Shown here in pieces: positions 1 to 64,000 of a stretch of DNA of 64,000 nt (position 1 is its first letter; every line of letters begins with the position of its first letter). The stretch lies in IMG/VR virus record IMGVR_UViG_3300032242_002477, positions 10,581-74,580 of that record; one strand, written 5' to 3'. The notes below the pieces were generated by a model. The model was not told the DNA's origin. It searched no databases and saw only the letters and a program-made list of their open reading frames with translations. This stretch comes from a virus. The position numbers and the translations under genes are program-made.

Positions 1-1
1 T

Positions 2-277
2 AAGCCTTGGTCCGTTACCAATAGTAAATTTATCCCTGCACTTGACACGATGCGTAAAAAACACGACACTAACGGTCGTATAGAGGTTTTAGTTATGGAC
101 CAATTTTTTTCCAGCATTAACTTTGAAAAGTACGATGATGCTGAAGCTGTTTGGCGTTTATTTATATCTAGATTTCCAAATTTTGTTCAACGTGCTAAGT
201 TATCTATACTGCCCGAAGAAGTTTCAGATAAAGAGCTAGCTATTCAAACCAAATCTCGTTCATGGTTGGAGGATTAA
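2..277 (+). CDS. Partial ORF (5' truncated), possibly the C-terminus of a replication initiator
   Basis: Frame open from base 2; its stop overlaps the ATG of the DnaC-like gene; function inferred from position only. Confidence 0.45.
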   Translation, partial: KPWSVTNSKFIPALDTMRKKHDTNGRIEVLVMDQFFSSINFEKYDDAEAVWRLFISRFPNFVQRAKLSILPEEVSDKELAIQTKSRSWLED

Positions 278-966
278 TGTTTAAGTCAATAGACGTACCG
301 CTTCGTCGCCGTACTTGGATGCAGATTGCGGCGATTCCTAAAAATCGTATTGGTTGGGAGTTTGAGGATTGCAGCGACACTTCAGAAGAAGATATCCGTT
401 TAATTAAGGCTTGGATTCGTAAAGTAGAAAGTGGACATGTAATTCGCGCTGAAGGAGAAAAAGGTTGTGGTCGCGGGTTGCTACTATACGGAGAGCCAGG
501 GCACGGTAAAACCACCCTTTCATTGGTAATCTTGCAGGATTTGTTACTTCGTGTAACTCCCTCGGTGTTTGTTCCTGCAGAAAATAAGACTTTAGTTCGC
601 CCGTGTTATTTCATCACCTATAATGCTTTGTTAGATTTAAAAGGTTCAACAATGGATGACCCAACCTCTGAAGAATTAACTTTGTTTGATGGAATTATGG
701 GGAATTGCATTGACGACGCGTACAACATTCGTGTTTTAGTTATTGACGATGTAGGCAAAGAGCATAATTCTGGTTCTGGATGGCAAAAAACAATGTTGCA
801 TCATGTATTACGCACGCGGTTTAATAATGGTCTTCCTACTATCGTTACATCAAATCTTCCACCAGAAGCTTGGGATGCAACATATGGTTCTGCAACAGAA
901 TCGTTTGCCCGAGAAGCTTTTGTACCTATTGCATTAAAATCTCCTCAAGGAGATTTGCGAAAGTGA
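277..966 (+). CDS. DnaC/IstB-like AAA+ helicase loader
   Basis: Walker A GEPGHGKT, Walker B VLVIDDVGKE, R-FNNGLPTIVTSN motif; ATG at 277 follows GGAGG. Confidence 0.85.
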   Translation: MFKSIDVPLRRRTWMQIAAIPKNRIGWEFEDCSDTSEEDIRLIKAWIRKVESGHVIRAEGEKGCGRGLLLYGEPGHGKTTLSLVILQDLLLRVTPSVFVPAENKTLVRPCYFITYNALLDLKGSTMDDPTSEELTLFDGIMGNCIDDAYNIRVLVIDDVGKEHNSGSGWQKTMLHHVLRTRFNNGLPTIVTSNLPPEAWDATYGSATESFAREAFVPIALKSPQGDLRK

Positions 967-977
967 TGGAGGGTGCA

Positions 978-1271
978 ATGGACCAAGATGTAAAGCTAAT
1001 CCAAATATTTTTGGGGGCTTCGTCTACACCAGCAGTTTTTGAGGTTAGCACTACTCAAGATGGGGATTTAATATGTAATTGCCCTGGGTATAGAGGGCGA
1101 CGACGTTGTAAGCACGTTCAATTTGTACAGGCTAGAATAGATGGAAATAATGGTTCATATCCATTAGAAATTTCAAAACGAGCTACGCAAGAAGAAGCTG
1201 ATAAAGCCCAAACATCTACAGAACTTTTTAGAGAGTTCATTATTAAATTTGGAAAAATAGAGGTTTTTTAA
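978..1271 (+). CDS. SWIM zinc-finger protein
   Basis: CNCPGY...CKH SWIM signature. Confidence 0.7.
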   Translation: MDQDVKLIQIFLGASSTPAVFEVSTTQDGDLICNCPGYRGRRRCKHVQFVQARIDGNNGSYPLEISKRATQEEADKAQTSTELFREFIIKFGKIEVF

Positions 1272-1272
1272 A

Positions 1273-1677
1273 ATGTACAAAGGGGACTTAAGTAATGAGC
1301 TTACTAAACGTGTTTTAGTTACTACAGACATTGTGATAACTAAATACAAAACATTTACTAAAAAATTTAAAGTAATTCCTAAGATAAACAATTATTACAC
1401 GTTAAACAAAAAAGCTTTAAGTGGTTATTATTTGTTTGGCGATAGGACTCAGTTTACTTTAGAGTTAATTATGTTTGGTGATTCCCAAGAAGATTTAGAC
1501 GAAATTGTTGAGTACTTAGAAAACTCTGGTACTAATCCTTTTCGTTACGCCAACTTGTACGCTTCGCCCGCAGCTCTTGTAGAAGACTTGCCTTATAGAC
1601 CTGAAGTTGTGGGAGTTATAGATATACCTGAAAGACAATTACGATACGGACATTGGGGAATGGATTCAATACGATGA
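1273..1677 (+). CDS. Hypothetical protein
   Basis: 134 aa ORF packed tightly in the replication operon. Confidence 0.6.
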   Translation: MYKGDLSNELTKRVLVTTDIVITKYKTFTKKFKVIPKINNYYTLNKKALSGYYLFGDRTQFTLELIMFGDSQEDLDEIVEYLENSGTNPFRYANLYASPAALVEDLPYRPEVVGVIDIPERQLRYGHWGMDSIR

Positions 1678-2909
1678 ATAATGAAAAAAAATTATTAAGT
1701 AAAGCTATTTTAGGTCGTGACATTGTTCCACTATTAATGCGTAATGTAAACTTAAATTGGTTTGGCGACGACGACGACAAGCGTGTTTGGACTTTTGTAC
1801 GCGACCACTATTCAAAATATGGTGAATGCCCTACTCAAGATGTTATACACAATAACTACCCTACGTATGTTATTTTAGACAACGTATACGATAGTCTTGA
1901 TTACTTAATTGACTCTGTGGTTGAGCAACGTAGAAAGATTTCTACGGTAAACATGATTCGCGAGGCAGTTAACTCGATTGATAAAGACCAAAATCATGAA
2001 GATGCTTTATTAAAGCTTCAACGCGGATTAATTCGTTTAGAAGATGATGGCTTAAGTGGTAGCACTGATATTGATTTAACCAAAGACCCCCTGCGTAGAT
2101 GGGATGATTATTTAGAGCGTAAAGATTTACCTAATGGTTTGCGAGGAATTCCTACGGGATTTCCCACAATTGACCAAGCAACCAGCGGTTTGCAAAACGG
2201 GCAGCTTGTGGTAATTATTGCTCCGCCTAAAACAGGTAAGTCAACACTTGCTTTGCAAGTAGCTCTAAATTTACACCGCGAGCATGGAAAAGTTCCTATG
2301 TTTCAGTCTTTTGAGATGAGCAACATAGAGCAAGAAAACCGCTATGATGCTATGCGTTCACTTATTTCTCATCACCGTTTACTTACAGGTACTTTAACTC
2401 AAGATGAAGAAGCTAGATATAAGAAGATTCTTGAGGGCTTAGAAAAAATAGACCATAAATTTTGGTTAGTTGATTCCGCAGCTGGCTCAACCGTTTCAGG
2501 TATCGCAAGCAAAATTCAAACATTACAGCCTGATATTGTATTTATTGATGGTGTCTACCTCATGATAGACGAGCAGTCTGGTGAGGCTAATACCCCACAG
2601 GCATTGACAAATATTACTCGCTCCTTAAAACGTTTAGCTCAGCGTTTTAACAAGCCAATAGTCATCACTACCCAGGTCTTGACTTGGAAAATGAAAAAAG
2701 GTAATGTTACCGCCGACTCAATTGGTTATTCATCTTCATTTTTTCAAGACGCGGATATCATCTTAGGCTTACAACGTGAAGATGAGAATGTTGATGACAC
2801 TCGTTTACTTAAGGTTGTTGCCAGCCGTAACTCTGGCCCAGCTGAGGTAACCTTAGAATGGCAATGGAACGAAGGTCGTTTCCGAGAAATGGATGCAGGT
2901 GATTTATGA
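1674..2909 (+). CDS. dnaB: DnaB-like replicative helicase
   Basis: GIPTGFPTID, Walker A APPKTGKST, IVFIDGVYL, LKRLAQRFNKPIVITTQ, FQDADIILGL motifs. Confidence 0.92.
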   Translation: MNNEKKLLSKAILGRDIVPLLMRNVNLNWFGDDDDKRVWTFVRDHYSKYGECPTQDVIHNNYPTYVILDNVYDSLDYLIDSVVEQRRKISTVNMIREAVNSIDKDQNHEDALLKLQRGLIRLEDDGLSGSTDIDLTKDPLRRWDDYLERKDLPNGLRGIPTGFPTIDQATSGLQNGQLVVIIAPPKTGKSTLALQVALNLHREHGKVPMFQSFEMSNIEQENRYDAMRSLISHHRLLTGTLTQDEEARYKKILEGLEKIDHKFWLVDSAAGSTVSGIASKIQTLQPDIVFIDGVYLMIDEQSGEANTPQALTNITRSLKRLAQRFNKPIVITTQVLTWKMKKGNVTADSIGYSSSFFQDADIILGLQREDENVDDTRLLKVVASRNSGPAEVTLEWQWNEGRFREMDAGDL

Positions 2910-3028
2910 GCATTTCCGAACGCATGAAGCGCGTACTAGAGCTTCGTCGTTCGTCTGCCTCCACACCAGTAAAGAATAAAAAGAAATACACACGCAAAAA
3001 AAAGTATAAGGGGAAAGATGACGATTGA
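2906..3028 (+). CDS. Small basic protein (MSISERMKRVLELRRSSASTPVKNKKKYTRKKKYKGKDDD)
   Basis: 40 aa ORF absent from the ORF track; overlaps the dnaB stop (ATGA) and the primase start. Confidence 0.6.
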   Translation: MSISERMKRVLELRRSSASTPVKNKKKYTRKKKYKGKDDD

Positions 3029-3947
3029 AGATATGCAGGAGCTACTTGACCGACTAGGTGTTGAGTACTACAACACTAGAGGTTCAGAGATTCAAGGGGC
3101 TTGCCCTGCTCACTTTCAACGCACTGGGCATGAAGACCACAATCCTTCTTGGTGGATTAACTCCGAGACTGGTGCTCATATCTGTTTTTCTTGCCATTTC
3201 AAGGGAGGATTGCAGTCTCTTGTTTCTTACGTAAATGGTATAGACTTTGAACAGGCTAAAGATTGGTTGTCTCAAGGAGAGACCAACCTAACTAAGGCAT
3301 TAGAACGCCTTGAAAAAAAGAAAGAACCAGTATTTAAAGATGTTCCAGAGTTAACTGAGGCAAATCTTGCGGCTTTTATTTCCCCTCCGCAAGATATGTT
3401 GAAGGAGCGCGGCCTTACTGCCGAGGCCGCCTCTTTCTACGGTATTCAATGGGATAAACAAAAAAATTGTTGGATTTTACCGATTCGTGACCCGTTTACT
3501 GGAAAGTTATGGGGTTGGCAAGAAAAAGGTTCTAACCGTTATTTTAAAAATTACCCTACAGGCGTTCAAAAAAGTCAAGCATTATTTGGTTATGGAAATT
3601 ATTTAACGGGAACGATGATTGTGGTCGAGTCCCCATTAGATGTGGCCAGACTCTTGTCTGTAGGGATTACAGGGGGAGTTTCTACATACGGGTCTGCTAT
3701 ATCTGTTACCCAACTTAATTTAATACGTGGAGCTGAAAATATTATATTTGCAATGGACAACGATGATTCTGGCCGTTCTTCTTCTGAGAATTTACTTCAA
3801 TGGTCAATTAAGCTAGGGTTTGAGGCACGATTCTTTAATTATAAAGATATAGACGTTAAAGACATAGGTGGAATGAGTAAGGCAGAGATTTTGATGGGAT
3901 TAGAGTCGGCAAAACATTCGATATTAGGAGAGAAGGCGCTTTGGTGA
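3018..3947 (+). CDS. dnaG: DNA primase (CHC2 zinc finger plus TOPRIM)
   Basis: CPAH..HEDHNPS..CFSC zinc-binding domain; VVESPLD and MDND TOPRIM motifs. Confidence 0.9.
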   Translation: MTIEDMQELLDRLGVEYYNTRGSEIQGACPAHFQRTGHEDHNPSWWINSETGAHICFSCHFKGGLQSLVSYVNGIDFEQAKDWLSQGETNLTKALERLEKKKEPVFKDVPELTEANLAAFISPPQDMLKERGLTAEAASFYGIQWDKQKNCWILPIRDPFTGKLWGWQEKGSNRYFKNYPTGVQKSQALFGYGNYLTGTMIVVESPLDVARLLSVGITGGVSTYGSAISVTQLNLIRGAENIIFAMDNDDSGRSSSENLLQWSIKLGFEARFFNYKDIDVKDIGGMSKAEILMGLESAKHSILGEKALW

Positions 3948-4471
3948 TTATTGGACTATCAGGATACGCACAGGCTGGAAAAGACACAGTTGCAAAGTAT
4001 TTAATTGAGGAGCACGGATTTGAGCGCATAGCATTTGCTGACACTATTCGCGACATTCTTTGGGAGATGAATCCCTTATTAGGAGATGATTTACATTTAC
4101 AAACCGTAATTGATGACTATGGTTGGGATGTAGCAAAAACTAAGTTTCCAGAAGTTCGTCGTTTACTTCAAGAAATAGGTGTTAGCGCAAGAAAGTATTT
4201 AGATGAAAACATTTGGATTGCTGCTGCTTTGAGAAAGATAGACAGCGAAGGTAACTATGTTATTACTGACGTTCGTTTTGCAAACGAAGCCGTTATGGTG
4301 CGTCAACTTGGAGGACGAGTATGGCGCGTAGAACGCCCTGGGGTATACGCCGTAAACAATCACGTATCAGAAAATGATTTAGTTGGTTGGAAGTTTGATG
4401 CTTACCTACTTAACTTTGGAACTATAGAAGAATTAAACGAGTCTGTTAAGGCTTGCTTAGAGCTCGTATGA
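3944..4471 (+). CDS. Deoxynucleoside monophosphate kinase
   Basis: IIGLSGYAQAGKDT, RRLLQEIG, VITDVRFANE, HVSE motifs. Confidence 0.9.
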   Translation: MIIGLSGYAQAGKDTVAKYLIEEHGFERIAFADTIRDILWEMNPLLGDDLHLQTVIDDYGWDVAKTKFPEVRRLLQEIGVSARKYLDENIWIAAALRKIDSEGNYVITDVRFANEAVMVRQLGGRVWRVERPGVYAVNNHVSENDLVGWKFDAYLLNFGTIEELNESVKACLELV

Positions 4472-6057
4472 CTTTTAAAGGTACCTTACTTCCATATCAA
4501 CCTGAGGCCGTTGAGCTTATGTGCAAACGTAAAAAGGTTTTAGTGGCGTACGATTTAGGGCTTGGTAAGACGGTATTAACAATTGCCGCAATTGAACGCC
4601 TTATGGATGAAAAGAAAATAAAAGAACCTGGTCTTGTTATTTGCCTTTCAAGTATTAAGTATCAGTGGCATAATCAAATTGCAAAATTTACTGAGAGTAC
4701 TTCTAAGTCCATAGTTATTGACGGAACAAAAGCTAAACGTGAAAAACAATATGCCGAAGCACTTGACTGGGAAAACAGTGGCATTGACTACATTATTATG
4801 AACTACGAACAAGTGGTCAACGATTGGGATATTGTAAAGAAACTTCCTCGTGGCTTTGTGGTGTTAGATGAAGCCACTGCTATTAAGTCTTTTCGTTCTA
4901 AACGTTCTAAGCATGTTAAGCGTTTAATTAATGCTCCGTTTAAATACGCGTTAACAGGCACTCCTATTGAGAACGGAAAACCCGAAGAACTGTTCAGCAT
5001 AATGCAGTTCGTTGACGATACTGTGCTTGGTAGATTTGATATCTTTGATAAGGCTTTTATTATCCGCAACAACTGGGGTGCCGTGGAAAGATATCGCAAC
5101 CTTCCAGTGCTTCACGAAAAGCTAAAAGAAGCTTGCGTAAGAAAAGCGCAAAAAGACCCCGATGTGGCGCCGTACCTTCCAGACGCAATTCATAAAGACC
5201 CAATTACTATCACTTTAGACCGTAAGACCGCCAAGCTGTACGGAGTTATCTTGAACGACCTACTAGCTGACTTGGACGACGCACAAAACCTATTTGGTAA
5301 ATCTTTTAATATTTTTGCTCACTATGGTCTGGAATCGGGATACGGCGGTGAGGCCGAAGAGATTCGGGGAAAAATTATGGCTAAGGTTGGGTGCCTAAAG
5401 ATGCTGTGTGCCCACCCAGACCTACTTAAAACTAGCGCTCATAAATACGACATGATGACTGGTGAAGGGTCCAAATATGCCTATGAATTGGTTCAAGAAG
5501 GGTTCTTAGACGGCCTAACTTCGTCCCCAAAGTTTGACTACCTCATTGAGTATGTAAACGATTTTTTGGACGAAAATGAAAACAATAAAGCAGTAATATT
5601 CGTCACATATGTTGACATGCTGGACAAGATTGCCGATACTTTAGGCAGAGATAAATGCGTAGTTTATTCGGGCAAATTAGATGCTCAGACTAAAGAGGAG
5701 AACAAAATTGCTTTCAATACTGAGCCTTCTACTCGGGTACTTGTTTCTAGCGATGCTGGTGGTTACGGCGTTGATTTGCCCGCTGGAAATCTACTTATCA
5801 ATTACGACCTACCGTGGTCGGCAGGCCTTGCCACACAAAGAAACGGACGTATCAAAAGAGCCTCGTCAACCTGGGAAACCATTGTAATTCAAGACATTTT
5901 AGTTGCGGGGTCCATCGAAATTCGACAGCATTCGATGCTAAACCAAAAGAATGCGGTAGCAAATGCCGTATTAGATGGGGAAGGCATAAATGAAGAGGGC
6001 GGCGTTACTATGTCTGTGGGCAGTTTGAGCGGATTCTTGCGCTTAATGTCCGTATGA
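4468..6057 (+). CDS. SNF2-family (SF2) helicase
   Basis: DLGLGKT, VVLDEA, ALTGTPIEN, SDAGGYGVDL, QRNGRIKR motifs. Confidence 0.9.
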   Translation: MTFKGTLLPYQPEAVELMCKRKKVLVAYDLGLGKTVLTIAAIERLMDEKKIKEPGLVICLSSIKYQWHNQIAKFTESTSKSIVIDGTKAKREKQYAEALDWENSGIDYIIMNYEQVVNDWDIVKKLPRGFVVLDEATAIKSFRSKRSKHVKRLINAPFKYALTGTPIENGKPEELFSIMQFVDDTVLGRFDIFDKAFIIRNNWGAVERYRNLPVLHEKLKEACVRKAQKDPDVAPYLPDAIHKDPITITLDRKTAKLYGVILNDLLADLDDAQNLFGKSFNIFAHYGLESGYGGEAEEIRGKIMAKVGCLKMLCAHPDLLKTSAHKYDMMTGEGSKYAYELVQEGFLDGLTSSPKFDYLIEYVNDFLDENENNKAVIFVTYVDMLDKIADTLGRDKCVVYSGKLDAQTKEENKIAFNTEPSTRVLVSSDAGGYGVDLPAGNLLINYDLPWSAGLATQRNGRIKRASSTWETIVIQDILVAGSIEIRQHSMLNQKNAVANAVLDGEGINEEGGVTMSVGSLSGFLRLMSV

Positions 6058-6064
6058 TTTAACC

Positions 6065-6217
6065 ATGCCTAACGCACCTAAGACACCTACGCGCACTATC
6101 CGCGTCTCGGACGAGCTCTGGACAGCCGTACAAAAGAAGGCTGCCTCTGAGAAGGTCACCGTTACCAGCGTCATTATTGAGGCGCTAGAGGCTTATTTAG
6201 ACCAAGTTGACAACTAG
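6065..6217 (+). CDS. Ribbon-helix-helix (Arc-like) DNA-binding protein, probably leaderless
   Basis: MPNAPKTPTRTIRVSDELWTAVQKKAASEKVTVTSVIIEALEAYL; TATGAT ends 6 nt before the ATG. Confidence 0.75.
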   Translation: MPNAPKTPTRTIRVSDELWTAVQKKAASEKVTVTSVIIEALEAYLDQVDN

Positions 6218-6236
6218 TATTTACCTCCACTAATGT
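6207..6236 (+). promoter_or_regulatory. SigA-type promoter TTGACA-N18-TAATGT
   Basis: Perfect -35 and TANNNT -10, upstream of an AAAGGGG RBS and the ATG at 6258. Confidence 0.7.
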
Positions 6237-6257
6237 CTCCCCTTGAAAGGGGTAATC

Positions 6258-6662
6258 ATGACATTAGATACCAACAACTTAAAGCGCGAAGTGCAGCAAT
6301 ACGCTGCCCTTAAAGAGCAAATTTCTCAGTTAACAAAGCGCCAATCTGAAATAAAAACTCGCCTTATTGATACTCTTAAAGAGTACGGCGAAGAAGATTC
6401 CAAAGGACATATCGTTCTTGATGTGAACGATGAGGTTTCTGGCATTCAAAAACTTACTCATCAACGCAAAGTATCAAAGCAATTTGATGAGGATGTTGCT
6501 GAAGATATACTTACAGATAAAGGGATTTATAAGCAGTGTATTCAAGTTGTTGAAGTGCTTGATGAAGCTGCTATTATGGCTGCGTATTACCAGGGCACTT
6601 TAACTGAAGCCGATATTGATAATATGTTCCCATCTAAAGTTACTTACGCATTTATCGCATGA
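6258..6662 (+). CDS. Hypothetical phage protein with N-terminal coiled coil
   Basis: ORF with promoter and RBS. Confidence 0.65.
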   Translation: MTLDTNNLKREVQQYAALKEQISQLTKRQSEIKTRLIDTLKEYGEEDSKGHIVLDVNDEVSGIQKLTHQRKVSKQFDEDVAEDILTDKGIYKQCIQVVEVLDEAAIMAAYYQGTLTEADIDNMFPSKVTYAFIA

Positions 6663-7132
6663 CCGAAGATTTTATTGACGCCACGTTTGCTGACCTGTAC
6701 TATCCAGGCAGTAAACGTAAACGTCGTGAACCCGTAACTAAGGTTGTAGAAGATACGACTTGGGATGCAAAGGGTTTTAAGAAGACTTTGCCAAATGGTA
6801 AAGAAGTTGATATGTTTACTATTGGTGCGTTAGCGGATGCTTTAGGGCGTCCGATTATCACACTAAGAAAATGGATGGAAGAGGGTTACTTACCTACGTC
6901 TCCTTACCGATTGCCAGCAAAAGTTGACAAAAAAGGAAAAGTAGTGCAAGGTAGACGCTTGTATACCCGTCCAATGATTGAAAAAGCTGTCGAGCTCTTT
7001 TCTAAAGCTGGCGTATTACACGCAAAGCGTATAGAATGGTCCTCGCATCAGAAGCTCTCCAAAGAGATTTCTGATTCTTGGAGTAATATCCAAGCAATGG
7101 AAACGGAAACAATAGAAACAACGGATAGATAA
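6659..7132 (+). CDS. MerR-like HTH DNA-binding protein
   Basis: FTIGALADALGRPIITLRKWMEEGYLP...GRRLYT. Confidence 0.75.
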   Translation: MTEDFIDATFADLYYPGSKRKRREPVTKVVEDTTWDAKGFKKTLPNGKEVDMFTIGALADALGRPIITLRKWMEEGYLPTSPYRLPAKVDKKGKVVQGRRLYTRPMIEKAVELFSKAGVLHAKRIEWSSHQKLSKEISDSWSNIQAMETETIETTDR

Positions 7133-7141
7133 GGAAAATAA

Positions 7142-7828
7142 ATGGCCGTAAACCGCCAGGCGCCAAGCGTCGAAGAATATCTGATTGAGAACGAAGATTT
7201 CTCAATTGATGACCGTCCAGTGTCTTCTGTAAAGCAGACAACATCACCAACAACTGCAGTAGGAGAAGGTTGGGATGCGGGCGATAGCTTAAGCACTCCA
7301 GCAGGAGATTATCCTGTTGAAATGAAACTTAATGAAGACTTTCAAGTAATTAAGTTTCTTGACCCAGACGGTCCTTTTGCAACATATAAGCAACACTTTT
7401 TGTCACAGAAGACCGTAGGACGCCGTTCGTACATCTCACTTGGTGCGGATGACCCACTAGCTATTAAACTTAATAGCAAGCCTGAAGATAAGCGTGCGTT
7501 TACTGTCGCTAATCTCAGCGCGGTAGGTGGTGCTCAACGCCAGATGTTGATTGCAACTCCACGTCTATATAAAACATTGCATGCTGCACACTTCTCTCCT
7601 CAAGGACCTTTGAATAAGGTTTATTGGGCGATTAGTCGTACAGGAAAAATGCAACAAACTGTTTATCACCTAACACCAATCAAGGGTCGTGACCTCATGG
7701 AGGACTGGGCTATTGACGAGGCAGAAGCTGAAGCCGCAATTAAAGATATGACGTGCTATACACGCGCTGATATCAAAACCCATTCATGGGAAGAGTTGGA
7801 TGAAATTGCCAACTCATTGTTGGGCTAA
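7142..7828 (+). CDS. Probable single-stranded DNA-binding protein (gp32-like)
   Basis: Located before polA; VIKFLD..PFATYKQHF and SRTG..QTVY motifs; acidic C-terminus. Confidence 0.55.
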   Translation: MAVNRQAPSVEEYLIENEDFSIDDRPVSSVKQTTSPTTAVGEGWDAGDSLSTPAGDYPVEMKLNEDFQVIKFLDPDGPFATYKQHFLSQKTVGRRSYISLGADDPLAIKLNSKPEDKRAFTVANLSAVGGAQRQMLIATPRLYKTLHAAHFSPQGPLNKVYWAISRTGKMQQTVYHLTPIKGRDLMEDWAIDEAEAEAAIKDMTCYTRADIKTHSWEELDEIANSLLG

Positions 7829-7840
7829 AGCAAACTAGAT

Positions 7841-7911
7841 GTCTAAAGGTTGGGCGCGTGTTTCCCCCTTTCTTCGCGCTCAGCCTTTAGACCTTAAAGG
7901 GGATAAACATG
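7841..7911 (+). promoter_or_regulatory. 18-bp RNA stem-loop with anti-SD loop before polA (putative pseudoknot)
   Basis: 7841-7858 pairs with 7875-7892 (two G-U pairs); loop TGTTTCCCCCTTT is complementary to the RBS region AAAGGGGATAAACA. Confidence 0.6.
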
Positions 7912-9906
7912 AACATTATTACGACAAAAGAACAATTAAATGAATTCGTTCAGCACTATTCAACTGTAGATGCTTTTGCATATGACGTTGAAACTGTTGG
8001 CGATAGACGTGGTGACACGCCTTTAAATCAAGTTCTGTGGATTACATTTGCAACACACGGAAGAACCGACGTAATCCCCATGGGTCACCCACATGGCGAA
8101 TTAATGGACACTGTTTATCCTCTTACTGGCCAAGGCGAAAAACGTGTAGAAAAAGGTTTAACTGCACGTCCTAGCGATTATTCTCGAGACATTAAAAAAG
8201 CCACACAATTATTTTCAGACGCACCTGCTCAGTTATTCCCAGCAGAAGTATTTACCGCTATAAAGCCTTTAATGTTTAATCCCAACATACTAAAAGTTGG
8301 TCACAACCTACTATTTGACTTGACCTCTGTTGCCAAATACTTAGGTGGCGAGGTTCCTGTTGGTCCTTACTTTGACACCATGATTGGTTCGTTTGTTTTA
8401 AGCAATAAAAACAAGCACCATGTGGGCCTTGATGATTGCCTTAAACGCGAGTTCGGTTACGAAATGGTAAAAGGTGTGGGTAAAGAGGTTGAAAAGTACG
8501 CTTTCTCAGTAGTTGCTAAGTATGCTTATTTAGACGCTAAGTACACGTTTTTACTTTGGAAAAAAATTGCGCCTTTACTTACGGAGTCTAAGTTAGATAA
8601 CGTAATGAAATTAGAAATGGATGTTCTTGTTGTATTATGCGATATGAAGTTATCTGGAGCTCCGATTGATACAGGTCTATTGTCTGATTTACACGACAAG
8701 CTACTTGTCGATATTGAGGCAGCCAAAGCTGAGATTTACAAAGTAGCTGGGCGTCAATTTAATATTAACTCTAACCAAGAAAAACAGTATTTACTCTACT
8801 CAGCTAAGAAAGATGGAGGACGCGGGCTTTCCCCTAAAATTTTAACCCCTAAAGGTATTAAAAAAGACCAAGAAGGCAAAGATTTAGAATATTTAGATTA
8901 TTCCGTATCTGCTGAAGCTTTAGAACATTACCGTGACTCTGACCCACTTGTAACTGCGATTCTTAATTATTCTGATTTAAATAAATTGTTAACTACATAT
9001 GTAATTCCATATTTGGGCGGTTCAGTTACGCATGTTACAGGCGGTAAAGCTAAGACTGAATACAAGGAAAGTCTTTTAATTAATGGCCATATTCATGGAG
9101 ATTTTGTTCAACATGGTGCAGAAACTGGTCGTTTTTCTAGTCGTAACCCTAATCTTCAAAATATCCCTAATCCAAAGAAAAGCGATATTGGGCGTGAGAT
9201 TCGTAACTTATTTTGTGCTCCTTCAGGTTATAAATTAGTAGTTGCTGATTACTCACAAATTGAACCTAGAGTTTTAGCTTCCATGGCTCAAGACCCGATT
9301 CTTATGTCTACGTACACCACACCAGGGGTCAAAGGCGACATTTACACAACTATTGGCGATACTATGAACGTAACTCGTGACGCAGGTAAGGTTTTAGTGT
9401 TATCTCTTATGTATGGAGTAGGTCCAGACAAAATTTCAAAAACTATTGGCTGTACGGTTCAGGAAGCTAAAGACCTACTTAACCGATTTTCTAAACAATT
9501 TCCTTCAGTAACTAAATACCGTATGAAAGTTATCCAAGCAGTTCGTGAAAGCGACTCAAAAAATCCTTATATTCACACCTTATTAGGTCGTAAGCGTTAT
9601 TTATCCGAAATTAATTCCCGAGATAATGGTGAAAGAGCCGCTGCAGAACGTCAGGCTTTTAATACAAGAATTCAAGGCTCAGCTGCGGATATCATTAAAT
9701 TGGCTATGGTTCGCGCACACGCTATGCTTCCTACTGAGTCAAAATTGATTTTAACTGTTCACGATGAACTTGTTACTCTTTGTCCAGACCATTTAGTTAC
9801 AGAAACAGAGAACGCAATTAAAGAAGCTATGGAAGGAATCAATGTGTTAAAGGTACCGCTGATAGCTGAGATGGCAACCGTACAAAGTTGGGGAGAAGCA
9901 AAATGA
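7909..9906 (+). CDS. polA: Family A DNA polymerase (3'-5' exonuclease plus polymerase)
   Basis: DVET, GHNLLFD, YAYLDA, TGRFSSRNPNLQNIP, ADYSQIEPR, QGSAADIIK, VHDE motifs. Confidence 0.95.
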   Translation: MNIITTKEQLNEFVQHYSTVDAFAYDVETVGDRRGDTPLNQVLWITFATHGRTDVIPMGHPHGELMDTVYPLTGQGEKRVEKGLTARPSDYSRDIKKATQLFSDAPAQLFPAEVFTAIKPLMFNPNILKVGHNLLFDLTSVAKYLGGEVPVGPYFDTMIGSFVLSNKNKHHVGLDDCLKREFGYEMVKGVGKEVEKYAFSVVAKYAYLDAKYTFLLWKKIAPLLTESKLDNVMKLEMDVLVVLCDMKLSGAPIDTGLLSDLHDKLLVDIEAAKAEIYKVAGRQFNINSNQEKQYLLYSAKKDGGRGLSPKILTPKGIKKDQEGKDLEYLDYSVSAEALEHYRDSDPLVTAILNYSDLNKLLTTYVIPYLGGSVTHVTGGKAKTEYKESLLINGHIHGDFVQHGAETGRFSSRNPNLQNIPNPKKSDIGREIRNLFCAPSGYKLVVADYSQIEPRVLASMAQDPILMSTYTTPGVKGDIYTTIGDTMNVTRDAGKVLVLSLMYGVGPDKISKTIGCTVQEAKDLLNRFSKQFPSVTKYRMKVIQAVRESDSKNPYIHTLLGRKRYLSEINSRDNGERAAAERQAFNTRIQGSAADIIKLAMVRAHAMLPTESKLILTVHDELVTLCPDHLVTETENAIKEAMEGINVLKVPLIAEMATVQSWGEAK

Positions 9907-10349
9907 GGTGGAAGTTTTGGAAACGTAATCAACCCTTTAATTTTAAAGTATCTTCTGAAGAAATTCCCGTTAGTACCATTCTTCGTTGGTATTGTTACGA
10001 TTTAGACATTGAAGACACAAATAATTTAGTTACAGAATTTAATTTAATACCTGTAAGTGAAGAGGGCGAGGAACACGAAAGAAAAGAAAGTGATGAAAGA
10101 ATGAAAGAAGTTACTCAGTTTTTTCCCTTTTTTGACTTGATGTCGGAGATTAATTCAAGAGCTATCACAGCTTTACAATTAAAAGAATTGCCCACCGAAA
10201 TGCAAGAAGTTGGTCCAGAAGTTTTAGAACTTATGTACAAACATGTTTCATTATCAGCTTTAATATCTTCATTCTCAACTGCAATTGCATTAGGTTTAGT
10301 TCACTCAAATCCAACGTTAATAAATATGATGGAAGGAAAATATGAGTAA
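9903..10349 (+). CDS. Hypothetical protein
   Basis: ATGA overlap with the polA stop. Confidence 0.6.
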   Translation: MRWKFWKRNQPFNFKVSSEEIPVSTILRWYCYDLDIEDTNNLVTEFNLIPVSEEGEEHERKESDERMKEVTQFFPFFDLMSEINSRAITALQLKELPTEMQEVGPEVLELMYKHVSLSALISSFSTAIALGLVHSNPTLINMMEGKYE

Positions 10350-10722
10350 TAATTGGTGGGCCGCTAAATTGGGACAACCTCAAACACGACCGAGTAATAT
10401 TCCTCCCGCTCCCCCGTCCCAACAACCTATGACGCCAGTTACTATGCCTCAGCAATTAGATAGCACACTTCCGCCTAGTTCTCAAACATCTACTAAGTGC
10501 CCAGGATGTCGTGGAAATAATTATGCTTTGATTGGTACCCAAGTCACCATGAATGGCTCGGTTCCTACTTATCGTTGTTATGACTGCGGTTATCCATTAG
10601 TACAAGCTGGTAGTCAACATGGAGGAGCTTCTTCGGCACCGTCATCAGGTTCCGCCACTCCTGCTAAACAGGTTTCTACTGGCGGTTGGAATCCTACGAC
10701 GATTATTGGTAAGCTAGGATAA
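10342..10722 (+). CDS. Zinc-ribbon protein with Pro/Gln-rich N-terminus
   Basis: CPGC...CYDCGYP. Confidence 0.6.
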   Translation: MSNNWWAAKLGQPQTRPSNIPPAPPSQQPMTPVTMPQQLDSTLPPSSQTSTKCPGCRGNNYALIGTQVTMNGSVPTYRCYDCGYPLVQAGSQHGGASSAPSSGSATPAKQVSTGGWNPTTIIGKLG

Positions 10723-11792
10723 TGAAAACAATGAATCCAGATTTAGCAAAAGTACTTAACATAATTAATAAAAAATTTGGCGTGGATACTGTTGTACAAG
10801 GCGACCAAATTCGTGATGGGTTAATTGGTCGCGTTCCCACTGGTTCTTTAGGACTAGACGTAATTTTAGGTGGAGGATGGCCTACTAATCAATGGCATGA
10901 AATTATCGGTGAAGCCAGTAATGGAAAGACAGCTATCGCTTTAAAAACCGTAGCTGCTAATCAACAACGTGACCCTGAGTTCACTACTGTGTGGGTTGCT
11001 GCCGAACAATGGGTCCCCTCATACGCAGAACTTTGCGGAGTTGACCTTTCTCGAGTATACGTAATTTCTACAAATGTAATGGAAGAGGCTTATGAAGCAG
11101 TTATTCAAATCACAAACAGCAAAGCTGTTGATTGTATTGTTATTGATTCCCTCCCTGCTCTGGTACCTAGTTCAGAAGACGAAAAAGAAATGGAAGAGTC
11201 AACCGTAGGTCGTTCGGCTTTATTGACAAACAAATTTTTTCGTAAAGTTGGTAAGGCTTCAAAGCGTTCCCTAACCGAAGAAGAACGCCCGTTTATCGGT
11301 CTTATGATTAATCAATGGCGTTCTAAAATTGGAGTTCAATACGGTGACCCACGCACTACTCCAGGCGGTTTGGGAAAAGATTATGCTTTTTTTACCCGCC
11401 TAGAGGTCAAACGCGATGACTGGGTTGAGGTTGGAAAAGGCGATTATAAGCGTCGTATAGGCCAAACTATCAAGATTCGCACATTAAAAAACAAATCCGC
11501 TCCTCCATCTCAGGTAGCCTACGTAGACTTTTACTTTGCTGATGGTGGGTTGGCCCTTCCTGGTGAGTATGACTTCGCAAAAGAAATCGTAGCTCTTGGT
11601 ATACTTAACAAGGTAATTACTCGAGCTGGAGCGTACTACCGTTACTCCGAACGCCAATGGCAAGGAGCAGACGCGTTAGTGGTCTCAATTCGAGAAGAAA
11701 TTGACCTCAAGGAAGCACTGGAGAAGGAAGTTCTTGAGACCGTTAAAGCTGGTTCTAAGTACGTTGTAGAACCTATCGACGATGCGGAGTAA
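10722..11792 (+). CDS. recA: RecA-family recombinase
   Basis: PTGSLGLDVILGGG, GEASNGKT, IVIDSLPALVP, INQWR, YGDPRTTPGG, KNKSAPP motifs. Confidence 0.95.
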   Translation: MKTMNPDLAKVLNIINKKFGVDTVVQGDQIRDGLIGRVPTGSLGLDVILGGGWPTNQWHEIIGEASNGKTAIALKTVAANQQRDPEFTTVWVAAEQWVPSYAELCGVDLSRVYVISTNVMEEAYEAVIQITNSKAVDCIVIDSLPALVPSSEDEKEMEESTVGRSALLTNKFFRKVGKASKRSLTEEERPFIGLMINQWRSKIGVQYGDPRTTPGGLGKDYAFFTRLEVKRDDWVEVGKGDYKRRIGQTIKIRTLKNKSAPPSQVAYVDFYFADGGLALPGEYDFAKEIVALGILNKVITRAGAYYRYSERQWQGADALVVSIREEIDLKEALEKEVLETVKAGSKYVVEPIDDAE

Positions 11793-12120
11793 AGGACAAA
11801 AAGAATCAAGGAAGCACGAGGATAGACTTGCAAAAGCTATTGGTGGTAAGCGCAATGCTGCCAGCGGTGCCTTTTGGAGTCGAAAAGGCGATGTTCGTTC
11901 AGACGATTTGCTCATAGAGCATAAGTGGACGGGCAAGCTATCCGTATCCGTTAAGGCTGCGGTTCTAGAAAAGATTGTCAAAGAAGCAATTCTTGACAGT
12001 CGAATGCCCGTCCTCGGGTTTCATCTTAACGGTGAAAATTACGTATTGTTACAAGAGGATGACTTTCTGGAGCTGCGTCACTATCTCCAGGAGTGCACTT
12101 GTACGAAGACGAAGGTGTAG
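11782..12120 (+). CDS. PD-(D/E)xK nuclease, Holliday-junction-resolvase-like
   Basis: HE..LA, SGA..KGDV, LLIEHK motifs. Confidence 0.7.
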   Translation: MRSKGQKESRKHEDRLAKAIGGKRNAASGAFWSRKGDVRSDDLLIEHKWTGKLSVSVKAAVLEKIVKEAILDSRMPVLGFHLNGENYVLLQEDDFLELRHYLQECTCTKTKV

Positions 12121-12413
12121 AAAAATGGCGTTACGACGCTAAATGTTCAGGTATGGATACCGAACTTTGGTTTCCTCCGCGTGATAAAGACTTATATAAA
12201 CCCATTGCTGATAGAGCTAAGGCGATTTGCTTTGGCAGGGATGGTCTGGAAGAATGTCCAGTAAGGTTGCAGTGTTTGTTGTACGCTGAAAGCAACAACG
12301 AACAGCACGGTATCTGGGGCGGGCTATCGCATCGTGAAAGAAACGCGTTAAAAAGAAAAGCTGAAAAAAACGGTTCAACATTAGAAGAATGGGTATTAGC
12401 TGGTAAAAAATGA
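12099..12413 (+). CDS. whiB: WhiB-family transcription factor
   Basis: AKC..D.ELWFP, AKAIC, CPVRLQCL.YA, GIWGG signature. Confidence 0.9.
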   Translation: MYEDEGVEKWRYDAKCSGMDTELWFPPRDKDLYKPIADRAKAICFGRDGLEECPVRLQCLLYAESNNEQHGIWGGLSHRERNALKRKAEKNGSTLEEWVLAGKK

Positions 12414-13273
12414 AATATAAACCAACGGGAGATTTAAAAAAGTTAGTTGATTTAGGAAAATCTAATTCACGCGTCCTAGCTTCAGTAGAGCGGTTTGTTA
12501 TATCAAAGCCACAAGAGAATGACCGACGCACAGATGTGCTTCATCCTTCCGCTATGGCTAAAGCTGATTGGTGCCATCGTGCGTCCTTCTTCGAGTTAAC
12601 TGGTCGTAAACCTGCTCCGTCTAAATACGGTCGCAGTCTTCGCATGGATAACGTATTTCAAAACGGTCACGATATGCACGCTCGTTGGCAAAATTATTTT
12701 GGCGAAATGAATCGTTTATACGGTATTTGGGAGTGCACAGGGTGTGGTCTACGTGAGTGGGGTCTGCGTACAGATATCCATGTTTGCAATGATTTGCCCC
12801 CAGTCTATAGAGAAGTTGCGCTTAAATATGAACCCCTAAGAATCCACGGTCACGCGGATGGTTGGTTAAAGGGTTTTGGAGACCCACTCCTTTTAGAGCT
12901 AAAGTCTGTAGGCGCAGGAACCGCTCGTTTTGAAGACCCAGATTTATTTTATAAACATGACGGCAACCCCACCAAGATTTGGGATAACATTAAAAACCCA
13001 TTTTATAGCCACATCCAACAAGCTCAGATTTATATGAAGCTTATGGAGCTGTTAGAACTATCAGATGCTCCGCAAGAAGCCATTTTTATCTACGAGAACA
13101 AAGGCACTCAAGAAGCTAAAGAATTTATTATGGCTAAGAGTGATTTTAGTATCGCCCCCATTTTTGAAGCCGCTCAGATGATTATTGACGCAATTGGCGT
13201 TGACAGCCCTCCTATGTGTAATATTAACGGTATCGCTGGATGTGCCCAGTGCAGTTATCACACGGAGGATTAA
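12410..13273 (+). CDS. Cas4-like PD-(D/E)xK exonuclease
   Basis: HPS..WC, GHADG, LELKS, QAQIYM, C-terminal C..C..C cluster. Confidence 0.75.
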   Translation: MKYKPTGDLKKLVDLGKSNSRVLASVERFVISKPQENDRRTDVLHPSAMAKADWCHRASFFELTGRKPAPSKYGRSLRMDNVFQNGHDMHARWQNYFGEMNRLYGIWECTGCGLREWGLRTDIHVCNDLPPVYREVALKYEPLRIHGHADGWLKGFGDPLLLELKSVGAGTARFEDPDLFYKHDGNPTKIWDNIKNPFYSHIQQAQIYMKLMELLELSDAPQEAIFIYENKGTQEAKEFIMAKSDFSIAPIFEAAQMIIDAIGVDSPPMCNINGIAGCAQCSYHTED

Positions 13274-13780
13274 GTGAGTAAGATGGAAATCAGCGTAGGA
13301 GAAAGCAAATCAACTATTGATTCTATGCACTCCCAAGGACTTACTCTGCGTACCAGTATGCAGATTGATACTCCTCAACTTCCTGCAGATATTACCGAGC
13401 TTGGAGACGAGCAGTTAATGGGGTTATTTTCCCAACTAACTGCCTATAACAACTTTCTATCTACCCAGTTAGCTTGTGCTTTTATTGATGAGCGCGACGT
13501 TGAGCGCGAACTAGACACCCACGAAAGCATCGCCTTTTTGCAATTTTATGATGCAAAAAAGACCAAAGATACTATGAGCTTGTTAAAAGCTCAGGTGTCA
13601 ACCGACCCTAAAGTTAAGCACCTTAAAGAGATGCATTCGGCCCGCTACAACTACCGTAAATTAATTGAAGTAATGGTAGATAATGTAGAGCGGGATACCG
13701 CACTAGTATCCCGAGAGTTAACTCGCAGAACCTCTGGTGCAAGTGCAAGCCGATATCGTGGGGAGCGCATGGTTCCGTGA
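13274..13780 (+). CDS. Hypothetical coiled-coil protein, possibly a recombination mediator
   Basis: Helical ORF between nucleases; SRELTRR near the C-terminus. Confidence 0.5.
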   Translation: MSKMEISVGESKSTIDSMHSQGLTLRTSMQIDTPQLPADITELGDEQLMGLFSQLTAYNNFLSTQLACAFIDERDVERELDTHESIAFLQFYDAKKTKDTMSLLKAQVSTDPKVKHLKEMHSARYNYRKLIEVMVDNVERDTALVSRELTRRTSGASASRYRGERMVP

Positions 13781-14349
13781 AAGTTAAAACCTTTGGTCCT
13801 GGCCTAACCCCAGGTAGCAAGTGTTATCTTGGAATCGACCAGTCTTATAGCGGGTTTGCTACAACTTATTTAGCTGAAGACAATTCGTATGTAACAATTG
13901 TTAGAAAATTTGAAGGCGTTGGAATCTCCAGATTAGCGGAGGTTTATAAGACATTAAATATGGAGATTGACCATTTATTTGACGAGTACCAATGTACCGT
14001 AGAGGACGCGGCAATAGAGGGATACGCTTTTGGTAGCCAAATGGCTAATATGGCGGGAGAACTTGGGGCTATCACAAAATTAGCTTTATATAATCGTTTT
14101 GATAATAACGCCAAGTATCCTCTTATTGTACCCCCTACTAATTTAAAAAAATATGTTGCAGGTAAAGGTACTGGTGTTGCAAAAAGCCAAATGCTACTGC
14201 ATGTTTTTAAAAATTGGGGCGCCGAATTTTCTGATGACAACGCCGCTGATTCATTTGGTTTGGCTCACCTAGTGGCTAAAAAATATAAAAAAGCAGTAGA
14301 AAAAGAAGTATACGAAAAACTACAAGACCCTAAGTTTAGGGAGGGATAG
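13777..14349 (+). CDS. ruvC: RuvC-like resolvase
   Basis: LGIDQS, AIEGY, ELGA, VPPTNLKKYVAGKG, DNAADS motifs. Confidence 0.85.
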   Translation: MKVKTFGPGLTPGSKCYLGIDQSYSGFATTYLAEDNSYVTIVRKFEGVGISRLAEVYKTLNMEIDHLFDEYQCTVEDAAIEGYAFGSQMANMAGELGAITKLALYNRFDNNAKYPLIVPPTNLKKYVAGKGTGVAKSQMLLHVFKNWGAEFSDDNAADSFGLAHLVAKKYKKAVEKEVYEKLQDPKFREG

Positions 14350-14897
14350 TGACTACAATCGTAGCTGTTCAATATAAAGATAAATGCGTAATAGGTGCTG
14401 ATAACCAGGTAACTGATGGTACTGGTCGCATTTACCGTCATTCCGATATGTTAAAGATTAGTAAACGAGGTTCTTTTTTAATTGCGGGTAGTGGTGAGGT
14501 TCAGCCTTGTGATATAGCCCAACATATTTGGAAGCCGCCAGTTCCAACAGCTGCTGATAAAAAAGACGTATATCATTTTGTAATTACTAAAGCAATGCCT
14601 TCATTAAGAGAAGTTCTAAAAACTAACGGGTATAACTTTGATGAGTCAAATGATAAGTCAGAATCTACTGTTCGTTTTAATTTCCTTATTGCGGTATGTG
14701 GAGAGCTTTTTGATATTTCAGAGGATTTATCCGTATGCCGAACCGATATGGGGTTTTATGGGGTAGGAAATGGTGCTCCGTATGCTTTAGGAGCTCTTAA
14801 AGCTGGAGTTTCTATTAAAAAAGCATTAGAAATTGCTTCCTCATTTGATGCTTACACTTCAGGACCGTTCATTCAAATCGAACAGTTTAAGGATTAA
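14349..14897 (+). CDS. Proteasome-beta/HslV-like Ntn-hydrolase
   Basis: N-terminal TTIVAV..VIGAD..VT, KI, IAGSG, GNGAPYALGAL, DAYTSG motifs. Confidence 0.8.
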   Translation: MTTIVAVQYKDKCVIGADNQVTDGTGRIYRHSDMLKISKRGSFLIAGSGEVQPCDIAQHIWKPPVPTAADKKDVYHFVITKAMPSLREVLKTNGYNFDESNDKSESTVRFNFLIAVCGELFDISEDLSVCRTDMGFYGVGNGAPYALGALKAGVSIKKALEIASSFDAYTSGPFIQIEQFKD

Positions 14898-14900
14898 ATT

Positions 14901-15068
14901 ATGCCGATATATGATTTTAAATGCGATAAGTGCGAGTCAGTTGTAGAGATGCACATGGTGCATGATTCTACTATTGCCCCTATATGTAACCAATGTAGCG
15001 GAACTATGTCTAAAAATTGGACGCCCCCAGCTATAATTTTTCGCGGCGGAGGGTGGGGCGGCCAATGA
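14901..15068 (+). CDS. FmdB-family zinc-ribbon protein
   Basis: MPIYDFKCDKC...CNQC...IIFRGGGW. Confidence 0.8.
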   Translation: MPIYDFKCDKCESVVEMHMVHDSTIAPICNQCSGTMSKNWTPPAIIFRGGGWGGQ

Positions 15069-15310
15069 GTAAAACGCAAGAGAAAAGAGCCCATCGTTTG
15101 AATGAACAACAAGAATTTATTAAAGCTCGCAGAATAATGCAGTTAAATATATTTAAACAAAACTTTGAAGCTGGTTTGACGGTGTACGAAAACAGCAAGG
15201 ACAAGCTAAGCACAGAAGATATAACCCTTATTGAAGCTGAAATTGAACGAAATAAAGCTCTTATTGAGCAGCTACAGGCTGAGGTAAATGGCTTCAATAC
15301 GGGAAATTAA
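15065..15310 (+). CDS. Hypothetical coiled-coil protein
   Basis: ATGA overlap with the upstream gene. Confidence 0.55.
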   Translation: MSKTQEKRAHRLNEQQEFIKARRIMQLNIFKQNFEAGLTVYENSKDKLSTEDITLIEAEIERNKALIEQLQAEVNGFNTGN

Positions 15311-15506
15311 GCCTGATTACACAGGCAGCATGGATTATGAAAACACGATATGCCATGAGTGCCCCCACTGCGGGTCCAATCTTTGGAACCTCAAGGTTTC
15401 TTTTGCAGACTATGAAATAGCTCAATATTTATTGCCCATGGAGTGTGCTATTTGTGGAACATATGCCACTGCACCTACACCTTTAGACAGATTAAACGCC
15501 GACTAA
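15288..15506 (+). CDS. Small zinc-binding protein
   Basis: CPHCG...ECAICG..ATAPTP. Confidence 0.6.
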   Translation: MASIREIKPDYTGSMDYENTICHECPHCGSNLWNLKVSFADYEIAQYLLPMECAICGTYATAPTPLDRLNAD

Positions 15507-15560
15507 CCTTCATAATATTTACCACGGGAACACTACTAATAGTAAACCGAGGTACAATAT

Positions 15561-15842
15561 ATGTCAGAGATAAACAGTGAAGAAAACATTTTACGCGTTA
15601 GCGCTGGGTCTAACCCCCAATCCTTAGCGTCTGCAATTGCCCATGCAATTTATGAGGCTCGCACGTGTAAAGTTAGAGCGGTAGGCGCTGGGGCTGTAAA
15701 TCAGGCTGTAAAGGCAATAGCAATTGCACGCGGTTATACCGCTCCACGAGGTATAGATTTGGTCTGTATTCCTGGATTTGCATCTATTGAGTCCCATGAC
15801 GGTCAAATTTCAGCCATCGTATTTGTTGTAAACGCAAGTTAA
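15561..15842 (+). CDS. spoVS: SpoVS-family protein
   Basis: LRVSAGSNPQSLASAIA, AVGAGAVNQAVKAIAIARG, IPGF: a near-textbook SpoVS signature. Confidence 0.9.
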   Translation: MSEINSEENILRVSAGSNPQSLASAIAHAIYEARTCKVRAVGAGAVNQAVKAIAIARGYTAPRGIDLVCIPGFASIESHDGQISAIVFVVNAS

Positions 15843-15902
15843 GGCAGACATACAGCCTTAATAAGCCTATTCTTAATTAAACCTTAGGCCAAAGGAAACC
15901 AA

Positions 15903-16235
15903 ATGATAGATAAGAACCCAAAGCCAATTGCTCCTGTCTCAGACAAACCAGCAAATGCTTCAGGTATGAAAGTAACAGACGTTTCATCCGCACCATCTAA
16001 AAATACAAAGTTAATGCCCAAAAAGAACGTAGCAGCAGGAAATCCAACTTTAGAAGCAAAGCCTTCTCGCAAGATGGAGCGTGCAGGTGCTTCTTATGGT
16101 ATTCGCGTAAGCATGCCCGCTCATCAGGCTCCCGAAGCTGGGTTGACCCAAGCTAACGGACGCCTTTTTACGGCTTCGATTAACCGTTCTCGTCCTAATT
16201 TTCAGGACGCGGTTAACGAGTCTGTGTCCCGCTAA
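15903..16235 (+). CDS. Hypothetical protein
   Basis: ORF with RBS, followed by a terminator. Confidence 0.6.
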   Translation: MIDKNPKPIAPVSDKPANASGMKVTDVSSAPSKNTKLMPKKNVAAGNPTLEAKPSRKMERAGASYGIRVSMPAHQAPEAGLTQANGRLFTASINRSRPNFQDAVNESVSR

Positions 16236-16250
16236 CCACACAGACACTGC

Positions 16251-16295
16251 GCCCCTCACCTAGAGCCTTTTTATCTAGCTGAGGGGCTTTTTTTT
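16251..16295 (+). terminator. Intrinsic terminator
   Basis: GCCCCTCA...TGAGGGGC stem plus T8. Confidence 0.8.
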
Positions 16296-16350
16296 GAAAT
16301 TACAAGTTTGTATGTTATTCTTGCAGCGTCTACAGTCGAGAGGAAAATTG

Positions 16351-16587
16351 ATGCTGGAAGTATTAAATAAGCACCTAAAAGGCAATCATTCAGTGTGCTC
16401 AGTAGCATTGTGGATGTCTTCACTAGATAAAGAAGAACAAGAAGCTTTTATACTTTTAAGAGATAATAGCGAAAAAGTAAATGTATCAGAACTATATGGA
16501 GATTTAGCAGATACTACCGACCTTCCATTTAAAACAACCACATTCCGCGCACATTTAAGAGGTTATTGCGTATGTCCGAAAAACTAG
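16351..16587 (+). CDS. Small hypothetical protein (C-terminal H..G.C.C motif)
   Basis: Directly precedes the phosphoesterase. Confidence 0.55.
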   Translation: MLEVLNKHLKGNHSVCSVALWMSSLDKEEQEAFILLRDNSEKVNVSELYGDLADTTDLPFKTTTFRAHLRGYCVCPKN

Positions 16588-17597
16588 ACATTTTAAATAT
16601 TATTAATAACGCTATTAATAAACCTATTGCTCCTGATGGGTGGTTATGGCCACCTATTCAACAAGCAAAACCAACTATTATTAAACCTTATGAAAAAACG
16701 GGCCCTTCTAAATCCAAACATGATTACAATTTGGTTGTTTTTGTACCTGACCCACAAATTGGGTATCGTAAATATGAAGATGGTACATTAGACCCGTTTC
16801 ATGATGAAGCAGCGATTGATGTGCATTTTCAAATACTTCGTTACTTAGAAGATGAGTACGGCGTAGATAAAATTATTCATTTAGGAGATTATTTAGACTT
16901 GCCAACTATGGGTAAGTATGCACAAGAAGAAATGTTTGCCCACACAGTGCAGCCTGCTTTAGACTATGGTCATAAATTATTAGCACAGCAACGCGCTACT
17001 TGCCCAAATGCTAAAATTATATTATTAGAAGGTAATCACGACTGTCGAATGCAACGCTATGTTATAGCAAATGCAATGGCGTCAAAAGGAATTAAACGCG
17101 CAGGAGCAACGCCAGAAGATTGGCCCGTTATGTCCTTGCCGTATCTATTACGTTTGGAGGAATTAAATGTGGAGTATGTGGGAGCTTACCCTGCAGGAGA
17201 GTATTGGCTCACCAAAAGCTTACGAGCAATTCATGGAACCACGGTTCGCTCAAATGGTTCGACAGCATCAGCTTATGTCAACAAAAACCCCCACATCTCG
17301 ACAGTCTTCGGACACGCCCATCGACAAGAACTACAGTACAAAACTGTAGCAAATCAGGACGGACCTATTCGTAGTGTTTCAGCTAGTCCAGGGTGCCTAT
17401 GCCGAATAGATGGTGCAGTTCCTTCTTATGGGGGAGGCGTAAATGACCAAGGACGTCCAGTAAAACATTGGGAAGATTGGCAACAGGGAATTATGATTGG
17501 TTGGATTCGAGATGATGGACACTTTACTCTACAACCAATTCATATTATGGATGGTTGGGCAGTTCATGAAGGTGTAGAGTTTAAGGCTGGAGAATAG
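16572..17597 (+). CDS. Calcineurin-like metallophosphoesterase
   Basis: PDPQIG, LGDYLD, EGNHD, IHG, FGHAHR motifs. Confidence 0.88.
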   Translation: MSEKLDILNIINNAINKPIAPDGWLWPPIQQAKPTIIKPYEKTGPSKSKHDYNLVVFVPDPQIGYRKYEDGTLDPFHDEAAIDVHFQILRYLEDEYGVDKIIHLGDYLDLPTMGKYAQEEMFAHTVQPALDYGHKLLAQQRATCPNAKIILLEGNHDCRMQRYVIANAMASKGIKRAGATPEDWPVMSLPYLLRLEELNVEYVGAYPAGEYWLTKSLRAIHGTTVRSNGSTASAYVNKNPHISTVFGHAHRQELQYKTVANQDGPIRSVSASPGCLCRIDGAVPSYGGGVNDQGRPVKHWEDWQQGIMIGWIRDDGHFTLQPIHIMDGWAVHEGVEFKAGE

Positions 17598-17621
17598 CTA
17601 AATAGGCGTACCATATATGGT

Positions 17622-18161
17622 ATGCCTAGTACACATCAAAATATTCAGTACCTTGGTGCTGGAGGCATGTCTGGAACTTACACCAATTACGGCGGTGGCG
17701 GCACCCCAGTAGCGCGTTCTGAACTTGACTTCCTTCGTATTGGTACAGGACGAGAGCCTTCTGCGGAGTATCCAGATGGTTATCTTGGAACAATTCGTAC
17801 ACGACGAGATGATAAAGGTCGTCCAAATAGTGTATCTGAGCAGGTACTTGATGGGTTAAAGGTACGTGCAGGTCAACGTTCATACCAACGCGGCGTTCAT
17901 CGCGGTGAGCGTATTGACCCCTCTGATTATTATTATCCAGGTGGATTAGAAGCCGACCGCGGAATTAGGCGGCAGATGCGCGGCGTTATTAACGGTACTA
18001 CTGTTATGGTTAAACGCAATTCTGATAAAGCAACACTCGCACCCGCACCTCATTTACCAAACGATGGAAAAGCTGGCCCCAACGTTCGCAGTGATTCACC
18101 GATGGTAGTTAATAAGCGCCGTGTAGACCAGTTCTCACGCATGAGACCAGCCTGGAGTTAA
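17622..18161 (+). CDS. Hypothetical protein
   Basis: 179 aa ORF; TACCAT ends 7 nt before the ATG, suggesting a leaderless mRNA. Confidence 0.6.
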   Translation: MPSTHQNIQYLGAGGMSGTYTNYGGGGTPVARSELDFLRIGTGREPSAEYPDGYLGTIRTRRDDKGRPNSVSEQVLDGLKVRAGQRSYQRGVHRGERIDPSDYYYPGGLEADRGIRRQMRGVINGTTVMVKRNSDKATLAPAPHLPNDGKAGPNVRSDSPMVVNKRRVDQFSRMRPAWS

Positions 18162-18350
18162 TATGTCAGATAACATGCCAACTTGGGACGACGAAGAGCC
18201 AGAATCTCCAAGAGATAGAGCTAAGGACGAGCGTCGTCGATACAGCCATTTGACTTGGAAATACCTAACTGAACCAGGCGGAGTAAGACCAGGAGACGAA
18301 GATTCTCACGGTCACCGTTTTGGTGAGTGGGACCCTGAGAGGTACTAACT

Positions 18351-18677
18351 ATGGGACTTACTAGGTCTGTTTATCATGTAGGTAAAGCTGTAGCAAAGGG
18401 CGGGGGCGCCTCAGAAATTGCTAGAGGTCTTGTTGTTGGAATGCTTCCTCCAGTAATCGGTACGGTTGTAAATGGCCTTGCTTCAGACGCAAATATTTCT
18501 AGAGTGGCTACAGGTATTAGAAATGTAGCTGACCGCGGTAGACGCTCAACATTTCATTCTGAAACTGGCCTGCCTCAGGCTCCAAGTACAGTTGATGATG
18601 CCCCAATTTCCAGACCAACTTCAGGTTTTGAATTAACAGCTACAGGTCGTAACCCTTATACGGGTGAGCGTGAGTGA
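18351..18677 (+). CDS. Hypothetical protein
   Basis: Member of a tightly packed operon. Confidence 0.5.
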   Translation: MGLTRSVYHVGKAVAKGGGASEIARGLVVGMLPPVIGTVVNGLASDANISRVATGIRNVADRGRRSTFHSETGLPQAPSTVDDAPISRPTSGFELTATGRNPYTGERE

Positions 18678-19078
18678 TACCCAATCAAAGCCAACTTGAT
18701 AAATGGCGTCAACCTGAGCTGAGCACAGAAGTTCATCGCGGAATTAAACTTAATAGTAGAAACAACTACACCGTAAGTCCTAATTTAGGTACGCATTGGA
18801 GCACTAATCCCGAGATGGCAGCTTTATTTTCAGGTTTAGAGCGCAATGCTCACGACAGTATAGTTTTTCACGGCGAAGTTCCCATCAGCTCAGTAGAAGG
18901 TGACAAAAATATACTTAAAGAAAACGGCGTAAGAAATTTTGATACGTCAGAAAAAGAAGTACCAGTCAAACAAGGGTCACCCGTAAAAGTGACGGGTATA
19001 AGTAAATTTAGAGATGTAAACGGTATAATTAAAGAACGTAAACGTAGTTACAATCCCCCAAGGGAGATGAAAGCATAA
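18674..19078 (+). CDS. Putative ADP-ribosyltransferase-like protein (paralog of 45904-46320)
   Basis: VHRG / HWST / EKEV in R-S-E order; C-terminus YNPPREMKA. Confidence 0.55.
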   Translation: MIPNQSQLDKWRQPELSTEVHRGIKLNSRNNYTVSPNLGTHWSTNPEMAALFSGLERNAHDSIVFHGEVPISSVEGDKNILKENGVRNFDTSEKEVPVKQGSPVKVTGISKFRDVNGIIKERKRSYNPPREMKA

Positions 19079-19437
19079 TGGCAGGTAAATATGCAGACGG
19101 AGTATACAGTCGTCATCCTTGGACTGCCCCTGCTGAAGCGGCGTATCCTCCGCAGGAATATATAGGTCCGTTTCAAAGTAACCAGGAACGTATGATTAGC
19201 CAAGCCATAGCGGTAGGCACTATGACAAGCGAAGAGATTCAAGAATATGTTCGTCCAAACCTTCCACAAATACAATTATTTCCAGAAAAGTTTGGGTATC
19301 CCACGACAGAAGTGGGAATTGAAGATATTGTAGAGCTACGTGGACGCCCTGCAGCTCAACGTGTGGAATCAGACTTCTCGCAGAAGCCTAACTCACAGCA
19401 ATCAAGCAGCCGAAATACCTTAGGAGATTCAATTTAA
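19078..19437 (+). CDS. Hypothetical protein
   Basis: TAATG coupling with neighbouring genes. Confidence 0.6.
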   Translation: MAGKYADGVYSRHPWTAPAEAAYPPQEYIGPFQSNQERMISQAIAVGTMTSEEIQEYVRPNLPQIQLFPEKFGYPTTEVGIEDIVELRGRPAAQRVESDFSQKPNSQQSSSRNTLGDSI

Positions 19438-19670
19438 TGGCATACGACCCAGGTTTATTGACCGACTCCACAGGCGAAGGCATGGCTGGAGCGGAAGATG
19501 TGTCCTTAGAAACGCAACAAAAATTGAAAGAAACGTACTACAATGGGTCTAAGCCTTGCATCAGTTGCGGGCTAACCTTGAACCCAGTTCAGGCATTAAC
19601 TTCGGAGCACTGCCCAAGCTGTGCCCGTAAAAAGAAAGTTAATTTAGTAAAGAATAGGATGGCACAATGA
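19437..19670 (+). CDS. Small zinc-finger protein
   Basis: CISCG...CPSC. Confidence 0.6.
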   Translation: MAYDPGLLTDSTGEGMAGAEDVSLETQQKLKETYYNGSKPCISCGLTLNPVQALTSEHCPSCARKKKVNLVKNRMAQ

Positions 19671-19876
19671 CAGTTCGCCACGCACGTTCAGAGAACACCT
19701 CACTTGAAGAGGGCGCAACAGACGGTAAGTATCGTAAGCGTCGTCCTAACACAGAGGTAGCGACAGGACAAGGCGACCAGTTGGTCGTTAAGAACCGCGC
19801 AGACCTTCACCCATACTTCAACTATGGCTTCATCAATTCTGAAGAGCCAAGCATGGTAAATCCAGCAGGTAACTAA
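19667..19876 (+). CDS. Hypothetical protein
   Basis: ATGA-coupled ORF. Confidence 0.55.
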   Translation: MTVRHARSENTSLEEGATDGKYRKRRPNTEVATGQGDQLVVKNRADLHPYFNYGFINSEEPSMVNPAGN

Positions 19877-20053
19877 TGAAACTACCGCACCGTAGAGAAA
19901 AAGACGAAACCCGCGTCTTACAAAATATGGGAAAAGCCCTAGGGTGGGAGCGTTCTGACAATAACCCACGCATTACCTACCAACAAACAAGTCCCAATAC
20001 TAAGAAGGCTGTTATTACTGCAAAGCCTCACGTTAACATGGTAAGAGAAGAAG

Positions 20054-20248
20054 ATGAAGAGTAATCCATCACAATTTCCTGATAATGACAAGCCAGACGA
20101 TGATGAAGAAAAACTAGGTAAACCTTTAGTTTCCCCTGCTTTAGCTCGTGCTTTTGAAGCCACGAGAGGCTGGGGTGAAGAGGAATATATCCCCTGGGTG
20201 CAACGTTGGCATGAAAAGTTTGGTAAGGGTTCTGGAGCAAAAGGCTAA
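20054..20248 (+). CDS. Small hypothetical protein with N-terminal PSQF motif
   Basis: MKSNPSQFP. Confidence 0.5.
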   Translation: MKSNPSQFPDNDKPDDDEEKLGKPLVSPALARAFEATRGWGEEEYIPWVQRWHEKFGKGSGAKG

Positions 20249-20309
20249 TATGGTTAACCGTTGGCGCAAGCAACGGAAAATAATAAATACTATGACTGGA
20301 GGTAAGTAA

Positions 20310-20750
20310 GTGAGTGATTTTGAGTGGGATGAAGAACCTCAAGATAGCCGTGCGTCAAAAGCGCGTAAACTAGATGCAGAACGCGCTGCCCGTGACGCTA
20401 GGTCTGCTGCAATTGATAAGGAAATAAATGAGTCTTACGGCACTCCAGGATATTTTCGCGACCCAAATGACCACGAAAACCGCATGATAAACTCCTCATT
20501 AGAGGGATTTCGTAGAGAAAAACCTGGGCCTAAAAAAGAAGCTCATCGCACAACTTTTTGGAACATTGTTCAGGGAACTGGTCGGGGCCGAACACAGGCT
20601 ACCCGAGGTGCCTTTCCGCACGGTTCAGCAGCTCCTTGTGCAAATCCAGGCTGCAACAATGAAGTTGGGTATGACGAAGGCGATGTAACCTGCGGGCCAA
20701 ACGGCTGTGATATGCCTAACAGTGTAGACGTTCAGCGCGAAAAAGAATAA
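20310..20750 (+). CDS. Hypothetical protein with Cys-rich C-terminus
   Basis: GGAGG RBS; C..C...C..C. Confidence 0.55.
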   Translation: MSDFEWDEEPQDSRASKARKLDAERAARDARSAAIDKEINESYGTPGYFRDPNDHENRMINSSLEGFRREKPGPKKEAHRTTFWNIVQGTGRGRTQATRGAFPHGSAAPCANPGCNNEVGYDEGDVTCGPNGCDMPNSVDVQREKE

Positions 20751-20804
20751 ACATTTAAATATTATTTGTAGTATTATTTAGCTTGTCTAATATTAGGAGT
20801 ATAA

Positions 20805-21344
20805 ATGGAAGACATTGAGAATGAGCGTTTCAACCTTTTAATTTGCAAAACTTGCAAAACAATTGAAGAGCTTCCGTATACTAAAACTGGCGAGTATCTT
20901 GGCCAGGGTAAGTACAAGCAGGATGATAATCCATTTGTACAACAAGCTGCCGATAGGCATCCAGACCATGTAGGCGCCCCGTTAATGGATGTGCAATTTG
21001 CTGTTTGGATGACTCAAAAGTATAAAGATGGTGTCGTAGAGCAGCTTCGTGAAACTTTTTTTGGAAAAGGCGCGTCTCAAGGTTTGGACGTTTTTGGTAC
21101 AGGATTTTATGGACTAAAAGATACTTATAGTCAAGACGCGATGTCATGTTGGAAACTACATAACAGTCCTAAAGGTCAATGCGACGATTACAAATCTGAG
21201 CGTAAGCTTTTGGACCCAGGCACATCTAAAGAACGTGCTGCTGAAGGCTTAGGCAAATCTAATATTAAAGTTTATTTATGCGATTTTTGTCCAGTTAAAA
21301 TGTATAACCAAAAGAAAGCATATGAAGAACGAGGGCTATACTAA
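20805..21344 (+). CDS. Zinc-binding hypothetical protein
   Basis: CKTC near the N-terminus; C..H..C and CDFC near the C-terminus; AGGAG RBS. Confidence 0.65.
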   Translation: MEDIENERFNLLICKTCKTIEELPYTKTGEYLGQGKYKQDDNPFVQQAADRHPDHVGAPLMDVQFAVWMTQKYKDGVVEQLRETFFGKGASQGLDVFGTGFYGLKDTYSQDAMSCWKLHNSPKGQCDDYKSERKLLDPGTSKERAAEGLGKSNIKVYLCDFCPVKMYNQKKAYEERGLY

Positions 21345-21586
21345 TGGAAGAATTACCAACTAAAGAAGAAAGCCCCGATGTAGAGACGGCGTTTATTGTT
21401 TATAAAACATTTGACGGGTCGTTTCACGCTACACCAGCCTTAGATATATCGTTTATTGTTGACCATTTAGCTACAAAACAAGATATAAAGACCGCAATGT
21501 CTGAATTACTTGAATCCATGCACCAAACTGCTATAGCAGAAGTTTTATTACGTAAATTAACTGAAAAAAATAACGAGGATAGCTAG
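21344..21586 (+). CDS. Hypothetical protein
   Basis: TAATG-coupled ORF. Confidence 0.55.
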   Translation: MEELPTKEESPDVETAFIVYKTFDGSFHATPALDISFIVDHLATKQDIKTAMSELLESMHQTAIAEVLLRKLTEKNNEDS

Positions 21587-21660
21587 AAAAAAACGGGTGA
21601 GATACGTCAAACTTTACGTGATAGAAAAGACATGGCGTAACTACAAACTTAGGCGGTACT

Positions 21661-21864
21661 ATGTTCATCGAAATGAATTGCCAGTGCATGGCTAACGTGC
21701 ATATTGAAACAGAAGAAAACGAATCGTTAGCCGTACTATGGGCACAAAAGTTTGTAGAAGCGCATGAATCATGCGGATATATGGCTCCGACTAAAGTTGA
21801 TACTCCTGAAGTAACTAAACGATATCACATTTCAACAGAGATAAAGCGTAGAGAAAAGGAATAA
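21661..21864 (+). CDS. Small hypothetical protein
   Basis: CxC...H..CG. Confidence 0.55.
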   Translation: MFIEMNCQCMANVHIETEENESLAVLWAQKFVEAHESCGYMAPTKVDTPEVTKRYHISTEIKRREKE

Positions 21865-21881
21865 TCCAGTAGTATTAGGGA

Positions 21882-22814
21882 ATGGATTACCAAGAGTTAT
21901 TGAGCGAGCAAGCTGAGCCAGTGGATATTGAGCCTGGTTCTACTTCTTACTTTAGCAAGCCCGAAACTCACTTAGACCCCCGTCTATTTCGCAGCGGCAA
22001 ACTTATTCCCAACGTTCGTGACGCCATCCTTAGTATTTTATTTGGGTATTTAAATAATACTTACCAAAGCGCTGAGTCTTGGACACACGCTTGGATAGCA
22101 GGTTCTGGAGCATCCTACCAATGGGCAGCGGCCAGAGAGCCAGCAGATTTGGATTGTTTAGTTGGCATTGATTATATTATATTTCGCCAATCAAATGATA
22201 AATACGCTGGATTTAGCAACCAAGAAATAGCTAATATGTTAAATTCCGAATTTCGGAATTACATTTGGCCAGATACTGAGCATTTTTTAAACACTTTTGA
22301 GTTAACTTTTTATGTAAATGTGCAGACAGATATTAAAAATATTAAGCCGTATGCCGCCTATTCATTGACGGACGATACTTGGGTTGTAGAGCCTCAGTTA
22401 ATAGAGACAAAGCACAAACCCGAATGGGACGTAAAAATTATAAGAGATAAATCTATGGCATTAGAAATATTAAGCCGTTACACTCAGGCTTTAAATAAAA
22501 TTCATGCAGCTACAAATCCTTCAGCCAAATTAAATGCAGAGAACGAGCTACAGCTAGCTGTACAGCAGGGAGCTGCTTTATTTGATTCTATACATTTAGG
22601 TCGTAGAGTAGCCTTTAGCCAAAGTGGTCAAGGATATTTAGATTATGCTAATTATCGTTGGCAATCCCACAAAGAAATGGGAATCGTTCCAGCTTTAAAA
22701 AAGCTAAAAGATATGTCTGAATCTGCTAAAAAAACATATGAAGAAAACACTTACGGAGCAGAACTGCCAACAACCGATACGTTATTGCGGAGAGCAATCA
22801 CTACTAACAAATAA
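21882..22814 (+). CDS. Pol-beta-superfamily nucleotidyltransferase-like protein
   Basis: IAGSGASYQW...ADLDCLV (GS..DxD) plus a downstream ELTFYV strand. Confidence 0.65.
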   Translation: MDYQELLSEQAEPVDIEPGSTSYFSKPETHLDPRLFRSGKLIPNVRDAILSILFGYLNNTYQSAESWTHAWIAGSGASYQWAAAREPADLDCLVGIDYIIFRQSNDKYAGFSNQEIANMLNSEFRNYIWPDTEHFLNTFELTFYVNVQTDIKNIKPYAAYSLTDDTWVVEPQLIETKHKPEWDVKIIRDKSMALEILSRYTQALNKIHAATNPSAKLNAENELQLAVQQGAALFDSIHLGRRVAFSQSGQGYLDYANYRWQSHKEMGIVPALKKLKDMSESAKKTYEENTYGAELPTTDTLLRRAITTNK

Positions 22815-22828
22815 TTTGGGGTAAATAC

Positions 22829-23290
22829 GTGGCTTTATTAATGTATCTAGACGGAGTACTCAGAAACGGGAAAAAAGTTCCGATTCGCGAGTCAATGGCT
22901 TTTTATCGTAGTACAAAAGAAAATATTAAAATAATTCTAGCTGCTGACAGTAAGTCTGAAGGTGACCAATGGCTGCGTACTCATAATTTAAAGCAGTTTG
23001 ACGATATTGTGGGCGATGAGGTACCTATGGTAGCCCCCACCTTGCAGATTAGTCAGGCAGAATACATTCGTTCTCAGGGACAAGGCAAGTTGTCGATGGT
23101 TATCACCGCAGACCCTGAGCTGGCTAAAGAGTTATTAGAGCGCGGGTTTACCGTAATGTTATTCCTAAACCCGTTGTACGCAGACCCAGCCAGCCGACCA
23201 GATAGTTCTGAAGGCCGCCGTAAATGGGAAGACATTACATCTGCCATAGACCGACAACAGGAATTATTTATGGAAGACCCACGAACTTGA
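22829..23290 (+). CDS. HAD-fold protein with degenerate motif I
   Basis: LLMYLDGVLR resembles DxDGVL; W.L..H.L..FD; MVITADP. Confidence 0.5.
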   Translation: MALLMYLDGVLRNGKKVPIRESMAFYRSTKENIKIILAADSKSEGDQWLRTHNLKQFDDIVGDEVPMVAPTLQISQAEYIRSQGQGKLSMVITADPELAKELLERGFTVMLFLNPLYADPASRPDSSEGRRKWEDITSAIDRQQELFMEDPRT

Positions 23291-24762
23291 ACATAATATA
23301 TTTGGGTGCCGAAGTCCCTAGTAATAGAACCATTTTGGAAGAATCTGGGGCCTCCCATGTTGGCGTCAGCTTTTGGCGGCTAACAAAGCGTGGGATGCCT
23401 AAAACTAAGGCTTATCTGTTATCAAATTATTTTAGCCCTAATATGAATATATTTGTTCATCCAGGTATACCACGGGGAGAGAATTTAGACCGACTGCAGC
23501 TAGAAGCCTTTGCCGCCGAGTACGAAGAGTTTGTGGCAAATAATATAGACCGTATTAATATGTTTACAGAGGTTACCCATCCACAGCTTAGCCAAGCCTT
23601 TATAGAGGAACAACGTAGGACTTGTTGGTCTGAGGTTACGCCGTCTAAATTCTTACCTGTATGGGCTACAGAGACTGGAAAACAGGGTCTTGAAGAGTTA
23701 GCCCTAAAATATTTAGATATAGGTATATCGGGCGAAAGTATAGAGGAGTTTACTTGGTTAGCTTCTGAAACCCGTCGGTTGCGTCAATATGGCACTCGTT
23801 TTCACGCCCTAGCTTGTGCTAAACCTGATAATTTACGACAAGTTTGTGTTGAGTCAGCTTCGACTTTATCGTGGATTTCCCCTATGACTAGAGGCGAAAC
23901 TATAGTTTGGGACGGTACTCGTTTAGTCCGTTACCCAAAGAAAATGAAAGACCAAGCCCGTACAAGATATCGTAAAGTGTACGAAAAGTCTGGTGTTGAT
24001 TTCGATAAGATTATGGAAGACGATGATAGAGAGGTTTGTAAATTAGCCGTATGGTCATACCAACAATTGGAGATAAAACTAAGCATGATTAACAATAATG
24101 GTTCAGACGGCTATGAGTTATATGATAACAGTGACGATTTAGATGAGTCTTTATTTGAGGAAAGTACCCCCAGCGATGCTGATAAGAAGGGTATTGATGT
24201 ACGGAAACTTGAACCAAGAAACCCATCTGAAATGGTTGCGCTACCAGTATTTGGGTATGAGTTTAAAGAGGTAATTGAGAATGAAAATGGCAAGGATGTA
24301 ATTAAAGAAGTTCCTGTTATAAAGTCAAATTCAAGTACTTTAAGAGCATGCGATACTTGCTTTGTAGCTTCTAACTGTCCCGCATTTAAGCCTCAAACCA
24401 TGTGTGCATTTAACTTACCAGTAGAGGTAAAGACTAAAGAACAACTTAAGAGTTTAATTAACACAATAATTGAAATGCAAGGTCAACGCGTTGCTTTTAT
24501 GCGTTTTGCTGAGGAAATGAGCGGCGGATACGCTGACCCGAATGTATCGCAAGAAATCGACCGTTTGTTTAAGTTAATTAAAACTGTTAAAGAATTGGAT
24601 GACTCTAGAGAGTTTATTAGAATGACTGTAGAGCGCCAAGGAGGGGCAGGTGTGTTGTCTTCTATATTTGGAGATAAGGCACAAGCCCTAAAAGAACTAC
24701 CTAATAATGGGTTGGATGAGGACCAAACAACGCGTATTATCCAGCAATCTATTGAAGAATAG
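23287..24762 (+). CDS. TGT/DpdA-like TIM-barrel protein fused to a Cys-cluster/helical C-terminal domain
   Basis: TTG start overlapping the upstream TGA; RFHALA...VESASTLSW resembles the H-x-F-G...S-x-D-S-S-S-W motif of phage TGT-like proteins; CDTC..SNCP..C. Confidence 0.45.
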   Translation: MNIIYLGAEVPSNRTILEESGASHVGVSFWRLTKRGMPKTKAYLLSNYFSPNMNIFVHPGIPRGENLDRLQLEAFAAEYEEFVANNIDRINMFTEVTHPQLSQAFIEEQRRTCWSEVTPSKFLPVWATETGKQGLEELALKYLDIGISGESIEEFTWLASETRRLRQYGTRFHALACAKPDNLRQVCVESASTLSWISPMTRGETIVWDGTRLVRYPKKMKDQARTRYRKVYEKSGVDFDKIMEDDDREVCKLAVWSYQQLEIKLSMINNNGSDGYELYDNSDDLDESLFEESTPSDADKKGIDVRKLEPRNPSEMVALPVFGYEFKEVIENENGKDVIKEVPVIKSNSSTLRACDTCFVASNCPAFKPQTMCAFNLPVEVKTKEQLKSLINTIIEMQGQRVAFMRFAEEMSGGYADPNVSQEIDRLFKLIKTVKELDDSREFIRMTVERQGGAGVLSSIFGDKAQALKELPNNGLDEDQTTRIIQQSIEE

Positions 24763-24915
24763 TTATATGATAATAAGCCAATTTCTATGGTGAATCGACA
24801 CTGCTCCATTAATTAGACATTGGTTCTACTGCGGAGTAAGTTTGGCTACGATAAAATTAATACCTCCCGCCAACGCGGGATTTTCTATTTACGATAACAA
24901 TAAGAGGAGATATAC

Positions 24916-26949
24916 ATGCTGACTTTCCGTTTAGCTGAGGATTTTGTAGCTAGTTACCAAAATGAGAAAGTTCCTTGGGGCTACCAAGACGCGGCAGGAA
25001 ACAGCGTGGGCGAGATTACTTTTCTTCGAACTTACTCAAGAATAAAGCCTGATGGAACCAAAGAAACATGGACAGATGTTTGCGAACGAGTTATCAATGG
25101 GATGTACTCTATTCAAAAAGACCACTGTAAAAGCCAACGATTACCTTGGAATGACTCTAAAGCGCAGTCTTCAGCTAAAGAAGCTTTTGACCGCATGTTC
25201 AAGTTAAAGTGGACACCGCCAGGTCGTGGACTTTGGGTTATGGGTACACCTATCGTCAATGAACAAAAAAACTCAGCAGCTTTGCAGAACTGCTCGTTCG
25301 TATCTACCGCAGAAATGACCAAATTAAATCCCGCTAAACCATTCGCTTTTCTTATGGAAGCCTCAATGCTCGGAGTGGGCGTTGGCTTTGATGATAAGGG
25401 TGCAGATAAGGACTTTACTATTTATGAACCTCAACCCGATACCGACTCTATTGTCATCCCAGACACCCGTGAAGGCTGGGTTGAAAGCGCTGCCACCCTC
25501 ATCAATTCCTACCTTAAGCCAGATTCGAAGAGCCCTAAATTCGACTACTCACTCATCCGACCAGAAGGAGCTCCGATTGCAACCTTTGGAGGTACCGCTG
25601 CGGGGCCTGAGCCGTTAATTAAGTTGCACAATCATATTCGTAAAATATTTAACGGTCGTGCTGGAGAAAAATTAACCCGAGTAGATATTGCTGATATTGG
25701 AAATCTAATTGGAGTTTGCGTGGTATCTGGAAATGTTCGCCGTAGTGCTGAATTGTTTATGGGTCGCGTAGATGACCAAGATTTTTTAAATCTAAAGAAC
25801 CCAGATGTATATCCAGAACGCAACTCTTATAACCCAGAAGCTCCTGGTTGGGCCTGGATGAGCAACAATTCTGTAGCAGTAAATGTAGGAGATGACTTGT
25901 CTAATATTATTGACGGCATTGCTCGCAACGGTGAGCCTGGGGTAATCTGGATGGATGTCACCCGTAAATATGGTCGTTTAATTGACCCTGAAAATAATAA
26001 AGATTGGCGAGCTTCAGGCTACAACCCGTGTGCCGAGCAATCTTTGGAGTCTTTTGAATGTTGTACTTTGGTAGAGACCTATGTTAACCGACATGATTCT
26101 TTAGAAGATTTTAAGCGAACACTTAAGTTTGCTTACCTTTACGCCAAGACTGTTACTTTGCTCCCGACTCATTGGGAGGAAACAAATGCGATTATGCAAC
26201 GTAACCGTCGTATAGGAACTTCTATTTCAGGTATCGCTAACTTTGCCGACAGCAAGGGTTTGCCAATGCTGCGCGATTGGATGGATACAGGTTATTCTAC
26301 TGTTACTTCCTACGATAAAATATATTCAGAGTGGCTTGGTATTCGTGAATCTATTAAAATGACCACAGTTAAGCCCTCAGGAACCGTGAGCATCCTAGCT
26401 GGTGAATCTCCAGGGGTTCACTGGACTGTTGGCGGAAAATATTTTCTACGCGCTATTCGTTTTCGTAATGGCGACCCAATGCTACCTCTCTTTAAACTGG
26501 CTCAATACACAGTTGAACCTGCAAGTGAGGACCCTGAGGGTACTTCTGTGGTGTTCTTTCCAGTTAAATCAGAAGCGGTTCGCTCAGAGAAAGATGTTTC
26601 TATCTTTGAAAAGATGGCTCTCGCGGCTACCGCTCAACGATACTGGTCAGACAATTCAGTATCAGTAACCATTTCTTTTGACCCTGAGACTGAGGCTTCT
26701 GCCGTTGGGACTGTGCTTCACATGTACGACGGACAACTTAAGACCGTTTCTTTCTTACCTTCAGGAAATGCGGTATATCCGCAAATGCCTTACACTCAAA
26801 TAGATGAGGAAAAATATAATGACTATACAATGAAATTATTTCCTATTGACTTTTCGGGTGTATACGCTGGTATGGCAGCCGACGCTATTGGCGAAAACTA
26901 CTGCACTACAGACGCTTGCGAGATTAAGTTGATTAAAGATAATCAATAA
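24916..26949 (+). CDS. nrdJ: Class II (adenosylcobalamin-dependent) ribonucleotide reductase
   Basis: RTYSR, PPGRGLW, LQNC, GNVRRSA, NPCAEQ.L...C.LVE, TTVKPSGTVS, C-terminal CTTDAC. Confidence 0.93.
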   Translation: MLTFRLAEDFVASYQNEKVPWGYQDAAGNSVGEITFLRTYSRIKPDGTKETWTDVCERVINGMYSIQKDHCKSQRLPWNDSKAQSSAKEAFDRMFKLKWTPPGRGLWVMGTPIVNEQKNSAALQNCSFVSTAEMTKLNPAKPFAFLMEASMLGVGVGFDDKGADKDFTIYEPQPDTDSIVIPDTREGWVESAATLINSYLKPDSKSPKFDYSLIRPEGAPIATFGGTAAGPEPLIKLHNHIRKIFNGRAGEKLTRVDIADIGNLIGVCVVSGNVRRSAELFMGRVDDQDFLNLKNPDVYPERNSYNPEAPGWAWMSNNSVAVNVGDDLSNIIDGIARNGEPGVIWMDVTRKYGRLIDPENNKDWRASGYNPCAEQSLESFECCTLVETYVNRHDSLEDFKRTLKFAYLYAKTVTLLPTHWEETNAIMQRNRRIGTSISGIANFADSKGLPMLRDWMDTGYSTVTSYDKIYSEWLGIRESIKMTTVKPSGTVSILAGESPGVHWTVGGKYFLRAIRFRNGDPMLPLFKLAQYTVEPASEDPEGTSVVFFPVKSEAVRSEKDVSIFEKMALAATAQRYWSDNSVSVTISFDPETEASAVGTVLHMYDGQLKTVSFLPSGNAVYPQMPYTQIDEEKYNDYTMKLFPIDFSGVYAGMAADAIGENYCTTDACEIKLIKDNQ

Positions 26950-26959
26950 GCAAGCAAAT

Positions 26960-26985
26960 AAAAAAGCCCCCGAAAGGGGGCTTTT
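26960..26985. terminator. Bidirectional intrinsic terminator at a convergence point
   Basis: AAAAAAGCCCCC-GAAA-GGGGGCTTTT. Confidence 0.9.
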
Positions 26986-26991
26986 CTATTT

Positions 26992-27354
26992 TTACCACAT
27001 CCCTAAATATTTCTCTCTTAAGTTGTCGTGACCTTCGTAGGCTTGGTACTTGGTAGAATATCTCTCTAAATGCACTGAGTTCATATCAGAGTCAAACACT
27101 ACGGTTTGAAATATTAAAGGGGGTTCATTAGGTGTCCAGCGGTTATATGAGCTATTGACTGGGGTATGGGTTGGCATATCTACTCCAACCCATTTAGTAA
27201 TAATTAAATACCCATTTAAATCGTGCTTTCTATTAAATATTTTACCGCTGGATAAAGCGCACCACTCTTTTAAATTAATGCTTTCTCCATCTTCATTGAA
27301 GAATACATTAGAATCATAATCCTTACGAGTAAGGACTATTTTATTTTTAGTCAT
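26992..27354 (-). CDS. Hypothetical phage protein
   Basis: T.W.G.D...PLIFQTVVF...RYST..A.EGH motif pattern. Confidence 0.6.
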   Translation of the reverse strand: MTKNKIVLTRKDYDSNVFFNEDGESINLKEWCALSSGKIFNRKHDLNGYLIITKWVGVDMPTHTPVNSSYNRWTPNEPPLIFQTVVFDSDMNSVHLERYSTKYQAYEGHDNLREKYLGMW

Positions 27355-27647
27355 TAAACTGCCACTTTTACTCTAATAGTTGCTTTAAATGATTGAGGTT
27401 TTTCGTTAACAAAGTTATCCTCAACCCATTTAACAGACTTTTTACCTGTCCAAGAAAGCAAGAAAGCTTTAGCCTCTCTTTTACCTGCCGACGCACTTGT
27501 TGTGGCTGAGTAAACTGTTTTACTTTCCAAAAAATCATTTTCTGCGGTTTGTTCAAGTAGTGCTCCTGTAATCAACCAAGCACCGCCTTTAGTTTGAATT
27601 TTGTCAACTGTTAGGTGAACTTCTACTTCTTTTTTCTTTATTGCCAT
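27354..27647 (-). CDS. Hypothetical protein
   Basis: Coupled ORF with AAGGAG RBS. Confidence 0.6.
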   Translation of the reverse strand: MAIKKKEVEVHLTVDKIQTKGGAWLITGALLEQTAENDFLESKTVYSATTSASAGKREAKAFLLSWTGKKSVKWVEDNFVNEKPQSFKATIRVKVAV

Positions 27648-28072
27648 TATATTTTCTCCTTATATTTTTTTATTTTAGTTGGCCAATAATACGGAATATC
27701 ATTACTTACCTGGAACTGAGGGCCGTAATGTTCTGGGTCTTTTCGCAGCAAATTTGATTGGTGGGAGATGTGGAACTCTGCGTCACCTAACCACTGCGGA
27801 AAGTTTGTGTTGGCATTATTTGTGAACTTGGGTAATAGACTATCATTAAAACCTCTATGAATCCACTCACGACAGATGATAAATCCGTATTTATTAAGGG
27901 CTGGCTCGAACCCCTGCCACATTAAAACAGCAGGGTGATTTCGCCAGCCTTTAGTATTACCTGCTAACACATTTAATATTTGATACGCCTCTACTCGTTG
28001 CTTACCGAGTCGCTTGTTATCCAAGCTCTTCGCGGTTTGTTCAAAGTCGGGGTATGGCAAAAAAGTCTGCAC
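27647..28072 (-). CDS. Pyrimidine-dimer DNA glycosylase-like protein (MSMEG_6728/DenV-like)
   Basis: QTFLPYPDF..LD.KRLGKQRVEA.QI, HPAVLMW, SHQSNLLRKDP.HY motifs. Confidence 0.8.
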   Translation of the reverse strand: MQTFLPYPDFEQTAKSLDNKRLGKQRVEAYQILNVLAGNTKGWRNHPAVLMWQGFEPALNKYGFIICREWIHRGFNDSLLPKFTNNANTNFPQWLGDAEFHISHQSNLLRKDPEHYGPQFQVSNDIPYYWPTKIKKYKEKI

Positions 28073-28230
28073 TATTCCTCCCAATACTTTACGATAGTTT
28101 TAATGGTGGTGTGGATATGGCAATCACACTCATCACCACCCATATTCTCATCAAACTCAAAGTGTCCTAAGTTATCCTCATAAATTACATCTATAAGTTC
28201 CTTAATTGTGTAAAGTTTGTATCCCATAGG

Positions 28231-28485
28231 TTACGCTACTTTTCTTTTAGACACAACTGTCACAGGCGACTCATAGCCTGTGCCGTCGTAAACTCTACCG
28301 CCCCACACGCCATAAGTACCGACGTGACTGTCTGCGTATTTTCGGCAAGCTTCGATTAAGTGGCATTTGTTACAGATACTTATTGCAAGTGCTACCTCCT
28401 GCTTACGTCGAAAGTTGTTAGAAGGAAAGAACACTTCGGAGTCTGTTTGGGCGCATAACTGCGTTCCGTCATACGGATTATTCAT
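28231..28485 (-). CDS. whiB: Second WhiB-family protein
   Basis: LCAQTDSEVFFP, AISICNKC....C..YA, GVWGG. Confidence 0.85.
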   Translation of the reverse strand: MNNPYDGTQLCAQTDSEVFFPSNNFRRKQEVALAISICNKCHLIEACRKYADSHVGTYGVWGGRVYDGTGYESPVTVVSKRKVA

Positions 28486-28611
28486 TAAAGTTCTCCACAT
28501 ATCTATCGCACTCCCGACAATCACCTTCGTTAACTCCTGCGATATGAGTCCACTTTCGATTCTTACAAATTAATTCGTTTGGGACATATTCGCCTAATAT
28601 TAATTCATCTT

Positions 28612-28824
28612 TCATAGTGTTAATCCTGCCTTTCGTAATGCTGCTCGTATTTTGTATAAAGCTCGTACATCGCTTGGAGTTTGCGATGAAAAATATATAA
28701 ATCCGTCAGGTCTTATCCATTTAATATGACCACCGTTACTTTTTTCCAACCTCCAACCCTCTGATACGGCTACCCGCATAATTTTTTGTAGCTCACGATT
28801 GTTCGATATTTTGCGTAATCGCAC
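28612..28824 (-). CDS. HicA-like protein
   Basis: GWRLEKSNGGHIKW..PDG...TPSD...IRAALRKAG. Confidence 0.65.
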   Translation of the reverse strand: MRLRKISNNRELQKIMRVAVSEGWRLEKSNGGHIKWIRPDGFIYFSSQTPSDVRALYKIRAALRKAGLTL

Positions 28825-28941
28825 GTTCTTGCTCCTCCAATTTTTTTATGACTCGTTTGGTTTGGGCATTAGGTACTAATTGCCATAATATTTCTTTTGC
28901 CAATTTAATAGTATTAAGTTGAATATTTTTTTCTGTGTCGT

Positions 28942-30921
28942 TCATCGACGTGCTCCAATCTGTGCCTTAACGATATCGCTGGCAATCTCCACCAAGTGAC
29001 GAGGTTCAGTAATAACATTAAAGAACTGGGCATAGTGTCGATACTGCTCAATGGACTCTACTTCATCAAACCCTTCGTAGATGTGACCAATAAACACGGT
29101 GCTGGTAATGACTCCCTTGTCGTTGAGTCGTTTTACTACATCATCGCAAGGTTCAGAATTATCAAATCCACCGTCAGTTATGATGAATAGTAATTTGGTA
29201 GAGCGCGAAGTCATATCAAATATTTGTTCGGCTTCCGTAAGTGCACCAGTTGGATTTGTAGTTCCGTTTGTGTGAAGTACTGGAACTACATGGGGGTCTG
29301 TATCCTCATCAGCACTAAACATTAAACGGCTATTACTATTAAAAGAATATACGGTGGTGTTAGCGTTAAGTGCTTGAAGCCCACGCTTGATAGACCATAC
29401 CGCATGGGAAGCGTGGAGAACACGACCGCTCATTGAACTTGAGCAGTCTACAAGAATTACCGCTTCCATTTCTGTAGAATAATCAGCTTCCTCCCAGCGG
29501 TCAAACATACGATACAGGTCGTTGATACCTGAGTTCATAGTGCGTTGGACATTAAGTCGACCCTGAGGAACTTCGCGTACCCACGACTGCTCGTTATCTA
29601 ATTCTAAGCGTTCGAGTTCACGCGCAAACTCATCTGAAGCGTGACGATAATCCTCCATAACCGAACTTTTAGATGTGTTAGAGCGACCGAGAGTACCGTT
29701 GTATTCGTCGTTGAGATACACGGACTCACGGAACTGTTGAATTTCTTGGGCAACGTGCGTGTTTGTTTTGAGTTTTTTAATGCGCTCGTTGATTTGGTCA
29801 GCTAACTTGTGGTCGGCTTCTGAGTATTGGTGCTCGTTTTCTATATCATTATTAGTGGTATCAAAATTATTATCATCACCTGAACCGCTATCTGAATTAC
29901 TACCTGTTAATGATACTTCTGGAGCATTACCGAACATCTGTTCGGCTTTCTTGGAATCCTGCTCCTGAGCTTTTCCGCTAGTAGCACGACCTTTAGTAAG
30001 TGGGTTGTCTTTGCCACCGCAAGGGCTACTGATTTTAATATTATTACCAGCAGAATTATCGCCCTGTTTATCGCTTATTTCCTGGCCAGGAACTCCGCCA
30101 CTACCGTTACCTTTTGGCATATCATTACCTGTGCCCACGATATCTGCAAACCGTTTGATGAGTGCTTTGGCTAAGTAATTATTGTCAGGAAAGGTAAGAT
30201 AAATATATTCGTCGATGATGTCGGCAACGGATTTGGCGAGTTCCTGTCCATAATTATCTACGAACATTGAAGTAATCCGTTGGCGAATCCCAAAGTCCAT
30301 ATATTTTCTGCCATGAATTAATATGAACGAATCAGCACTTTCGGACTCCAACATGACGTATCGCAGTGCGTTAGCTTCAAGAAAGAATCGAACGCTGGGA
30401 AAACGAGCCGTCATAAGTAACTCGATACGTTGGTCCTCTAATATATTAAAGGCGTTCATAAAGTCGTTTTCAATTACCCACTTAACGAACTCCGACCCAC
30501 CTCTAGGCGTGTAAAGGCTATGGCAGATTTCGTGATAGTTAATTCCGTGAAGGCTAGGAATATCCTCCTCCGATAGCAACTTCACGACTTCACGGTTGAA
30601 CGAGATATTTTTGCCGTCGTTCCAAGCCGACACCTGTGTAGGGATTTCGGGCGTTACGATTTGCACCGTAATATCCTCACCAGTAAGGATACGGTCGAAC
30701 TTGGTATACACTTTTGTAGCTGATATCAAAGCCGAATCTTTTGAGCGGATAAAGCAGTCGATTTCTACTAATAATTGCTCATATTCGTGAATCGTATATA
30801 CATCATCATTTAGAAGGTTTTTGACCGTATCAACACCGAACTCCTCGTCAATGATTTCCCAGTTGGCGCGTAAAAATTCGACAGTAATCTCCTTCTGAAG
30901 CTTTAAATGAGCGTGTGTCAT
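28942..30921 (-). CDS. vWA-domain protein (CobT-like partner of a MoxR ATPase)
   Basis: N-terminal HEICH...NILEDQRIE; C-terminal MIDAS DCSSSM, GTTNP, IITDG. Confidence 0.85.
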   Translation of the reverse strand: MTHAHLKLQKEITVEFLRANWEIIDEEFGVDTVKNLLNDDVYTIHEYEQLLVEIDCFIRSKDSALISATKVYTKFDRILTGEDITVQIVTPEIPTQVSAWNDGKNISFNREVVKLLSEEDIPSLHGINYHEICHSLYTPRGGSEFVKWVIENDFMNAFNILEDQRIELLMTARFPSVRFFLEANALRYVMLESESADSFILIHGRKYMDFGIRQRITSMFVDNYGQELAKSVADIIDEYIYLTFPDNNYLAKALIKRFADIVGTGNDMPKGNGSGGVPGQEISDKQGDNSAGNNIKISSPCGGKDNPLTKGRATSGKAQEQDSKKAEQMFGNAPEVSLTGSNSDSGSGDDNNFDTTNNDIENEHQYSEADHKLADQINERIKKLKTNTHVAQEIQQFRESVYLNDEYNGTLGRSNTSKSSVMEDYRHASDEFARELERLELDNEQSWVREVPQGRLNVQRTMNSGINDLYRMFDRWEEADYSTEMEAVILVDCSSSMSGRVLHASHAVWSIKRGLQALNANTTVYSFNSNSRLMFSADEDTDPHVVPVLHTNGTTNPTGALTEAEQIFDMTSRSTKLLFIITDGGFDNSEPCDDVVKRLNDKGVITSTVFIGHIYEGFDEVESIEQYRHYAQFFNVITEPRHLVEIASDIVKAQIGARR

Positions 30922-32294
30922 TAGAGGGTACCTCCTACGAATTCCTCAGTGCAAGAGAACCCCTCATCAGGTTGGAAAGTAATGTCGATTTTAATACCGA
31001 AGTCGCTGGCAATATTGACCTTGTAGGTATTCTCGACCGTCATACGGACTGCATTACGCTCCTTGCCTACATTAAAGCCGTTGAGAAAGGAATACATCGC
31101 GTAATCCAACCCTAGACGTTCGACATTTCGTGAGAAAGTAACTAGGTCGCGCGTAGATACTGGCGTGGCTAGTTCGCCCTTGATGTGGCTTTCGCGTAGC
31201 GCGTTCGCCATTTCGATGAGCGACTTTGATTTGACCAAAGCTTTCTCAATCTTAGGGTCGTAATCAAACTCCAACTTATGCGCCCAGCGGTTCTTGAACG
31301 CCTCATTTAGTGGTCGGGTTCCGCGGTACATTGGGTTCATATCAGCGACAATAAGAAGGTTTGGGTGAGCCTTGATAATTTCGCCGTCTTTGCCCATTAG
31401 TTGAATCTCACGTCGGTCGTCGAGGAGTGAGAATATAGCGGTTGTCACGCGCTCAGGGAGGAAGTTAACCTCATTGAGAAGCAATACACCGCCATTTCGG
31501 ACAATTTGGGTAACTGCACCGTCTTGCCAAGCATAGTGTCCGTCTGTTGTAGGAATCCATTGACCAATCCACTGTGAAGGCTCTGAGCCGTTGTGACTGG
31601 AAATATTATAGTAATTGAGATTTCGGGCTGAGGCATAGGCTAAAACGCTCATCGTCTTACCCGAGCCTGTTGGACCGAATACAAGCACGTTCTCAGCGTT
31701 AGCCATAGCGGAGTCGTAGATATCGAACTCCGAGAGGTTGCCTAGCACTTTACGCTGGACATACTCTGTAGCCCACTTCTTGTCGGGAACTTGGGCAAGA
31801 ACTACTTCATTGGAGGTCGTGCTTTGACGGGTATCGGTCTTAGCGGTTGCCTGTGGGGAAATTGGGGCTTGGCTGATTGGTTTAATATCAGTATGCCCAC
31901 CGTCAATACGATAGGTATTGATAGAGGAATCACCAATAAGCAAACGTTTATAGAACAGTTCAACCGCTATGGAATACGGCTCCAAGTCGTCGTGAGTTGG
32001 GTGCTCGTATTCAGCCCATTGGTTGATAATGCGAGAGGCTAGGGGAGTGATAATGCCGTTCTCAACCTGTAAGATATTATTAGCAGTAGTAGGAAAGGCG
32101 TACATATAGCAATTCGCTTCTACCTCAGGGAGCTCCTCTAAGGAAATTTCGCGCCAAGCTGAACCGCGACCACGTTGACCAGTATATTCTCTATGATAGA
32201 TAGAGATACCATTAGATACAGGGACTAGAAGGGTCTGATATACCCCTTGACCTTCCCTCTTGCCGATAATGAGAACACTTAGGCTATTTGCCAT
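30921..32294 (-). CDS. MoxR/CbbQ/CobS-like AAA+ ATPase
   Basis: GPTGSGKT, WQDG, LLLNEVN, MNP.YRGTRPLNEAFKNRW, STR motifs. Confidence 0.88.
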   Translation of the reverse strand: MANSLSVLIIGKREGQGVYQTLLVPVSNGISIYHREYTGQRGRGSAWREISLEELPEVEANCYMYAFPTTANNILQVENGIITPLASRIINQWAEYEHPTHDDLEPYSIAVELFYKRLLIGDSSINTYRIDGGHTDIKPISQAPISPQATAKTDTRQSTTSNEVVLAQVPDKKWATEYVQRKVLGNLSEFDIYDSAMANAENVLVFGPTGSGKTMSVLAYASARNLNYYNISSHNGSEPSQWIGQWIPTTDGHYAWQDGAVTQIVRNGGVLLLNEVNFLPERVTTAIFSLLDDRREIQLMGKDGEIIKAHPNLLIVADMNPMYRGTRPLNEAFKNRWAHKLEFDYDPKIEKALVKSKSLIEMANALRESHIKGELATPVSTRDLVTFSRNVERLGLDYAMYSFLNGFNVGKERNAVRMTVENTYKVNIASDFGIKIDITFQPDEGFSCTEEFVGGTL

Positions 32295-32324
32295 TTATAA
32301 GCCCCTTTCATTGGGTTATGGCTG

Positions 32325-32380
32325 ATAATGCCATATATAGCAGACAATACCTACACCCTCTCTCTGTGAAGTAGGTCACA
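32325..32380 (-). promoter_or_regulatory. Array element copy 1, promoter half: CRP-type box + AGGGTGTAGGT-N18-CATTAT
   Basis: CCTACACCCT 32350-32359; TGTGA-agtagg-TCACA 32365-32380. Confidence 0.8.
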
Positions 32381-32460
32381 TCTCTTTGGCTCTCGCTCTC
32401 TCGCTCTTGTTCTTTAGCTCTCTCACTCTCTCTGCTCTCTTATCTCTTATCTCTTTTGTG
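32381..32460. repeat. CT-rich polypyrimidine low-complexity tract
   Basis: tctctttggctctcgctctctcgctcttgttctttagctctctcactctctctgctctcttatctcttatctctttt. Confidence 0.8.
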
Positions 32461-32673
32461 GCTATCTATTGCCTGTGGTACTTATCACATAACAAGCCTG
32501 AGACGGCTTCAAATATCTGGTGGTGCCCGTGTCGCTTTGTCGACATTGTGGGCAGTAGCCAAAATTGCCTATAAAGCAATAAGCAGATATGTTGATTTGT
32601 CGACATTTCATGTCGCATAATCGTGCATATCAGGCTAGTTCTGCAAAATCAAGCCGACACGCCGAATTAGCAG

Positions 32674-32745
32674 TGTGAGATTGGTCACAACTCTCTTCAC
32701 ACACTATTCCCAATAGAGAATGGGGTGGGTGGGCCAACACAAACA
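32674..32745 (-). repeat. Array element copy 1', upstream half: CRP-type box, CTCTC, ATTCCC, GGGTGGGTGGGCCAACACAAACA
   Basis: TGTGA-gattgg-TCACA 32674-32689; G-tract motif 32723-32745. Confidence 0.85.
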
Positions 32746-32805
32746 AGCGGCGAGCACGCCAAGAAGCCCCCACGCACGCGGCGCGGGGGCTTTGGGGCTG
32801 AGGGA

Positions 32806-33498
32806 TTACCTCTTCTTGATGGAGAACAACACGTCCTTGCCTCCTTTCACGCATATATTGCAGGCGATACAGGCGCCTTTTAAGCTTATTTGCTTACGAT
32901 TCTCGGGGCACATTGCAGCTCGGGGTAAAATCGCCTTACCGTCGGCAAATGTCTCTTCTAACATCGCTATTGATATCCCCATATCTTTTAATTCCATCGC
33001 CGTTGACAGATTCTCAGTGTCTGCGGAGAAATATAGGCTTAAATTTGTTAGCTCTAAGCTATGGAGAAATTTCGCGCTATGCGAATTACGCGTGTATACC
33101 CAAAATATAATATTAGGATGAGACTTAATGACATGAGCCCACGCCTCAGTGTAGGTCATGGAGAAAAAATCTCCATCCCAATGGATGCGGAATTTCTTAT
33201 CGGCAGACCATTTCTCACATTCACTCTCAAATGCGATAACCATGCTATTAAGTAGGTTAATCATGGTATCTCTCTTAGCCTCTCTCAATAGGCTATAGTT
33301 ATACATGAGCACATCTCTCACGCTAGGCCTAATTTTTTCTAGTTTGCCTGCGTAACAGATACTTTCACAGATAGAAGTAGCTCCTGGACAGGAATACGCC
33401 TTGCCACTAGGCAAGCCGAAGGAATTACCTATGCGAGCAGACCCGCTAGGCGTGAGGCTATTAGCCACTTTGACATCTTTAGACCTTTTAAGTTCCAT
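32806..33498 (-). CDS. Gene-product-88-like (radical-SAM-like) protein, leaderless
   Basis: FGLPSG..SCPGAT..C..ICYA, FRIHWDGDF, YTR, C-terminal CP...C..C..C; TAAGGT-N6-ATG. Confidence 0.7.
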   Translation of the reverse strand: MELKRSKDVKVANSLTPSGSARIGNSFGLPSGKAYSCPGATSICESICYAGKLEKIRPSVRDVLMYNYSLLREAKRDTMINLLNSMVIAFESECEKWSADKKFRIHWDGDFFSMTYTEAWAHVIKSHPNIIFWVYTRNSHSAKFLHSLELTNLSLYFSADTENLSTAMELKDMGISIAMLEETFADGKAILPRAAMCPENRKQISLKGACIACNICVKGGKDVLFSIKKR

Positions 33499-33504
33499 AG
33501 GTAG

Positions 33505-33620
33505 ACCTTATCTCGCTATATCTAGCAGACCTACACCCTGATGGTGTGAATTAGGTCACAGTGAACTCTCTTTAATATATATTCCCTAAATGGACATGGG
33601 AGGGTGGGCCAACACAAACA
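33505..33620 (-). repeat. Array element copy 2
   Basis: -10 TAAGGT; CCTACACCCT 33530; TGTGA-attagg-TCACA 33545; GGGAGGGTGGGCCAACACAAACA 33598. Confidence 0.9.
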
Positions 33621-33677
33621 AACGCGCCCCGCGAAAAGCGGGGAGCGGGTTTTAAGCCCGCCCCCCAGCCTTTCCGC

Positions 33678-34118
33678 TTAGAGGTACTGTTTCGACCAAT
33701 CGACAGGTAGAGCAATCTCATCTTTGCTAGTCATCTCAAGATAAGAGAGCATATTTGCGCGTTCATTGTAATTACTGTTATTTTCAGGCTTAATCGGCTC
33801 ACTAGGCTTATTAGGCATAGTGTCAAACTCAGAGGCGAAAATGCCCTTGATAGTTAGCCGAATATCAACACCTGTACTTTGGCGAGCGTTATTTACCCAC
33901 TCCCAATCGTCAGACACATTGGCATAGGTAATCTCATTACTCTTAGCAAGCAAGGAAGACACTTTCTTGACATATAAGGTTATGGACTTTTCATAAGCAA
34001 TTTTCGCCTTTTCATAAGCCTTAACCTCTCTCTCATATTCTTTGAGAGTATCAGCCTGTTTTCTTTCAATTTTAGCGATAAGTAGCGTCTTATCAACTAC
34101 GAGCCTTGTGGTTGCCAT
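33678..34118 (-). CDS. Cassette gene, hypothetical
   Basis: AAGGGGG RBS; own promoter and downstream hairpin. Confidence 0.7.
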   Translation of the reverse strand: MATTRLVVDKTLLIAKIERKQADTLKEYEREVKAYEKAKIAYEKSITLYVKKVSSLLAKSNEITYANVSDDWEWVNNARQSTGVDIRLTIKGIFASEFDTMPNKPSEPIKPENNSNYNERANMLSYLEMTSKDEIALPVDWSKQYL

Positions 34119-34175
34119 AAGGCGAACCCCCCTTATTTATCTGTAACAGAACCCTGTTGTTCAGTTACATAGCAG

Positions 34176-34300
34176 AACCTATCGCACCAAACTCCTAAGA
34201 CCTACACCCTCCGCGTGTGACATACATCACACTCTAGTTTTATCTCTCTTACTCCATACTCCCTATAATATTAAACGGGGTGGGAGGGCCAACACAAACA
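34176..34300 (-). repeat. Array element copy 3
   Basis: -10 TAGGTT; CCTACACCCT 34201; TGTGA-cataca-TCACA 34216; G-tract/CAACACAAACA 34277-34300. Confidence 0.9.
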
Positions 34301-34328
34301 TATTTTCGCAGCGGGCAATCTCGCGACA

Positions 34329-34355
34329 AAGGTCGTCAAGGTCGTCAAGGTCGTC
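34329..34355. repeat. 9-bp tandem repeat (AAGGTCGTC)x3
   Basis: Read directly from the sequence. Confidence 0.85.
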
Positions 34356-34433
34356 ACCTAAAAAAATAGCGGGCTCTGCCTAGAAACAGAACCCGCTATG
34401 TAGTCAGGGGGTGACTACCTCACTAAAACCCCG

Positions 34434-34682
34434 TTAGTCACGCTCCCAATTGTCATAATCAACGGGGTCATATTCTCCCCCAGAACTATAACTCTCAGAA
34501 CAATCAGGGCATGTCCAATCTGCCGTCCAATAGACTACCCCATGCTCGTAGACTTCGAGAGTAGGTATTTCTCCCGAAAACCCACATTCGCACTCTAAGT
34601 CTTGAACTCCATCAGACTCATCATATCCAGAAATAGCGGGCTCATTACCCGATACCCCAGGAGGATAATTACTCAATGACAT
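34434..34682 (-). CDS. Cassette gene, small acidic zinc-ribbon protein
   Basis: MSLSNYPPGV...CECG...CPDC; GGAGG RBS. Confidence 0.65.
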   Translation of the reverse strand: MSLSNYPPGVSGNEPAISGYDESDGVQDLECECGFSGEIPTLEVYEHGVVYWTADWTCPDCSESYSSGGEYDPVDYDNWERD

Positions 34683-34956
34683 CTTCAACCTCCAATATAG
34701 TGTTAAGGAACTCTTCCAAATGGTGTTGCTCAACAATAGCGTTAGCAGGTGCCGTTGCCTCACCCTTGAAAGTGACAGGACTAGGCAATTCAATCTGCCG
34801 ATAGCTGTCACCCTCTGCCACAGCATAGAGAGCCTCAATACATGGTATAACCATGCTTGATGGAATAGGCGGATAAAAATTACCCGTCAAATGAACCTTG
34901 ACTCCAACTTCCAATGGAACTGATACTGATAAGTCTTGTGCGAAATTACGCCCCAT
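34669..34956 (-). CDS. Cassette gene, hypothetical (HL.GN.YPP.P...EQHHL)
   Basis: AAAGGGG RBS before MGRNFAQ. Confidence 0.7.
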   Translation of the reverse strand: MGRNFAQDLSVSVPLEVGVKVHLTGNFYPPIPSSMVIPCIEALYAVAEGDSYRQIELPSPVTFKGEATAPANAIVEQHHLEEFLNTILEVEDVIE

Positions 34957-34981
34957 GACTTCCCCCTTTCTAGGTAAGCAA

Positions 34982-35099
34982 AACTTATCACGCCACAATA
35001 GGCAGACCTACACCCTCTTGATGTGACTTATATCACAACTCTCTCCACCACCTATTCCCTTTAGGGTTAGGAAGGGTGGGTGGGCTTCCAACACAAACA
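34982..35099 (-). repeat. Array element copy 4
   Basis: -10 TAAGTT; CCTACACCCT 35007; TGTGA-cttata-TCACA 35022; G-tract motif 35074-35099. Confidence 0.9.
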
Positions 35100-35181
35100 T
35101 CCCACGCGTTCAAGCGTGTCGCGAAACGCGAGAACCCGACCCCCACCAAGCAGGGAGTCGGGTCGCGTTTTTGCTAGGGGG

Positions 35182-35664
35182 CTAGCAAATCTCGAAGCCA
35201 CCACAAGCTAACAAAAATTCGGCAAATTCTTGGACATTCTCTACCGAGAACGGATAGTGAGTCTGCCAAGGTCGCTTAGTTTTTTTGCCATCACAGGAAT
35301 TACAAGGGTCGCGGAAAGTAACTTCACCCTCTACATAATCGAACCAACCTTCCTGAACTTGAACAATCCCCACACCTTTACAAAAATCGCAAGGTTCATC
35401 CTCAAGGCTATCCAACGACTCTTGATATTGACGAGCATATTCGGCAGTACGACCCGAAGCAATTTCCGCTAACAAATCCTCAGCGAGAGCAATCGCCCCT
35501 TCACTATCGAACCCGTCACCGCTATTGCTATGACCATCAATCTCTGAACACTCAGGTCGTATCTGCTCACAGTAATCCCAAAGTGGTCGCCACCACCACA
35601 CATTATTGCGAAAATACTCACCCTTAGTAGAAATCGGCGTTTTACCATAGACATCCATACCCAT
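35182..35664 (-). CDS. Cassette gene, hypothetical with a DnaJ-type CxxCxGxG zinc insert
   Basis: MGMDVYG..GEYFRNNVWWWRPLW; CDFCKGVG, CNSCDGK; CGGFEIC. Confidence 0.7.
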   Translation of the reverse strand: MGMDVYGKTPISTKGEYFRNNVWWWRPLWDYCEQIRPECSEIDGHSNSGDGFDSEGAIALAEDLLAEIASGRTAEYARQYQESLDSLEDEPCDFCKGVGIVQVQEGWFDYVEGEVTFRDPCNSCDGKKTKRPWQTHYPFSVENVQEFAEFLLACGGFEIC

Positions 35665-35666
35665 AA

Positions 35667-35960
35667 TTATTCACCCATACTCTCTGCTAGTTTTTGACAC
35701 ATCATAAAATCGTTATACTCACTCGCCCCTAATTGAGTCGCCACAAGAGAAATAGTTTCAATCAAGGCTGATGCCTCATCTTTCTCCACATTGTGAACCT
35801 CAATCAAACGAGATATAGCGACAGTTTTTAAGAAACTAAGGAACATTGACAGGTTATTATTCCACCATGCCATATCCTCATTACCAATTTCAAGATTATT
35901 TTTCATTAAATCCATTAAATCGAACATCCGTTTAATTTTTTCAATATTAGGCTTATCCAT
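35667..35960 (-). CDS. Cassette gene, hypothetical
   Basis: AAAGGGGG RBS before MDKPN. Confidence 0.65.
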   Translation of the reverse strand: MDKPNIEKIKRMFDLMDLMKNNLEIGNEDMAWWNNNLSMFLSFLKTVAISRLIEVHNVEKDEASALIETISLVATQLGASEYNDFMMCQKLAESMGE

Positions 35961-35990
35961 AATATTGAACCCCCTTTCTTGGTAGACCAA

Positions 35991-36113
35991 ACATTATCCC
36001 ACCGACTAGGGCAGACCTACACCCTGCCATTGTGACTTACATCACATTAAACTCTCTTCTTCCCTTTATTCCCTGTATTGGTAACTGGGTGGGTGGGCAG
36101 TTCCAACACAAAC
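35991..36113 (-). repeat. Array element copy 5
   Basis: -10 TAATGT; CCTACACCCT 36016; TGTGA-cttaca-TCACA 36031; G-tract motif 36087-36113. Confidence 0.9.
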
Positions 36114-36205
36114 TTTTCGCGGGCGGGCTTGCCACGCGTTCGGGCGTGTCGCAATAAAAAAAACCCCCACCTTTCCTAAGGGCAGGGGTTCTTTCCGCTT
36201 GGGGG

Positions 36206-36724
36206 CTATTCCTCTAGAGGAATTATTAAATCAGAATTCTCTAGTATTTTATCAACTACTGTACTATGTAATTCTGTTCTCATCATAGAGAATCCGCTGG
36301 CTGGCCAACCTGCTTGATAACATCTTGCTAGTAGATTGGTAAGATTAGACGCGTCAGACTTAGTTTCGCCATGACTAAGTGTTAAATACGAATTAGCGAG
36401 CGCGGTATCTCCTAATTCATACTTGAACGAGGAAAGTACGGCATAGATAGGAGCCTTATAACCATCAGGAAAGGACATCCCGATAATCTCTAGGAAATCG
36501 GCAACATCTGAAACGGAGGACTCATTAGGTAATCCGATAACATAATCTCTTATGTCTAGGACTTCACTATTGACTCCCACTAGGAAATCAAGCAATAAAT
36601 CGTCGGTAATCTCACTCTCTCGACCTTCACGCCATAATTTATACGCCGTATCAATCGCTAGTTTAGACTTGCCAACTGTGGTGCTATGTGCGGAAACCTT
36701 TTCCGCTTGGAGTGATGTAATCAT
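36206..36724 (-). CDS. Cassette gene, DUF4192-like protein
   Basis: IRD...AP.YAVL...YE.GD.ALA...L..LL.R....GWP matches the C-terminal pattern of actinobacterial DUF4192. Confidence 0.6.
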   Translation of the reverse strand: MITSLQAEKVSAHSTTVGKSKLAIDTAYKLWREGRESEITDDLLLDFLVGVNSEVLDIRDYVIGLPNESSVSDVADFLEIIGMSFPDGYKAPIYAVLSSFKYELGDTALANSYLTLSHGETKSDASNLTNLLARCYQAGWPASGFSMMRTELHSTVVDKILENSDLIIPLEE

Positions 36725-36765
36725 CACTTCCCCCAATCTGTCGGGTGTACTGTCCGACATGGCAA

Positions 36766-36891
36766 ACACTATCTGACCAATACCCTTAGACCTACACCCT
36801 GTCTATGTGACTTATGTCACACTCTGTAACTCTCTTCTTCCCATAATTCCCATAATAAAGAGATGGGTGGGAGGGCAGCTCAACACAAACA
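36766..36891 (-). repeat. Array element copy 6
   Basis: -10 TAGTGT; CCTACACCCT 36791; TGTGA-cttatg-TCACA 36806; G-tract motif 36865-36891. Confidence 0.9.
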
Positions 36892-36940
36892 TTTTTTGCC
36901 CACGCGCTCGGGCGTGTCGCGGAGCGTGAAAAACGGGGGC

Positions 36941-37066
36941 TTACGCCCCCGCCTTCCTATGATTTTTGCGCGTACACTTACCGCAAGGCTTACCAGTAAT
37001 TGCCACGAGTAAGTCATTATCATCTCCGCATTGTGGGCAGACACTATCTAATAAGTGACGGCTCAC
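36941..37066 (-). CDS. Cassette gene, 41 aa zinc-finger peptide
   Basis: CPQC...CGKC; AAGGAGG RBS; GTGA overlap. Confidence 0.55.
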   Translation of the reverse strand: MSRHLLDSVCPQCGDDNDLLVAITGKPCGKCTRKNHRKAGA

Positions 37067-37308
37067 GCCGTCACCTCCTTTCGTAGTTGTGCCTCGCACT
37101 CTTCGAGGATTGCTAGAGCGTATTCGCGCCCCTTGATGCCACGACCTGGGTTGATACCTGTTAAACGGGTGAAAGCGTGGAGAGATGATTCTTTCGTGAG
37201 TTGTGCTCGTGATGTGTTCCATGTGCGGATTTCAAGATTCAACCCTTGCTTAAGGATAAGAACCTGAATCGGTGATATCGAGAATTCTACTAATTGACCT
37301 TGTGTCAT
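37063..37308 (-). CDS. Cassette gene, hypothetical
   Basis: AAAGGGGG RBS. Confidence 0.65.
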   Translation of the reverse strand: MTQGQLVEFSISPIQVLILKQGLNLEIRTWNTSRAQLTKESSLHAFTRLTGINPGRGIKGREYALAILEECEAQLRKEVTA

Positions 37309-37331
37309 TTAGTGCCCCCTTTCACTATCAA

Positions 37332-37457
37332 ACATTACAGCCCCAACCAGCCAAACCTACACCCTGCCATTGTGATTTATGTCACACGCTTAGACTCTCT
37401 TCTTCCCTTTATTCCCTTATATATTGAGCTGGGTGGGTGGGCTGCTCAACACAAACA
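37332..37457 (-). repeat. Array element copy 7
   Basis: -10 TAATGT (N17); CCTACACCCT 37356; TGTGA-tttatg-TCACA 37371; G-tract motif 37431-37457. Confidence 0.9.
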
Positions 37458-37523
37458 TTTACCGCGCGACCGCGGACATGCGAAAGCCCCCACCTTTCGG
37501 CAGGGGCTCCGCGTTAGCGGGGG

Positions 37524-37676
37524 CTAACCTTCTTGACCGCACGCCTTGAGGAAACGGTACGTGTCAAAATTACTGTTGAATTGTCGGCAAGCTCTCGCGA
37601 CTGCTTGACATGTCGCTAAGTCTGCCCCGACTGCCTTCAGCTCATCCGCTAAGGCTTGAAAGTGTTTACGGCTCAT
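37524..37676 (-). CDS. Cassette gene, 50 aa (MSRKHFQALA...NFDTYRFLKACG)
   Basis: Absent from the ORF track; ATGA-coupled to the upstream gene. Confidence 0.65.
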   Translation of the reverse strand: MSRKHFQALADELKAVGADLATCQAVARACRQFNSNFDTYRFLKACGQEG

Positions 37677-37918
37677 GCTCTCACCCCCTTAAGATGAGCG
37701 TTTAATTCTGCCTTGACTGTCCGAGCCGTATCGCCCCTCCAGTATGTCAGATTAGACAATGCGTAGAGAACAATAGATGAACCGCTGTCCTCGTAATAAT
37801 TGTCAGATATTGACGTGAGCGATTCCATAGCCGAGATGTAAGGCTCAGCGTAAACGTACCAATTCTTATAAGCACACTCAGATTTAACAATCTGAGCTAA
37901 TTCTGCGAGAGTTCGCAT
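37673..37918 (-). CDS. Cassette gene, hypothetical (A.PY..AM..L...Y.LSN...WRG..AR..KAEL)
   Basis: AAAGGGGG RBS before MRTLAELA. Confidence 0.7.
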   Translation of the reverse strand: MRTLAELAQIVKSECAYKNWYVYAEPYISAMESLTSISDNYYEDSGSSIVLYALSNLTYWRGDTARTVKAELNAHLKGVRA

Positions 37919-37959
37919 TCTTGCCCCCTTTACTAGTTCGGCACTTTGCCGATAAGAGA

Positions 37960-38084
37960 AACCTACCACCCACCACCAGCAAGACCTACACCCTGCCATT
38001 GTGACATAAGTCACACGCCTAAACTCTCTCCTCCTTATTCCCTTTAGGGTTGTGACTGGGTGGGTGGGCAGTCCAACACAAACA
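37960..38084 (-). repeat. Array element copy 8
   Basis: -10 TAGGTT; CCTACACCCT 37985; TGTGA-cataag-TCACA 38000; G-tract motif 38058-38084. Confidence 0.9.
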
Positions 38085-38132
38085 AATAGGGCGAGCCCGC
38101 TTTCGCGAGCCCGCCCCTGCGGAAATTCGGGG

Positions 38133-38462
38133 CTAAACCCCTGCCCCCTCCTCCTCAATTTCCAAGTCCTCGCGTATTAAGTCCGAGAGACAAGAGCAGG
38201 AATCTTGCATTTCGAGACAATAGCAATCATAGCCAGCGTTGAGATACCTACATTCATCACGGTGAAAAGCTCGCACTACACTATAGCCCTCATCTGTAGG
38301 CTTACCGCACACACCACACCACTCGACTCTACCTAACTCAAAATTGGCGTGAAACTCGCACAGAACCTCATTATTAAGAGCATACCTTGCTACACCCCCA
38401 CACTCGCGTGGAAAAAGGTCAGGACGGACGGAAGTAGAAACATTAAATTGGCAATTTGCCAT
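38133..38462 (-). CDS. Cassette gene, Cys-rich hypothetical
   Basis: AGGGGG RBS; many Cys/His residues. Confidence 0.6.
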   Translation of the reverse strand: MANCQFNVSTSVRPDLFPRECGGVARYALNNEVLCEFHANFELGRVEWCGVCGKPTDEGYSVVRAFHRDECRYLNAGYDCYCLEMQDSCSCLSDLIREDLEIEEEGAGV

Positions 38463-38506
38463 GAGAAGCCCCCTAAAACGGTGTAGGCGGTGTTGCCTAC
38501 GGCAAC

Positions 38507-38637
38507 AGTTTATTGCCCCGATTACAGAAACCTACACCCTGACCATGTGACATAAGTCACATATACTAGGCATTTCTCTTCAACAACCCCCTTACGAAGT
38601 AAGTTAGGAGCTGGGTGGGTGGGCTCCAACACAAACA
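38507..38637 (-). repeat. Array element copy 9
   Basis: -10 TAAACT (N17); CCTACACCCT 38531; TGTGA-cataag-TCACA 38546; G-tract motif 38613-38637. Confidence 0.9.
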
Positions 38638-38713
38638 TTTCGCCGCGACACGCCCAACCGCGGACATGCGAAAGCCCCCGCCGTGTGGCAGGGGCTCCGC
38701 ATTTATCCGAGGG

Positions 38714-39118
38714 CTATTCGGAAACCTCGTGTGAGCACTCGATAACTTCCTCGCTATCCGATACCTTTCCGTCTAGTGAGATAACAGAAAGATTGTCGCT
38801 AACCCAATCCTCATCTATTTCATCGCTGGTAGTAATTGAGAATCGAGCCTTGATTAAGACCTCTACTACATAGTCATAACTCAATATAAGACCAAAGATG
38901 CTTGCGATTTCCTGAGTGTGTTCCTCAAGGTTGTCGCGGTTATCTTTGAGATAAGTTTCGAGCGAATCACGCTGACTATATAGGCGCGATAGTGTCTTAA
39001 GATGGTACTGATTAGTACCCTTGAGATTTTCGATTTCGGATTTTAGTGCGTCATACTCGCTGAGAGTAAGAGTTACTTCCATAGCTACTGCTGGTGTTAC
39101 TGGTGTATCTGTATCCAT
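38714..39118 (-). CDS. Cassette gene, acidic coiled-coil hypothetical
   Basis: AAGGGGG RBS before MDTDTP. Confidence 0.7.
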   Translation of the reverse strand: MDTDTPVTPAVAMEVTLTLSEYDALKSEIENLKGTNQYHLKTLSRLYSQRDSLETYLKDNRDNLEEHTQEIASIFGLILSYDYVVEVLIKARFSITTSDEIDEDWVSDNLSVISLDGKVSDSEEVIECSHEVSE

Positions 39119-39165
39119 TGTATAGCCCCCTTGTTTAGTTATAGTCACACTTTGACTATGCCCTA

Positions 39166-39221
39166 AGGCTACACCACCAACACCCCTCGACCTACACCCT
39201 GCTCGTGTGAGCTACCTCACA
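39166..39221 (-). promoter_or_regulatory. Array element copy 10 (promoter half only)
   Basis: -10 TAGCCT; CCTACACCCT 39191; TGTGA-gctacc-TCACA 39206. Confidence 0.85.
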
Positions 39222-39240
39222 TTTACCCCCCGACCCTTAA

Positions 39241-39256
39241 TCGAACAGGTGTTCGA
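39241..39256. promoter_or_regulatory. LexA (SOS) box, actinobacterial type
   Basis: TCGAAC-AGGT-GTTCGA is a perfect match to TCGAAC-N4-GTTCGA and is intergenic. Confidence 0.75.
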
Positions 39257-39296
39257 AAGGGCCACCAGACTTCAGACCCAGGTCATACATAGAAAG

Positions 39297-39779
39297 CTAG
39301 GCAGTAGCCGAGTTTTTGAGCAAATTTGCGCTTTTGCGGATATTGCAGGTTGCGTGGGAGGGCTTTACATTTGAAATAATATTTGGGCCACCTTTGGCTA
39401 AAGGAATTACGTGGTCAAGGTGCAGACCGTACTCCCAGCCTGGTTCACCGCAATTTCGGGTTAATCTCATATCAATTGAGGTATTACAGATATGACACTC
39501 CGTACCCCATAGGTCTAACACGTCTTTAGTAGAAAAATTAACAGACTTAACTTGTCGTAGTCGTGCTCGTGCTTTTCGGTCTTTTCTTCGGTTCCACTCT
39601 GTTTTTTTATGGGGATACCGCTTGTAATAGTCTTTATCTTGTTGTTTATACTTTTCTGGGTCTTTGGCTATTTGAGCGCGTCTATAAGCAGCTGCTATGG
39701 CTTTGCAATCAAGGCACGCTATTTCGTTAAGCTTTTTGCAGCGGTAATAGTCCCCTATAGATACCCCATGTTGGTCCAT
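39297..39779 (-). CDS. HNH endonuclease
   Basis: CHIC...HLDHVIPLAKGG.N..SNVKPSHATCN.RK. Confidence 0.88.
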   Translation of the reverse strand: MDQHGVSIGDYYRCKKLNEIACLDCKAIAAAYRRAQIAKDPEKYKQQDKDYYKRYPHKKTEWNRRKDRKARARLRQVKSVNFSTKDVLDLWGTECHICNTSIDMRLTRNCGEPGWEYGLHLDHVIPLAKGGPNIISNVKPSHATCNIRKSANLLKNSATA

Positions 39780-39852
39780 ATGAAAATAATACTACACTTC
39801 ATAGGCAGTAGCTAAGTTTTGCGGGTGTTGCAGGTTGTGTTAGTATGTGCGT

Positions 39853-40041
39853 ATGGATAAATTACTGTATACCGCTGTTGAGACTGCAAAGATGTTGAAT
39901 GTTTCCAGAGCTACAATTTACGTGCTTATTCGCGAGGGCAAGTTGAAGCCAGTGCATATCGGGCGTTCTATGCGTGTGCATATTGATGAAATTCGCGGGT
40001 TTGTAGATTCGCTTGTTGCTGATTCTGAGGTGACTGTATGA
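39853..40041 (+). CDS. Excisionase-like HTH DNA-binding protein, leaderless
   Basis: LLYTAVETAKMLNVSRATIYVLIREGKL..VHIGRS.R; TAGTAT-N6-ATG. Confidence 0.8.
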   Translation: MDKLLYTAVETAKMLNVSRATIYVLIREGKLKPVHIGRSMRVHIDEIRGFVDSLVADSEVTV

Positions 40042-40508
40042 GAGTTATGAGAGAGTTTTCCGACGGGTATATCGGGTTTACTCAAGGCTCTTTTGACGAG
40101 TGGGCCGTAGTGGTGAAAGTTGCGGGCTTTCCAGAATGGCCTAAGGACTCTTGGTACTTCACAAAGCTTGCAGAGTACGCTCAAGAGCTAGGAGAGGTCG
40201 TCTACAAGGACTTTGTAACTTTATACGAAGTCACAACTAAAGAGGCCTCAGAGAGCATTTTTGACCTGATTTCGGGTATTTCATTCAGATATCCTAAGCC
40301 AAAGGAAGCAGAGGTAATATTCTGTATTCTCTACATGACAATGATTGCAGAAGAGAATAAAGACGGGGCTATCTTGAAAAAACGTATCAAACGCTTAGGA
40401 GTACACCAGATACTGGTCGAGGGTATGGCACCCGAGCTAGCTGCTAACTACTCTCGCGGCAAGAAGTCGGAAGAGCTAGTTATGGAATGTCATTCAAGAG
40501 GATTTTAA
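40038..40508 (+). CDS. Hypothetical protein (DUF7004-like)
   Basis: G.FD.W.V, P.D..YF, MIAEENK..ILKKRIKRLG.HQ.L motifs. Confidence 0.55.
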   Translation: MRVMREFSDGYIGFTQGSFDEWAVVVKVAGFPEWPKDSWYFTKLAEYAQELGEVVYKDFVTLYEVTTKEASESIFDLISGISFRYPKPKEAEVIFCILYMTMIAEENKDGAILKKRIKRLGVHQILVEGMAPELAANYSRGKKSEELVMECHSRGF

Positions 40509-40545
40509 CGAAAAAATTGAAATACCAAATGATGGATAGTAAAGT

Positions 40546-40935
40546 ATCCAAGCCATAGAGAAGGAGTTAGAGAGGTGATGTAGGTGGAGATTAAAGAACT
40601 TATTGGCATATTTGATGCCTCTAAAAGGACTTATAGGAACGATTGATGCATTACCGAAGACTTTAGGTCATAATTGATGCGGTGACTTATCAGCGAAAAT
40701 CGGGTAGCCATGTATTATACCTGCCCAACGATTCAAGCCATAGAGAAGGAGTTGAAATGAGAGGGATATGCGATGTTTCAAATTGTTCCATTCCAGATGA
40801 ATCAAGAAAAATCCATGAAGATTTTGAAGTTCTGGACAGAAATGTCTGTTGGGAATGTGGTGAAAGAATCAAAAAAACTGTTGAAAACCACATGGCAAAT
40901 TTTTTGAATGTCATCCAAGCCATAGAAAAGGAGTT
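40546..40935 (+). repeat. Three 23-bp direct repeats AT(C/T)CAAGCCATAGA(G/A)AAGGAGTT
   Basis: Copies at 40546, 40731 and 40913; each encodes IQAIEKEL and contains AAGGAG. Confidence 0.85.
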
Positions 40936-40942
40936 AAAATGA
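40757..40942 (+). CDS. Small zinc-binding protein ending IQAIEKELK
   Basis: C....C...CWEC; RBS supplied by repeat 2. Confidence 0.6.
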   Translation: MRGICDVSNCSIPDESRKIHEDFEVLDRNVCWECGERIKKTVENHMANFLNVIQAIEKELK

Positions 40943-41276
40943 AATCTTACACAAAGCGTTTAATTAAAAATGAAAAGATATGGGTTCATGCAGGGTGGTG
41001 TAAACAAATTGCGCTTAGCATAAAGATTACACCCTGGAGTTTTGATATTGATATTCTTTGTTTTTTTATTGCAGTGGAGTACTAATGACACAATGTGATT
41101 CATGCGGAAGCACGCTTAATAGTACTGTTAGTCTTCATACTAATAAGTGCATTTTTTGCGATAGCGAGGCCCCCATCAAAAATTCTGGTGTACTGTCAGA
41201 TGTCGCGGCGGAAAAAGAAGAAGATTAATTCTCTCTTTGGTGCACTTACTCAGCACCTCTTTGATATTTTTATCCT

Positions 41277-41510
41277 ATGTTTATGATGTGGTTGCAGGAC
41301 CAAGAAGACAGAACAGATTCAACAGGAAGATTTGCTAGATTAGTTACAGACGATAAAAACAATGGGTGCTCTGGGCCTATCAAAACACCCGATGAACTAC
41401 TAACGCATTTTTTTAACAAACATGCCAAGGTATATAAAATTTTACGAGAAAACCTTGTAGTAGTTTATAAAGAATATGCCGCGCTTAACAATAAATTCCC
41501 CTTAATATAG
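41277..41510 (+). CDS. YozE-like small protein
   Basis: F..WL..Q.DR.D..G.FA..V..D pattern. Confidence 0.45.
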   Translation: MFMMWLQDQEDRTDSTGRFARLVTDDKNNGCSGPIKTPDELLTHFFNKHAKVYKILRENLVVVYKEYAALNNKFPLI

Positions 41511-41524
41511 GAGAGAATAAGACC

Positions 41525-42196
41525 ATGGCAAAACCTCGTAAACCCCGCGCTGCTCGTCCTGCAAGAAGCGGACGGGGCAATCCTACTATAGGTAGGACCG
41601 CACAAGACAAACTTGTTTCTCCAGAGCGCATGCTTGGCCGTATTCGTCGGCCAGGTGAGTATGACGAGAGCCGCGAAGAGAACGAATATGGCAATACAGT
41701 TGATTTTGCCGATGCCAAAATGCGTCGTGAAGCTGGAGAAGGCGTAAACCGATACCCAGGAAAGTGCGTTCACTGCTCTAAGAGTATTGCAGTTGGAATG
41801 GGAGAACCTATTCATCGCGACGATGTTCCTGCCGAAAAATTGCGCGGAAAAGGCGAATGGCATGTTCAATGCGCTGGCGCATCATGCCTTAATAAAAAGG
41901 GAAATGTAAAAGGCCCAGCAACTCAAGATGTACCTGTTGCTCAAGGAACTGTCGGTAAAAAAGTTCCAATTGGTAAGGCGGGCGGAGCACATCACGCTGT
42001 TCACGTGCACGATAGCCAGGGAGTTTGGCAAGGTTCACTTAGCTGGCATCCTCGTTCAGGAGTCATTCAAAGTATTGATATTAACCCAGACCACCCAAAT
42101 CCAGATGTCGTACATAATCGTTTAATGCAGGACGCGCTCTCTATGTCAAATCAACGCGGATTATCAACTCCAAGAAATAGAGGCTTAAATCCATGA
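41525..42196 (+). CDS. Hypothetical protein
   Basis: AGGAG RBS; RYPGKCVHC...W.H..C. Confidence 0.6.
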   Translation: MAKPRKPRAARPARSGRGNPTIGRTAQDKLVSPERMLGRIRRPGEYDESREENEYGNTVDFADAKMRREAGEGVNRYPGKCVHCSKSIAVGMGEPIHRDDVPAEKLRGKGEWHVQCAGASCLNKKGNVKGPATQDVPVAQGTVGKKVPIGKAGGAHHAVHVHDSQGVWQGSLSWHPRSGVIQSIDINPDHPNPDVVHNRLMQDALSMSNQRGLSTPRNRGLNP

Positions 42197-42453
42197 GTGA
42201 TTCCCCACACGAACCAGTACAGGCTGGATTAGTAGGAAAGCCTGATACTAGTAATGTGCGTCCTGTAAATAGGCGCGAAATGGATGTGCGCCGTAAATTG
42301 CGTAACTCCACAGACCCAATTGATGTATCTGTGTATGAGGACCCGACCTCTCGCAAGAGGCATGTAGACCAAGAAATGGCTAAACCAGAACCTCGTCAAA
42401 GCGTATTTGATAAAGCTCTGGACTACTTAGGATTGTCGGAGAACCCTAACTAA
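42193..42453 (+). CDS. Hypothetical protein
   Basis: Coupled ORF. Confidence 0.55.
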   Translation: MSDSPHEPVQAGLVGKPDTSNVRPVNRREMDVRRKLRNSTDPIDVSVYEDPTSRKRHVDQEMAKPEPRQSVFDKALDYLGLSENPN

Positions 42454-42827
42454 TGGCAAAATCAAAACGTAAATCAGGTAACTTGGGCTCACTTCAAAAC
42501 CAGTATCACAAAGATTCTGTTGATTATATGCTTTCTAAAACTGGTGGGCGAGTACCTTCTGGCAAAGAAGCTACAGCGTTAGACCAAGAGTGGGCAGCAT
42601 CTAGAACCCGCGAATTTGCTGTAGGTCAAGGTATTGACCACCAGATTAACTACGAAGCATTAATGCAAGAAGTTCCTGGCAAAGCTCCTTCTACAAGTTC
42701 TAAAACAAAAAAAGAAATTGCAAAAACTGGTGAAGAACAGGGTCGAGAAGCGCAAGCTCAGGAACCTTATCTTGCAGATAATATTTACAAAAACGATTTA
42801 GGATACGTTAATCGTGCACCCAACTGA
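42453..42827 (+). CDS. Hypothetical protein
   Basis: Coupled ORF. Confidence 0.55.
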   Translation: MAKSKRKSGNLGSLQNQYHKDSVDYMLSKTGGRVPSGKEATALDQEWAASRTREFAVGQGIDHQINYEALMQEVPGKAPSTSSKTKKEIAKTGEEQGREAQAQEPYLADNIYKNDLGYVNRAPN

Positions 42828-43026
42828 CGGACAGTTTGATGAGTACGCACTTCCAGGTGATGAGCCTCTAAGACACCAATGGGATACAAACGTGCAGTTT
42901 GACTGGTACCGCCATCTTCCCAAAGAAAAGCAACAAGAGCTAAGTCCCGAAGGAGACCACGCAAAGGCGTGGGAAAAACACACTCGTATGCTTGATTTAG
43001 AGCACCGAGCTGAAAGCGAAGAATGA
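42814..43026 (+). CDS. Small hypothetical protein with N-terminal GQF motif
   Basis: MHPTDGQFD. Confidence 0.5.
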   Translation: MHPTDGQFDEYALPGDEPLRHQWDTNVQFDWYRHLPKEKQQELSPEGDHAKAWEKHTRMLDLEHRAESEE

Positions 43027-43256
43027 CAGACCCAGCCACAGGTCGTGACCGATTAACACGAGCTTTAGGAGAGTTTACACCTCGTCGTGGCGTTAGGACT
43101 GACGGTTCCCGTAATAAGGCCTTTACAGGTAACAGCGATGACCGCATGATTAACAATGGACTTATCTCTGGGCCCCGTCAAAGCTTTCAACGCTACAATG
43201 TAGGCAAGAATGCAACTGACGCAATAAATAGGGGCAAACCTACACTGGAGAGATAA
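43023..43256 (+). CDS. Hypothetical protein
   Basis: ATGA-coupled ORF. Confidence 0.5.
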   Translation: MTDPATGRDRLTRALGEFTPRRGVRTDGSRNKAFTGNSDDRMINNGLISGPRQSFQRYNVGKNATDAINRGKPTLER

Positions 43257-43706
43257 ATGCTTGAGATACTTCCAATGCCGAATGATGACTTGGTTATAGA
43301 GACTGTCTCCAGATGGAACGCGGATTTTTGGAAAGAACAAGGTGCAGAGCTCAGCACTCAGATAAAACATTATAAAGAGCTATTAAGTTCTGATGATAAT
43401 GTTTTTGCCCTTGTCGCCTATTATGACGGGATTTTGGCGGGTTCAATTTGCTTAGAAAAGCAAAATGGTATTTATTTAGGCGCAGGGTTATTTGTACCCA
43501 AAGAAATGAGAAAACATAGAGTTGGTCTGTCTTTAATAGAGGCAATGAAATCCCACGCTGCTAAACTTGGCGTAGACAAGATTTATGTTTGGACGCCTAA
43601 TTTGACTCGTTTATATACGTATTATGGTTGGGTAGTTATTCAAGAAAAAACAGAACATCTTGGTATGCTAGTAGACATACTAGTTTTAAATATTAAAGGA
43701 GAATAA
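43257..43706 (+). CDS. GNAT acetyltransferase
   Basis: GLFVPKEMRKHRVGLSLI (motif A); LY..YGW. Confidence 0.8.
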   Translation: MLEILPMPNDDLVIETVSRWNADFWKEQGAELSTQIKHYKELLSSDDNVFALVAYYDGILAGSICLEKQNGIYLGAGLFVPKEMRKHRVGLSLIEAMKSHAAKLGVDKIYVWTPNLTRLYTYYGWVVIQEKTEHLGMLVDILVLNIKGE

Positions 43707-43707
43707 A

Positions 43708-43995
43708 ATGCCATTTTTAGCAGCGGCAGCGCCAGAACTACTCGCAGTAGGTGCAGGAGCTGGTGAGGCAGCGGCAGGTGGCGCAGCGGTAGCAGGGGAA
43801 GCGGGGGCGGCTACCGAAGGTGCAGCTGGAGCCGCGGAAGAAACGGCAGGTAGCCGTTCAGATGAGTTTAATAACGCAAAAGATGAACAGAAAAAAAACA
43901 ATCAACAAAAACGCGAATCTGATAATAGTGGTGGAATAACTGTTGCTGGCATGCCTGTTGTTCCAAATATGGCAGAGTATTATAGTAAAAACTAA
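43708..43995 (+). CDS. Ala/Gly-rich hypothetical protein
   Basis: AAGGAG RBS. Confidence 0.55.
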   Translation: MPFLAAAAPELLAVGAGAGEAAAGGAAVAGEAGAATEGAAGAAEETAGSRSDEFNNAKDEQKKNNQQKRESDNSGGITVAGMPVVPNMAEYYSKN

Positions 43996-44171
43996 TGAAG
44001 CCAAATAGTATTCAATTTAAAGTTGATGGTGAAGAGCATGTGGTTGACAAGCACGGCAATAAGTACAAAGTTCACCACCCAGGCAAGAAAAATAAAACTT
44101 ATACATTAGACGCTAATTCTTTGTCGGAAGCTAAAAATGCTGTAAAGGAGTGGCACAAAAAAAATGGCTGA
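43995..44171 (+). CDS. 58 aa hypothetical protein (MKPNSIQFK...)
   Basis: Absent from the ORF track; TAATG-coupled. Confidence 0.55.
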   Translation: MKPNSIQFKVDGEEHVVDKHGNKYKVHHPGKKNKTYTLDANSLSEAKNAVKEWHKKNG

Positions 44172-44472
44172 ATCACCAGCATGGCAACGTAAAGAAGGTA
44201 AGAACCCAAAGGGTGGCTTAAACGCTAAAGGCCGCGCATCGGCTAAGGCAGAAGGCCATAACTTGAAAGCTCCTGTTAAGTCAGGAGATAATCCGCGTCG
44301 TGCATCGTTCCTAGCACGTATGGGACACGCATCTGGCCCAGAACATAAACCAAACGGCGAACCAACTCGTTTGCTACTATCATTGCAGGCATGGGGAGCT
44401 TCCTCTAAAGCTGATGCCGTAGCAAAAGCTGCTGCTATTTCTAAAAGAAATAAAGGTAAGGATAAGAAATGA
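44164..44472 (+). CDS. Basic phage protein (DUF6321-like)
   Basis: GGLNAKGR...LKAPVKSGDNPRRASFLARM. Confidence 0.65.
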   Translation: MAESPAWQRKEGKNPKGGLNAKGRASAKAEGHNLKAPVKSGDNPRRASFLARMGHASGPEHKPNGEPTRLLLSLQAWGASSKADAVAKAAAISKRNKGKDKK

Positions 44473-44660
44473 CAAAAGAAAAACCAGTATGGGATAAAAA
44501 AGACCCTGACAAGGGAAAGCATACAAAGTTAAGTAAGTCACAGAAATCATCTGCTCGAGCAAAAGCTAAAGCAGCTGGGCGCCCTTACCCAAATCTTATT
44601 GATAATATGGCTGTGGCGAAGAAAAACAAACCTCCTAAAAATACAGGTAAAACAACATGA
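44469..44660 (+). CDS. Small basic phage protein
   Basis: AKAAGRPYPNLIDNM. Confidence 0.6.
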   Translation: MTKEKPVWDKKDPDKGKHTKLSKSQKSSARAKAKAAGRPYPNLIDNMAVAKKNKPPKNTGKTT

Positions 44661-45055
44661 GCGCCGAAGATAACCTTATCCCTAGACAATTTAATCCTCT
44701 AGAAAAAACTGCTGGATTTGAAAATCCACATGGTAAATGGTCATTTAAAGTTGGGGATATTGTTAATATGGCTGCTAGTAAAGGTGAGTTAAATACCTTT
44801 AATCCTCAGATATTTGCCCCTCAACTAGAAGGACGTCTAGGAGAGAGCACAGAAGAAAATAGAACACGAACCAATGCGGTAGATATGAGCCACCCTATTG
44901 TTGTACTTAAACATCCAGATGATACACATAGCCTCCTTGATGGAACCCACAGAGTCCAAAATGCTTTGGAAAAGGGTATGGAAAGCATTAATGCACGAGT
45001 AGTGACTCATAAAGACATGCAACCATGGCAAAAAAGAAGAAAAAATAATGGCTAA
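44657..45055 (+). CDS. ParB/Srx-like domain protein
   Basis: HPIVV....SLLDGTHRV..A; N-terminus MSAEDNLIPRQF. Confidence 0.7.
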   Translation: MSAEDNLIPRQFNPLEKTAGFENPHGKWSFKVGDIVNMAASKGELNTFNPQIFAPQLEGRLGESTEENRTRTNAVDMSHPIVVLKHPDDTHSLLDGTHRVQNALEKGMESINARVVTHKDMQPWQKRRKNNG

Positions 45056-45108
45056 AATTAATCGACCATCACGTGCTTCTGGACAACGTAGTAGAAGGAG
45101 AGCACTTC

Positions 45109-45864
45109 GTGGGTAAAAACAAGTTTAGTCAGCCTGCTTTGCCAGGTATGCCTCGTCCTAGAGACCTCATGACTCCTGAAGCACGTTACCCTCGCGGGTA
45201 TACCCCTGAACGTCAACGCGCTATTTCAGATGCGTTTAAAAATACTCATGTAGGTGGTACGATTAATCCAGATAATCCCGACCCTTCATTTCCAAAAGAT
45301 ATTAGAAAGTTAAGAGCTTTAGCTATTGATTCGGTAGCAAATAGTAAAATACAACCAGAACAATTACAAGGCATACACTCAATAAATTTTAATGAAGGTG
45401 ATGAAAAAAACACGAATATGGATGAAAACGAGATGGGCAATTATAGGGGCGGAATTATAAATATTCGAGGTAGCATGACAGGAGTCGAAAGAAATGAAGG
45501 CGCATCTAATTTACGCCATGAAATTGGGCATCATGCTACTCTAGGCACGGTGCCACCGAATGGCACAGATACAAATAGGGGACTTCGTGAAGGTGTTGCA
45601 GATGAGTTTGCTCAAACAACTGAAAATAAAATTCATAGAGGGGCCCCCTCAAGATTACCAAATCAACGTACTTATGTTCGTCGAGCATTGCGGGGAACTT
45701 CTTTCGGTGGTGAACATAAAGACTGGAGTGAAGGTTATTTTCAAGGCCGTGCTCCTGGAAGAAGAGAAGAATTTATAAAATCTTTAAAACCAGGTGACTA
45801 TAGCGATAAATTTGCTGATGCTAATAATCTTGGTGTGCAATTAGCATTGCCAGGTATGGAATAA
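45109..45864 (+). CDS. Zincin-like metallopeptidase-domain protein
   Basis: LRHEIGHH and EGVADEFA; GTG start after AAGGAG; QPALPGM near the N-terminus and QLALPGME at the C-terminus. Confidence 0.6.
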   Translation: MGKNKFSQPALPGMPRPRDLMTPEARYPRGYTPERQRAISDAFKNTHVGGTINPDNPDPSFPKDIRKLRALAIDSVANSKIQPEQLQGIHSINFNEGDEKNTNMDENEMGNYRGGIINIRGSMTGVERNEGASNLRHEIGHHATLGTVPPNGTDTNRGLREGVADEFAQTTENKIHRGAPSRLPNQRTYVRRALRGTSFGGEHKDWSEGYFQGRAPGRREEFIKSLKPGDYSDKFADANNLGVQLALPGME

Positions 45865-45903
45865 GATTGCAAAGAAAACCGCCGTCTACAGAAAAGATAA
45901 ATA

Positions 45904-46320
45904 ATGAAGCATGACGAGGGCCGCCAGTGGAAAGAGGTTTTTAGAGGCCTTGGTCCAGGAAATTCAACAGTTAATAACCCAGTGGGTATTCATTGGTCAT
46001 CGGATTACCGTATTGCAGCCACCCGTTTTGCCAATCGAACAGTTCCAGCTAAGCGTGGGAGCGTTGATACCTCTATTGTTTTGCACGGACACGTACCACC
46101 TGCTAGTGTAGTTAATCCAAAAAGTAAGGAAGGAAAAGACTTAGTATCTAGGTTTGGTATTTGGCCAGGCTCAGGTGAAAAAGAAGAAACTGTGCGACCT
46201 GGTTCTACAGTTTTAGTAACAGGTCAAACTCGTCTAAAGTCAAGAAAAGATAAAGGGGGGCACATTGAGTGGAAGTCTCGCCTCCGAACATACAACCCAC
46301 CGCGAGAAATGCAAGCGTGA
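45904..46320 (+). CDS. Putative ADP-ribosyltransferase-like protein (paralog of 18674-19078)
   Basis: VFRG / HWSS / EKEE; C-terminus YNPPREMQA. Confidence 0.55.
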   Translation: MKHDEGRQWKEVFRGLGPGNSTVNNPVGIHWSSDYRIAATRFANRTVPAKRGSVDTSIVLHGHVPPASVVNPKSKEGKDLVSRFGIWPGSGEKEETVRPGSTVLVTGQTRLKSRKDKGGHIEWKSRLRTYNPPREMQA

Positions 46321-46335
46321 TGAAGGGGATAAATA

Positions 46336-46677
46336 ATGGCTGAACCAACTAGACAATTTAAATTAAACAGGTCAATGACCGCTTCCCCAGAAACTATGGC
46401 ACATACAGGTGAGGCAGCACCTGACTGGGATACTCATTATGGGACTGCTTTTCGTTTTGCTGAGACACCTAAAGGAGCTGCCACAATAAATGGTAAGACT
46501 GTAGACGCAGCGCCAGGAACAGTTTCCTTAGTTACTCCTTATAACGGTGACGCTTGGAAGTCTTGGCCCGAGGCCTCTAATGAAGCAAAAATTAACTTTA
46601 AGTCTAATTGGGGTAGCATGTGGGACACCGCAGGTGGTTACAAACAACGTCAAATACTAGGAGCTATTAATGGCTGA
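46336..46677 (+). CDS. Hypothetical protein with N-terminal RQF motif
   Basis: MAEPTRQFK; AAGGGG RBS. Confidence 0.55.
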   Translation: MAEPTRQFKLNRSMTASPETMAHTGEAAPDWDTHYGTAFRFAETPKGAATINGKTVDAAPGTVSLVTPYNGDAWKSWPEASNEAKINFKSNWGSMWDTAGGYKQRQILGAING

Positions 46678-46966
46678 GACAAAAAAGTTTGGGCCTTACA
46701 AAGGCTCTGATGCTAACGGTGGCCGTCCTATTTATGTCTACAAGACTAAAGGCAAGGATGGTAAGTGGCATACCACTTCTAAAAACAAAGCTCGTGCGGA
46801 TTACGAGTCTGAGCACGGAAAAATTAAAAACAAAAACAAAACAGTTGACCACAAAGATAATAACCACAATAATGATTCTAAAAAAAATCTTCAAATTCTT
46901 GACAAAGGAAAAAACACGGCTAAAGAAAATAAACGCCGTGCAGGTAAAAAACCAAATGCAAAGTAA
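46670..46966 (+). CDS. HNH-motif protein
   Basis: TVDHKDNNHNNDSKKNLQIL...N. Confidence 0.65.
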   Translation: MAETKKFGPYKGSDANGGRPIYVYKTKGKDGKWHTTSKNKARADYESEHGKIKNKNKTVDHKDNNHNNDSKKNLQILDKGKNTAKENKRRAGKKPNAK

Positions 46967-46991
46967 ACCACTAAGTTAAGGAGCGTTTCAA

Positions 46992-47192
46992 ATTACTGTA
47001 TCTGCTGTTACTAGAGACCTTACCGCTCAAGACCGATGTGATTCCTGTGGCGCTGCTGCAAGAGTTGTAGCAACGTTTTTAAACGGGGAGCTGCTGTTCT
47101 GTGGGCACCATGCCCGCAAATCAGTTGAAGCATTAAAAATTAAAGCTTTAGGGGTTCATGACCCTGAGGGTGAGTTGGAAAACCTAGTATAG
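46992..47192 (+). CDS. DUF7455-like zinc-binding protein with apparent ATT start
   Basis: LTAQDRCDSCGAAA.V.....GELLFCGHH; AAGGAG 8 nt before ATT; no in-frame ATG/GTG/TTG between the upstream TAA and the conserved motif. Confidence 0.65.
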   Translation: MTVSAVTRDLTAQDRCDSCGAAARVVATFLNGELLFCGHHARKSVEALKIKALGVHDPEGELENLV

Positions 47193-47350
47193 TTATGGAA
47201 AATCCTTGGCAATGCGAGATTTGTAAAAAAATTTATGTGGTTACTTCTTTGGCTAGACATTGCGAAGAAAAACACTTAGAAGAGTAGTAGTATTCTCCTA
47301 GACCGCCAAATGGGGTCTATTAACCTATTTTCGTCTAAGGAGAAAATATA

Positions 47351-47860
47351 ATGGCATCAGGCTATCCACATTCAGAATATAACAAAGCACCGCACTGGGA
47401 ACCAAAAGACTATTGGGCTACGCCAAATACAAAAACCCAAGTAGCAACAGTAAATTTTCCCTCGTTGTTTAACGACCAATTCTTTTTAGGGTTTCATGAC
47501 CAAATTGCTCGTTGGAATGCTTTAGCAACTATGAAGAAACCTGCTTCATTTCCACCTTACAACATCATTAAGATAGATGAGGATAACTACATAGTTGAAC
47601 TAGCTGTTGCAGGCTACGGAAAAGAAGATATCGACATTACTATTGAAACAGACCTTTTAACTGTAAAAAGCAATAAGACATCTAAAACTAAAGAAGATTT
47701 TGTCCATCAAGGTATTGCTGAACGAAACTGGGAACAGCAGTTCGTACTTGGTGAGTGGATGTCTATTAAAGAGGCTGCCCTCAAAGATGGGCTCTTGACT
47801 ATTAAGGTTGAGCGCGAGATTCCTGAGGAATTAAAGCCAAAAACAATCAAAATAAAATAA
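47351..47860 (+). CDS. Small heat-shock protein (Hsp20/IbpA-like)
   Basis: FPPYNI, ELAVAG, HQGIA.R, A.LKDGLL.I..ER.IPEE.KPK.I.I. Confidence 0.92.
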   Translation: MASGYPHSEYNKAPHWEPKDYWATPNTKTQVATVNFPSLFNDQFFLGFHDQIARWNALATMKKPASFPPYNIIKIDEDNYIVELAVAGYGKEDIDITIETDLLTVKSNKTSKTKEDFVHQGIAERNWEQQFVLGEWMSIKEAALKDGLLTIKVEREIPEELKPKTIKIK

Positions 47861-47874
47861 GTAAATAAAGCCTT

Positions 47875-47905
47875 AAGCCCTACAGATTAGCTTTGTAGGG
47901 CTTTT
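47875..47905 (+). terminator. Intrinsic terminator
   Basis: AAGCCCTACA...TGTAGGGCTTTT. Confidence 0.8.
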
Positions 47906-47951
47906 GTGCTTTTATACAGACAAAGGTATGTTTACCATAAATAATTAAGAC

Positions 47952-48608
47952 ATGTCATTTTATAATCCTAATCAAGCAGGTATCCCAGGAAATCACGGCT
48001 CTGGGTTTGGTAATTTATTTAGCGGTTTTAGATATGGAACGTACGGCGACCACCATCGTGGTCGTAGCGGGTTGACATTCGGTAGCGGCAGACAGATGAA
48101 ACAGTACTTTGAAAACCAAGCTGAACTTGAACGAGTAAAAGCTCAACACAGCATGGACATGAAAACTCATGAAGCTAATGTAGGCGATTGGTCAGAGCAG
48201 CAGACTCACGGAAGAAACAAGGACGACCGCGAGCATTCTAATACTGAAATGCAAAAAATTATGGATGCAAATCCTCATCTCGCGCATTATGATGCAAATA
48301 ACAACGTATACAAGTTTGGTAAGCGCGAAACACCAGCTGCAGGGCCAGCTGCAGGGCCAGCGGCAGGGCCAGCTGCCGACGGTCTAGTAGGTTCTTCTGA
48401 AGAAGGTCACGGTGGAGACGGAAACGCTAGCTATGAAGACGCATCTAATGCTGTGTTAGGTGGTCACATTGCACCATTGCAGGCTATGGATTTAAGCCCA
48501 GAGTACGGTCAGCAATGGGCACTGGCCAAGGTAGATGCTGACGGTCGTACAGCAAAGATGGGACCACAGTTTAAGGTTGCAGATAACTTCGTTCACCCAG
48601 ATGATTAA
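47952..48608 (+). CDS. Hypothetical protein containing a (GPAA)n 12-bp tandem repeat
   Basis: CCAGCTGCAGGG repeats at 48333-48376. Confidence 0.6.
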   Translation: MSFYNPNQAGIPGNHGSGFGNLFSGFRYGTYGDHHRGRSGLTFGSGRQMKQYFENQAELERVKAQHSMDMKTHEANVGDWSEQQTHGRNKDDREHSNTEMQKIMDANPHLAHYDANNNVYKFGKRETPAAGPAAGPAAGPAADGLVGSSEEGHGGDGNASYEDASNAVLGGHIAPLQAMDLSPEYGQQWALAKVDADGRTAKMGPQFKVADNFVHPDD

Positions 48609-48977
48609 TGAGCAGGAAACTCAATCGCTTAGTAAGGTAGACCCAAGAGAGTTTTGGGATGCGCTTACTAGAGCAAAAGGCGCCATTGATGGGCAAGAAA
48701 CTGAAGCCCTGCAATGGAATCGGTGGTCCGTGTGAGAAGCAAAGAATTTGATAACTCTGTAGAAAAACCCTTAACTGTAATTGACAGTAGGTTTGGGCTT
48801 CGCAGATTACCTAAAAGCAACGAAAAACCAACAGCATTTAGTTATGACACGCCTGGGCGTGGACCAAATGGTGAACATCAAAGCTAACGCTTAGCAAGAC
48901 TGCGTAAAGGGCTGCCAGTAAACTTATGAGGTCCCAACGCGCATGGGATATATCCTCTCTAGAGACAAGGAATCTTA

Positions 48978-50360
48978 ATGGCAATTCGCGACTCGGGTTA
49001 TAAGAATAACTCGGCAGGAAACATTCAGACAGATTTTGTGTATGGACCTTTTCCAGCACAAACAAATGATGACCGTTCTGGTACGGCAACAGATTACAAG
49101 ACCCCTGCTTCATACAACGCAACTGGCGGGTCAACAGGAGATAAAGCTTGGGGCACAACCACAGATTTTGCCTCTGCACCAATTACAACAACAAATATTT
49201 CAGTAGCTGCTAACCAACTTACTTTGACTGTTAACCCAGATAATCATGTTAACGTTGTTAACGGTTGGGACAACTACCCTAACTACACAGACCCAGGTAA
49301 AACAGGAACTGGCTACAACCCAGCTGGCTATCTCTATGGCGTAATCACTGCTGCATCAGGTAACGGTACAACTGTTACTTACACAGCTAACAACAACTTC
49401 ACAGTTGGACAGACTGTAACAATTACAGGTCTTTACAACTCTGTATCAGCTGGTTCATCTCAGCCAATCAGCACTCAGTACTACGCTCCAACTTACACGA
49501 CCTCATCGGCTTTCAACTTGTCTGGCGTAACAATTGCTTCAGCTACAGCTACAGGTTTCACCGTTACAAACTCAACTACAGGCACAGCAGTATCTGGTGC
49601 TAATGGTCTTGCTACAGTTACAATCGCTGCAGGTACTGGAACAGCGACTGTCCCAACACTTACGGGTTTAACACAGGATGAGGCCGACCGACTTCTTAAC
49701 AACGCTGACTTTGACAACGGTACAGCTACCTATGTCACAGCTGGTGCTACTGAGGTAGACCTTGTTGCTACAGGAATCACGGCAGCATCTGCTACTGGTG
49801 GAACGGTTACCTACACAGTACCTAACAATTTCACTGCAGGTCAGGTAGTAAGCATCTTTGGTCTTTCAACAGCTGCTTTCAATCTTTCTAAAGTAACAAT
49901 TGCAACAGCTTCTGCTACAGGCTTTACTGTAACAAACGCTGCAACAGGTACTGCAGTATCTGGGGCATCTGCTACTCAAGTAGCAGTATATGGCGCAACA
50001 GCCGCTATCACAGGAACCAATACATATACCTACACAGTTGCAAACAGTTTTGTAGCTGGTCAAATTGTAAGCATTTCTGGTTTTGCTTCAGCTAACTACA
50101 ACCTAGTTAACGCTACAATTGCTACAGCAAGCTCAACTAATTTTACTGTAACAGGCACAGGGCTTACTAACAGCACTGCAGTTGGAACAGGAACAGTAGT
50201 TGCTAGCCCAGCAATTGCGCGTGTACCAGCTAATGCTAAGACAATCAAGAGCTACACACCAACAGGTACACAGACTGTTGGAACTGCAATCAACACTACC
50301 GTATGGAAAAAAGCTTTTGGCGCTGCTGTAGGTACTCAGGACGGAACATTCACTTACTAA
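48978..50360 (+). CDS. Thr/Ala-rich virion surface/decoration-like protein with three beta-repeat domains and a split PASTA-like domain
   Basis: Repeat ITAAS..G.TVTYT..NNFT.GQ.V.I.G...FNL...TIA.A....FTV three times; codon bias similar to the capsid gene. Confidence 0.6.
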   Translation: MAIRDSGYKNNSAGNIQTDFVYGPFPAQTNDDRSGTATDYKTPASYNATGGSTGDKAWGTTTDFASAPITTTNISVAANQLTLTVNPDNHVNVVNGWDNYPNYTDPGKTGTGYNPAGYLYGVITAASGNGTTVTYTANNNFTVGQTVTITGLYNSVSAGSSQPISTQYYAPTYTTSSAFNLSGVTIASATATGFTVTNSTTGTAVSGANGLATVTIAAGTGTATVPTLTGLTQDEADRLLNNADFDNGTATYVTAGATEVDLVATGITAASATGGTVTYTVPNNFTAGQVVSIFGLSTAAFNLSKVTIATASATGFTVTNAATGTAVSGASATQVAVYGATAAITGTNTYTYTVANSFVAGQIVSISGFASANYNLVNATIATASSTNFTVTGTGLTNSTAVGTGTVVASPAIARVPANAKTIKSYTPTGTQTVGTAINTTVWKKAFGAAVGTQDGTFTY

Positions 50361-50369
50361 TTAATAAGT

Positions 50370-50405
50370 AAAAAGCCCCCTGCTTTTTTGGCAGGGGGCT
50401 TTTTT
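50370..50405. terminator. Bidirectional intrinsic terminator
   Basis: AAAAAGCCCCCTGC-loop-GCAGGGGGCTTTTTT. Confidence 0.88.
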
Positions 50406-50415
50406 GTATTCCTTT

Positions 50416-50931
50416 CTAGTACCAGTAATGTTTTTTCCAGAATTTAACAGCGGAACAGGCGGTTCCATATCTAGATTTTATGTAGTGTAGACCGTATGTA
50501 ATTTGTAAAGATGGTACAGAAGTTTTCTTTACAGAGTAATTATCCCAAGTAGTGGGCATAAATTGAGCGATGCCATACGCTCCAGAGCCCTTATTTTGGG
50601 CTAATGGATTAAAGTTACTTTCTTTACTCCATAATTGATTTAGGCACTTCCATTGCGCCAGTTTCCAGCCTTTTACATAGACCATTAAAAATGTTAATGC
50701 TTGGGCATCATACATATCTTTGAATGGACTATTAAGGGCTTTAACAGCCTCTAATCGGGTCATAGTTAAGTTCATGTGATTGAGCCCAACTGACACTCTT
50801 AAAGACGCCTCTGCGACCTTCGCAGGTGCTGGCTCTGGCGTTACGCTTAGAGCCATAGCTGGACTTGCAAGATGGGAACCCATGATTAGGGTTATCGCCA
50901 TTACAGCCAACTTCTTTCTGATATTAAGCAT
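50416..50931 (-). CDS. Secreted lytic transglycosylase (SLT, lysozyme-like fold)
   Basis: Signal peptide; CL..LW.KESNFNP.AQN..SGAYGIAQ; QI.YGL.YI..RYG..C.A..FW....WY. Confidence 0.85.
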   Translation of the reverse strand: MLNIRKKLAVMAITLIMGSHLASPAMALSVTPEPAPAKVAEASLRVSVGLNHMNLTMTRLEAVKALNSPFKDMYDAQALTFLMVYVKGWKLAQWKCLNQLWSKESNFNPLAQNKGSGAYGIAQFMPTTWDNYSVKKTSVPSLQITYGLHYIKSRYGTACSAVKFWKKHYWY

Positions 50932-51155
50932 TTCTGCTCCTCTCAGTAGTGCAAAAAAGAACCATCGCTGGTTCTTCATATCCTATGAAACACTAGAGTT
51001 ACGGCCCGTGTCAAGTTCAAGACACCCGTCTTTACAGAGAAAAATAAAAAATATATGTGTAAAATATTAAAAACAGTACTTTTTGCGCTATTTATATTTG
51101 TAAAACTTGATTGTAGCTTGTACCCCACCTTCTACAGAACAGGCACCCTTCGCAA

Positions 51156-51455
51156 ATGACACCTTCTGATTGGTCAACCATCATATACTCCTATTTTTTT
51201 GTAAGCATTGGGGTGCTTAGTGGCCTTTGGTTTGTTATTAAAAGAACAATTAATCACGTAATAGCAGAGCATATAGAAGACATTAAAATTATTAAACATG
51301 AGGTAACTCCAAATAGCGGAGGGTCTCTTAATGACAAGATTAATAAAGAAGTTATACCGATGTTAACTACGCTGGTAGAAAAACAACAAAAGATTGCGGT
51401 AGATGTGGCAACTATCACAGGTAAGTTTGAGCAACATATACGGGAACATGAGTAA
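51156..51455 (+). CDS. Membrane protein in the lysis cluster
   Basis: One TM segment plus PNSGGSL.D motif. Confidence 0.6.
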   Translation: MTPSDWSTIIYSYFFVSIGVLSGLWFVIKRTINHVIAEHIEDIKIIKHEVTPNSGGSLNDKINKEVIPMLTTLVEKQQKIAVDVATITGKFEQHIREHE

Positions 51456-51468
51456 TAGTTAAACATAA

Positions 51469-51666
51469 ATGATAAATTTTTTTAAAAAAAATAGAAGAAA
51501 ATTTCGTTCTGTATTTTCTACATGGTTTCAATCTTTTCTAGCTTTTGAGCTAGCACTTCACGCTAAAGATTTAATAACTAAAGACGTGGTAATACCAGCA
51601 ATTATGGCGGCTATTATTCCTGTTATACTTCGGTGGGCTAACCCCAAAGATTCGTTTCCAGATTAG
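51469..51666 (+). CDS. Holin-like membrane protein
   Basis: Two hydrophobic segments; AIIPVILRWANPKD.F. Confidence 0.6.
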   Translation: MINFFKKNRRKFRSVFSTWFQSFLAFELALHAKDLITKDVVIPAIMAAIIPVILRWANPKDSFPD

Positions 51667-51676
51667 GAGAGATTAA

Positions 51677-52222
51677 ATGACTTATAAATTCATACAAGCT
51701 AAACATTACAGCCCTGGACGTGGTGGCAAAAAACCACATTTAATTGTAATCCACACAATGGAAACCCCAGAAAATGAAGGAAGAGCTGCTCAGGTAGCCA
51801 ATTGGTTTGCTGGAGCAACGGCTCCAGATTCTAGTGCTCACTATATGGTGGATGACAAACAAGTTCTTCAGTCAGTTAAGGATGAAGATACTGCTTGGGC
51901 TGTAGGTGATTTTCCCTTAAATCAAGTTAGCATAAGTATTGAGCACGCGGGCACGGCTTCCCAAACAGCAGCTCAATGGGCCGACGATTACTCTAAAGCT
52001 GAACTAGCACTTAGTAGCGCTTTAGCAGCCGAACTAGCTCATAAATGGGGTATACCTGCAGTTAAATTAACTCCAGAAGATATTTTGGCTGGTAAGTCTG
52101 GTTTCTGTGGCCACGCTGATATAACTGCTGCTAAAAAAGTAGCTGGCGGTCACACAGACCCAGGCGCTCATTTTCCTTGGGACTTTTACCTGTCTACAAT
52201 TAAAACAAAAATGGTAAAATAG
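51677..52222 (+). CDS. N-acetylmuramoyl-L-alanine amidase (endolysin)
   Basis: IVIHTME, SAHY.VD, AWAVG, SIEHAG, GH.D...HTDPG..FPW. Confidence 0.92.
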   Translation: MTYKFIQAKHYSPGRGGKKPHLIVIHTMETPENEGRAAQVANWFAGATAPDSSAHYMVDDKQVLQSVKDEDTAWAVGDFPLNQVSISIEHAGTASQTAAQWADDYSKAELALSSALAAELAHKWGIPAVKLTPEDILAGKSGFCGHADITAAKKVAGGHTDPGAHFPWDFYLSTIKTKMVK

Positions 52223-52249
52223 CTCCTAGAACTAAATTAGGGAGAGATA

Positions 52250-52540
52250 GTGAAAATAAATAGTAAAAAATTAATATCTTTGGCAGAACACTATGCTTAT
52301 GCAACTCTTGCAGCAGGCCTAGCTATTTGGCAAAGTGGTAACCACAATATCAAAGAAGTAGCTTGGGCAGCGCTTATTGGAGTTTTAGGGCCAGTTGTTG
52401 CTCATGTTAACCCAAAAAGCCTTATTAACACTATTGCTAAAGAGGCTAATTTAGACGCAGAAACTACTGCTGTATTAGAAAAAATAGCTGAGCCAGTAGT
52501 TGAAGCTGCTATTGCGAAGACTGAGCCCGTAAAAAAATAA
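52250..52540 (+). CDS. Holin-like membrane protein
   Basis: Hydrophobic segments ending GPV...VNPK; follows the amidase. Confidence 0.55.
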   Translation: MKINSKKLISLAEHYAYATLAAGLAIWQSGNHNIKEVAWAALIGVLGPVVAHVNPKSLINTIAKEANLDAETTAVLEKIAEPVVEAAIAKTEPVKK

Positions 52541-52555
52541 GCTATCTAAAACTTG

Positions 52556-52586
52556 AGGGGACCAGATAATACCTGGTCCCCTTTTT
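52556..52586 (+). terminator. Intrinsic terminator
   Basis: AGGGGACCAG...CTGGTCCCCTTTTT. Confidence 0.8.
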
Positions 52587-52613
52587 CGTATATAATAAAT
52601 GTAGGAGGAGTTT

Positions 52614-52841
52614 ATGCAATGCGCCAATTGTTCTAACGTATCAGTTTTTAAAGTAGATGACCCAGGAGCTATGCCTGTTCATTACTGTGCAGTTTGTTTG
52701 CCTGTTCATATGCGAACTAGAGCTTCTGCTGGACACTTTGACATTAAAGTCGAAGAAGTTATTGTTGTAGAAGAACCTACACCAGAAAAAAATAAAACTG
52801 CGACTAAAAAAAAGGTAACTAGTGAGAGTAACGAGAACTAA
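52614..52841 (+). CDS. Small zinc-finger protein
   Basis: CANC...YCAVCLP; AGGAGG RBS. Confidence 0.6.
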   Translation: MQCANCSNVSVFKVDDPGAMPVHYCAVCLPVHMRTRASAGHFDIKVEEVIVVEEPTPEKNKTATKKKVTSESNEN

Positions 52842-53088
52842 AGCCGTACAGGTGCATCCTGTTCCTTCTAGAATAACTTCACCTAAGGGCCCATTTCCTC
52901 CTGAACTTTTTCGCGAATCAAAGATTGTTACTGAATACGACTTTGCTTCCCCAGAAGACGGAAGCGATTTTCCTGTTGGAGCCACAGTTCAAAATGATTT
53001 TCAAGAAGTTAAGTGGATGATTTGCGCTTCTTGCTATGAAAGAATGCCAGAAGCAAAAACTGGTGACCATGTTTGTGAGGAAGAATGA
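52822..53088 (+). CDS. Hypothetical protein
   Basis: C..C...H.C at the C-terminus. Confidence 0.55.
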   Translation: MRVTRTKAVQVHPVPSRITSPKGPFPPELFRESKIVTEYDFASPEDGSDFPVGATVQNDFQEVKWMICASCYERMPEAKTGDHVCEEE

Positions 53089-53564
53089 ATAGAAAAAAAG
53101 TTCAACTACCTTCTTGGGCAGAAATTACTAGCGCTAATCAAACTGAAGATGTAGCGGAAAACTTTGCTATGGGGTCTGAGCAACCTCCAGAAGACCCAGA
53201 TTTTCAAACCTTAGATTCTCTTGCTATGCGCCCAACTTCATCGTCTAACCCAGCGCGTCCCCGAACTACTCAAGCTGGATACGATTATAGAACTGAAACT
53301 ATGACAATAGTATTTAGAGATGGTACTTGGTATGACTATTACAATGTGCCTCTTCCACTTTGGGAAGGATTTGTATTAGCACCATCTAAAGGAACGTATT
53401 TAAGAGAATCTGGTTTAGATTCTTGGCCTGATAAAGGGCCTACAAATTTATCCAAAATGCCAAAGCATCGTAAAGTACGATTAGCTAGAACTCGACCAGA
53501 ATTTCAAGATAGAGCGGGCCGAAAAATTCAATATAGATTTAAAGATGGGAAATGGCAAGATTGA
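53085..53564 (+). CDS. KTSC-domain protein
   Basis: AGYD....M.IVFRDGTWYDYYNVP..LW..F..APSKG.Y. Confidence 0.8.
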   Translation: MNRKKVQLPSWAEITSANQTEDVAENFAMGSEQPPEDPDFQTLDSLAMRPTSSSNPARPRTTQAGYDYRTETMTIVFRDGTWYDYYNVPLPLWEGFVLAPSKGTYLRESGLDSWPDKGPTNLSKMPKHRKVRLARTRPEFQDRAGRKIQYRFKDGKWQD

Positions 53565-53863
53565 AACTATTTGGTCCTCTATACGTAGGTAAATTAAAGT
53601 ATTGGCATAAAAAAATGTTGCCAATTGTTGAGGTTGGAACTACTCAAGAGTCAGAGATGCCCTACCGAAAAGGTAAGTGTTTGGTCTTTCGTGTACCATT
53701 TACTTATCCTGGTTATTACTTAGGGGCGTGGGTTCACGACCCTAAGCTAAATCCAGATGACGACGAATCTATTGACCAGATATTAAAAAAAGCACTAAAA
53801 GGACGAAAGGCTTGGTCCCCAGATGATGGATATTTTGAAGAAATTTTCAAAGACGAAACCTAA
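53552..53863 (+). CDS. Hypothetical protein
   Basis: Coupled ORF. Confidence 0.55.
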   Translation: MARLKLFGPLYVGKLKYWHKKMLPIVEVGTTQESEMPYRKGKCLVFRVPFTYPGYYLGAWVHDPKLNPDDDESIDQILKKALKGRKAWSPDDGYFEEIFKDET

Positions 53864-54092
53864 TTGGGAAAAGCCATTTTCTGAAAAAGTAGCCAAGCGC
53901 GTAGCTAAAATTCCTACCTTAGACTTAGAAATGTGGGCAGAACAGGCAATTTATGATATTGGTCGTTGCCTATCTAGCTATCAAAAACATCGCGACGATA
54001 TCTATTTAAACGAGGCTCTTGTAGGCTCTGAAGCATTACACGCTGTGATTAACGAACTTGGGTACCGCACAAGTAAGCCTAAAAATCTATAA
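53823..54092 (+). CDS. Hypothetical protein
   Basis: Directly precedes the terminase. Confidence 0.55.
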   Translation: MMDILKKFSKTKPNWEKPFSEKVAKRVAKIPTLDLEMWAEQAIYDIGRCLSSYQKHRDDIYLNEALVGSEALHAVINELGYRTSKPKNL

Positions 54093-54203
54093 GTCTACAT
54101 TATGTTATACTAATGCTGCCTCTCTTCCTTCTCTCCCGTGTGGCAATGTAAGGCCCTGGTTTCCTAGCCAGGGCTAAGCATTTTCTAATAGACTAGGACT
54201 TCT

Positions 54204-55790
54204 ATGAATGAGAAAGAATTTTTTGACGAAGACGACCTTAGCGTTGAAGAGGAACTGCTAGATGAGTTAATTCCTGAAGAAGAAGAAGAGGAAGAGCTTG
54301 ATGAGCTTTCTAAAGAATTTGTAGCAAAAATTATTGACAAGTGCATGCAATTTATGGAGGCACTTGTTGGGCATGACCTTCACCCATATCAAAAGCCTCT
54401 TGCACGAAGGATGATGGAATCAATCATCATTAATGATGGCGAAGAAATTACAGCTCTTGCTGCTCGTCAATCTGGTAAATCTGAAACAATTGCTAATACA
54501 GTTGTAACTATGATGGTTTTACTACCAAGACTGGCGCAAATGTATCCAGATTTGCTTAGTCGGTTTAAAGACGGAATTTGGGTAGGCATGTTTGCTCCTG
54601 TGGAAGGTCAAGTAGAAACTCTTTTTGGACGGGCAGTTAACCGTTTAACTAGTGAACGTGCTTTAGAAATTCTTGGTGACCCAGAAATTGACGACAGTGT
54701 AGGTAAAGTGGCTGGAGTTACTCGTCAAATTAAATTAAAAAACTCAGGCAGTAGTTTGACAATGATGACTGCAAACCCTCGTGCAAAAATTGAGTCTAAA
54801 TCATTTCATCTTATTGTTATTGATGAGTGTCAAGAGGCTGATGATTTTGTAGTCTCTAAATCTATCTCCCCAATGTTGGCTTATTATTCAGGTACTATGG
54901 TTAAAACAGGTACACCTACTACATCTAAAAATAATTTTTACCGTTCTATACAACTTAATAAACGTCGTCAAACAAGTGCGCGTTCTCGTCAAAATCATTT
55001 TGAATGGGATTGGAAAGACGTAGCAAAATACAACGCTAATTACGCAAAGTTTATTAAACGTGAAAAGCTGCGTATTGGCGAGGATTCAGACGAGTTTCAA
55101 ATGTCTTACTCATGTAAATGGTTGTTAGAGCGTGGTATGTTCGTTACTTCTGCAATCATGGATGAGCTAGGCGATACTTCTATGGAGACAGTAAAAGCAT
55201 GGCACCGAACCCCTGTTGTTGTAGGTATAGACCCCGCACGTAAACTAGATTCAACAGTGGTAACAGTTGTGTGGGTAGACTGGGACCGCCCAGATGAATT
55301 TGGCTACTTTGACCACCGCATTTTTAATTGGCTTGAAATTCAAGGCGACGATTGGGAGGACCAATACTTTCAAATTGTTAACTTTCTTTCTAACTATGAT
55401 GTATTAGCTGTTGGAGTTGACGCTAACGGAGTGGGCGACGCAGTAGCTCAACGTTTAAAATTGTTGTTGCCTGGTTCTGAAGTTTATGCGCTTGGAAGTA
55501 GCCAACCCGAGCAGTCTAAGAGATGGAAACATTTAAAAGCTCTGTTAGACCGTAGAATGATTGGATGGCCTGCCCATGCTAAAACTCGTCGCCTTAAAAC
55601 ATGGAAGCGTTTTTACCAACAGATGACCGACCTAGAAACCAAATTTACGGGGCCTAACTTTTTAGCCAAAGCCCCCGATGAAGCCCACGCTCACGATGAT
55701 TTTGCTGATTCTTTGGCTATTGCGGTTTCTCTTACTGTAGATATGACCATGCCTTCGGTAGAGGTGTCCAGTTCACCATTTTTTAGATAA
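54204..55790 (+). CDS. terL: Terminase large subunit
   Basis: HPYQ, ARQSGKS, IVIDE, TGTP, VGIDPA..DST, DANGVG, HDDFADS motifs. Confidence 0.92.
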   Translation: MNEKEFFDEDDLSVEEELLDELIPEEEEEEELDELSKEFVAKIIDKCMQFMEALVGHDLHPYQKPLARRMMESIIINDGEEITALAARQSGKSETIANTVVTMMVLLPRLAQMYPDLLSRFKDGIWVGMFAPVEGQVETLFGRAVNRLTSERALEILGDPEIDDSVGKVAGVTRQIKLKNSGSSLTMMTANPRAKIESKSFHLIVIDECQEADDFVVSKSISPMLAYYSGTMVKTGTPTTSKNNFYRSIQLNKRRQTSARSRQNHFEWDWKDVAKYNANYAKFIKREKLRIGEDSDEFQMSYSCKWLLERGMFVTSAIMDELGDTSMETVKAWHRTPVVVGIDPARKLDSTVVTVVWVDWDRPDEFGYFDHRIFNWLEIQGDDWEDQYFQIVNFLSNYDVLAVGVDANGVGDAVAQRLKLLLPGSEVYALGSSQPEQSKRWKHLKALLDRRMIGWPAHAKTRRLKTWKRFYQQMTDLETKFTGPNFLAKAPDEAHAHDDFADSLAIAVSLTVDMTMPSVEVSSSPFFR

Positions 55791-55872
55791 ATATGACTTT
55801 AGCATGTATAACTTGCAAATCTATAGCACACTTTATGTGAGGCCCTCAACCTATACTTCAAGGAGTCATTAA

Positions 55873-56271
55873 ATGACAATTGCACCAGACCCACAGTTTC
55901 CAGAACGCCCAGGAACTATATACGACCGCAAAGTATCAGCAGCTATCCCAGGACAACGTGGCCCACTTCGTTTTGAAGAGGGTATTGCAACAGACACAGA
56001 TGTCCCACAGGAATTTTCTAAAGGTGCTGCACAGGGTTACATCCCTGCCCCAGGTCGCTTAAATCGTAATCAGAATGTCTTTGAAAAGCCAGCCGAAGAG
56101 ACAATGCGCGAACGCGCACACGTCGGTTCTGCTGCTTGGGTAGAAGCTCCTACACACTTGCAAGAGTTTGCAGGCGCAGCTTTTACTGACCACGGAGTAC
56201 ACGTTTTTGAAGAAGAGTTTCGCAGCGGCGGGCATCAACAGCGTTTAAATCCAGCAGTAGTTCAGGACTAA
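55873..56271 (+). CDS. Hypothetical protein (N-terminal PQF)
   Basis: AAGGAG RBS; RGPLRFEEG.ATDTD.P. Confidence 0.65.
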   Translation: MTIAPDPQFPERPGTIYDRKVSAAIPGQRGPLRFEEGIATDTDVPQEFSKGAAQGYIPAPGRLNRNQNVFEKPAEETMRERAHVGSAAWVEAPTHLQEFAGAAFTDHGVHVFEEEFRSGGHQQRLNPAVVQD

Positions 56272-56346
56272 TTAAATAAGTTTCTTGATTCCCCTGCTTC
56301 TACGACAAGTAAGTAGCGGGGGACAAGAGCCTATTAAGGAAAAATC

Positions 56347-56655
56347 ATGGCATTAATCCAAGGTAAAGAAGTTAAAGAAGGCCCTAAAGAACTTCCAGCT
56401 AATCCACGTCTTTGGAACATGATTACTATTCAAGCAAAAACTCGTTTTCCTAAATATCCGTCTCCAGCAGCCGCTCACTGGGTACATTCTCGTTATTTAC
56501 AGCTAGGCGGTAAGTTCGTTCAATCAAAAAAACAGATTGACCCACGTTTTAGAGATTACGCACAAGAAGCCATGGATAAGCGAGAAAAATCAATTAAACA
56601 AAAAGTAACCCATCCTGTTGGTAGAGGAACTATTAAAGGCGAGCACTTTAAATAA
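56347..56655 (+). CDS. Hypothetical protein
   Basis: PANPRLW...AK..F..YPS....W....Y...GG. Confidence 0.6.
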   Translation: MALIQGKEVKEGPKELPANPRLWNMITIQAKTRFPKYPSPAAAHWVHSRYLQLGGKFVQSKKQIDPRFRDYAQEAMDKREKSIKQKVTHPVGRGTIKGEHFK

Positions 56656-56716
56656 CTTTAAATCGATTTGTCGACATTGTGATACAGTATAGTAATCAAA
56701 TTATGGAGGTGAGTAG

Positions 56717-58435
56717 TTGAGCGGTATTGATTTTTCGCCCCCTTCGTACAGGGCGGCGTCGTCAGACCTAACTATCTCTATTTCTCCTCTTGGTTTAGTT
56801 GAACTAGCTGACGAAGAGTTTGAAGTCCACGGCCCTCGTTTAAACCGTTACTCACTTAACTGGGCCATGTATCTAGGACATCATTATTCTTACCGCCGAC
56901 AAGTAGGCGAATCACAAATGGTAATGAATTATTATCGAGCCTTTACAGATTTTATTCTTAATTTTACATTCAGCAAAGGTGTTCAGTTTCGCAGCCCTAA
57001 GCAGACTGAAGCTATTGTTCCAGATATATTAGAGCGCGTATGGGAAGTAGATAATAATAAAGCTACAGTTTTGTGGGAAATTGGACAGCAGGGTGGCGTG
57101 TCTGGTGATTGCTTTATTAAAGTAGCTTATGAAGAAGCCTATACAGACCCCGCTGGCCGTTTGCATCCTGGGCGTGTAAGAGTTTTACCTCTTAATTCTA
57201 GTTTTTGTTTTCCAGAGTTTCACCCACATGACCGTGAACGCCTTATTCGTTTTAAACTTAAGTATCGTTTTTGGGGCACTAGCTTAGAAGGCACTCGACA
57301 AGTATTTACTTATACGGAAATATTAACAGAAGATGTAATTGAGGAATACATTAATGATGAACTCATCGACTCCCGTCCAAATCCGCTTGGTGTCATTCCT
57401 ATTGTCCACATTCCTAACATTCGTATTTCTGGTAGCCCTTGGGGTTTGTCTGATTGCTATGATATTATCAGTATTAATCGTTCTTATAATGAAACTGCTA
57501 CTGATATTGCCGACATTGTTAATTACCATGCTGCGCCAGTTACAGTCATCATTGGAGCAAAAGCATCCCAACTTGAAAAAGGCGCAAACAAAGTTTGGGG
57601 CGGACTTCCAAAAGACGCTAGAGTCGAAAACCTTGAAGGCGGTGCACAAGGATTAAAAGGTGCAATGGAGTTTTTGGCTATGATGAAAAAAGCCATGCAC
57701 GAAATGGTAGGGGTACCAGAAACCGCACTTGGTCAAGCACAACCAATTTCTAACACTTCAGGTGTTGCTCTTTCTATTCAGTTTCAACCTTTAATGAACC
57801 GTTACCATCAAAAGATTGTTCAGTACGCTCACGGATTAGAGCGTGTAAACGAATTAATTATGTTAAATCTTGCAGTAAAAGAGCCAGAAGTATTTACTTG
57901 GAATCCAGATTCAAGTACAGTACCTTTAAAACCAGGTCAATTACCTCAACTAGACCCTAATGACCCAATTACCTATAGTTCCATTGTTCACTTTCCACAA
58001 CCTTTACCTCTTGATAAATTAATCGCCCTTAATGAAGTGCAAACCATGATGTCTCTTGGTTTAGAGTCAAAAGAAGGCGCCTTACGTTCATTAGGTGAAG
58101 AGTTCCCCACAGAAAAATTAACAGAAATTCGTCAAGAGCTTATGGATGATGCTAAGGCGGATGGTGCGCTTAATCTTATTAAGACTCAAATTCAAAACGA
58201 AATTGCAAGTCTAACGGGCATGATGCCTAGCCCAGATGGAATGCCGCAGCCCGTTATGGGAGGCCCCGAAGGAGCAACGCCTAAAGGTCCTCAGCCTAAT
58301 GCTGCAACTCCTATATTAGATGAGGCCCAGATGATGACTCAGATGGGTGAGCAGGGCATACGAAATGCGTTAGTAACTGAAGCTTATGGTACAAAGCTGC
58401 CTCAACGCCGAATACCAGAAGATTACGAAAAATAA
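56717..58435 (+). CDS. Portal protein (SPP1 gp6-like)
   Basis: Located after terL; PNPLGVIPIVHIPN, WGLSD, SGVAL motifs. Confidence 0.85.
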   Translation: MSGIDFSPPSYRAASSDLTISISPLGLVELADEEFEVHGPRLNRYSLNWAMYLGHHYSYRRQVGESQMVMNYYRAFTDFILNFTFSKGVQFRSPKQTEAIVPDILERVWEVDNNKATVLWEIGQQGGVSGDCFIKVAYEEAYTDPAGRLHPGRVRVLPLNSSFCFPEFHPHDRERLIRFKLKYRFWGTSLEGTRQVFTYTEILTEDVIEEYINDELIDSRPNPLGVIPIVHIPNIRISGSPWGLSDCYDIISINRSYNETATDIADIVNYHAAPVTVIIGAKASQLEKGANKVWGGLPKDARVENLEGGAQGLKGAMEFLAMMKKAMHEMVGVPETALGQAQPISNTSGVALSIQFQPLMNRYHQKIVQYAHGLERVNELIMLNLAVKEPEVFTWNPDSSTVPLKPGQLPQLDPNDPITYSSIVHFPQPLPLDKLIALNEVQTMMSLGLESKEGALRSLGEEFPTEKLTEIRQELMDDAKADGALNLIKTQIQNEIASLTGMMPSPDGMPQPVMGGPEGATPKGPQPNAATPILDEAQMMTQMGEQGIRNALVTEAYGTKLPQRRIPEDYEK

Positions 58436-58543
58436 TTAGTTTAGGCTGACAATTTATCGTAATAGCACGAAAATTGAATAGTAAAAATGTTAGGTCATAC
58501 GTGCTCACATATTGGAAAACGACCCCTAGGATAAGGACGAAAA

Positions 58544-59332
58544 ATGTCAGACGCAACTCCGTCTGCAGAAGCTTTTGCGGCTGAAGCAGGAACGACCCCA
58601 GTAGTAGTAGATAACGGTGGAAACAATCCACAAACTATTCCTACTAAAACTGAAAACTCAAAATTTTATACAGAAGATGATTTAGTTAAAGTGCGCTCAC
58701 AGGAAAAAGACAAACTCTATCCTGTTATCGACCAACTAAAGGAAGAACTTTCACTACTTAAAAAAAGTAAGGAAGAAGAAACCGCTCATAAAGCAGAAAT
58801 TGCCGCTCAAGAAGAAGCTGAGCGCTCTGCTCGTGAAAAAGCCAAAATTGAAGAAGAGCTTTCAGCTAAAGATTTAATTAAGGCTAAGGAACAAGAGTGG
58901 CAGCAAATGCTGGAACAGGAACGCCAAGAGCGTGAAACTGCAATCGCTTTGTTGGAGCGTGAAAGAGCCTATGCAGATTTAACTAATTATAGAGCACAAA
59001 GACTTGAGCAAGAGCGCGAAAACATCATCCCCGAGCTCGTTGATTTAATCAGCGGCAATACTCGTGAAGAACTTGATGCAAGCCTCGAAGGACTTAAGGA
59101 ACGCTCATCTAGAATTCTCGAATCGGCGCAGCAAGCTATGCAAACTGCTCGTAAAGAGATGACGGGGACACGTGCAACGTTTCCCCCAGCAGGACCCATG
59201 GAAACTAATTCGGACTCACGTCAGTTCACCGCTGCAGATATTGCAAATATGTCTATGGCAGATTACGCAAAAAATCGCGACCGCATCATGAGCAACACTG
59301 CTCGTGGCGAGACAAAGGGATTACTCGGGTAA
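58544..59332 (+). CDS. Capsid scaffolding protein
   Basis: Acidic coiled coil between portal and capsid; I.NMSMADYAK.R C-terminus. Confidence 0.75.
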   Translation: MSDATPSAEAFAAEAGTTPVVVDNGGNNPQTIPTKTENSKFYTEDDLVKVRSQEKDKLYPVIDQLKEELSLLKKSKEEETAHKAEIAAQEEAERSAREKAKIEEELSAKDLIKAKEQEWQQMLEQERQERETAIALLERERAYADLTNYRAQRLEQERENIIPELVDLISGNTREELDASLEGLKERSSRILESAQQAMQTARKEMTGTRATFPPAGPMETNSDSRQFTAADIANMSMADYAKNRDRIMSNTARGETKGLLG

Positions 59333-59371
59333 CCCATAATTAACCACAAACCAACTAAGGAGCTCATTTAA

Positions 59372-60442
59372 ATGGCATCTGGTATTACGGGTACAGGCAA
59401 TCTCGCTGCGTCCCCAACCGCGTACTCAGGTACAAACACCCAGCTCACACAAGCGATTCAGACAATCTGGTCCAAGGAAATCTTGTTCCAAGCAATGCCT
59501 ATCCTTCGTTTTGAGCAATTTGCTGTCAAGAAGACAGAACTTGGTGTTGCACCTGGTCTTCAGATTAACTTCATGCGTTACAACAACCTCGGATTTGCTT
59601 CACCTCTTGTTGAAGGTGTCCGTATGCAGACTAACGCTCTCACAGCACAGCAGTTCTCAATCACTGTAACTGAGCATGGTTATGCTCTTGCAGTTTCTGA
59701 ACTATTGCTAAATGCTTCATTTGATGACGTAATGGCTTCAGCCTCACGTCTTCTTGGTCGTAACATGGCTGTCTACTTAGACCAGCTCTCACGCGACACC
59801 CTATATGCAGCAACATCAACAATTTACGGTGAAGACCGCTCAGCTCTTACAGCTGTAAACAACTGGTATGCAGATGGAACAAAGGGCACTACCCGCGCTT
59901 CTATGACGGGTAACTTCTTCATGACTCCTCACACTGTTAAGGATGCTGTCGAAACATTGGCAACAAAGAATATCCCACGGTTGGGCGAAACCTATGTTGC
60001 ATTTGTTCACCCTCACCAATCTCGTAAACTCCGTGACAATCCTGAGTTTATCGAAGTAACAAAGTACGCTGCTCCAGGTAACTTCATGCTCGGTGAAATC
60101 GGACGTCTTTATGACTGCGTATTCATCGAGACCACACAGGTCCTTAAGGTTGCTGGTGGTGCTGGTACTTCTTACAGTGCGGACACAGTTGTTTCTAACC
60201 CAGTAGTTGTTCCTGGTGGAGGATACACAACCCCTGCTACCTACACAGGTAACGGTGGAGCAGACCGCTACTCCGCTATCTTCATTGGAGATAACGCATT
60301 CGGTCACGCTATCTCACTTCCAGTCGAACTCCGCGATGGCGGTATCTTGGACTTCGGACGTGAACACGCACTTGCTTGGTACTCAATCTTCGGTCTTGGT
60401 CTAATCACTGACCAGTCTGTAATCATTGCAGAAACCAACTAA
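59372..60442 (+). CDS. Major capsid protein (N4-gp56-like)
   Basis: L.EG, EHG, FVHPHQ..LR, GEIG, DFGR..LAWY..G motifs; strong codon bias. Confidence 0.9.
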   Translation: MASGITGTGNLAASPTAYSGTNTQLTQAIQTIWSKEILFQAMPILRFEQFAVKKTELGVAPGLQINFMRYNNLGFASPLVEGVRMQTNALTAQQFSITVTEHGYALAVSELLLNASFDDVMASASRLLGRNMAVYLDQLSRDTLYAATSTIYGEDRSALTAVNNWYADGTKGTTRASMTGNFFMTPHTVKDAVETLATKNIPRLGETYVAFVHPHQSRKLRDNPEFIEVTKYAAPGNFMLGEIGRLYDCVFIETTQVLKVAGGAGTSYSADTVVSNPVVVPGGGYTTPATYTGNGGADRYSAIFIGDNAFGHAISLPVELRDGGILDFGREHALAWYSIFGLGLITDQSVIIAETN

Positions 60443-60460
60443 GTTACAACTTAATAGCTT

Positions 60461-60492
60461 AAAGGGCGGGGCCGAAAGGCCCCGTCTTATTT
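60461..60492 (+). terminator. Terminator hairpin after the capsid gene
   Basis: GGGCGGGGCC-GAAA-GGCCCCGTCT followed by TATTT. Confidence 0.75.
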
Positions 60493-60521
60493 AACCGAGT
60501 TACTAATTAGGAGAATATATA

Positions 60522-60887
60522 ATGGCAACAAAAAAATCGCCAACGGATGTCACGGGCCGTAATCGTGACGAACTCGCTAGTCAGTTTGCTGAAACACAAG
60601 TAGAGCGTGCTGGAGAAATGTCTTTAGCTACAGCGGAAGCTGCTCAACAGCTAGACCAAGCAATTGATGCAACTAAGCCTAATCGCGCAACAGTTATTGT
60701 TGATAGCATAATAAACACCGCTAAACCAGACGATGATACTGTAGAGATTCGTGTAGTCGAAAGTATAGACAGCATGACTCTTGGGGCAGGAAATTACTAC
60801 TCTTTTAAAGCGGGTCAAAAGTATGTGGTATCACGTCACGTAGCGAACCATCTTAAGGAAAAAGGCTATTTAGCTGCAAATATTTGA
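60522..60887 (+). CDS. Hypothetical head-associated protein
   Basis: Follows the capsid gene; F..GQKY.V...VA.HL.EKG. Confidence 0.55.
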   Translation: MATKKSPTDVTGRNRDELASQFAETQVERAGEMSLATAEAAQQLDQAIDATKPNRATVIVDSIINTAKPDDDTVEIRVVESIDSMTLGAGNYYSFKAGQKYVVSRHVANHLKEKGYLAANI

Positions 60888-60990
60888 CAGCATAAGGCTG
60901 GCGAACTGGCGGGCTTAGGCCCGCTTTTTCGTTTATAGAGATTTTTTAATAAATTCACGTCAAAATTATCCATAGGCGTTAGGAGTTCTG

Positions 60991-62055
60991 GTGGCTTTAA
61001 TTTCAGATTTGCTGTCTAGAGTTCGCACTGAATTAGCGGACCAACCTCGCCAATTTCGTAAAGTAATTGTCGGAGACGCAAACACTGTTGATTTTGTTCT
61101 TGGATACAAACCAGTAGACCCACTTACACTTCTTGTGACCGTAAATGGCACTCCAATAGCTAATCCAACTGGATACACTTTAGAAGCAAATTTTGGAGTT
61201 ATACATTTTGTAAGCGCTCCAAGTGCAGGTGCTACTATTGAAGTTACTGGAAGTGCGTATCGTTATTTTAATGATGCAGACCTATCTACGTTTATCAATA
61301 CTGCCGTTACCCAACATACTTACAATAAAACAGATTCATACGGTTCACTTACAACTCTTGCTTCTATCCAACCAATTGAAGAATACCCCGTGGCTTTGTT
61401 AGCGGTAGTTGAAGCTCTATGGGCATTAGCTACAGATGCCGCTTTTGATATAGACATTTCTGCTCCAGATGGCGTATCTATCCCTCGTTCTGAGCGTTAT
61501 CGTCAACTTAGCCAAACTATTCAATCTCGTATGGACCAATACACGTCTATGTGTAGAGCGCTTAATATTGGTATTTATCGTATTGAAATAGGAGTTTTGC
61601 GCCGAGTTTCTCGCACAACTAACAAACTTATACCTGTGTATGTGCCCCAAGAAATTGACGATTCTCGCAGACCAGAACGCGTATATATTCAAAATGATTT
61701 ACTTGGTCGTACTCCTCCACCAGCATATGGACAGATTTACGACCTTGTTTTATATCAAGGTGATTCATTTGCTTGTGAGTTTGATTTTCCATTTAATGTT
61801 ACTGGGTACAATTTTGCTGCTCAATTTCGTACGTATCCAAACGCGCCATCACTTTATGCAAGCTTTACTATAACTGTTTTATCAGCTAGCTCAACAGTAA
61901 GCAAGGTAAAACTATCCCTTGATAAAAACTCAACTGCTTACCTTCCTGTACGTGGTTTTTGGGATTTGCAAATGACTTCTTCATCGGACTCAACTTATGA
62001 AAATACGCCTATACATGGGCAAGTTTTTGTTATTCAGCAGGTAACCCTTGACTAA
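60991..62055 (+). CDS. Head-tail adaptor/connector-like virion protein
   Basis: L.RVR.EL.D and F.D.DL motifs; C-terminal LYQGD baseplate-upper-like domain; gene position. Confidence 0.6.
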   Translation: MALISDLLSRVRTELADQPRQFRKVIVGDANTVDFVLGYKPVDPLTLLVTVNGTPIANPTGYTLEANFGVIHFVSAPSAGATIEVTGSAYRYFNDADLSTFINTAVTQHTYNKTDSYGSLTTLASIQPIEEYPVALLAVVEALWALATDAAFDIDISAPDGVSIPRSERYRQLSQTIQSRMDQYTSMCRALNIGIYRIEIGVLRRVSRTTNKLIPVYVPQEIDDSRRPERVYIQNDLLGRTPPPAYGQIYDLVLYQGDSFACEFDFPFNVTGYNFAAQFRTYPNAPSLYASFTITVLSASSTVSKVKLSLDKNSTAYLPVRGFWDLQMTSSSDSTYENTPIHGQVFVIQQVTLD

Positions 62056-62446
62056 CTGCAGCTGCCAAAATACATGCACCTGCGGATTAACAGTTATTCC
62101 GCAATCTCCCATAGTAATTAATGTACTACCTTCAACACAAACAATTCAAAGCACTAATCCTATTGTTGTAGGCCCAGGTCAAGGTGGCTCTACGGGTCCG
62201 CAAGGAATACAAGGTATCCAGGGAATTCAAGGCCTAATTGGACCTCAACCTAATATCTTTTACACCCATACGCAATCAATACCATCCAACACTTGGACTA
62301 TACCTCATAACTTAAACGGACACCCAACAGTTGTAGTTTTAGACTCCGCAGGCACCCAATGTGAGGGTAATATTAGCTATACAGACAATAACATCATGGT
62401 AGTAACCTTTAGCGCTGCTTTTAGCGGTATTGCCTACGTAATTTAG
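62048..62446 (+). CDS. Collagen-like minor structural protein
   Basis: GPQGIQGIQGIQG; YTHTQ..PS.TW.I.HNL..HP.V.V. Confidence 0.7.
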   Translation: MTNCSCQNTCTCGLTVIPQSPIVINVLPSTQTIQSTNPIVVGPGQGGSTGPQGIQGIQGIQGLIGPQPNIFYTHTQSIPSNTWTIPHNLNGHPTVVVLDSAGTQCEGNISYTDNNIMVVTFSAAFSGIAYVI

Positions 62447-62454
62447 GAGAGAAA

Positions 62455-63996
62455 ATGTCACGTAAGTTTTTAACATCCATTGATTTAACCAAAAATGAAT
62501 TGCAAAACGCGGTCATTCAAAACCTTGCGTCAGCTCCTTCATCACCAGTTGCTGGACAGGTTTACTATGATACCGTTGAAAAACAATTATATGTTTACAA
62601 TGGGTCAGCTTGGAATCAATCAACAGGTATTGAAACTGGCACCCTTTCTAGTAGGCCGTCAGCGGGTGCTGCAACTTCGGGCATATTTTATTACGCTACT
62701 GATAACTTTCTTATGTACTACTCGAACGGTAGCACATGGCAACAAATAGACGCTTTTGGCTCTGGCGCATCTACAACAGTAGCAATTGCGGGAACTGCTG
62801 CAGACGGCTCTTCTACTAACTACGCTCGCGCAGACCACACGCATGCTGGTCCAGGCTTTGCTTCACCAACAAGCACAACTACTTATGGCCTATCTGCTGT
62901 AACAGGTTCTGCTACCACAGTAGCTCGCTCAGACCACACTCATGGAACCCCATCACTTTCTACAAACGCTGCAACAAATATTTCTACCACAACTGCTGCA
63001 AACGGTTCTGGTACTGCACCTGCTAAAGATGACCACGTTCACGGTTTTGCACCTAGCGGATTTGCACTTAGCGCATTTGGCGTACCTACTTCTGCTGTTC
63101 CTTTTAACGCACAGAAGATTACAGGTCTTGCTGACCCAACTAATCCACAAGACGCAGCTACTAAAAACTATGTAGACTCAACAGCACAAGGACTTGACGT
63201 AAAACAATCTGTCCGCGCAGCCACTACAGTAGCGGGAACTCTTGCTTCTTCCTTTGCTAATGGTTCTGTGATTGACGGTGTTACTCTTGCAACGGGTGAC
63301 CGCATCCTTATTAAAAATCAAGCATCTGGCGCTGATAATGGTATCTATACTGTAAACGCTTCGGGGGCCCCAACTCGCGCAACTGATGCAGATGTTAATT
63401 CAGAAGTTACTGCTGGCATGTTTGTATTTATTGCAGAAGGAACAGTAAACGCAGATACTGGCTATGTTCTTACAACTAACGACCCCATCACTTTAGGGTC
63501 TACTGCTCTTACATTTACTCAGTTCTCTGGCGCTGGAACTTACACAGCCTCTAACGGTGTTTTGCTTACTGGCTCTAACTTTACCTTTAATCCAGACACA
63601 ACTGGTGGTTTAAAAACTGGTTCTGGGGGAGGCGCAGTTAAACTTCCAACAACTTCAGGTTTAACTACAGACTCCACGGGGCTATATGTAACTGCTGGCC
63701 TTGGTATTACCATTTCTGGAGCTGGCGCGGCGGGAGCTGCAACAACCAACCAGGTTGCAATCAACACAGATACAGTTGTTAGAAAGTATGCTACGGCTAT
63801 TGGTGACGGAGCAACCACCTCAATTACAGTAACACACAACTTGAATACTCGAGATGTTACGGTAGGCGTGTACTCAGCTACATCTACATATGATGAAGTA
63901 GAGTGCGACGTACAGCATACATCAGTTAACACTGTAACCTTATTGTTCTCAGTTGCCCCTACAACAGGGCAATATCGCGTAGTAGTACATGGATAA
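62455..63996 (+). CDS. Tail-fibre/structural fibre protein
   Basis: ARADHTH repeats, KITGLADPT..QDAATKNYVD, GDRILIKNQ..NGIY, C-terminal THNL.TRDV.V. Confidence 0.75.
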   Translation: MSRKFLTSIDLTKNELQNAVIQNLASAPSSPVAGQVYYDTVEKQLYVYNGSAWNQSTGIETGTLSSRPSAGAATSGIFYYATDNFLMYYSNGSTWQQIDAFGSGASTTVAIAGTAADGSSTNYARADHTHAGPGFASPTSTTTYGLSAVTGSATTVARSDHTHGTPSLSTNAATNISTTTAANGSGTAPAKDDHVHGFAPSGFALSAFGVPTSAVPFNAQKITGLADPTNPQDAATKNYVDSTAQGLDVKQSVRAATTVAGTLASSFANGSVIDGVTLATGDRILIKNQASGADNGIYTVNASGAPTRATDADVNSEVTAGMFVFIAEGTVNADTGYVLTTNDPITLGSTALTFTQFSGAGTYTASNGVLLTGSNFTFNPDTTGGLKTGSGGGAVKLPTTSGLTTDSTGLYVTAGLGITISGAGAAGAATTNQVAINTDTVVRKYATAIGDGATTSITVTHNLNTRDVTVGVYSATSTYDEVECDVQHTSVNTVTLLFSVAPTTGQYRVVVHG

Positions 63997-64000
63997 AATA

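Follow-up and report, generated by a model that had tools for sequence, protein, structure and literature searches.

A probable PeSL-like terminator-promoter cassette array with three-layer junctions in an uncultured tailed phage

In a 64,000-nucleotide stretch of IMG/VR virus record IMGVR_UViG_3300032242_002477 (here called the window), one element recurs between a series of unrelated genes, raising the question of whether it merely co-regulates these genes or also allows them to be exchanged as units. The initial annotation described nine self-contained cassettes separated by a conserved element of ~120 bp, each module bringing its own promoter and terminator and open to gain, loss or shuffling by recombination. 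Our analysis partly supported that interpretation: we consider it likely that this is a hyperplastic region of PeSL-like terminator-promoter cassettes with three-layer junctions, driven by homologous recombination, and not an integron. The phage is an uncultured tailed phage, distantly related to BRock-like Streptomyces phages, and weak clues point to a low-GC freshwater actinobacterium as its probable host. It was not present in any RNA run searched.

The array (32325..39256, transcribed from the minus strand) comprised ten promoters and nine structured junction modules in one shared orientation. Motif counts far above chance confirmed that the original observation was real. In the window, CCTACACCCT occurred 10 times, all on the plus strand (0.05 expected), at exactly the positions reported earlier (32350, 33530, 34201, 35007, 36016, 36791, 37356, 37985, 38531 and 39191); perfect TGTGA-N6-TCACA palindromes occurred 11 times, every one within the array (0.07 expected), and each CCTACACCCT copy had one 5 nt further on, as had been noted. 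On the minus strand, CCCNCCCNCCC was found nine times in the window, confined to the array (0.15 expected), which held nine C-tracts, while exact GTTTGTGTTG was present as 9 array copies and 3 solitary copies elsewhere in the window. Recomputed from copy positions, CCTACACCCT spacing was 546-1180 bp, in agreement with the unit length given before, and the intervening genes lay on the minus strand with GC-rich hairpins after them, again as described. This layout suggests nine autonomous minus-strand transcription units. Read on the gene strand, each junction consists of three layers, namely a predicted terminator, a structured spacer and a predicted regulated promoter. The single ~120-bp element originally proposed was instead resolved into two independent parts, a group-wide module (layers 1 and 2, in 78 loci) and a lineage-specific promoter/operator half. 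Three points had been overlooked: a -10 element (TAnnnT) at fixed spacing, a covarying stem that encloses the C-tract, and the part played by GTTTGTGTTG as a T-rich terminator tail.

Layer 1 is a GC-rich terminator hairpin whose T-rich tail, AAAT-GTTTGTGTTG, is invariant. Terminator-like hairpins numbered 13 compared to 5.5 expected, at least 4 of them with the GTTTGTGTTG box as tail, and GC content reached 61% over the 60 nt that precede the box, where mean dG was -24.3 kcal/mol, relative to -13.0 in control windows. At the gene ends, a GC-rich stem with a T-rich tract behind it gives the sequence pattern of an intrinsic terminator; the tail is imperfect, since AAAT stands before the GTTTGTGTTG box. 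Layer 2 is a structured spacer of 45-65 nt between terminator and promoter. It has a covarying stem that displays CCCNCCCNCCC in the loop; its other parts are a small hairpin with GGGA at its end and a purine tract devoid of C that closes with GAGAGAG. The P1 stem scored at least 5 in 46 of 54 copies, compared to 11.5 (maximum 18) after arm swapping, with ~35 distinct arm pairs, and the P2 hairpin exceeded shuffled sequence (3.59 vs 2.80). Across positions 30000-42000, neither strand matched an Rfam covariance model at E up to 1, and layers 1 and 2 were found neither in Rfam nor in cultured phages. The structured spacer is a new element; our guess is that it most likely acts on RNA from read-through, backing up the terminator or providing insulation, or else that a conserved factor of host or phage binds there.

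Layer 3 starts with the palindrome, which N5 separates from AGGGTGTAGGT, the -35 region; TAnnnT follows at 19-20 nt, and then comes a AAAGGGGG ribosome-binding site. TAnnnT stood 19-20 nt beyond the box in 9/10 copies, relative to a background of 0.021 per position. A scan for sigma-70-consensus promoters showed no enrichment (9 vs 10.5 expected), the tract upstream of the AGGGTGTAGGT promoter was purine-rich (GAGAGAG) and not AT-rich, and to our knowledge the AGGGTGTAGGT -35 box is unlike any known sigma motif. The hairpin-tail sites and the fixed-spacing TAnnnT support the earlier proposal that every unit would bring a terminator and a promoter of its own. All eleven palindromes matched the CRP consensus TGTGA-N6-TCACA perfectly and stood at a constant distance from the core promoter. 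The -10 hexamer followed their centre at ~42-43 nt, which, with the start inferred 6-8 nt after TAnnnT, places that centre near -55. With such a start site, the centre does not coincide with a canonical CRP activation position (-41.5, or -61.5, -71.5 and so on), and repression or a phage-encoded binder at the palindrome appears equally as possible as binding of host CRP. Together, the perfect CRP/GlxR-type palindrome, the invariant AGGGTGTAGGT box over the -35 region, TAnnnT and the AAAGGGGG Shine-Dalgarno would form a regulated promoter.

The individual features, all on the minus strand, are given here from the array head downwards. An HNH endonuclease gene (39297..39779) lies directly upstream of the head. 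The head promoter (copy 10, 39166..39256) lacks a module upstream, consistent with its earlier description as a promoter half alone, and carries a LexA-type box, TCGAAC-N4-GTTCGA (39241-39256), the palindrome (39206-39221), AGGGTGTAGG (39191-39200) and TAnnnT ~20 nt beyond. An ORFan gene (38714..39118) precedes junction 9 (38506..38713), which has terminator hairpins, GTTTGTGTTG at 38627-38636, a GGAGC/GCTCC stem around the C-tract (38613-38623), a CTTAC-TTC-GTAAG hairpin, the palindrome at 38546-38561 and the -35 box at 38531-38540. Beyond a Cys-rich ORFan gene (38133..38462), junction 8 (37960..38132) combines a 13-bp terminator hairpin (38088-38117), the tail of which is the GTTTGTGTTG box (38074-38083), with a GACTG/CAGTC stem around the C-tract (38058-38068), a CCC-TAAA-GGG hairpin and a purine tract (palindrome 38000-38015; -35 box 37985-37994). 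A two-gene cassette (37524..37918), made up of 37673-37918 (phrog_13953, unknown function) and 37524-37676, leads to junction 7 (37331..37523), with hairpins, a GTTTGTGTTG box (37447-37456), a TTGAGC/GCTCAA stem around the C-tract (37431-37441) and a purine tract (palindrome 37371-37386; -35 box 37356-37365). The cassette at 36941..37308 (37063-37308 and a short Cys-rich frame, 36941-37060) is followed by junction 6 (36766..36940), where a terminator, a CG-rich hairpin with CGACACGCC and the GTTTGTGTTG box (36881-36890) precede a C-tract (36865-36875) with a weak stem and a purine tract (palindrome 36806-36821; -35 box 36791-36800).

The cluster c0 gene (36206..36724), whose family is the most widespread in related arrays, stands before junction 5 (35991..36200), which has a terminator with a T8 run (36163-36183), a CG-rich hairpin, a GTTTGTGTTG box (36104-36113), an AACTG/CAGTT stem around the C-tract (36087-36097), a purine tract, the palindrome (36031-36046), the -35 box (36016-36025) and a -10 in the GATAAT region; a -10 was also present in junctions 9, 8, 7, 6, 4, 3 and 2. 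Next come a two-gene cassette (35182..35960; 35667-35960 and 35182-35664) and junction 4 (34982..35180), in which the hairpins include one at 35103-35118 with the GTTTGTGTTG box (35089-35098) as tail, along with a GGAAG/CTTCC stem around the C-tract (35074-35084) and a CCC-TAAA-GGG hairpin (palindrome 35022-35037; -35 box 35007-35016). Another two-gene cassette (34434..34956; 34669-34956 and 34434-34682) is followed by junction 3 (34176..34399), with a 15-bp terminator (34366-34399), three tandem GACGACCTT repeats, a GTTTGTGTTG box (34290-34299) and a minimal module without the P1 stem (C-tract 34278-34288; palindrome 34216-34231; -35 box 34201-34210). In L120 and L050, the gene at 33678..34118 and the GP88 cassette stand in the opposite order. 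Junction 2 (33505..33680) also has a minimal module (C-tract 33598-33608), and its terminator hairpin (33627-33643) has the GTTTGTGTTG box (33610-33619) as tail (palindrome 33545-33560; -35 box 33530-33539). The last cassette gene (32806..33498; PF17338, phrog_1392, function unknown) belongs to the GP88 family, and among cassette proteins GP88 alone reached a curated Pfam cut-off; 8/10 had no PHROG family and the remaining 2 fell in families of unknown function. By sequence, this is probably a region of accessory genes expressed early.

The next junction (32674..32800), with a terminator, a GTTTGTGTTG box (32735-32744) and a minimal module (C-tract 32723-32733), had been described as a half-copy. 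It does carry module and palindrome (TGTGACCAATCTCACA, 32674-32689) but no CCTACACCCT box, with GGCGTGTCGGCTTGAT in place of the AGGGTGTAGG box; it is not a broken unit but a conserved, specialised last junction, also found in the relative L120 with an identical palindrome. Below it, a conserved stretch (32381..32673) contains TGTCGACA and GGCTACTGCC motifs and a 49-codon open frame, after which comes a ~70-nt GA-rich tract (32381-32450); in relatives, nucleotide-level similarity runs across in-frame stops. Promoter copy 1 (32325..32380; palindrome 32365-32380, -35 box 32350-32359, deviating -10 in the CATTAT region) stands ahead of the AAA+ ATPase gene of a conserved downstream operon (28942..32294), which encodes an AAA_5 (MoxR/CobS-like) ATPase (30921-32294) and a VWA-domain protein (28942-30921). 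Relatives had a class B module upstream of the AAA_5 ATPase gene.

When related phages were scanned for the element, the two halves behaved differently. The module turned up on the coding strand in 78/112 IMG/VR loci, distant kin of BRock-like Streptomyces phages, with 129 copies of class A and 30 of class B, and was conserved across phages whose proteins were just 30-65% identical, whereas the promoter half was not found elsewhere. Layer 3 is lineage-specific: close relatives retained the promoter geometry with a different box, other lineages had other operators, and the boxes that relatives have at this position resemble those of CRP, LexA, DnaA or PhoP. The -35 box was uniform inside each genome and different from genome to genome, which fits copy homogenisation.

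Homologous cassette genes occurred in different orders and combinations across related phages, as predicted if cassette content varies, and contrary to the outcome in which relatives keep the same genes in order; a ~97%-identical variant was unrearranged, retaining all nine cassettes in the same order. The array region is supported as hyperplastic. A rather improbable alternative is that the junctions are merely a co-regulated promoter-terminator set and that reshuffling results from ordinary recombination, illegitimate or homologous, at any point of a non-essential region, the elements having no special role. Against this, a clean one-cassette indel between L087 and L118 stopped exactly at the GTTTGTGTTG box, similar module variants were flanked by wholly different genes in 7/13 informative pairs, and the -35 box pattern fits homogenisation of copies. 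Breakpoints were also nearer to modules than random positions (median 115 nt vs 201 nt, for 59 non-independent ends), an enrichment that was moderate, which favours the alternative, and could partly reflect gene boundaries. Also in its favour, genes at times moved without their module (c0 and c2 lie together in a single unit in L117 and L030 but occupy separate units in L042), and neither breakpoints in the ~97% variant nor, in assembled contigs, reliable deletion or circle joints from this phage were seen. The predicted excised circles or joints linking two elements did not appear in these contigs, and the gain, loss and shuffling of modules is therefore evolutionary, not demonstrably ongoing. 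In the favoured PeSL-like reading, each unit would end and restart transcription by itself, gated by a host regulator, and the shared junctions would be a target for the phage's own homologous-recombination enzymes (a UvsX-like recombinase is encoded), so that whole units could be gained, lost and reordered, as in T4-type PeSLs.

It is very improbable that the array is an integron-like or site-specific system in which the module, especially class B, is an attC-like site for a dedicated recombinase or nuclease, such as the HNH endonuclease whose gene adjoins the array. Class B elements (75-142 nt, closed by inverted GTTTGTGTTGG/CCAACACAAAC) do look superficially attC-like, their inverted ends being conserved and their internal hairpins variable, and these hairpins are near-perfect palindromes, with wobble pairs almost absent, as expected of a DNA-level structure. 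However, the second inverted end is missing from class A modules, the fold has several branches and is not a single imperfect hairpin, cassettes bring their own promoters, and no excision joints were seen in assembled contigs. The earlier remark that the window has no integrase holds across the 74.6-kb contig (77% complete), in which no Phage_integrase (PF00589) or Resolvase (PF00239) protein, and hence neither a tyrosine nor a serine recombinase, was found. Least probable of all is that the C-tract works via a template-strand G-quadruplex or sense-strand i-motif, blocking read-through or regulating the promoter: the plus strand has three invariant G-runs (GGGNGGGNGGG) and two copies have a fourth, but four runs with loops of <=9 nt occurred in just 2/9 window copies and 36/114 class A modules, so a canonical intramolecular quadruplex is not a conserved property, and with the covarying stem around the tract pointing to a hairpin loop, the counts already largely refute this reading.

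Compared to known systems, the junctions resemble CRP/GlxR-dependent promoters in their eleven perfect TGTGA-N6-TCACA sites at fixed distance to the core promoter, but the inferred centre lies near -55 and not at -41.5 or -61.5. Cluster A stoperators and Cluster K start-associated sequences are 13-17-bp protein-binding sites of temperate phages; like the present element they are short asymmetric intergenic repeats of Actinobacteria phages in fixed orientation to transcription, but they lack covarying hairpins and are not tied to a terminator and promoter per unit. Integron attC arrays share co-oriented, unrelated small genes and folded repeats with conserved ends and variable centres. The analogy nevertheless fails: integrons have an adjacent IntI-type tyrosine recombinase, absent from this contig, and promoterless cassettes, unlike the present ones with promoters and terminators, and attC folds as one imperfect hairpin bearing R''/R' core sites, whereas the present element is multipartite. 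PeSL (promoter-early stem-loop) cassettes of T4-type phages are composite intergenic motifs of a terminator stem-loop and an early-type promoter (PMC2839356, PMC4122927). They differ in residing in T4-like myoviruses and not in kin of BRock-like actinophages. Exchange between neighbouring PeSL motifs yields mini-circles; in the assembled contigs, no reliable joint of this kind from the present phage was seen. Here, moreover, the promoter is not of sigma-70 consensus and has no AT-rich upstream tract, a regulator palindrome is built into the junctions, and an extra structured spacer of 45-140 nt with an invariant 10-mer and C-tract has no PeSL counterpart. The comparison drawn in the initial annotation still fits (PMC2839356, PMC4122927): in both, a hairpin with a T-rich tail and a promoter form one motif that recurs in the same orientation between small ORFans of a hyperplastic region, related phages differ through whole-unit indels and reordering, and general phage recombination machinery is invoked in place of a dedicated recombinase.

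The repeated motif reported for the array (32325–39256) in the initial annotation proved real and highly non-random, with all of its listed features present. The sequence CCTACACCCT occurred at 32350, 33530, 34201, 35007, 36016, 36791, 37356, 37985, 38531 and 39191, always on the + strand (10 copies in the window; 0.05 expected), and every copy was followed 5 nt later by TGTGA-N6-TCACA. All 11 perfect palindromes of this form in the window fell within the array (0.07 expected), as did the nine minus-strand copies of the C-tract CCCNCCCNCCC (0.15 expected). The 10-mer GTTTGTGTTG was present nine times in the array and, without an adjoining hairpin or C-tract, as exact solitary copies at three sites outside it (23842–23851 and 27803–27812 on the + strand, 62133–62142 on the − strand).

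The array genes lie on the minus strand and, read in that direction, each junction comprises the stop codon of the preceding gene, one or two GC-rich hairpins, AAAT-GTTTGTGTTG, a variable-sequence stem (P1) around CCCNCCCNCCC, a small hairpin (P2, in most copies) with GGGA as its 3′ arm, a C-free purine tract ending 3′ in GAGAGAG, TGTGA-N6-TCACA, N5 and AGGGTGTAGGT, TAnnnT at 19–20 nt past AGGGTGTAGGT, and finally the ribosome-binding site AAAGGGGG and a start codon. These parts form three layers: a terminator hairpin with the GTTTGTGTTG box in its tail, a structured spacer (with that box, the shared module), and a lineage-specific promoter/operator. The three solitary GTTTGTGTTG copies were slightly more than expected by chance; two of the three were within coding sequence, and their 5′ flanks were A/T-rich, resembling the module consensus. 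The ribosome-binding sites were unusually uniform over all cassette genes, with GGGGG instead of GGAGG, 5–9 nt from the start codon. The C-free stretch that separates GGGA from GAGAGAG was often a short tandem repeat with a 3–7-nt unit, such as GTT GTT GT, GTAT GTAT, GGAAT GGAAT or GGGAAATA GGGAAATA (e.g. window positions 38022–38045 and related loci L042, L015 and L063), of which the composition but not the sequence was kept, as if made by slippage. In junction 3, three tandem copies of GACGACCTT (34305–34362, − strand) were located between the terminator and the module.

The hexamer TAnnnT was found at its fixed offset in 9 of 10 copies, far above the genome-wide background of 0.021 per position, and is therefore a real −10 element. 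The AGGGTGTAGGT box spans the predicted −35 region, and the centre of the palindrome would be near −55 relative to the inferred transcript start; a scan for the sigma-70 consensus showed no enrichment (9 found vs 10.5 expected). A look-up of RNA sequencing runs containing this phage gave none. Terminator-like hairpins were enriched (13 vs 5.5 expected), and the GTTTGTGTTG box, directly preceded by the consensus AAAT, served as the T-rich tail of at least four of them. The 60 nt upstream of this box were 61% GC and strongly structured (−24.3 vs −13.0 kcal/mol in controls). At the array head, 19 nt upstream of the first palindrome, was a perfect TCGAAC-N4-GTTCGA of LexA type (actinobacterial/Gram-positive; 39241–39256), the sole such site in the window (0.10 expected), and LexA-type boxes likewise directly followed the module in the relatives L097, L014 and L042. 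An HNH endonuclease gene (39297–39779, − strand) lies directly upstream of the array head, with homologs at the matching relative position in L097 and L056.

Folding of the spacer was examined by an alignment-free test in which stem arms were swapped between the 54 copies that carry an insert ahead of the C-tract. The helix flanking the C-tract scored ≥5 in 46 of the 54 copies, compared to 11.5 (maximum 18) with swapped arms, and about 35 different arm pairs were in use, which amounts to covariation for a predicted hairpin, P1, with the C-tract exposed in its loop. The second predicted hairpin, P2, in which a UUC loop was frequent, exceeded shuffled sequence (3.59 vs 2.80) and is weaker than P1 but real. 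RNAalifold returned no structure from a MAFFT alignment of the modules because the stems were out of register in that alignment. In a second form of the module (class B), a multi-branch fold of 75–142 nt was closed by pairing of GTTTGTGTTGG with CCAACACAAAC and held two or three single-stranded CCCACCC boxes; its internal hairpins differed entirely from phage to phage, and in relatives it was positioned upstream of an AAA+ ATPase gene. Pairs in P1, the 5′ flank of which is G/T-rich, included 21 G·T vs 7 A·C on the sense strand; class B hairpins were nearly all Watson-Crick paired. A comparison of sense and antisense folding energies was discarded as a strand test, since tracts rich in G/T or in G confound it.

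Several other accounts of the spacer were rejected. Against a G-quadruplex or i-motif, four G-runs were present in just 2 of the 9 copies in the array and in 36 of all 114 modules examined. For a pseudoknot pairing the C-tract with the purine tract, covariation was absent (z = 0.5). A leader peptide starting from the (A/T)TG directly before TTTGTGTTG was dismissed, as inserts differ in length by amounts that break the frame. A KH-domain protein considered as C-tract binder gave a sub-threshold Pfam match and no match in solved structures, and was practically without homologs.

Matches to GTTTGTGTTG plus the C-tract were found in 111 IMG/VR stretches, and full modules were present on the coding strand in 78 of 112 loci examined (129 of the first form, class A, and 30 of class B). 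No other viral contig matched the exact promoter-half pattern, and its sole metagenome match (L122) lay between large bacterial ORFs, an unrelated chance occurrence. What had been described as a single unified element is thus two independent layers. The module had no match in Rfam and was not found in cultured phages by blastn; small genes form comparable runs in the cultured phage LuckySocke, yet 38.6 kb of its sequence contain only one palindrome, and it was rejected as a counterpart. A literature search for the 10-mer returned only unrelated primer matches, and no close relatives were found via the ATPase protein. In a scan of genome collections, all module matches but one were chance occurrences within coding sequence. 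The exception, L158 (CBFHTP010000044.1), is a 7.3-kb contig with eight modules and small cassette genes from a Candidatus Nanopelagicaceae MAG bin. A phage origin of this fragment is almost certain, and its presence in the bin is either a mis-binning or a hint to the host.

The third layer differed between lineages. Although GAGAGAG and the start codon were about 100–125 nt apart in all phages examined, the intervening sequence was lineage-dependent, while the 10-mer and C-tract were invariant throughout the phages compared. The close relatives L120, L050 and L066 shared the arrangement of palindrome, N5, box and, about 19 nt further on, TAnnnT, but their box (GGGTGGCAGGTT or GGGTCTAGGGTT) differed from that of the window, and further lineages had TTATAACGAAATCGTTATAA with CGGCGTGTCG, or CGACACGCC. 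In some lineages the third layer carries the DnaA-box-like TTATCCACA past the module, in some LexA boxes, and in some GTTCAYC repeats with an 11-nt period and a resemblance to actinobacterial PhoP boxes. The box was uniform inside one genome and different between genomes. Such host-regulator-like boxes occupied the palindrome position in L158, L012, L016/L020/L038/L090 and L042, their types over these loci being PhoP-like GTTCAYC direct repeats, TTATCCACA, triple LexA boxes, ATGACCAGTCAT palindromes and TTATAACGAAATCGTTATAA.

The source contig is an IMG/VR virus of 74.6 kb that is 77% complete, and the window spans its bases 10581–74580. Its gene products include a DnaB-like helicase, a family A DNA polymerase, a UvsX-like recombinase, ribonucleotide reductase, a DpdA-like transglycosylase and a large terminase subunit. 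The contig has no gene for a tyrosine or serine recombinase, and the analogy drawn to integrons was wrong. The DpdA-like queuine tRNA-ribosyltransferase homolog (phrog_887; 23224–24762, + strand) suggests 7-deazaguanine modification of the phage DNA. The nearest cultured relatives were BRock-like Streptomyces phages (54% identity for the large terminase subunit, 40% for the polymerase). A GC content of about 42%, the actinobacterial-type LexA box at 39241–39256, palindromes of CRP/GlxR type and one related contig in a Nanopelagicaceae bin weakly suggest that the host may be a low-GC actinobacterium.

The junction at 32674, first considered a half-copy, is instead a conserved specialised junction, also found in L120 with an identical palindrome. 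The stretch past it (32381–32673, − strand) contains two TGTCGACA motifs, GGCTACTGCC, CGACACGCC, a possible TTGATT-N17-TATGCA promoter and a 49-codon open frame, and after these a roughly 70-nt GA-rich tract. Its nucleotide-level likeness in L120, L097 and others extends across in-frame stops. The stretch may be a non-coding element, or else a small gene in decay; a small zinc-ribbon gene in 32462–32611 was rejected on account of in-frame stops in relatives.

Cassette proteins were nearly all ORFans, with homologs of 30–65% identity in many module-bearing loci. Cassette maps of relatives showed extensive reordering: the protein clusters c0, c1 and c2 occurred in at least five arrangements, the 33678 and GP88 (32806–33498, − strand) cassettes were in swapped order in this phage relative to L120/L050, and a 34669 homolog directly followed the GP88 homolog in most relatives but not here. 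The difference between L087 and L118 was precisely one unit, whose right junction fell at the box of a module with 91% identity between the two. Within arrays, the median distance of breakpoints to a module was 115 nt vs 201 nt at random, and 56% vs 32% were within 120 nt, over 59 ends from 22 pairs that are not independent; a first analysis took in unrelated loci, which diluted the signal. In 7 of 13 informative pairs, the genes on either side of similar module variants were unrelated. A test of linkage of module variants to upstream or downstream genes had no discordant cases to draw on. A contig from a second sample was collinear with 32404–39309 at about 97% identity, which counts against ongoing shuffling. 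The joints seen in a search for deletions or circles between elements belonged to other module-sharing phages, none to the window phage. In the second sample (run X2), the depth of the array contig was 34.6 vs 11–14 for flanking contigs and contigs broke at both array ends; one possibility is that several genotypes in the sample have the array block in common but differ in their flanks, another that repeats caused assembly artefacts at these breaks.

The array is best read as a PeSL (promoter-early stem-loop)-like system shuffled by homologous recombination, and it contains a novel conserved structured motif. The earlier proposal of plug-and-play, PeSL-like units was right in spirit, as each junction has its own predicted terminator and promoter and unit order is reshuffled in relatives. 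The structured spacer would most plausibly act as a terminator back-up or insulator on read-through RNA; binding of a conserved host or phage factor would rank second, and a dedicated recombination site would be the least likely role. A broader reading, which we consider doubtful, is that the shared module (AAAT-GTTTGTGTTG box, C-tract loop on a covarying stem, GGGA hairpin and class B box-closed fold) would be an undescribed structured element of a large uncultured freshwater actinophage group, bound by a conserved factor of host or phage origin, for example a termination factor, insulating host-regulator-gated units and providing the crossover point that moves whole units between phages, with lineages having wired the same chassis to CRP, LexA, DnaA and PhoP signals.

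The PeSL-like reading would widen the PeSL principle, in which conserved terminator-promoter junctions are the joints for shuffling phage accessory genes, from the T4-like phages of Gram-negative bacteria to a group of uncultured phages unrelated to them. A widespread structured motif with no entry in any library is also defined here, and it is searchable, modellable and testable. The promoters suggest perfect host global-regulator sites (cAMP-CRP here; SOS, phosphate and DnaA in relatives) in every accessory unit; if so, expression of phage genes would be gated by host physiological state. As compact terminator-insulator-promoter parts, the junctions could serve actinobacterial synthetic biology. 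PeSLs are composite terminator-promoter junctions beside ORFans in a hyperplastic region that is shuffled by homologous recombination (PMC2839356, PMC4122927). The array junctions share this composite build, the neighbouring ORFans and the hyperplastic setting. However, the array belongs to a different phage lineage, its promoter is not of the sigma-70 consensus, a regulator box is built into its junctions, and these junctions carry a structured spacer, deeply conserved, for which PeSLs have no equivalent.
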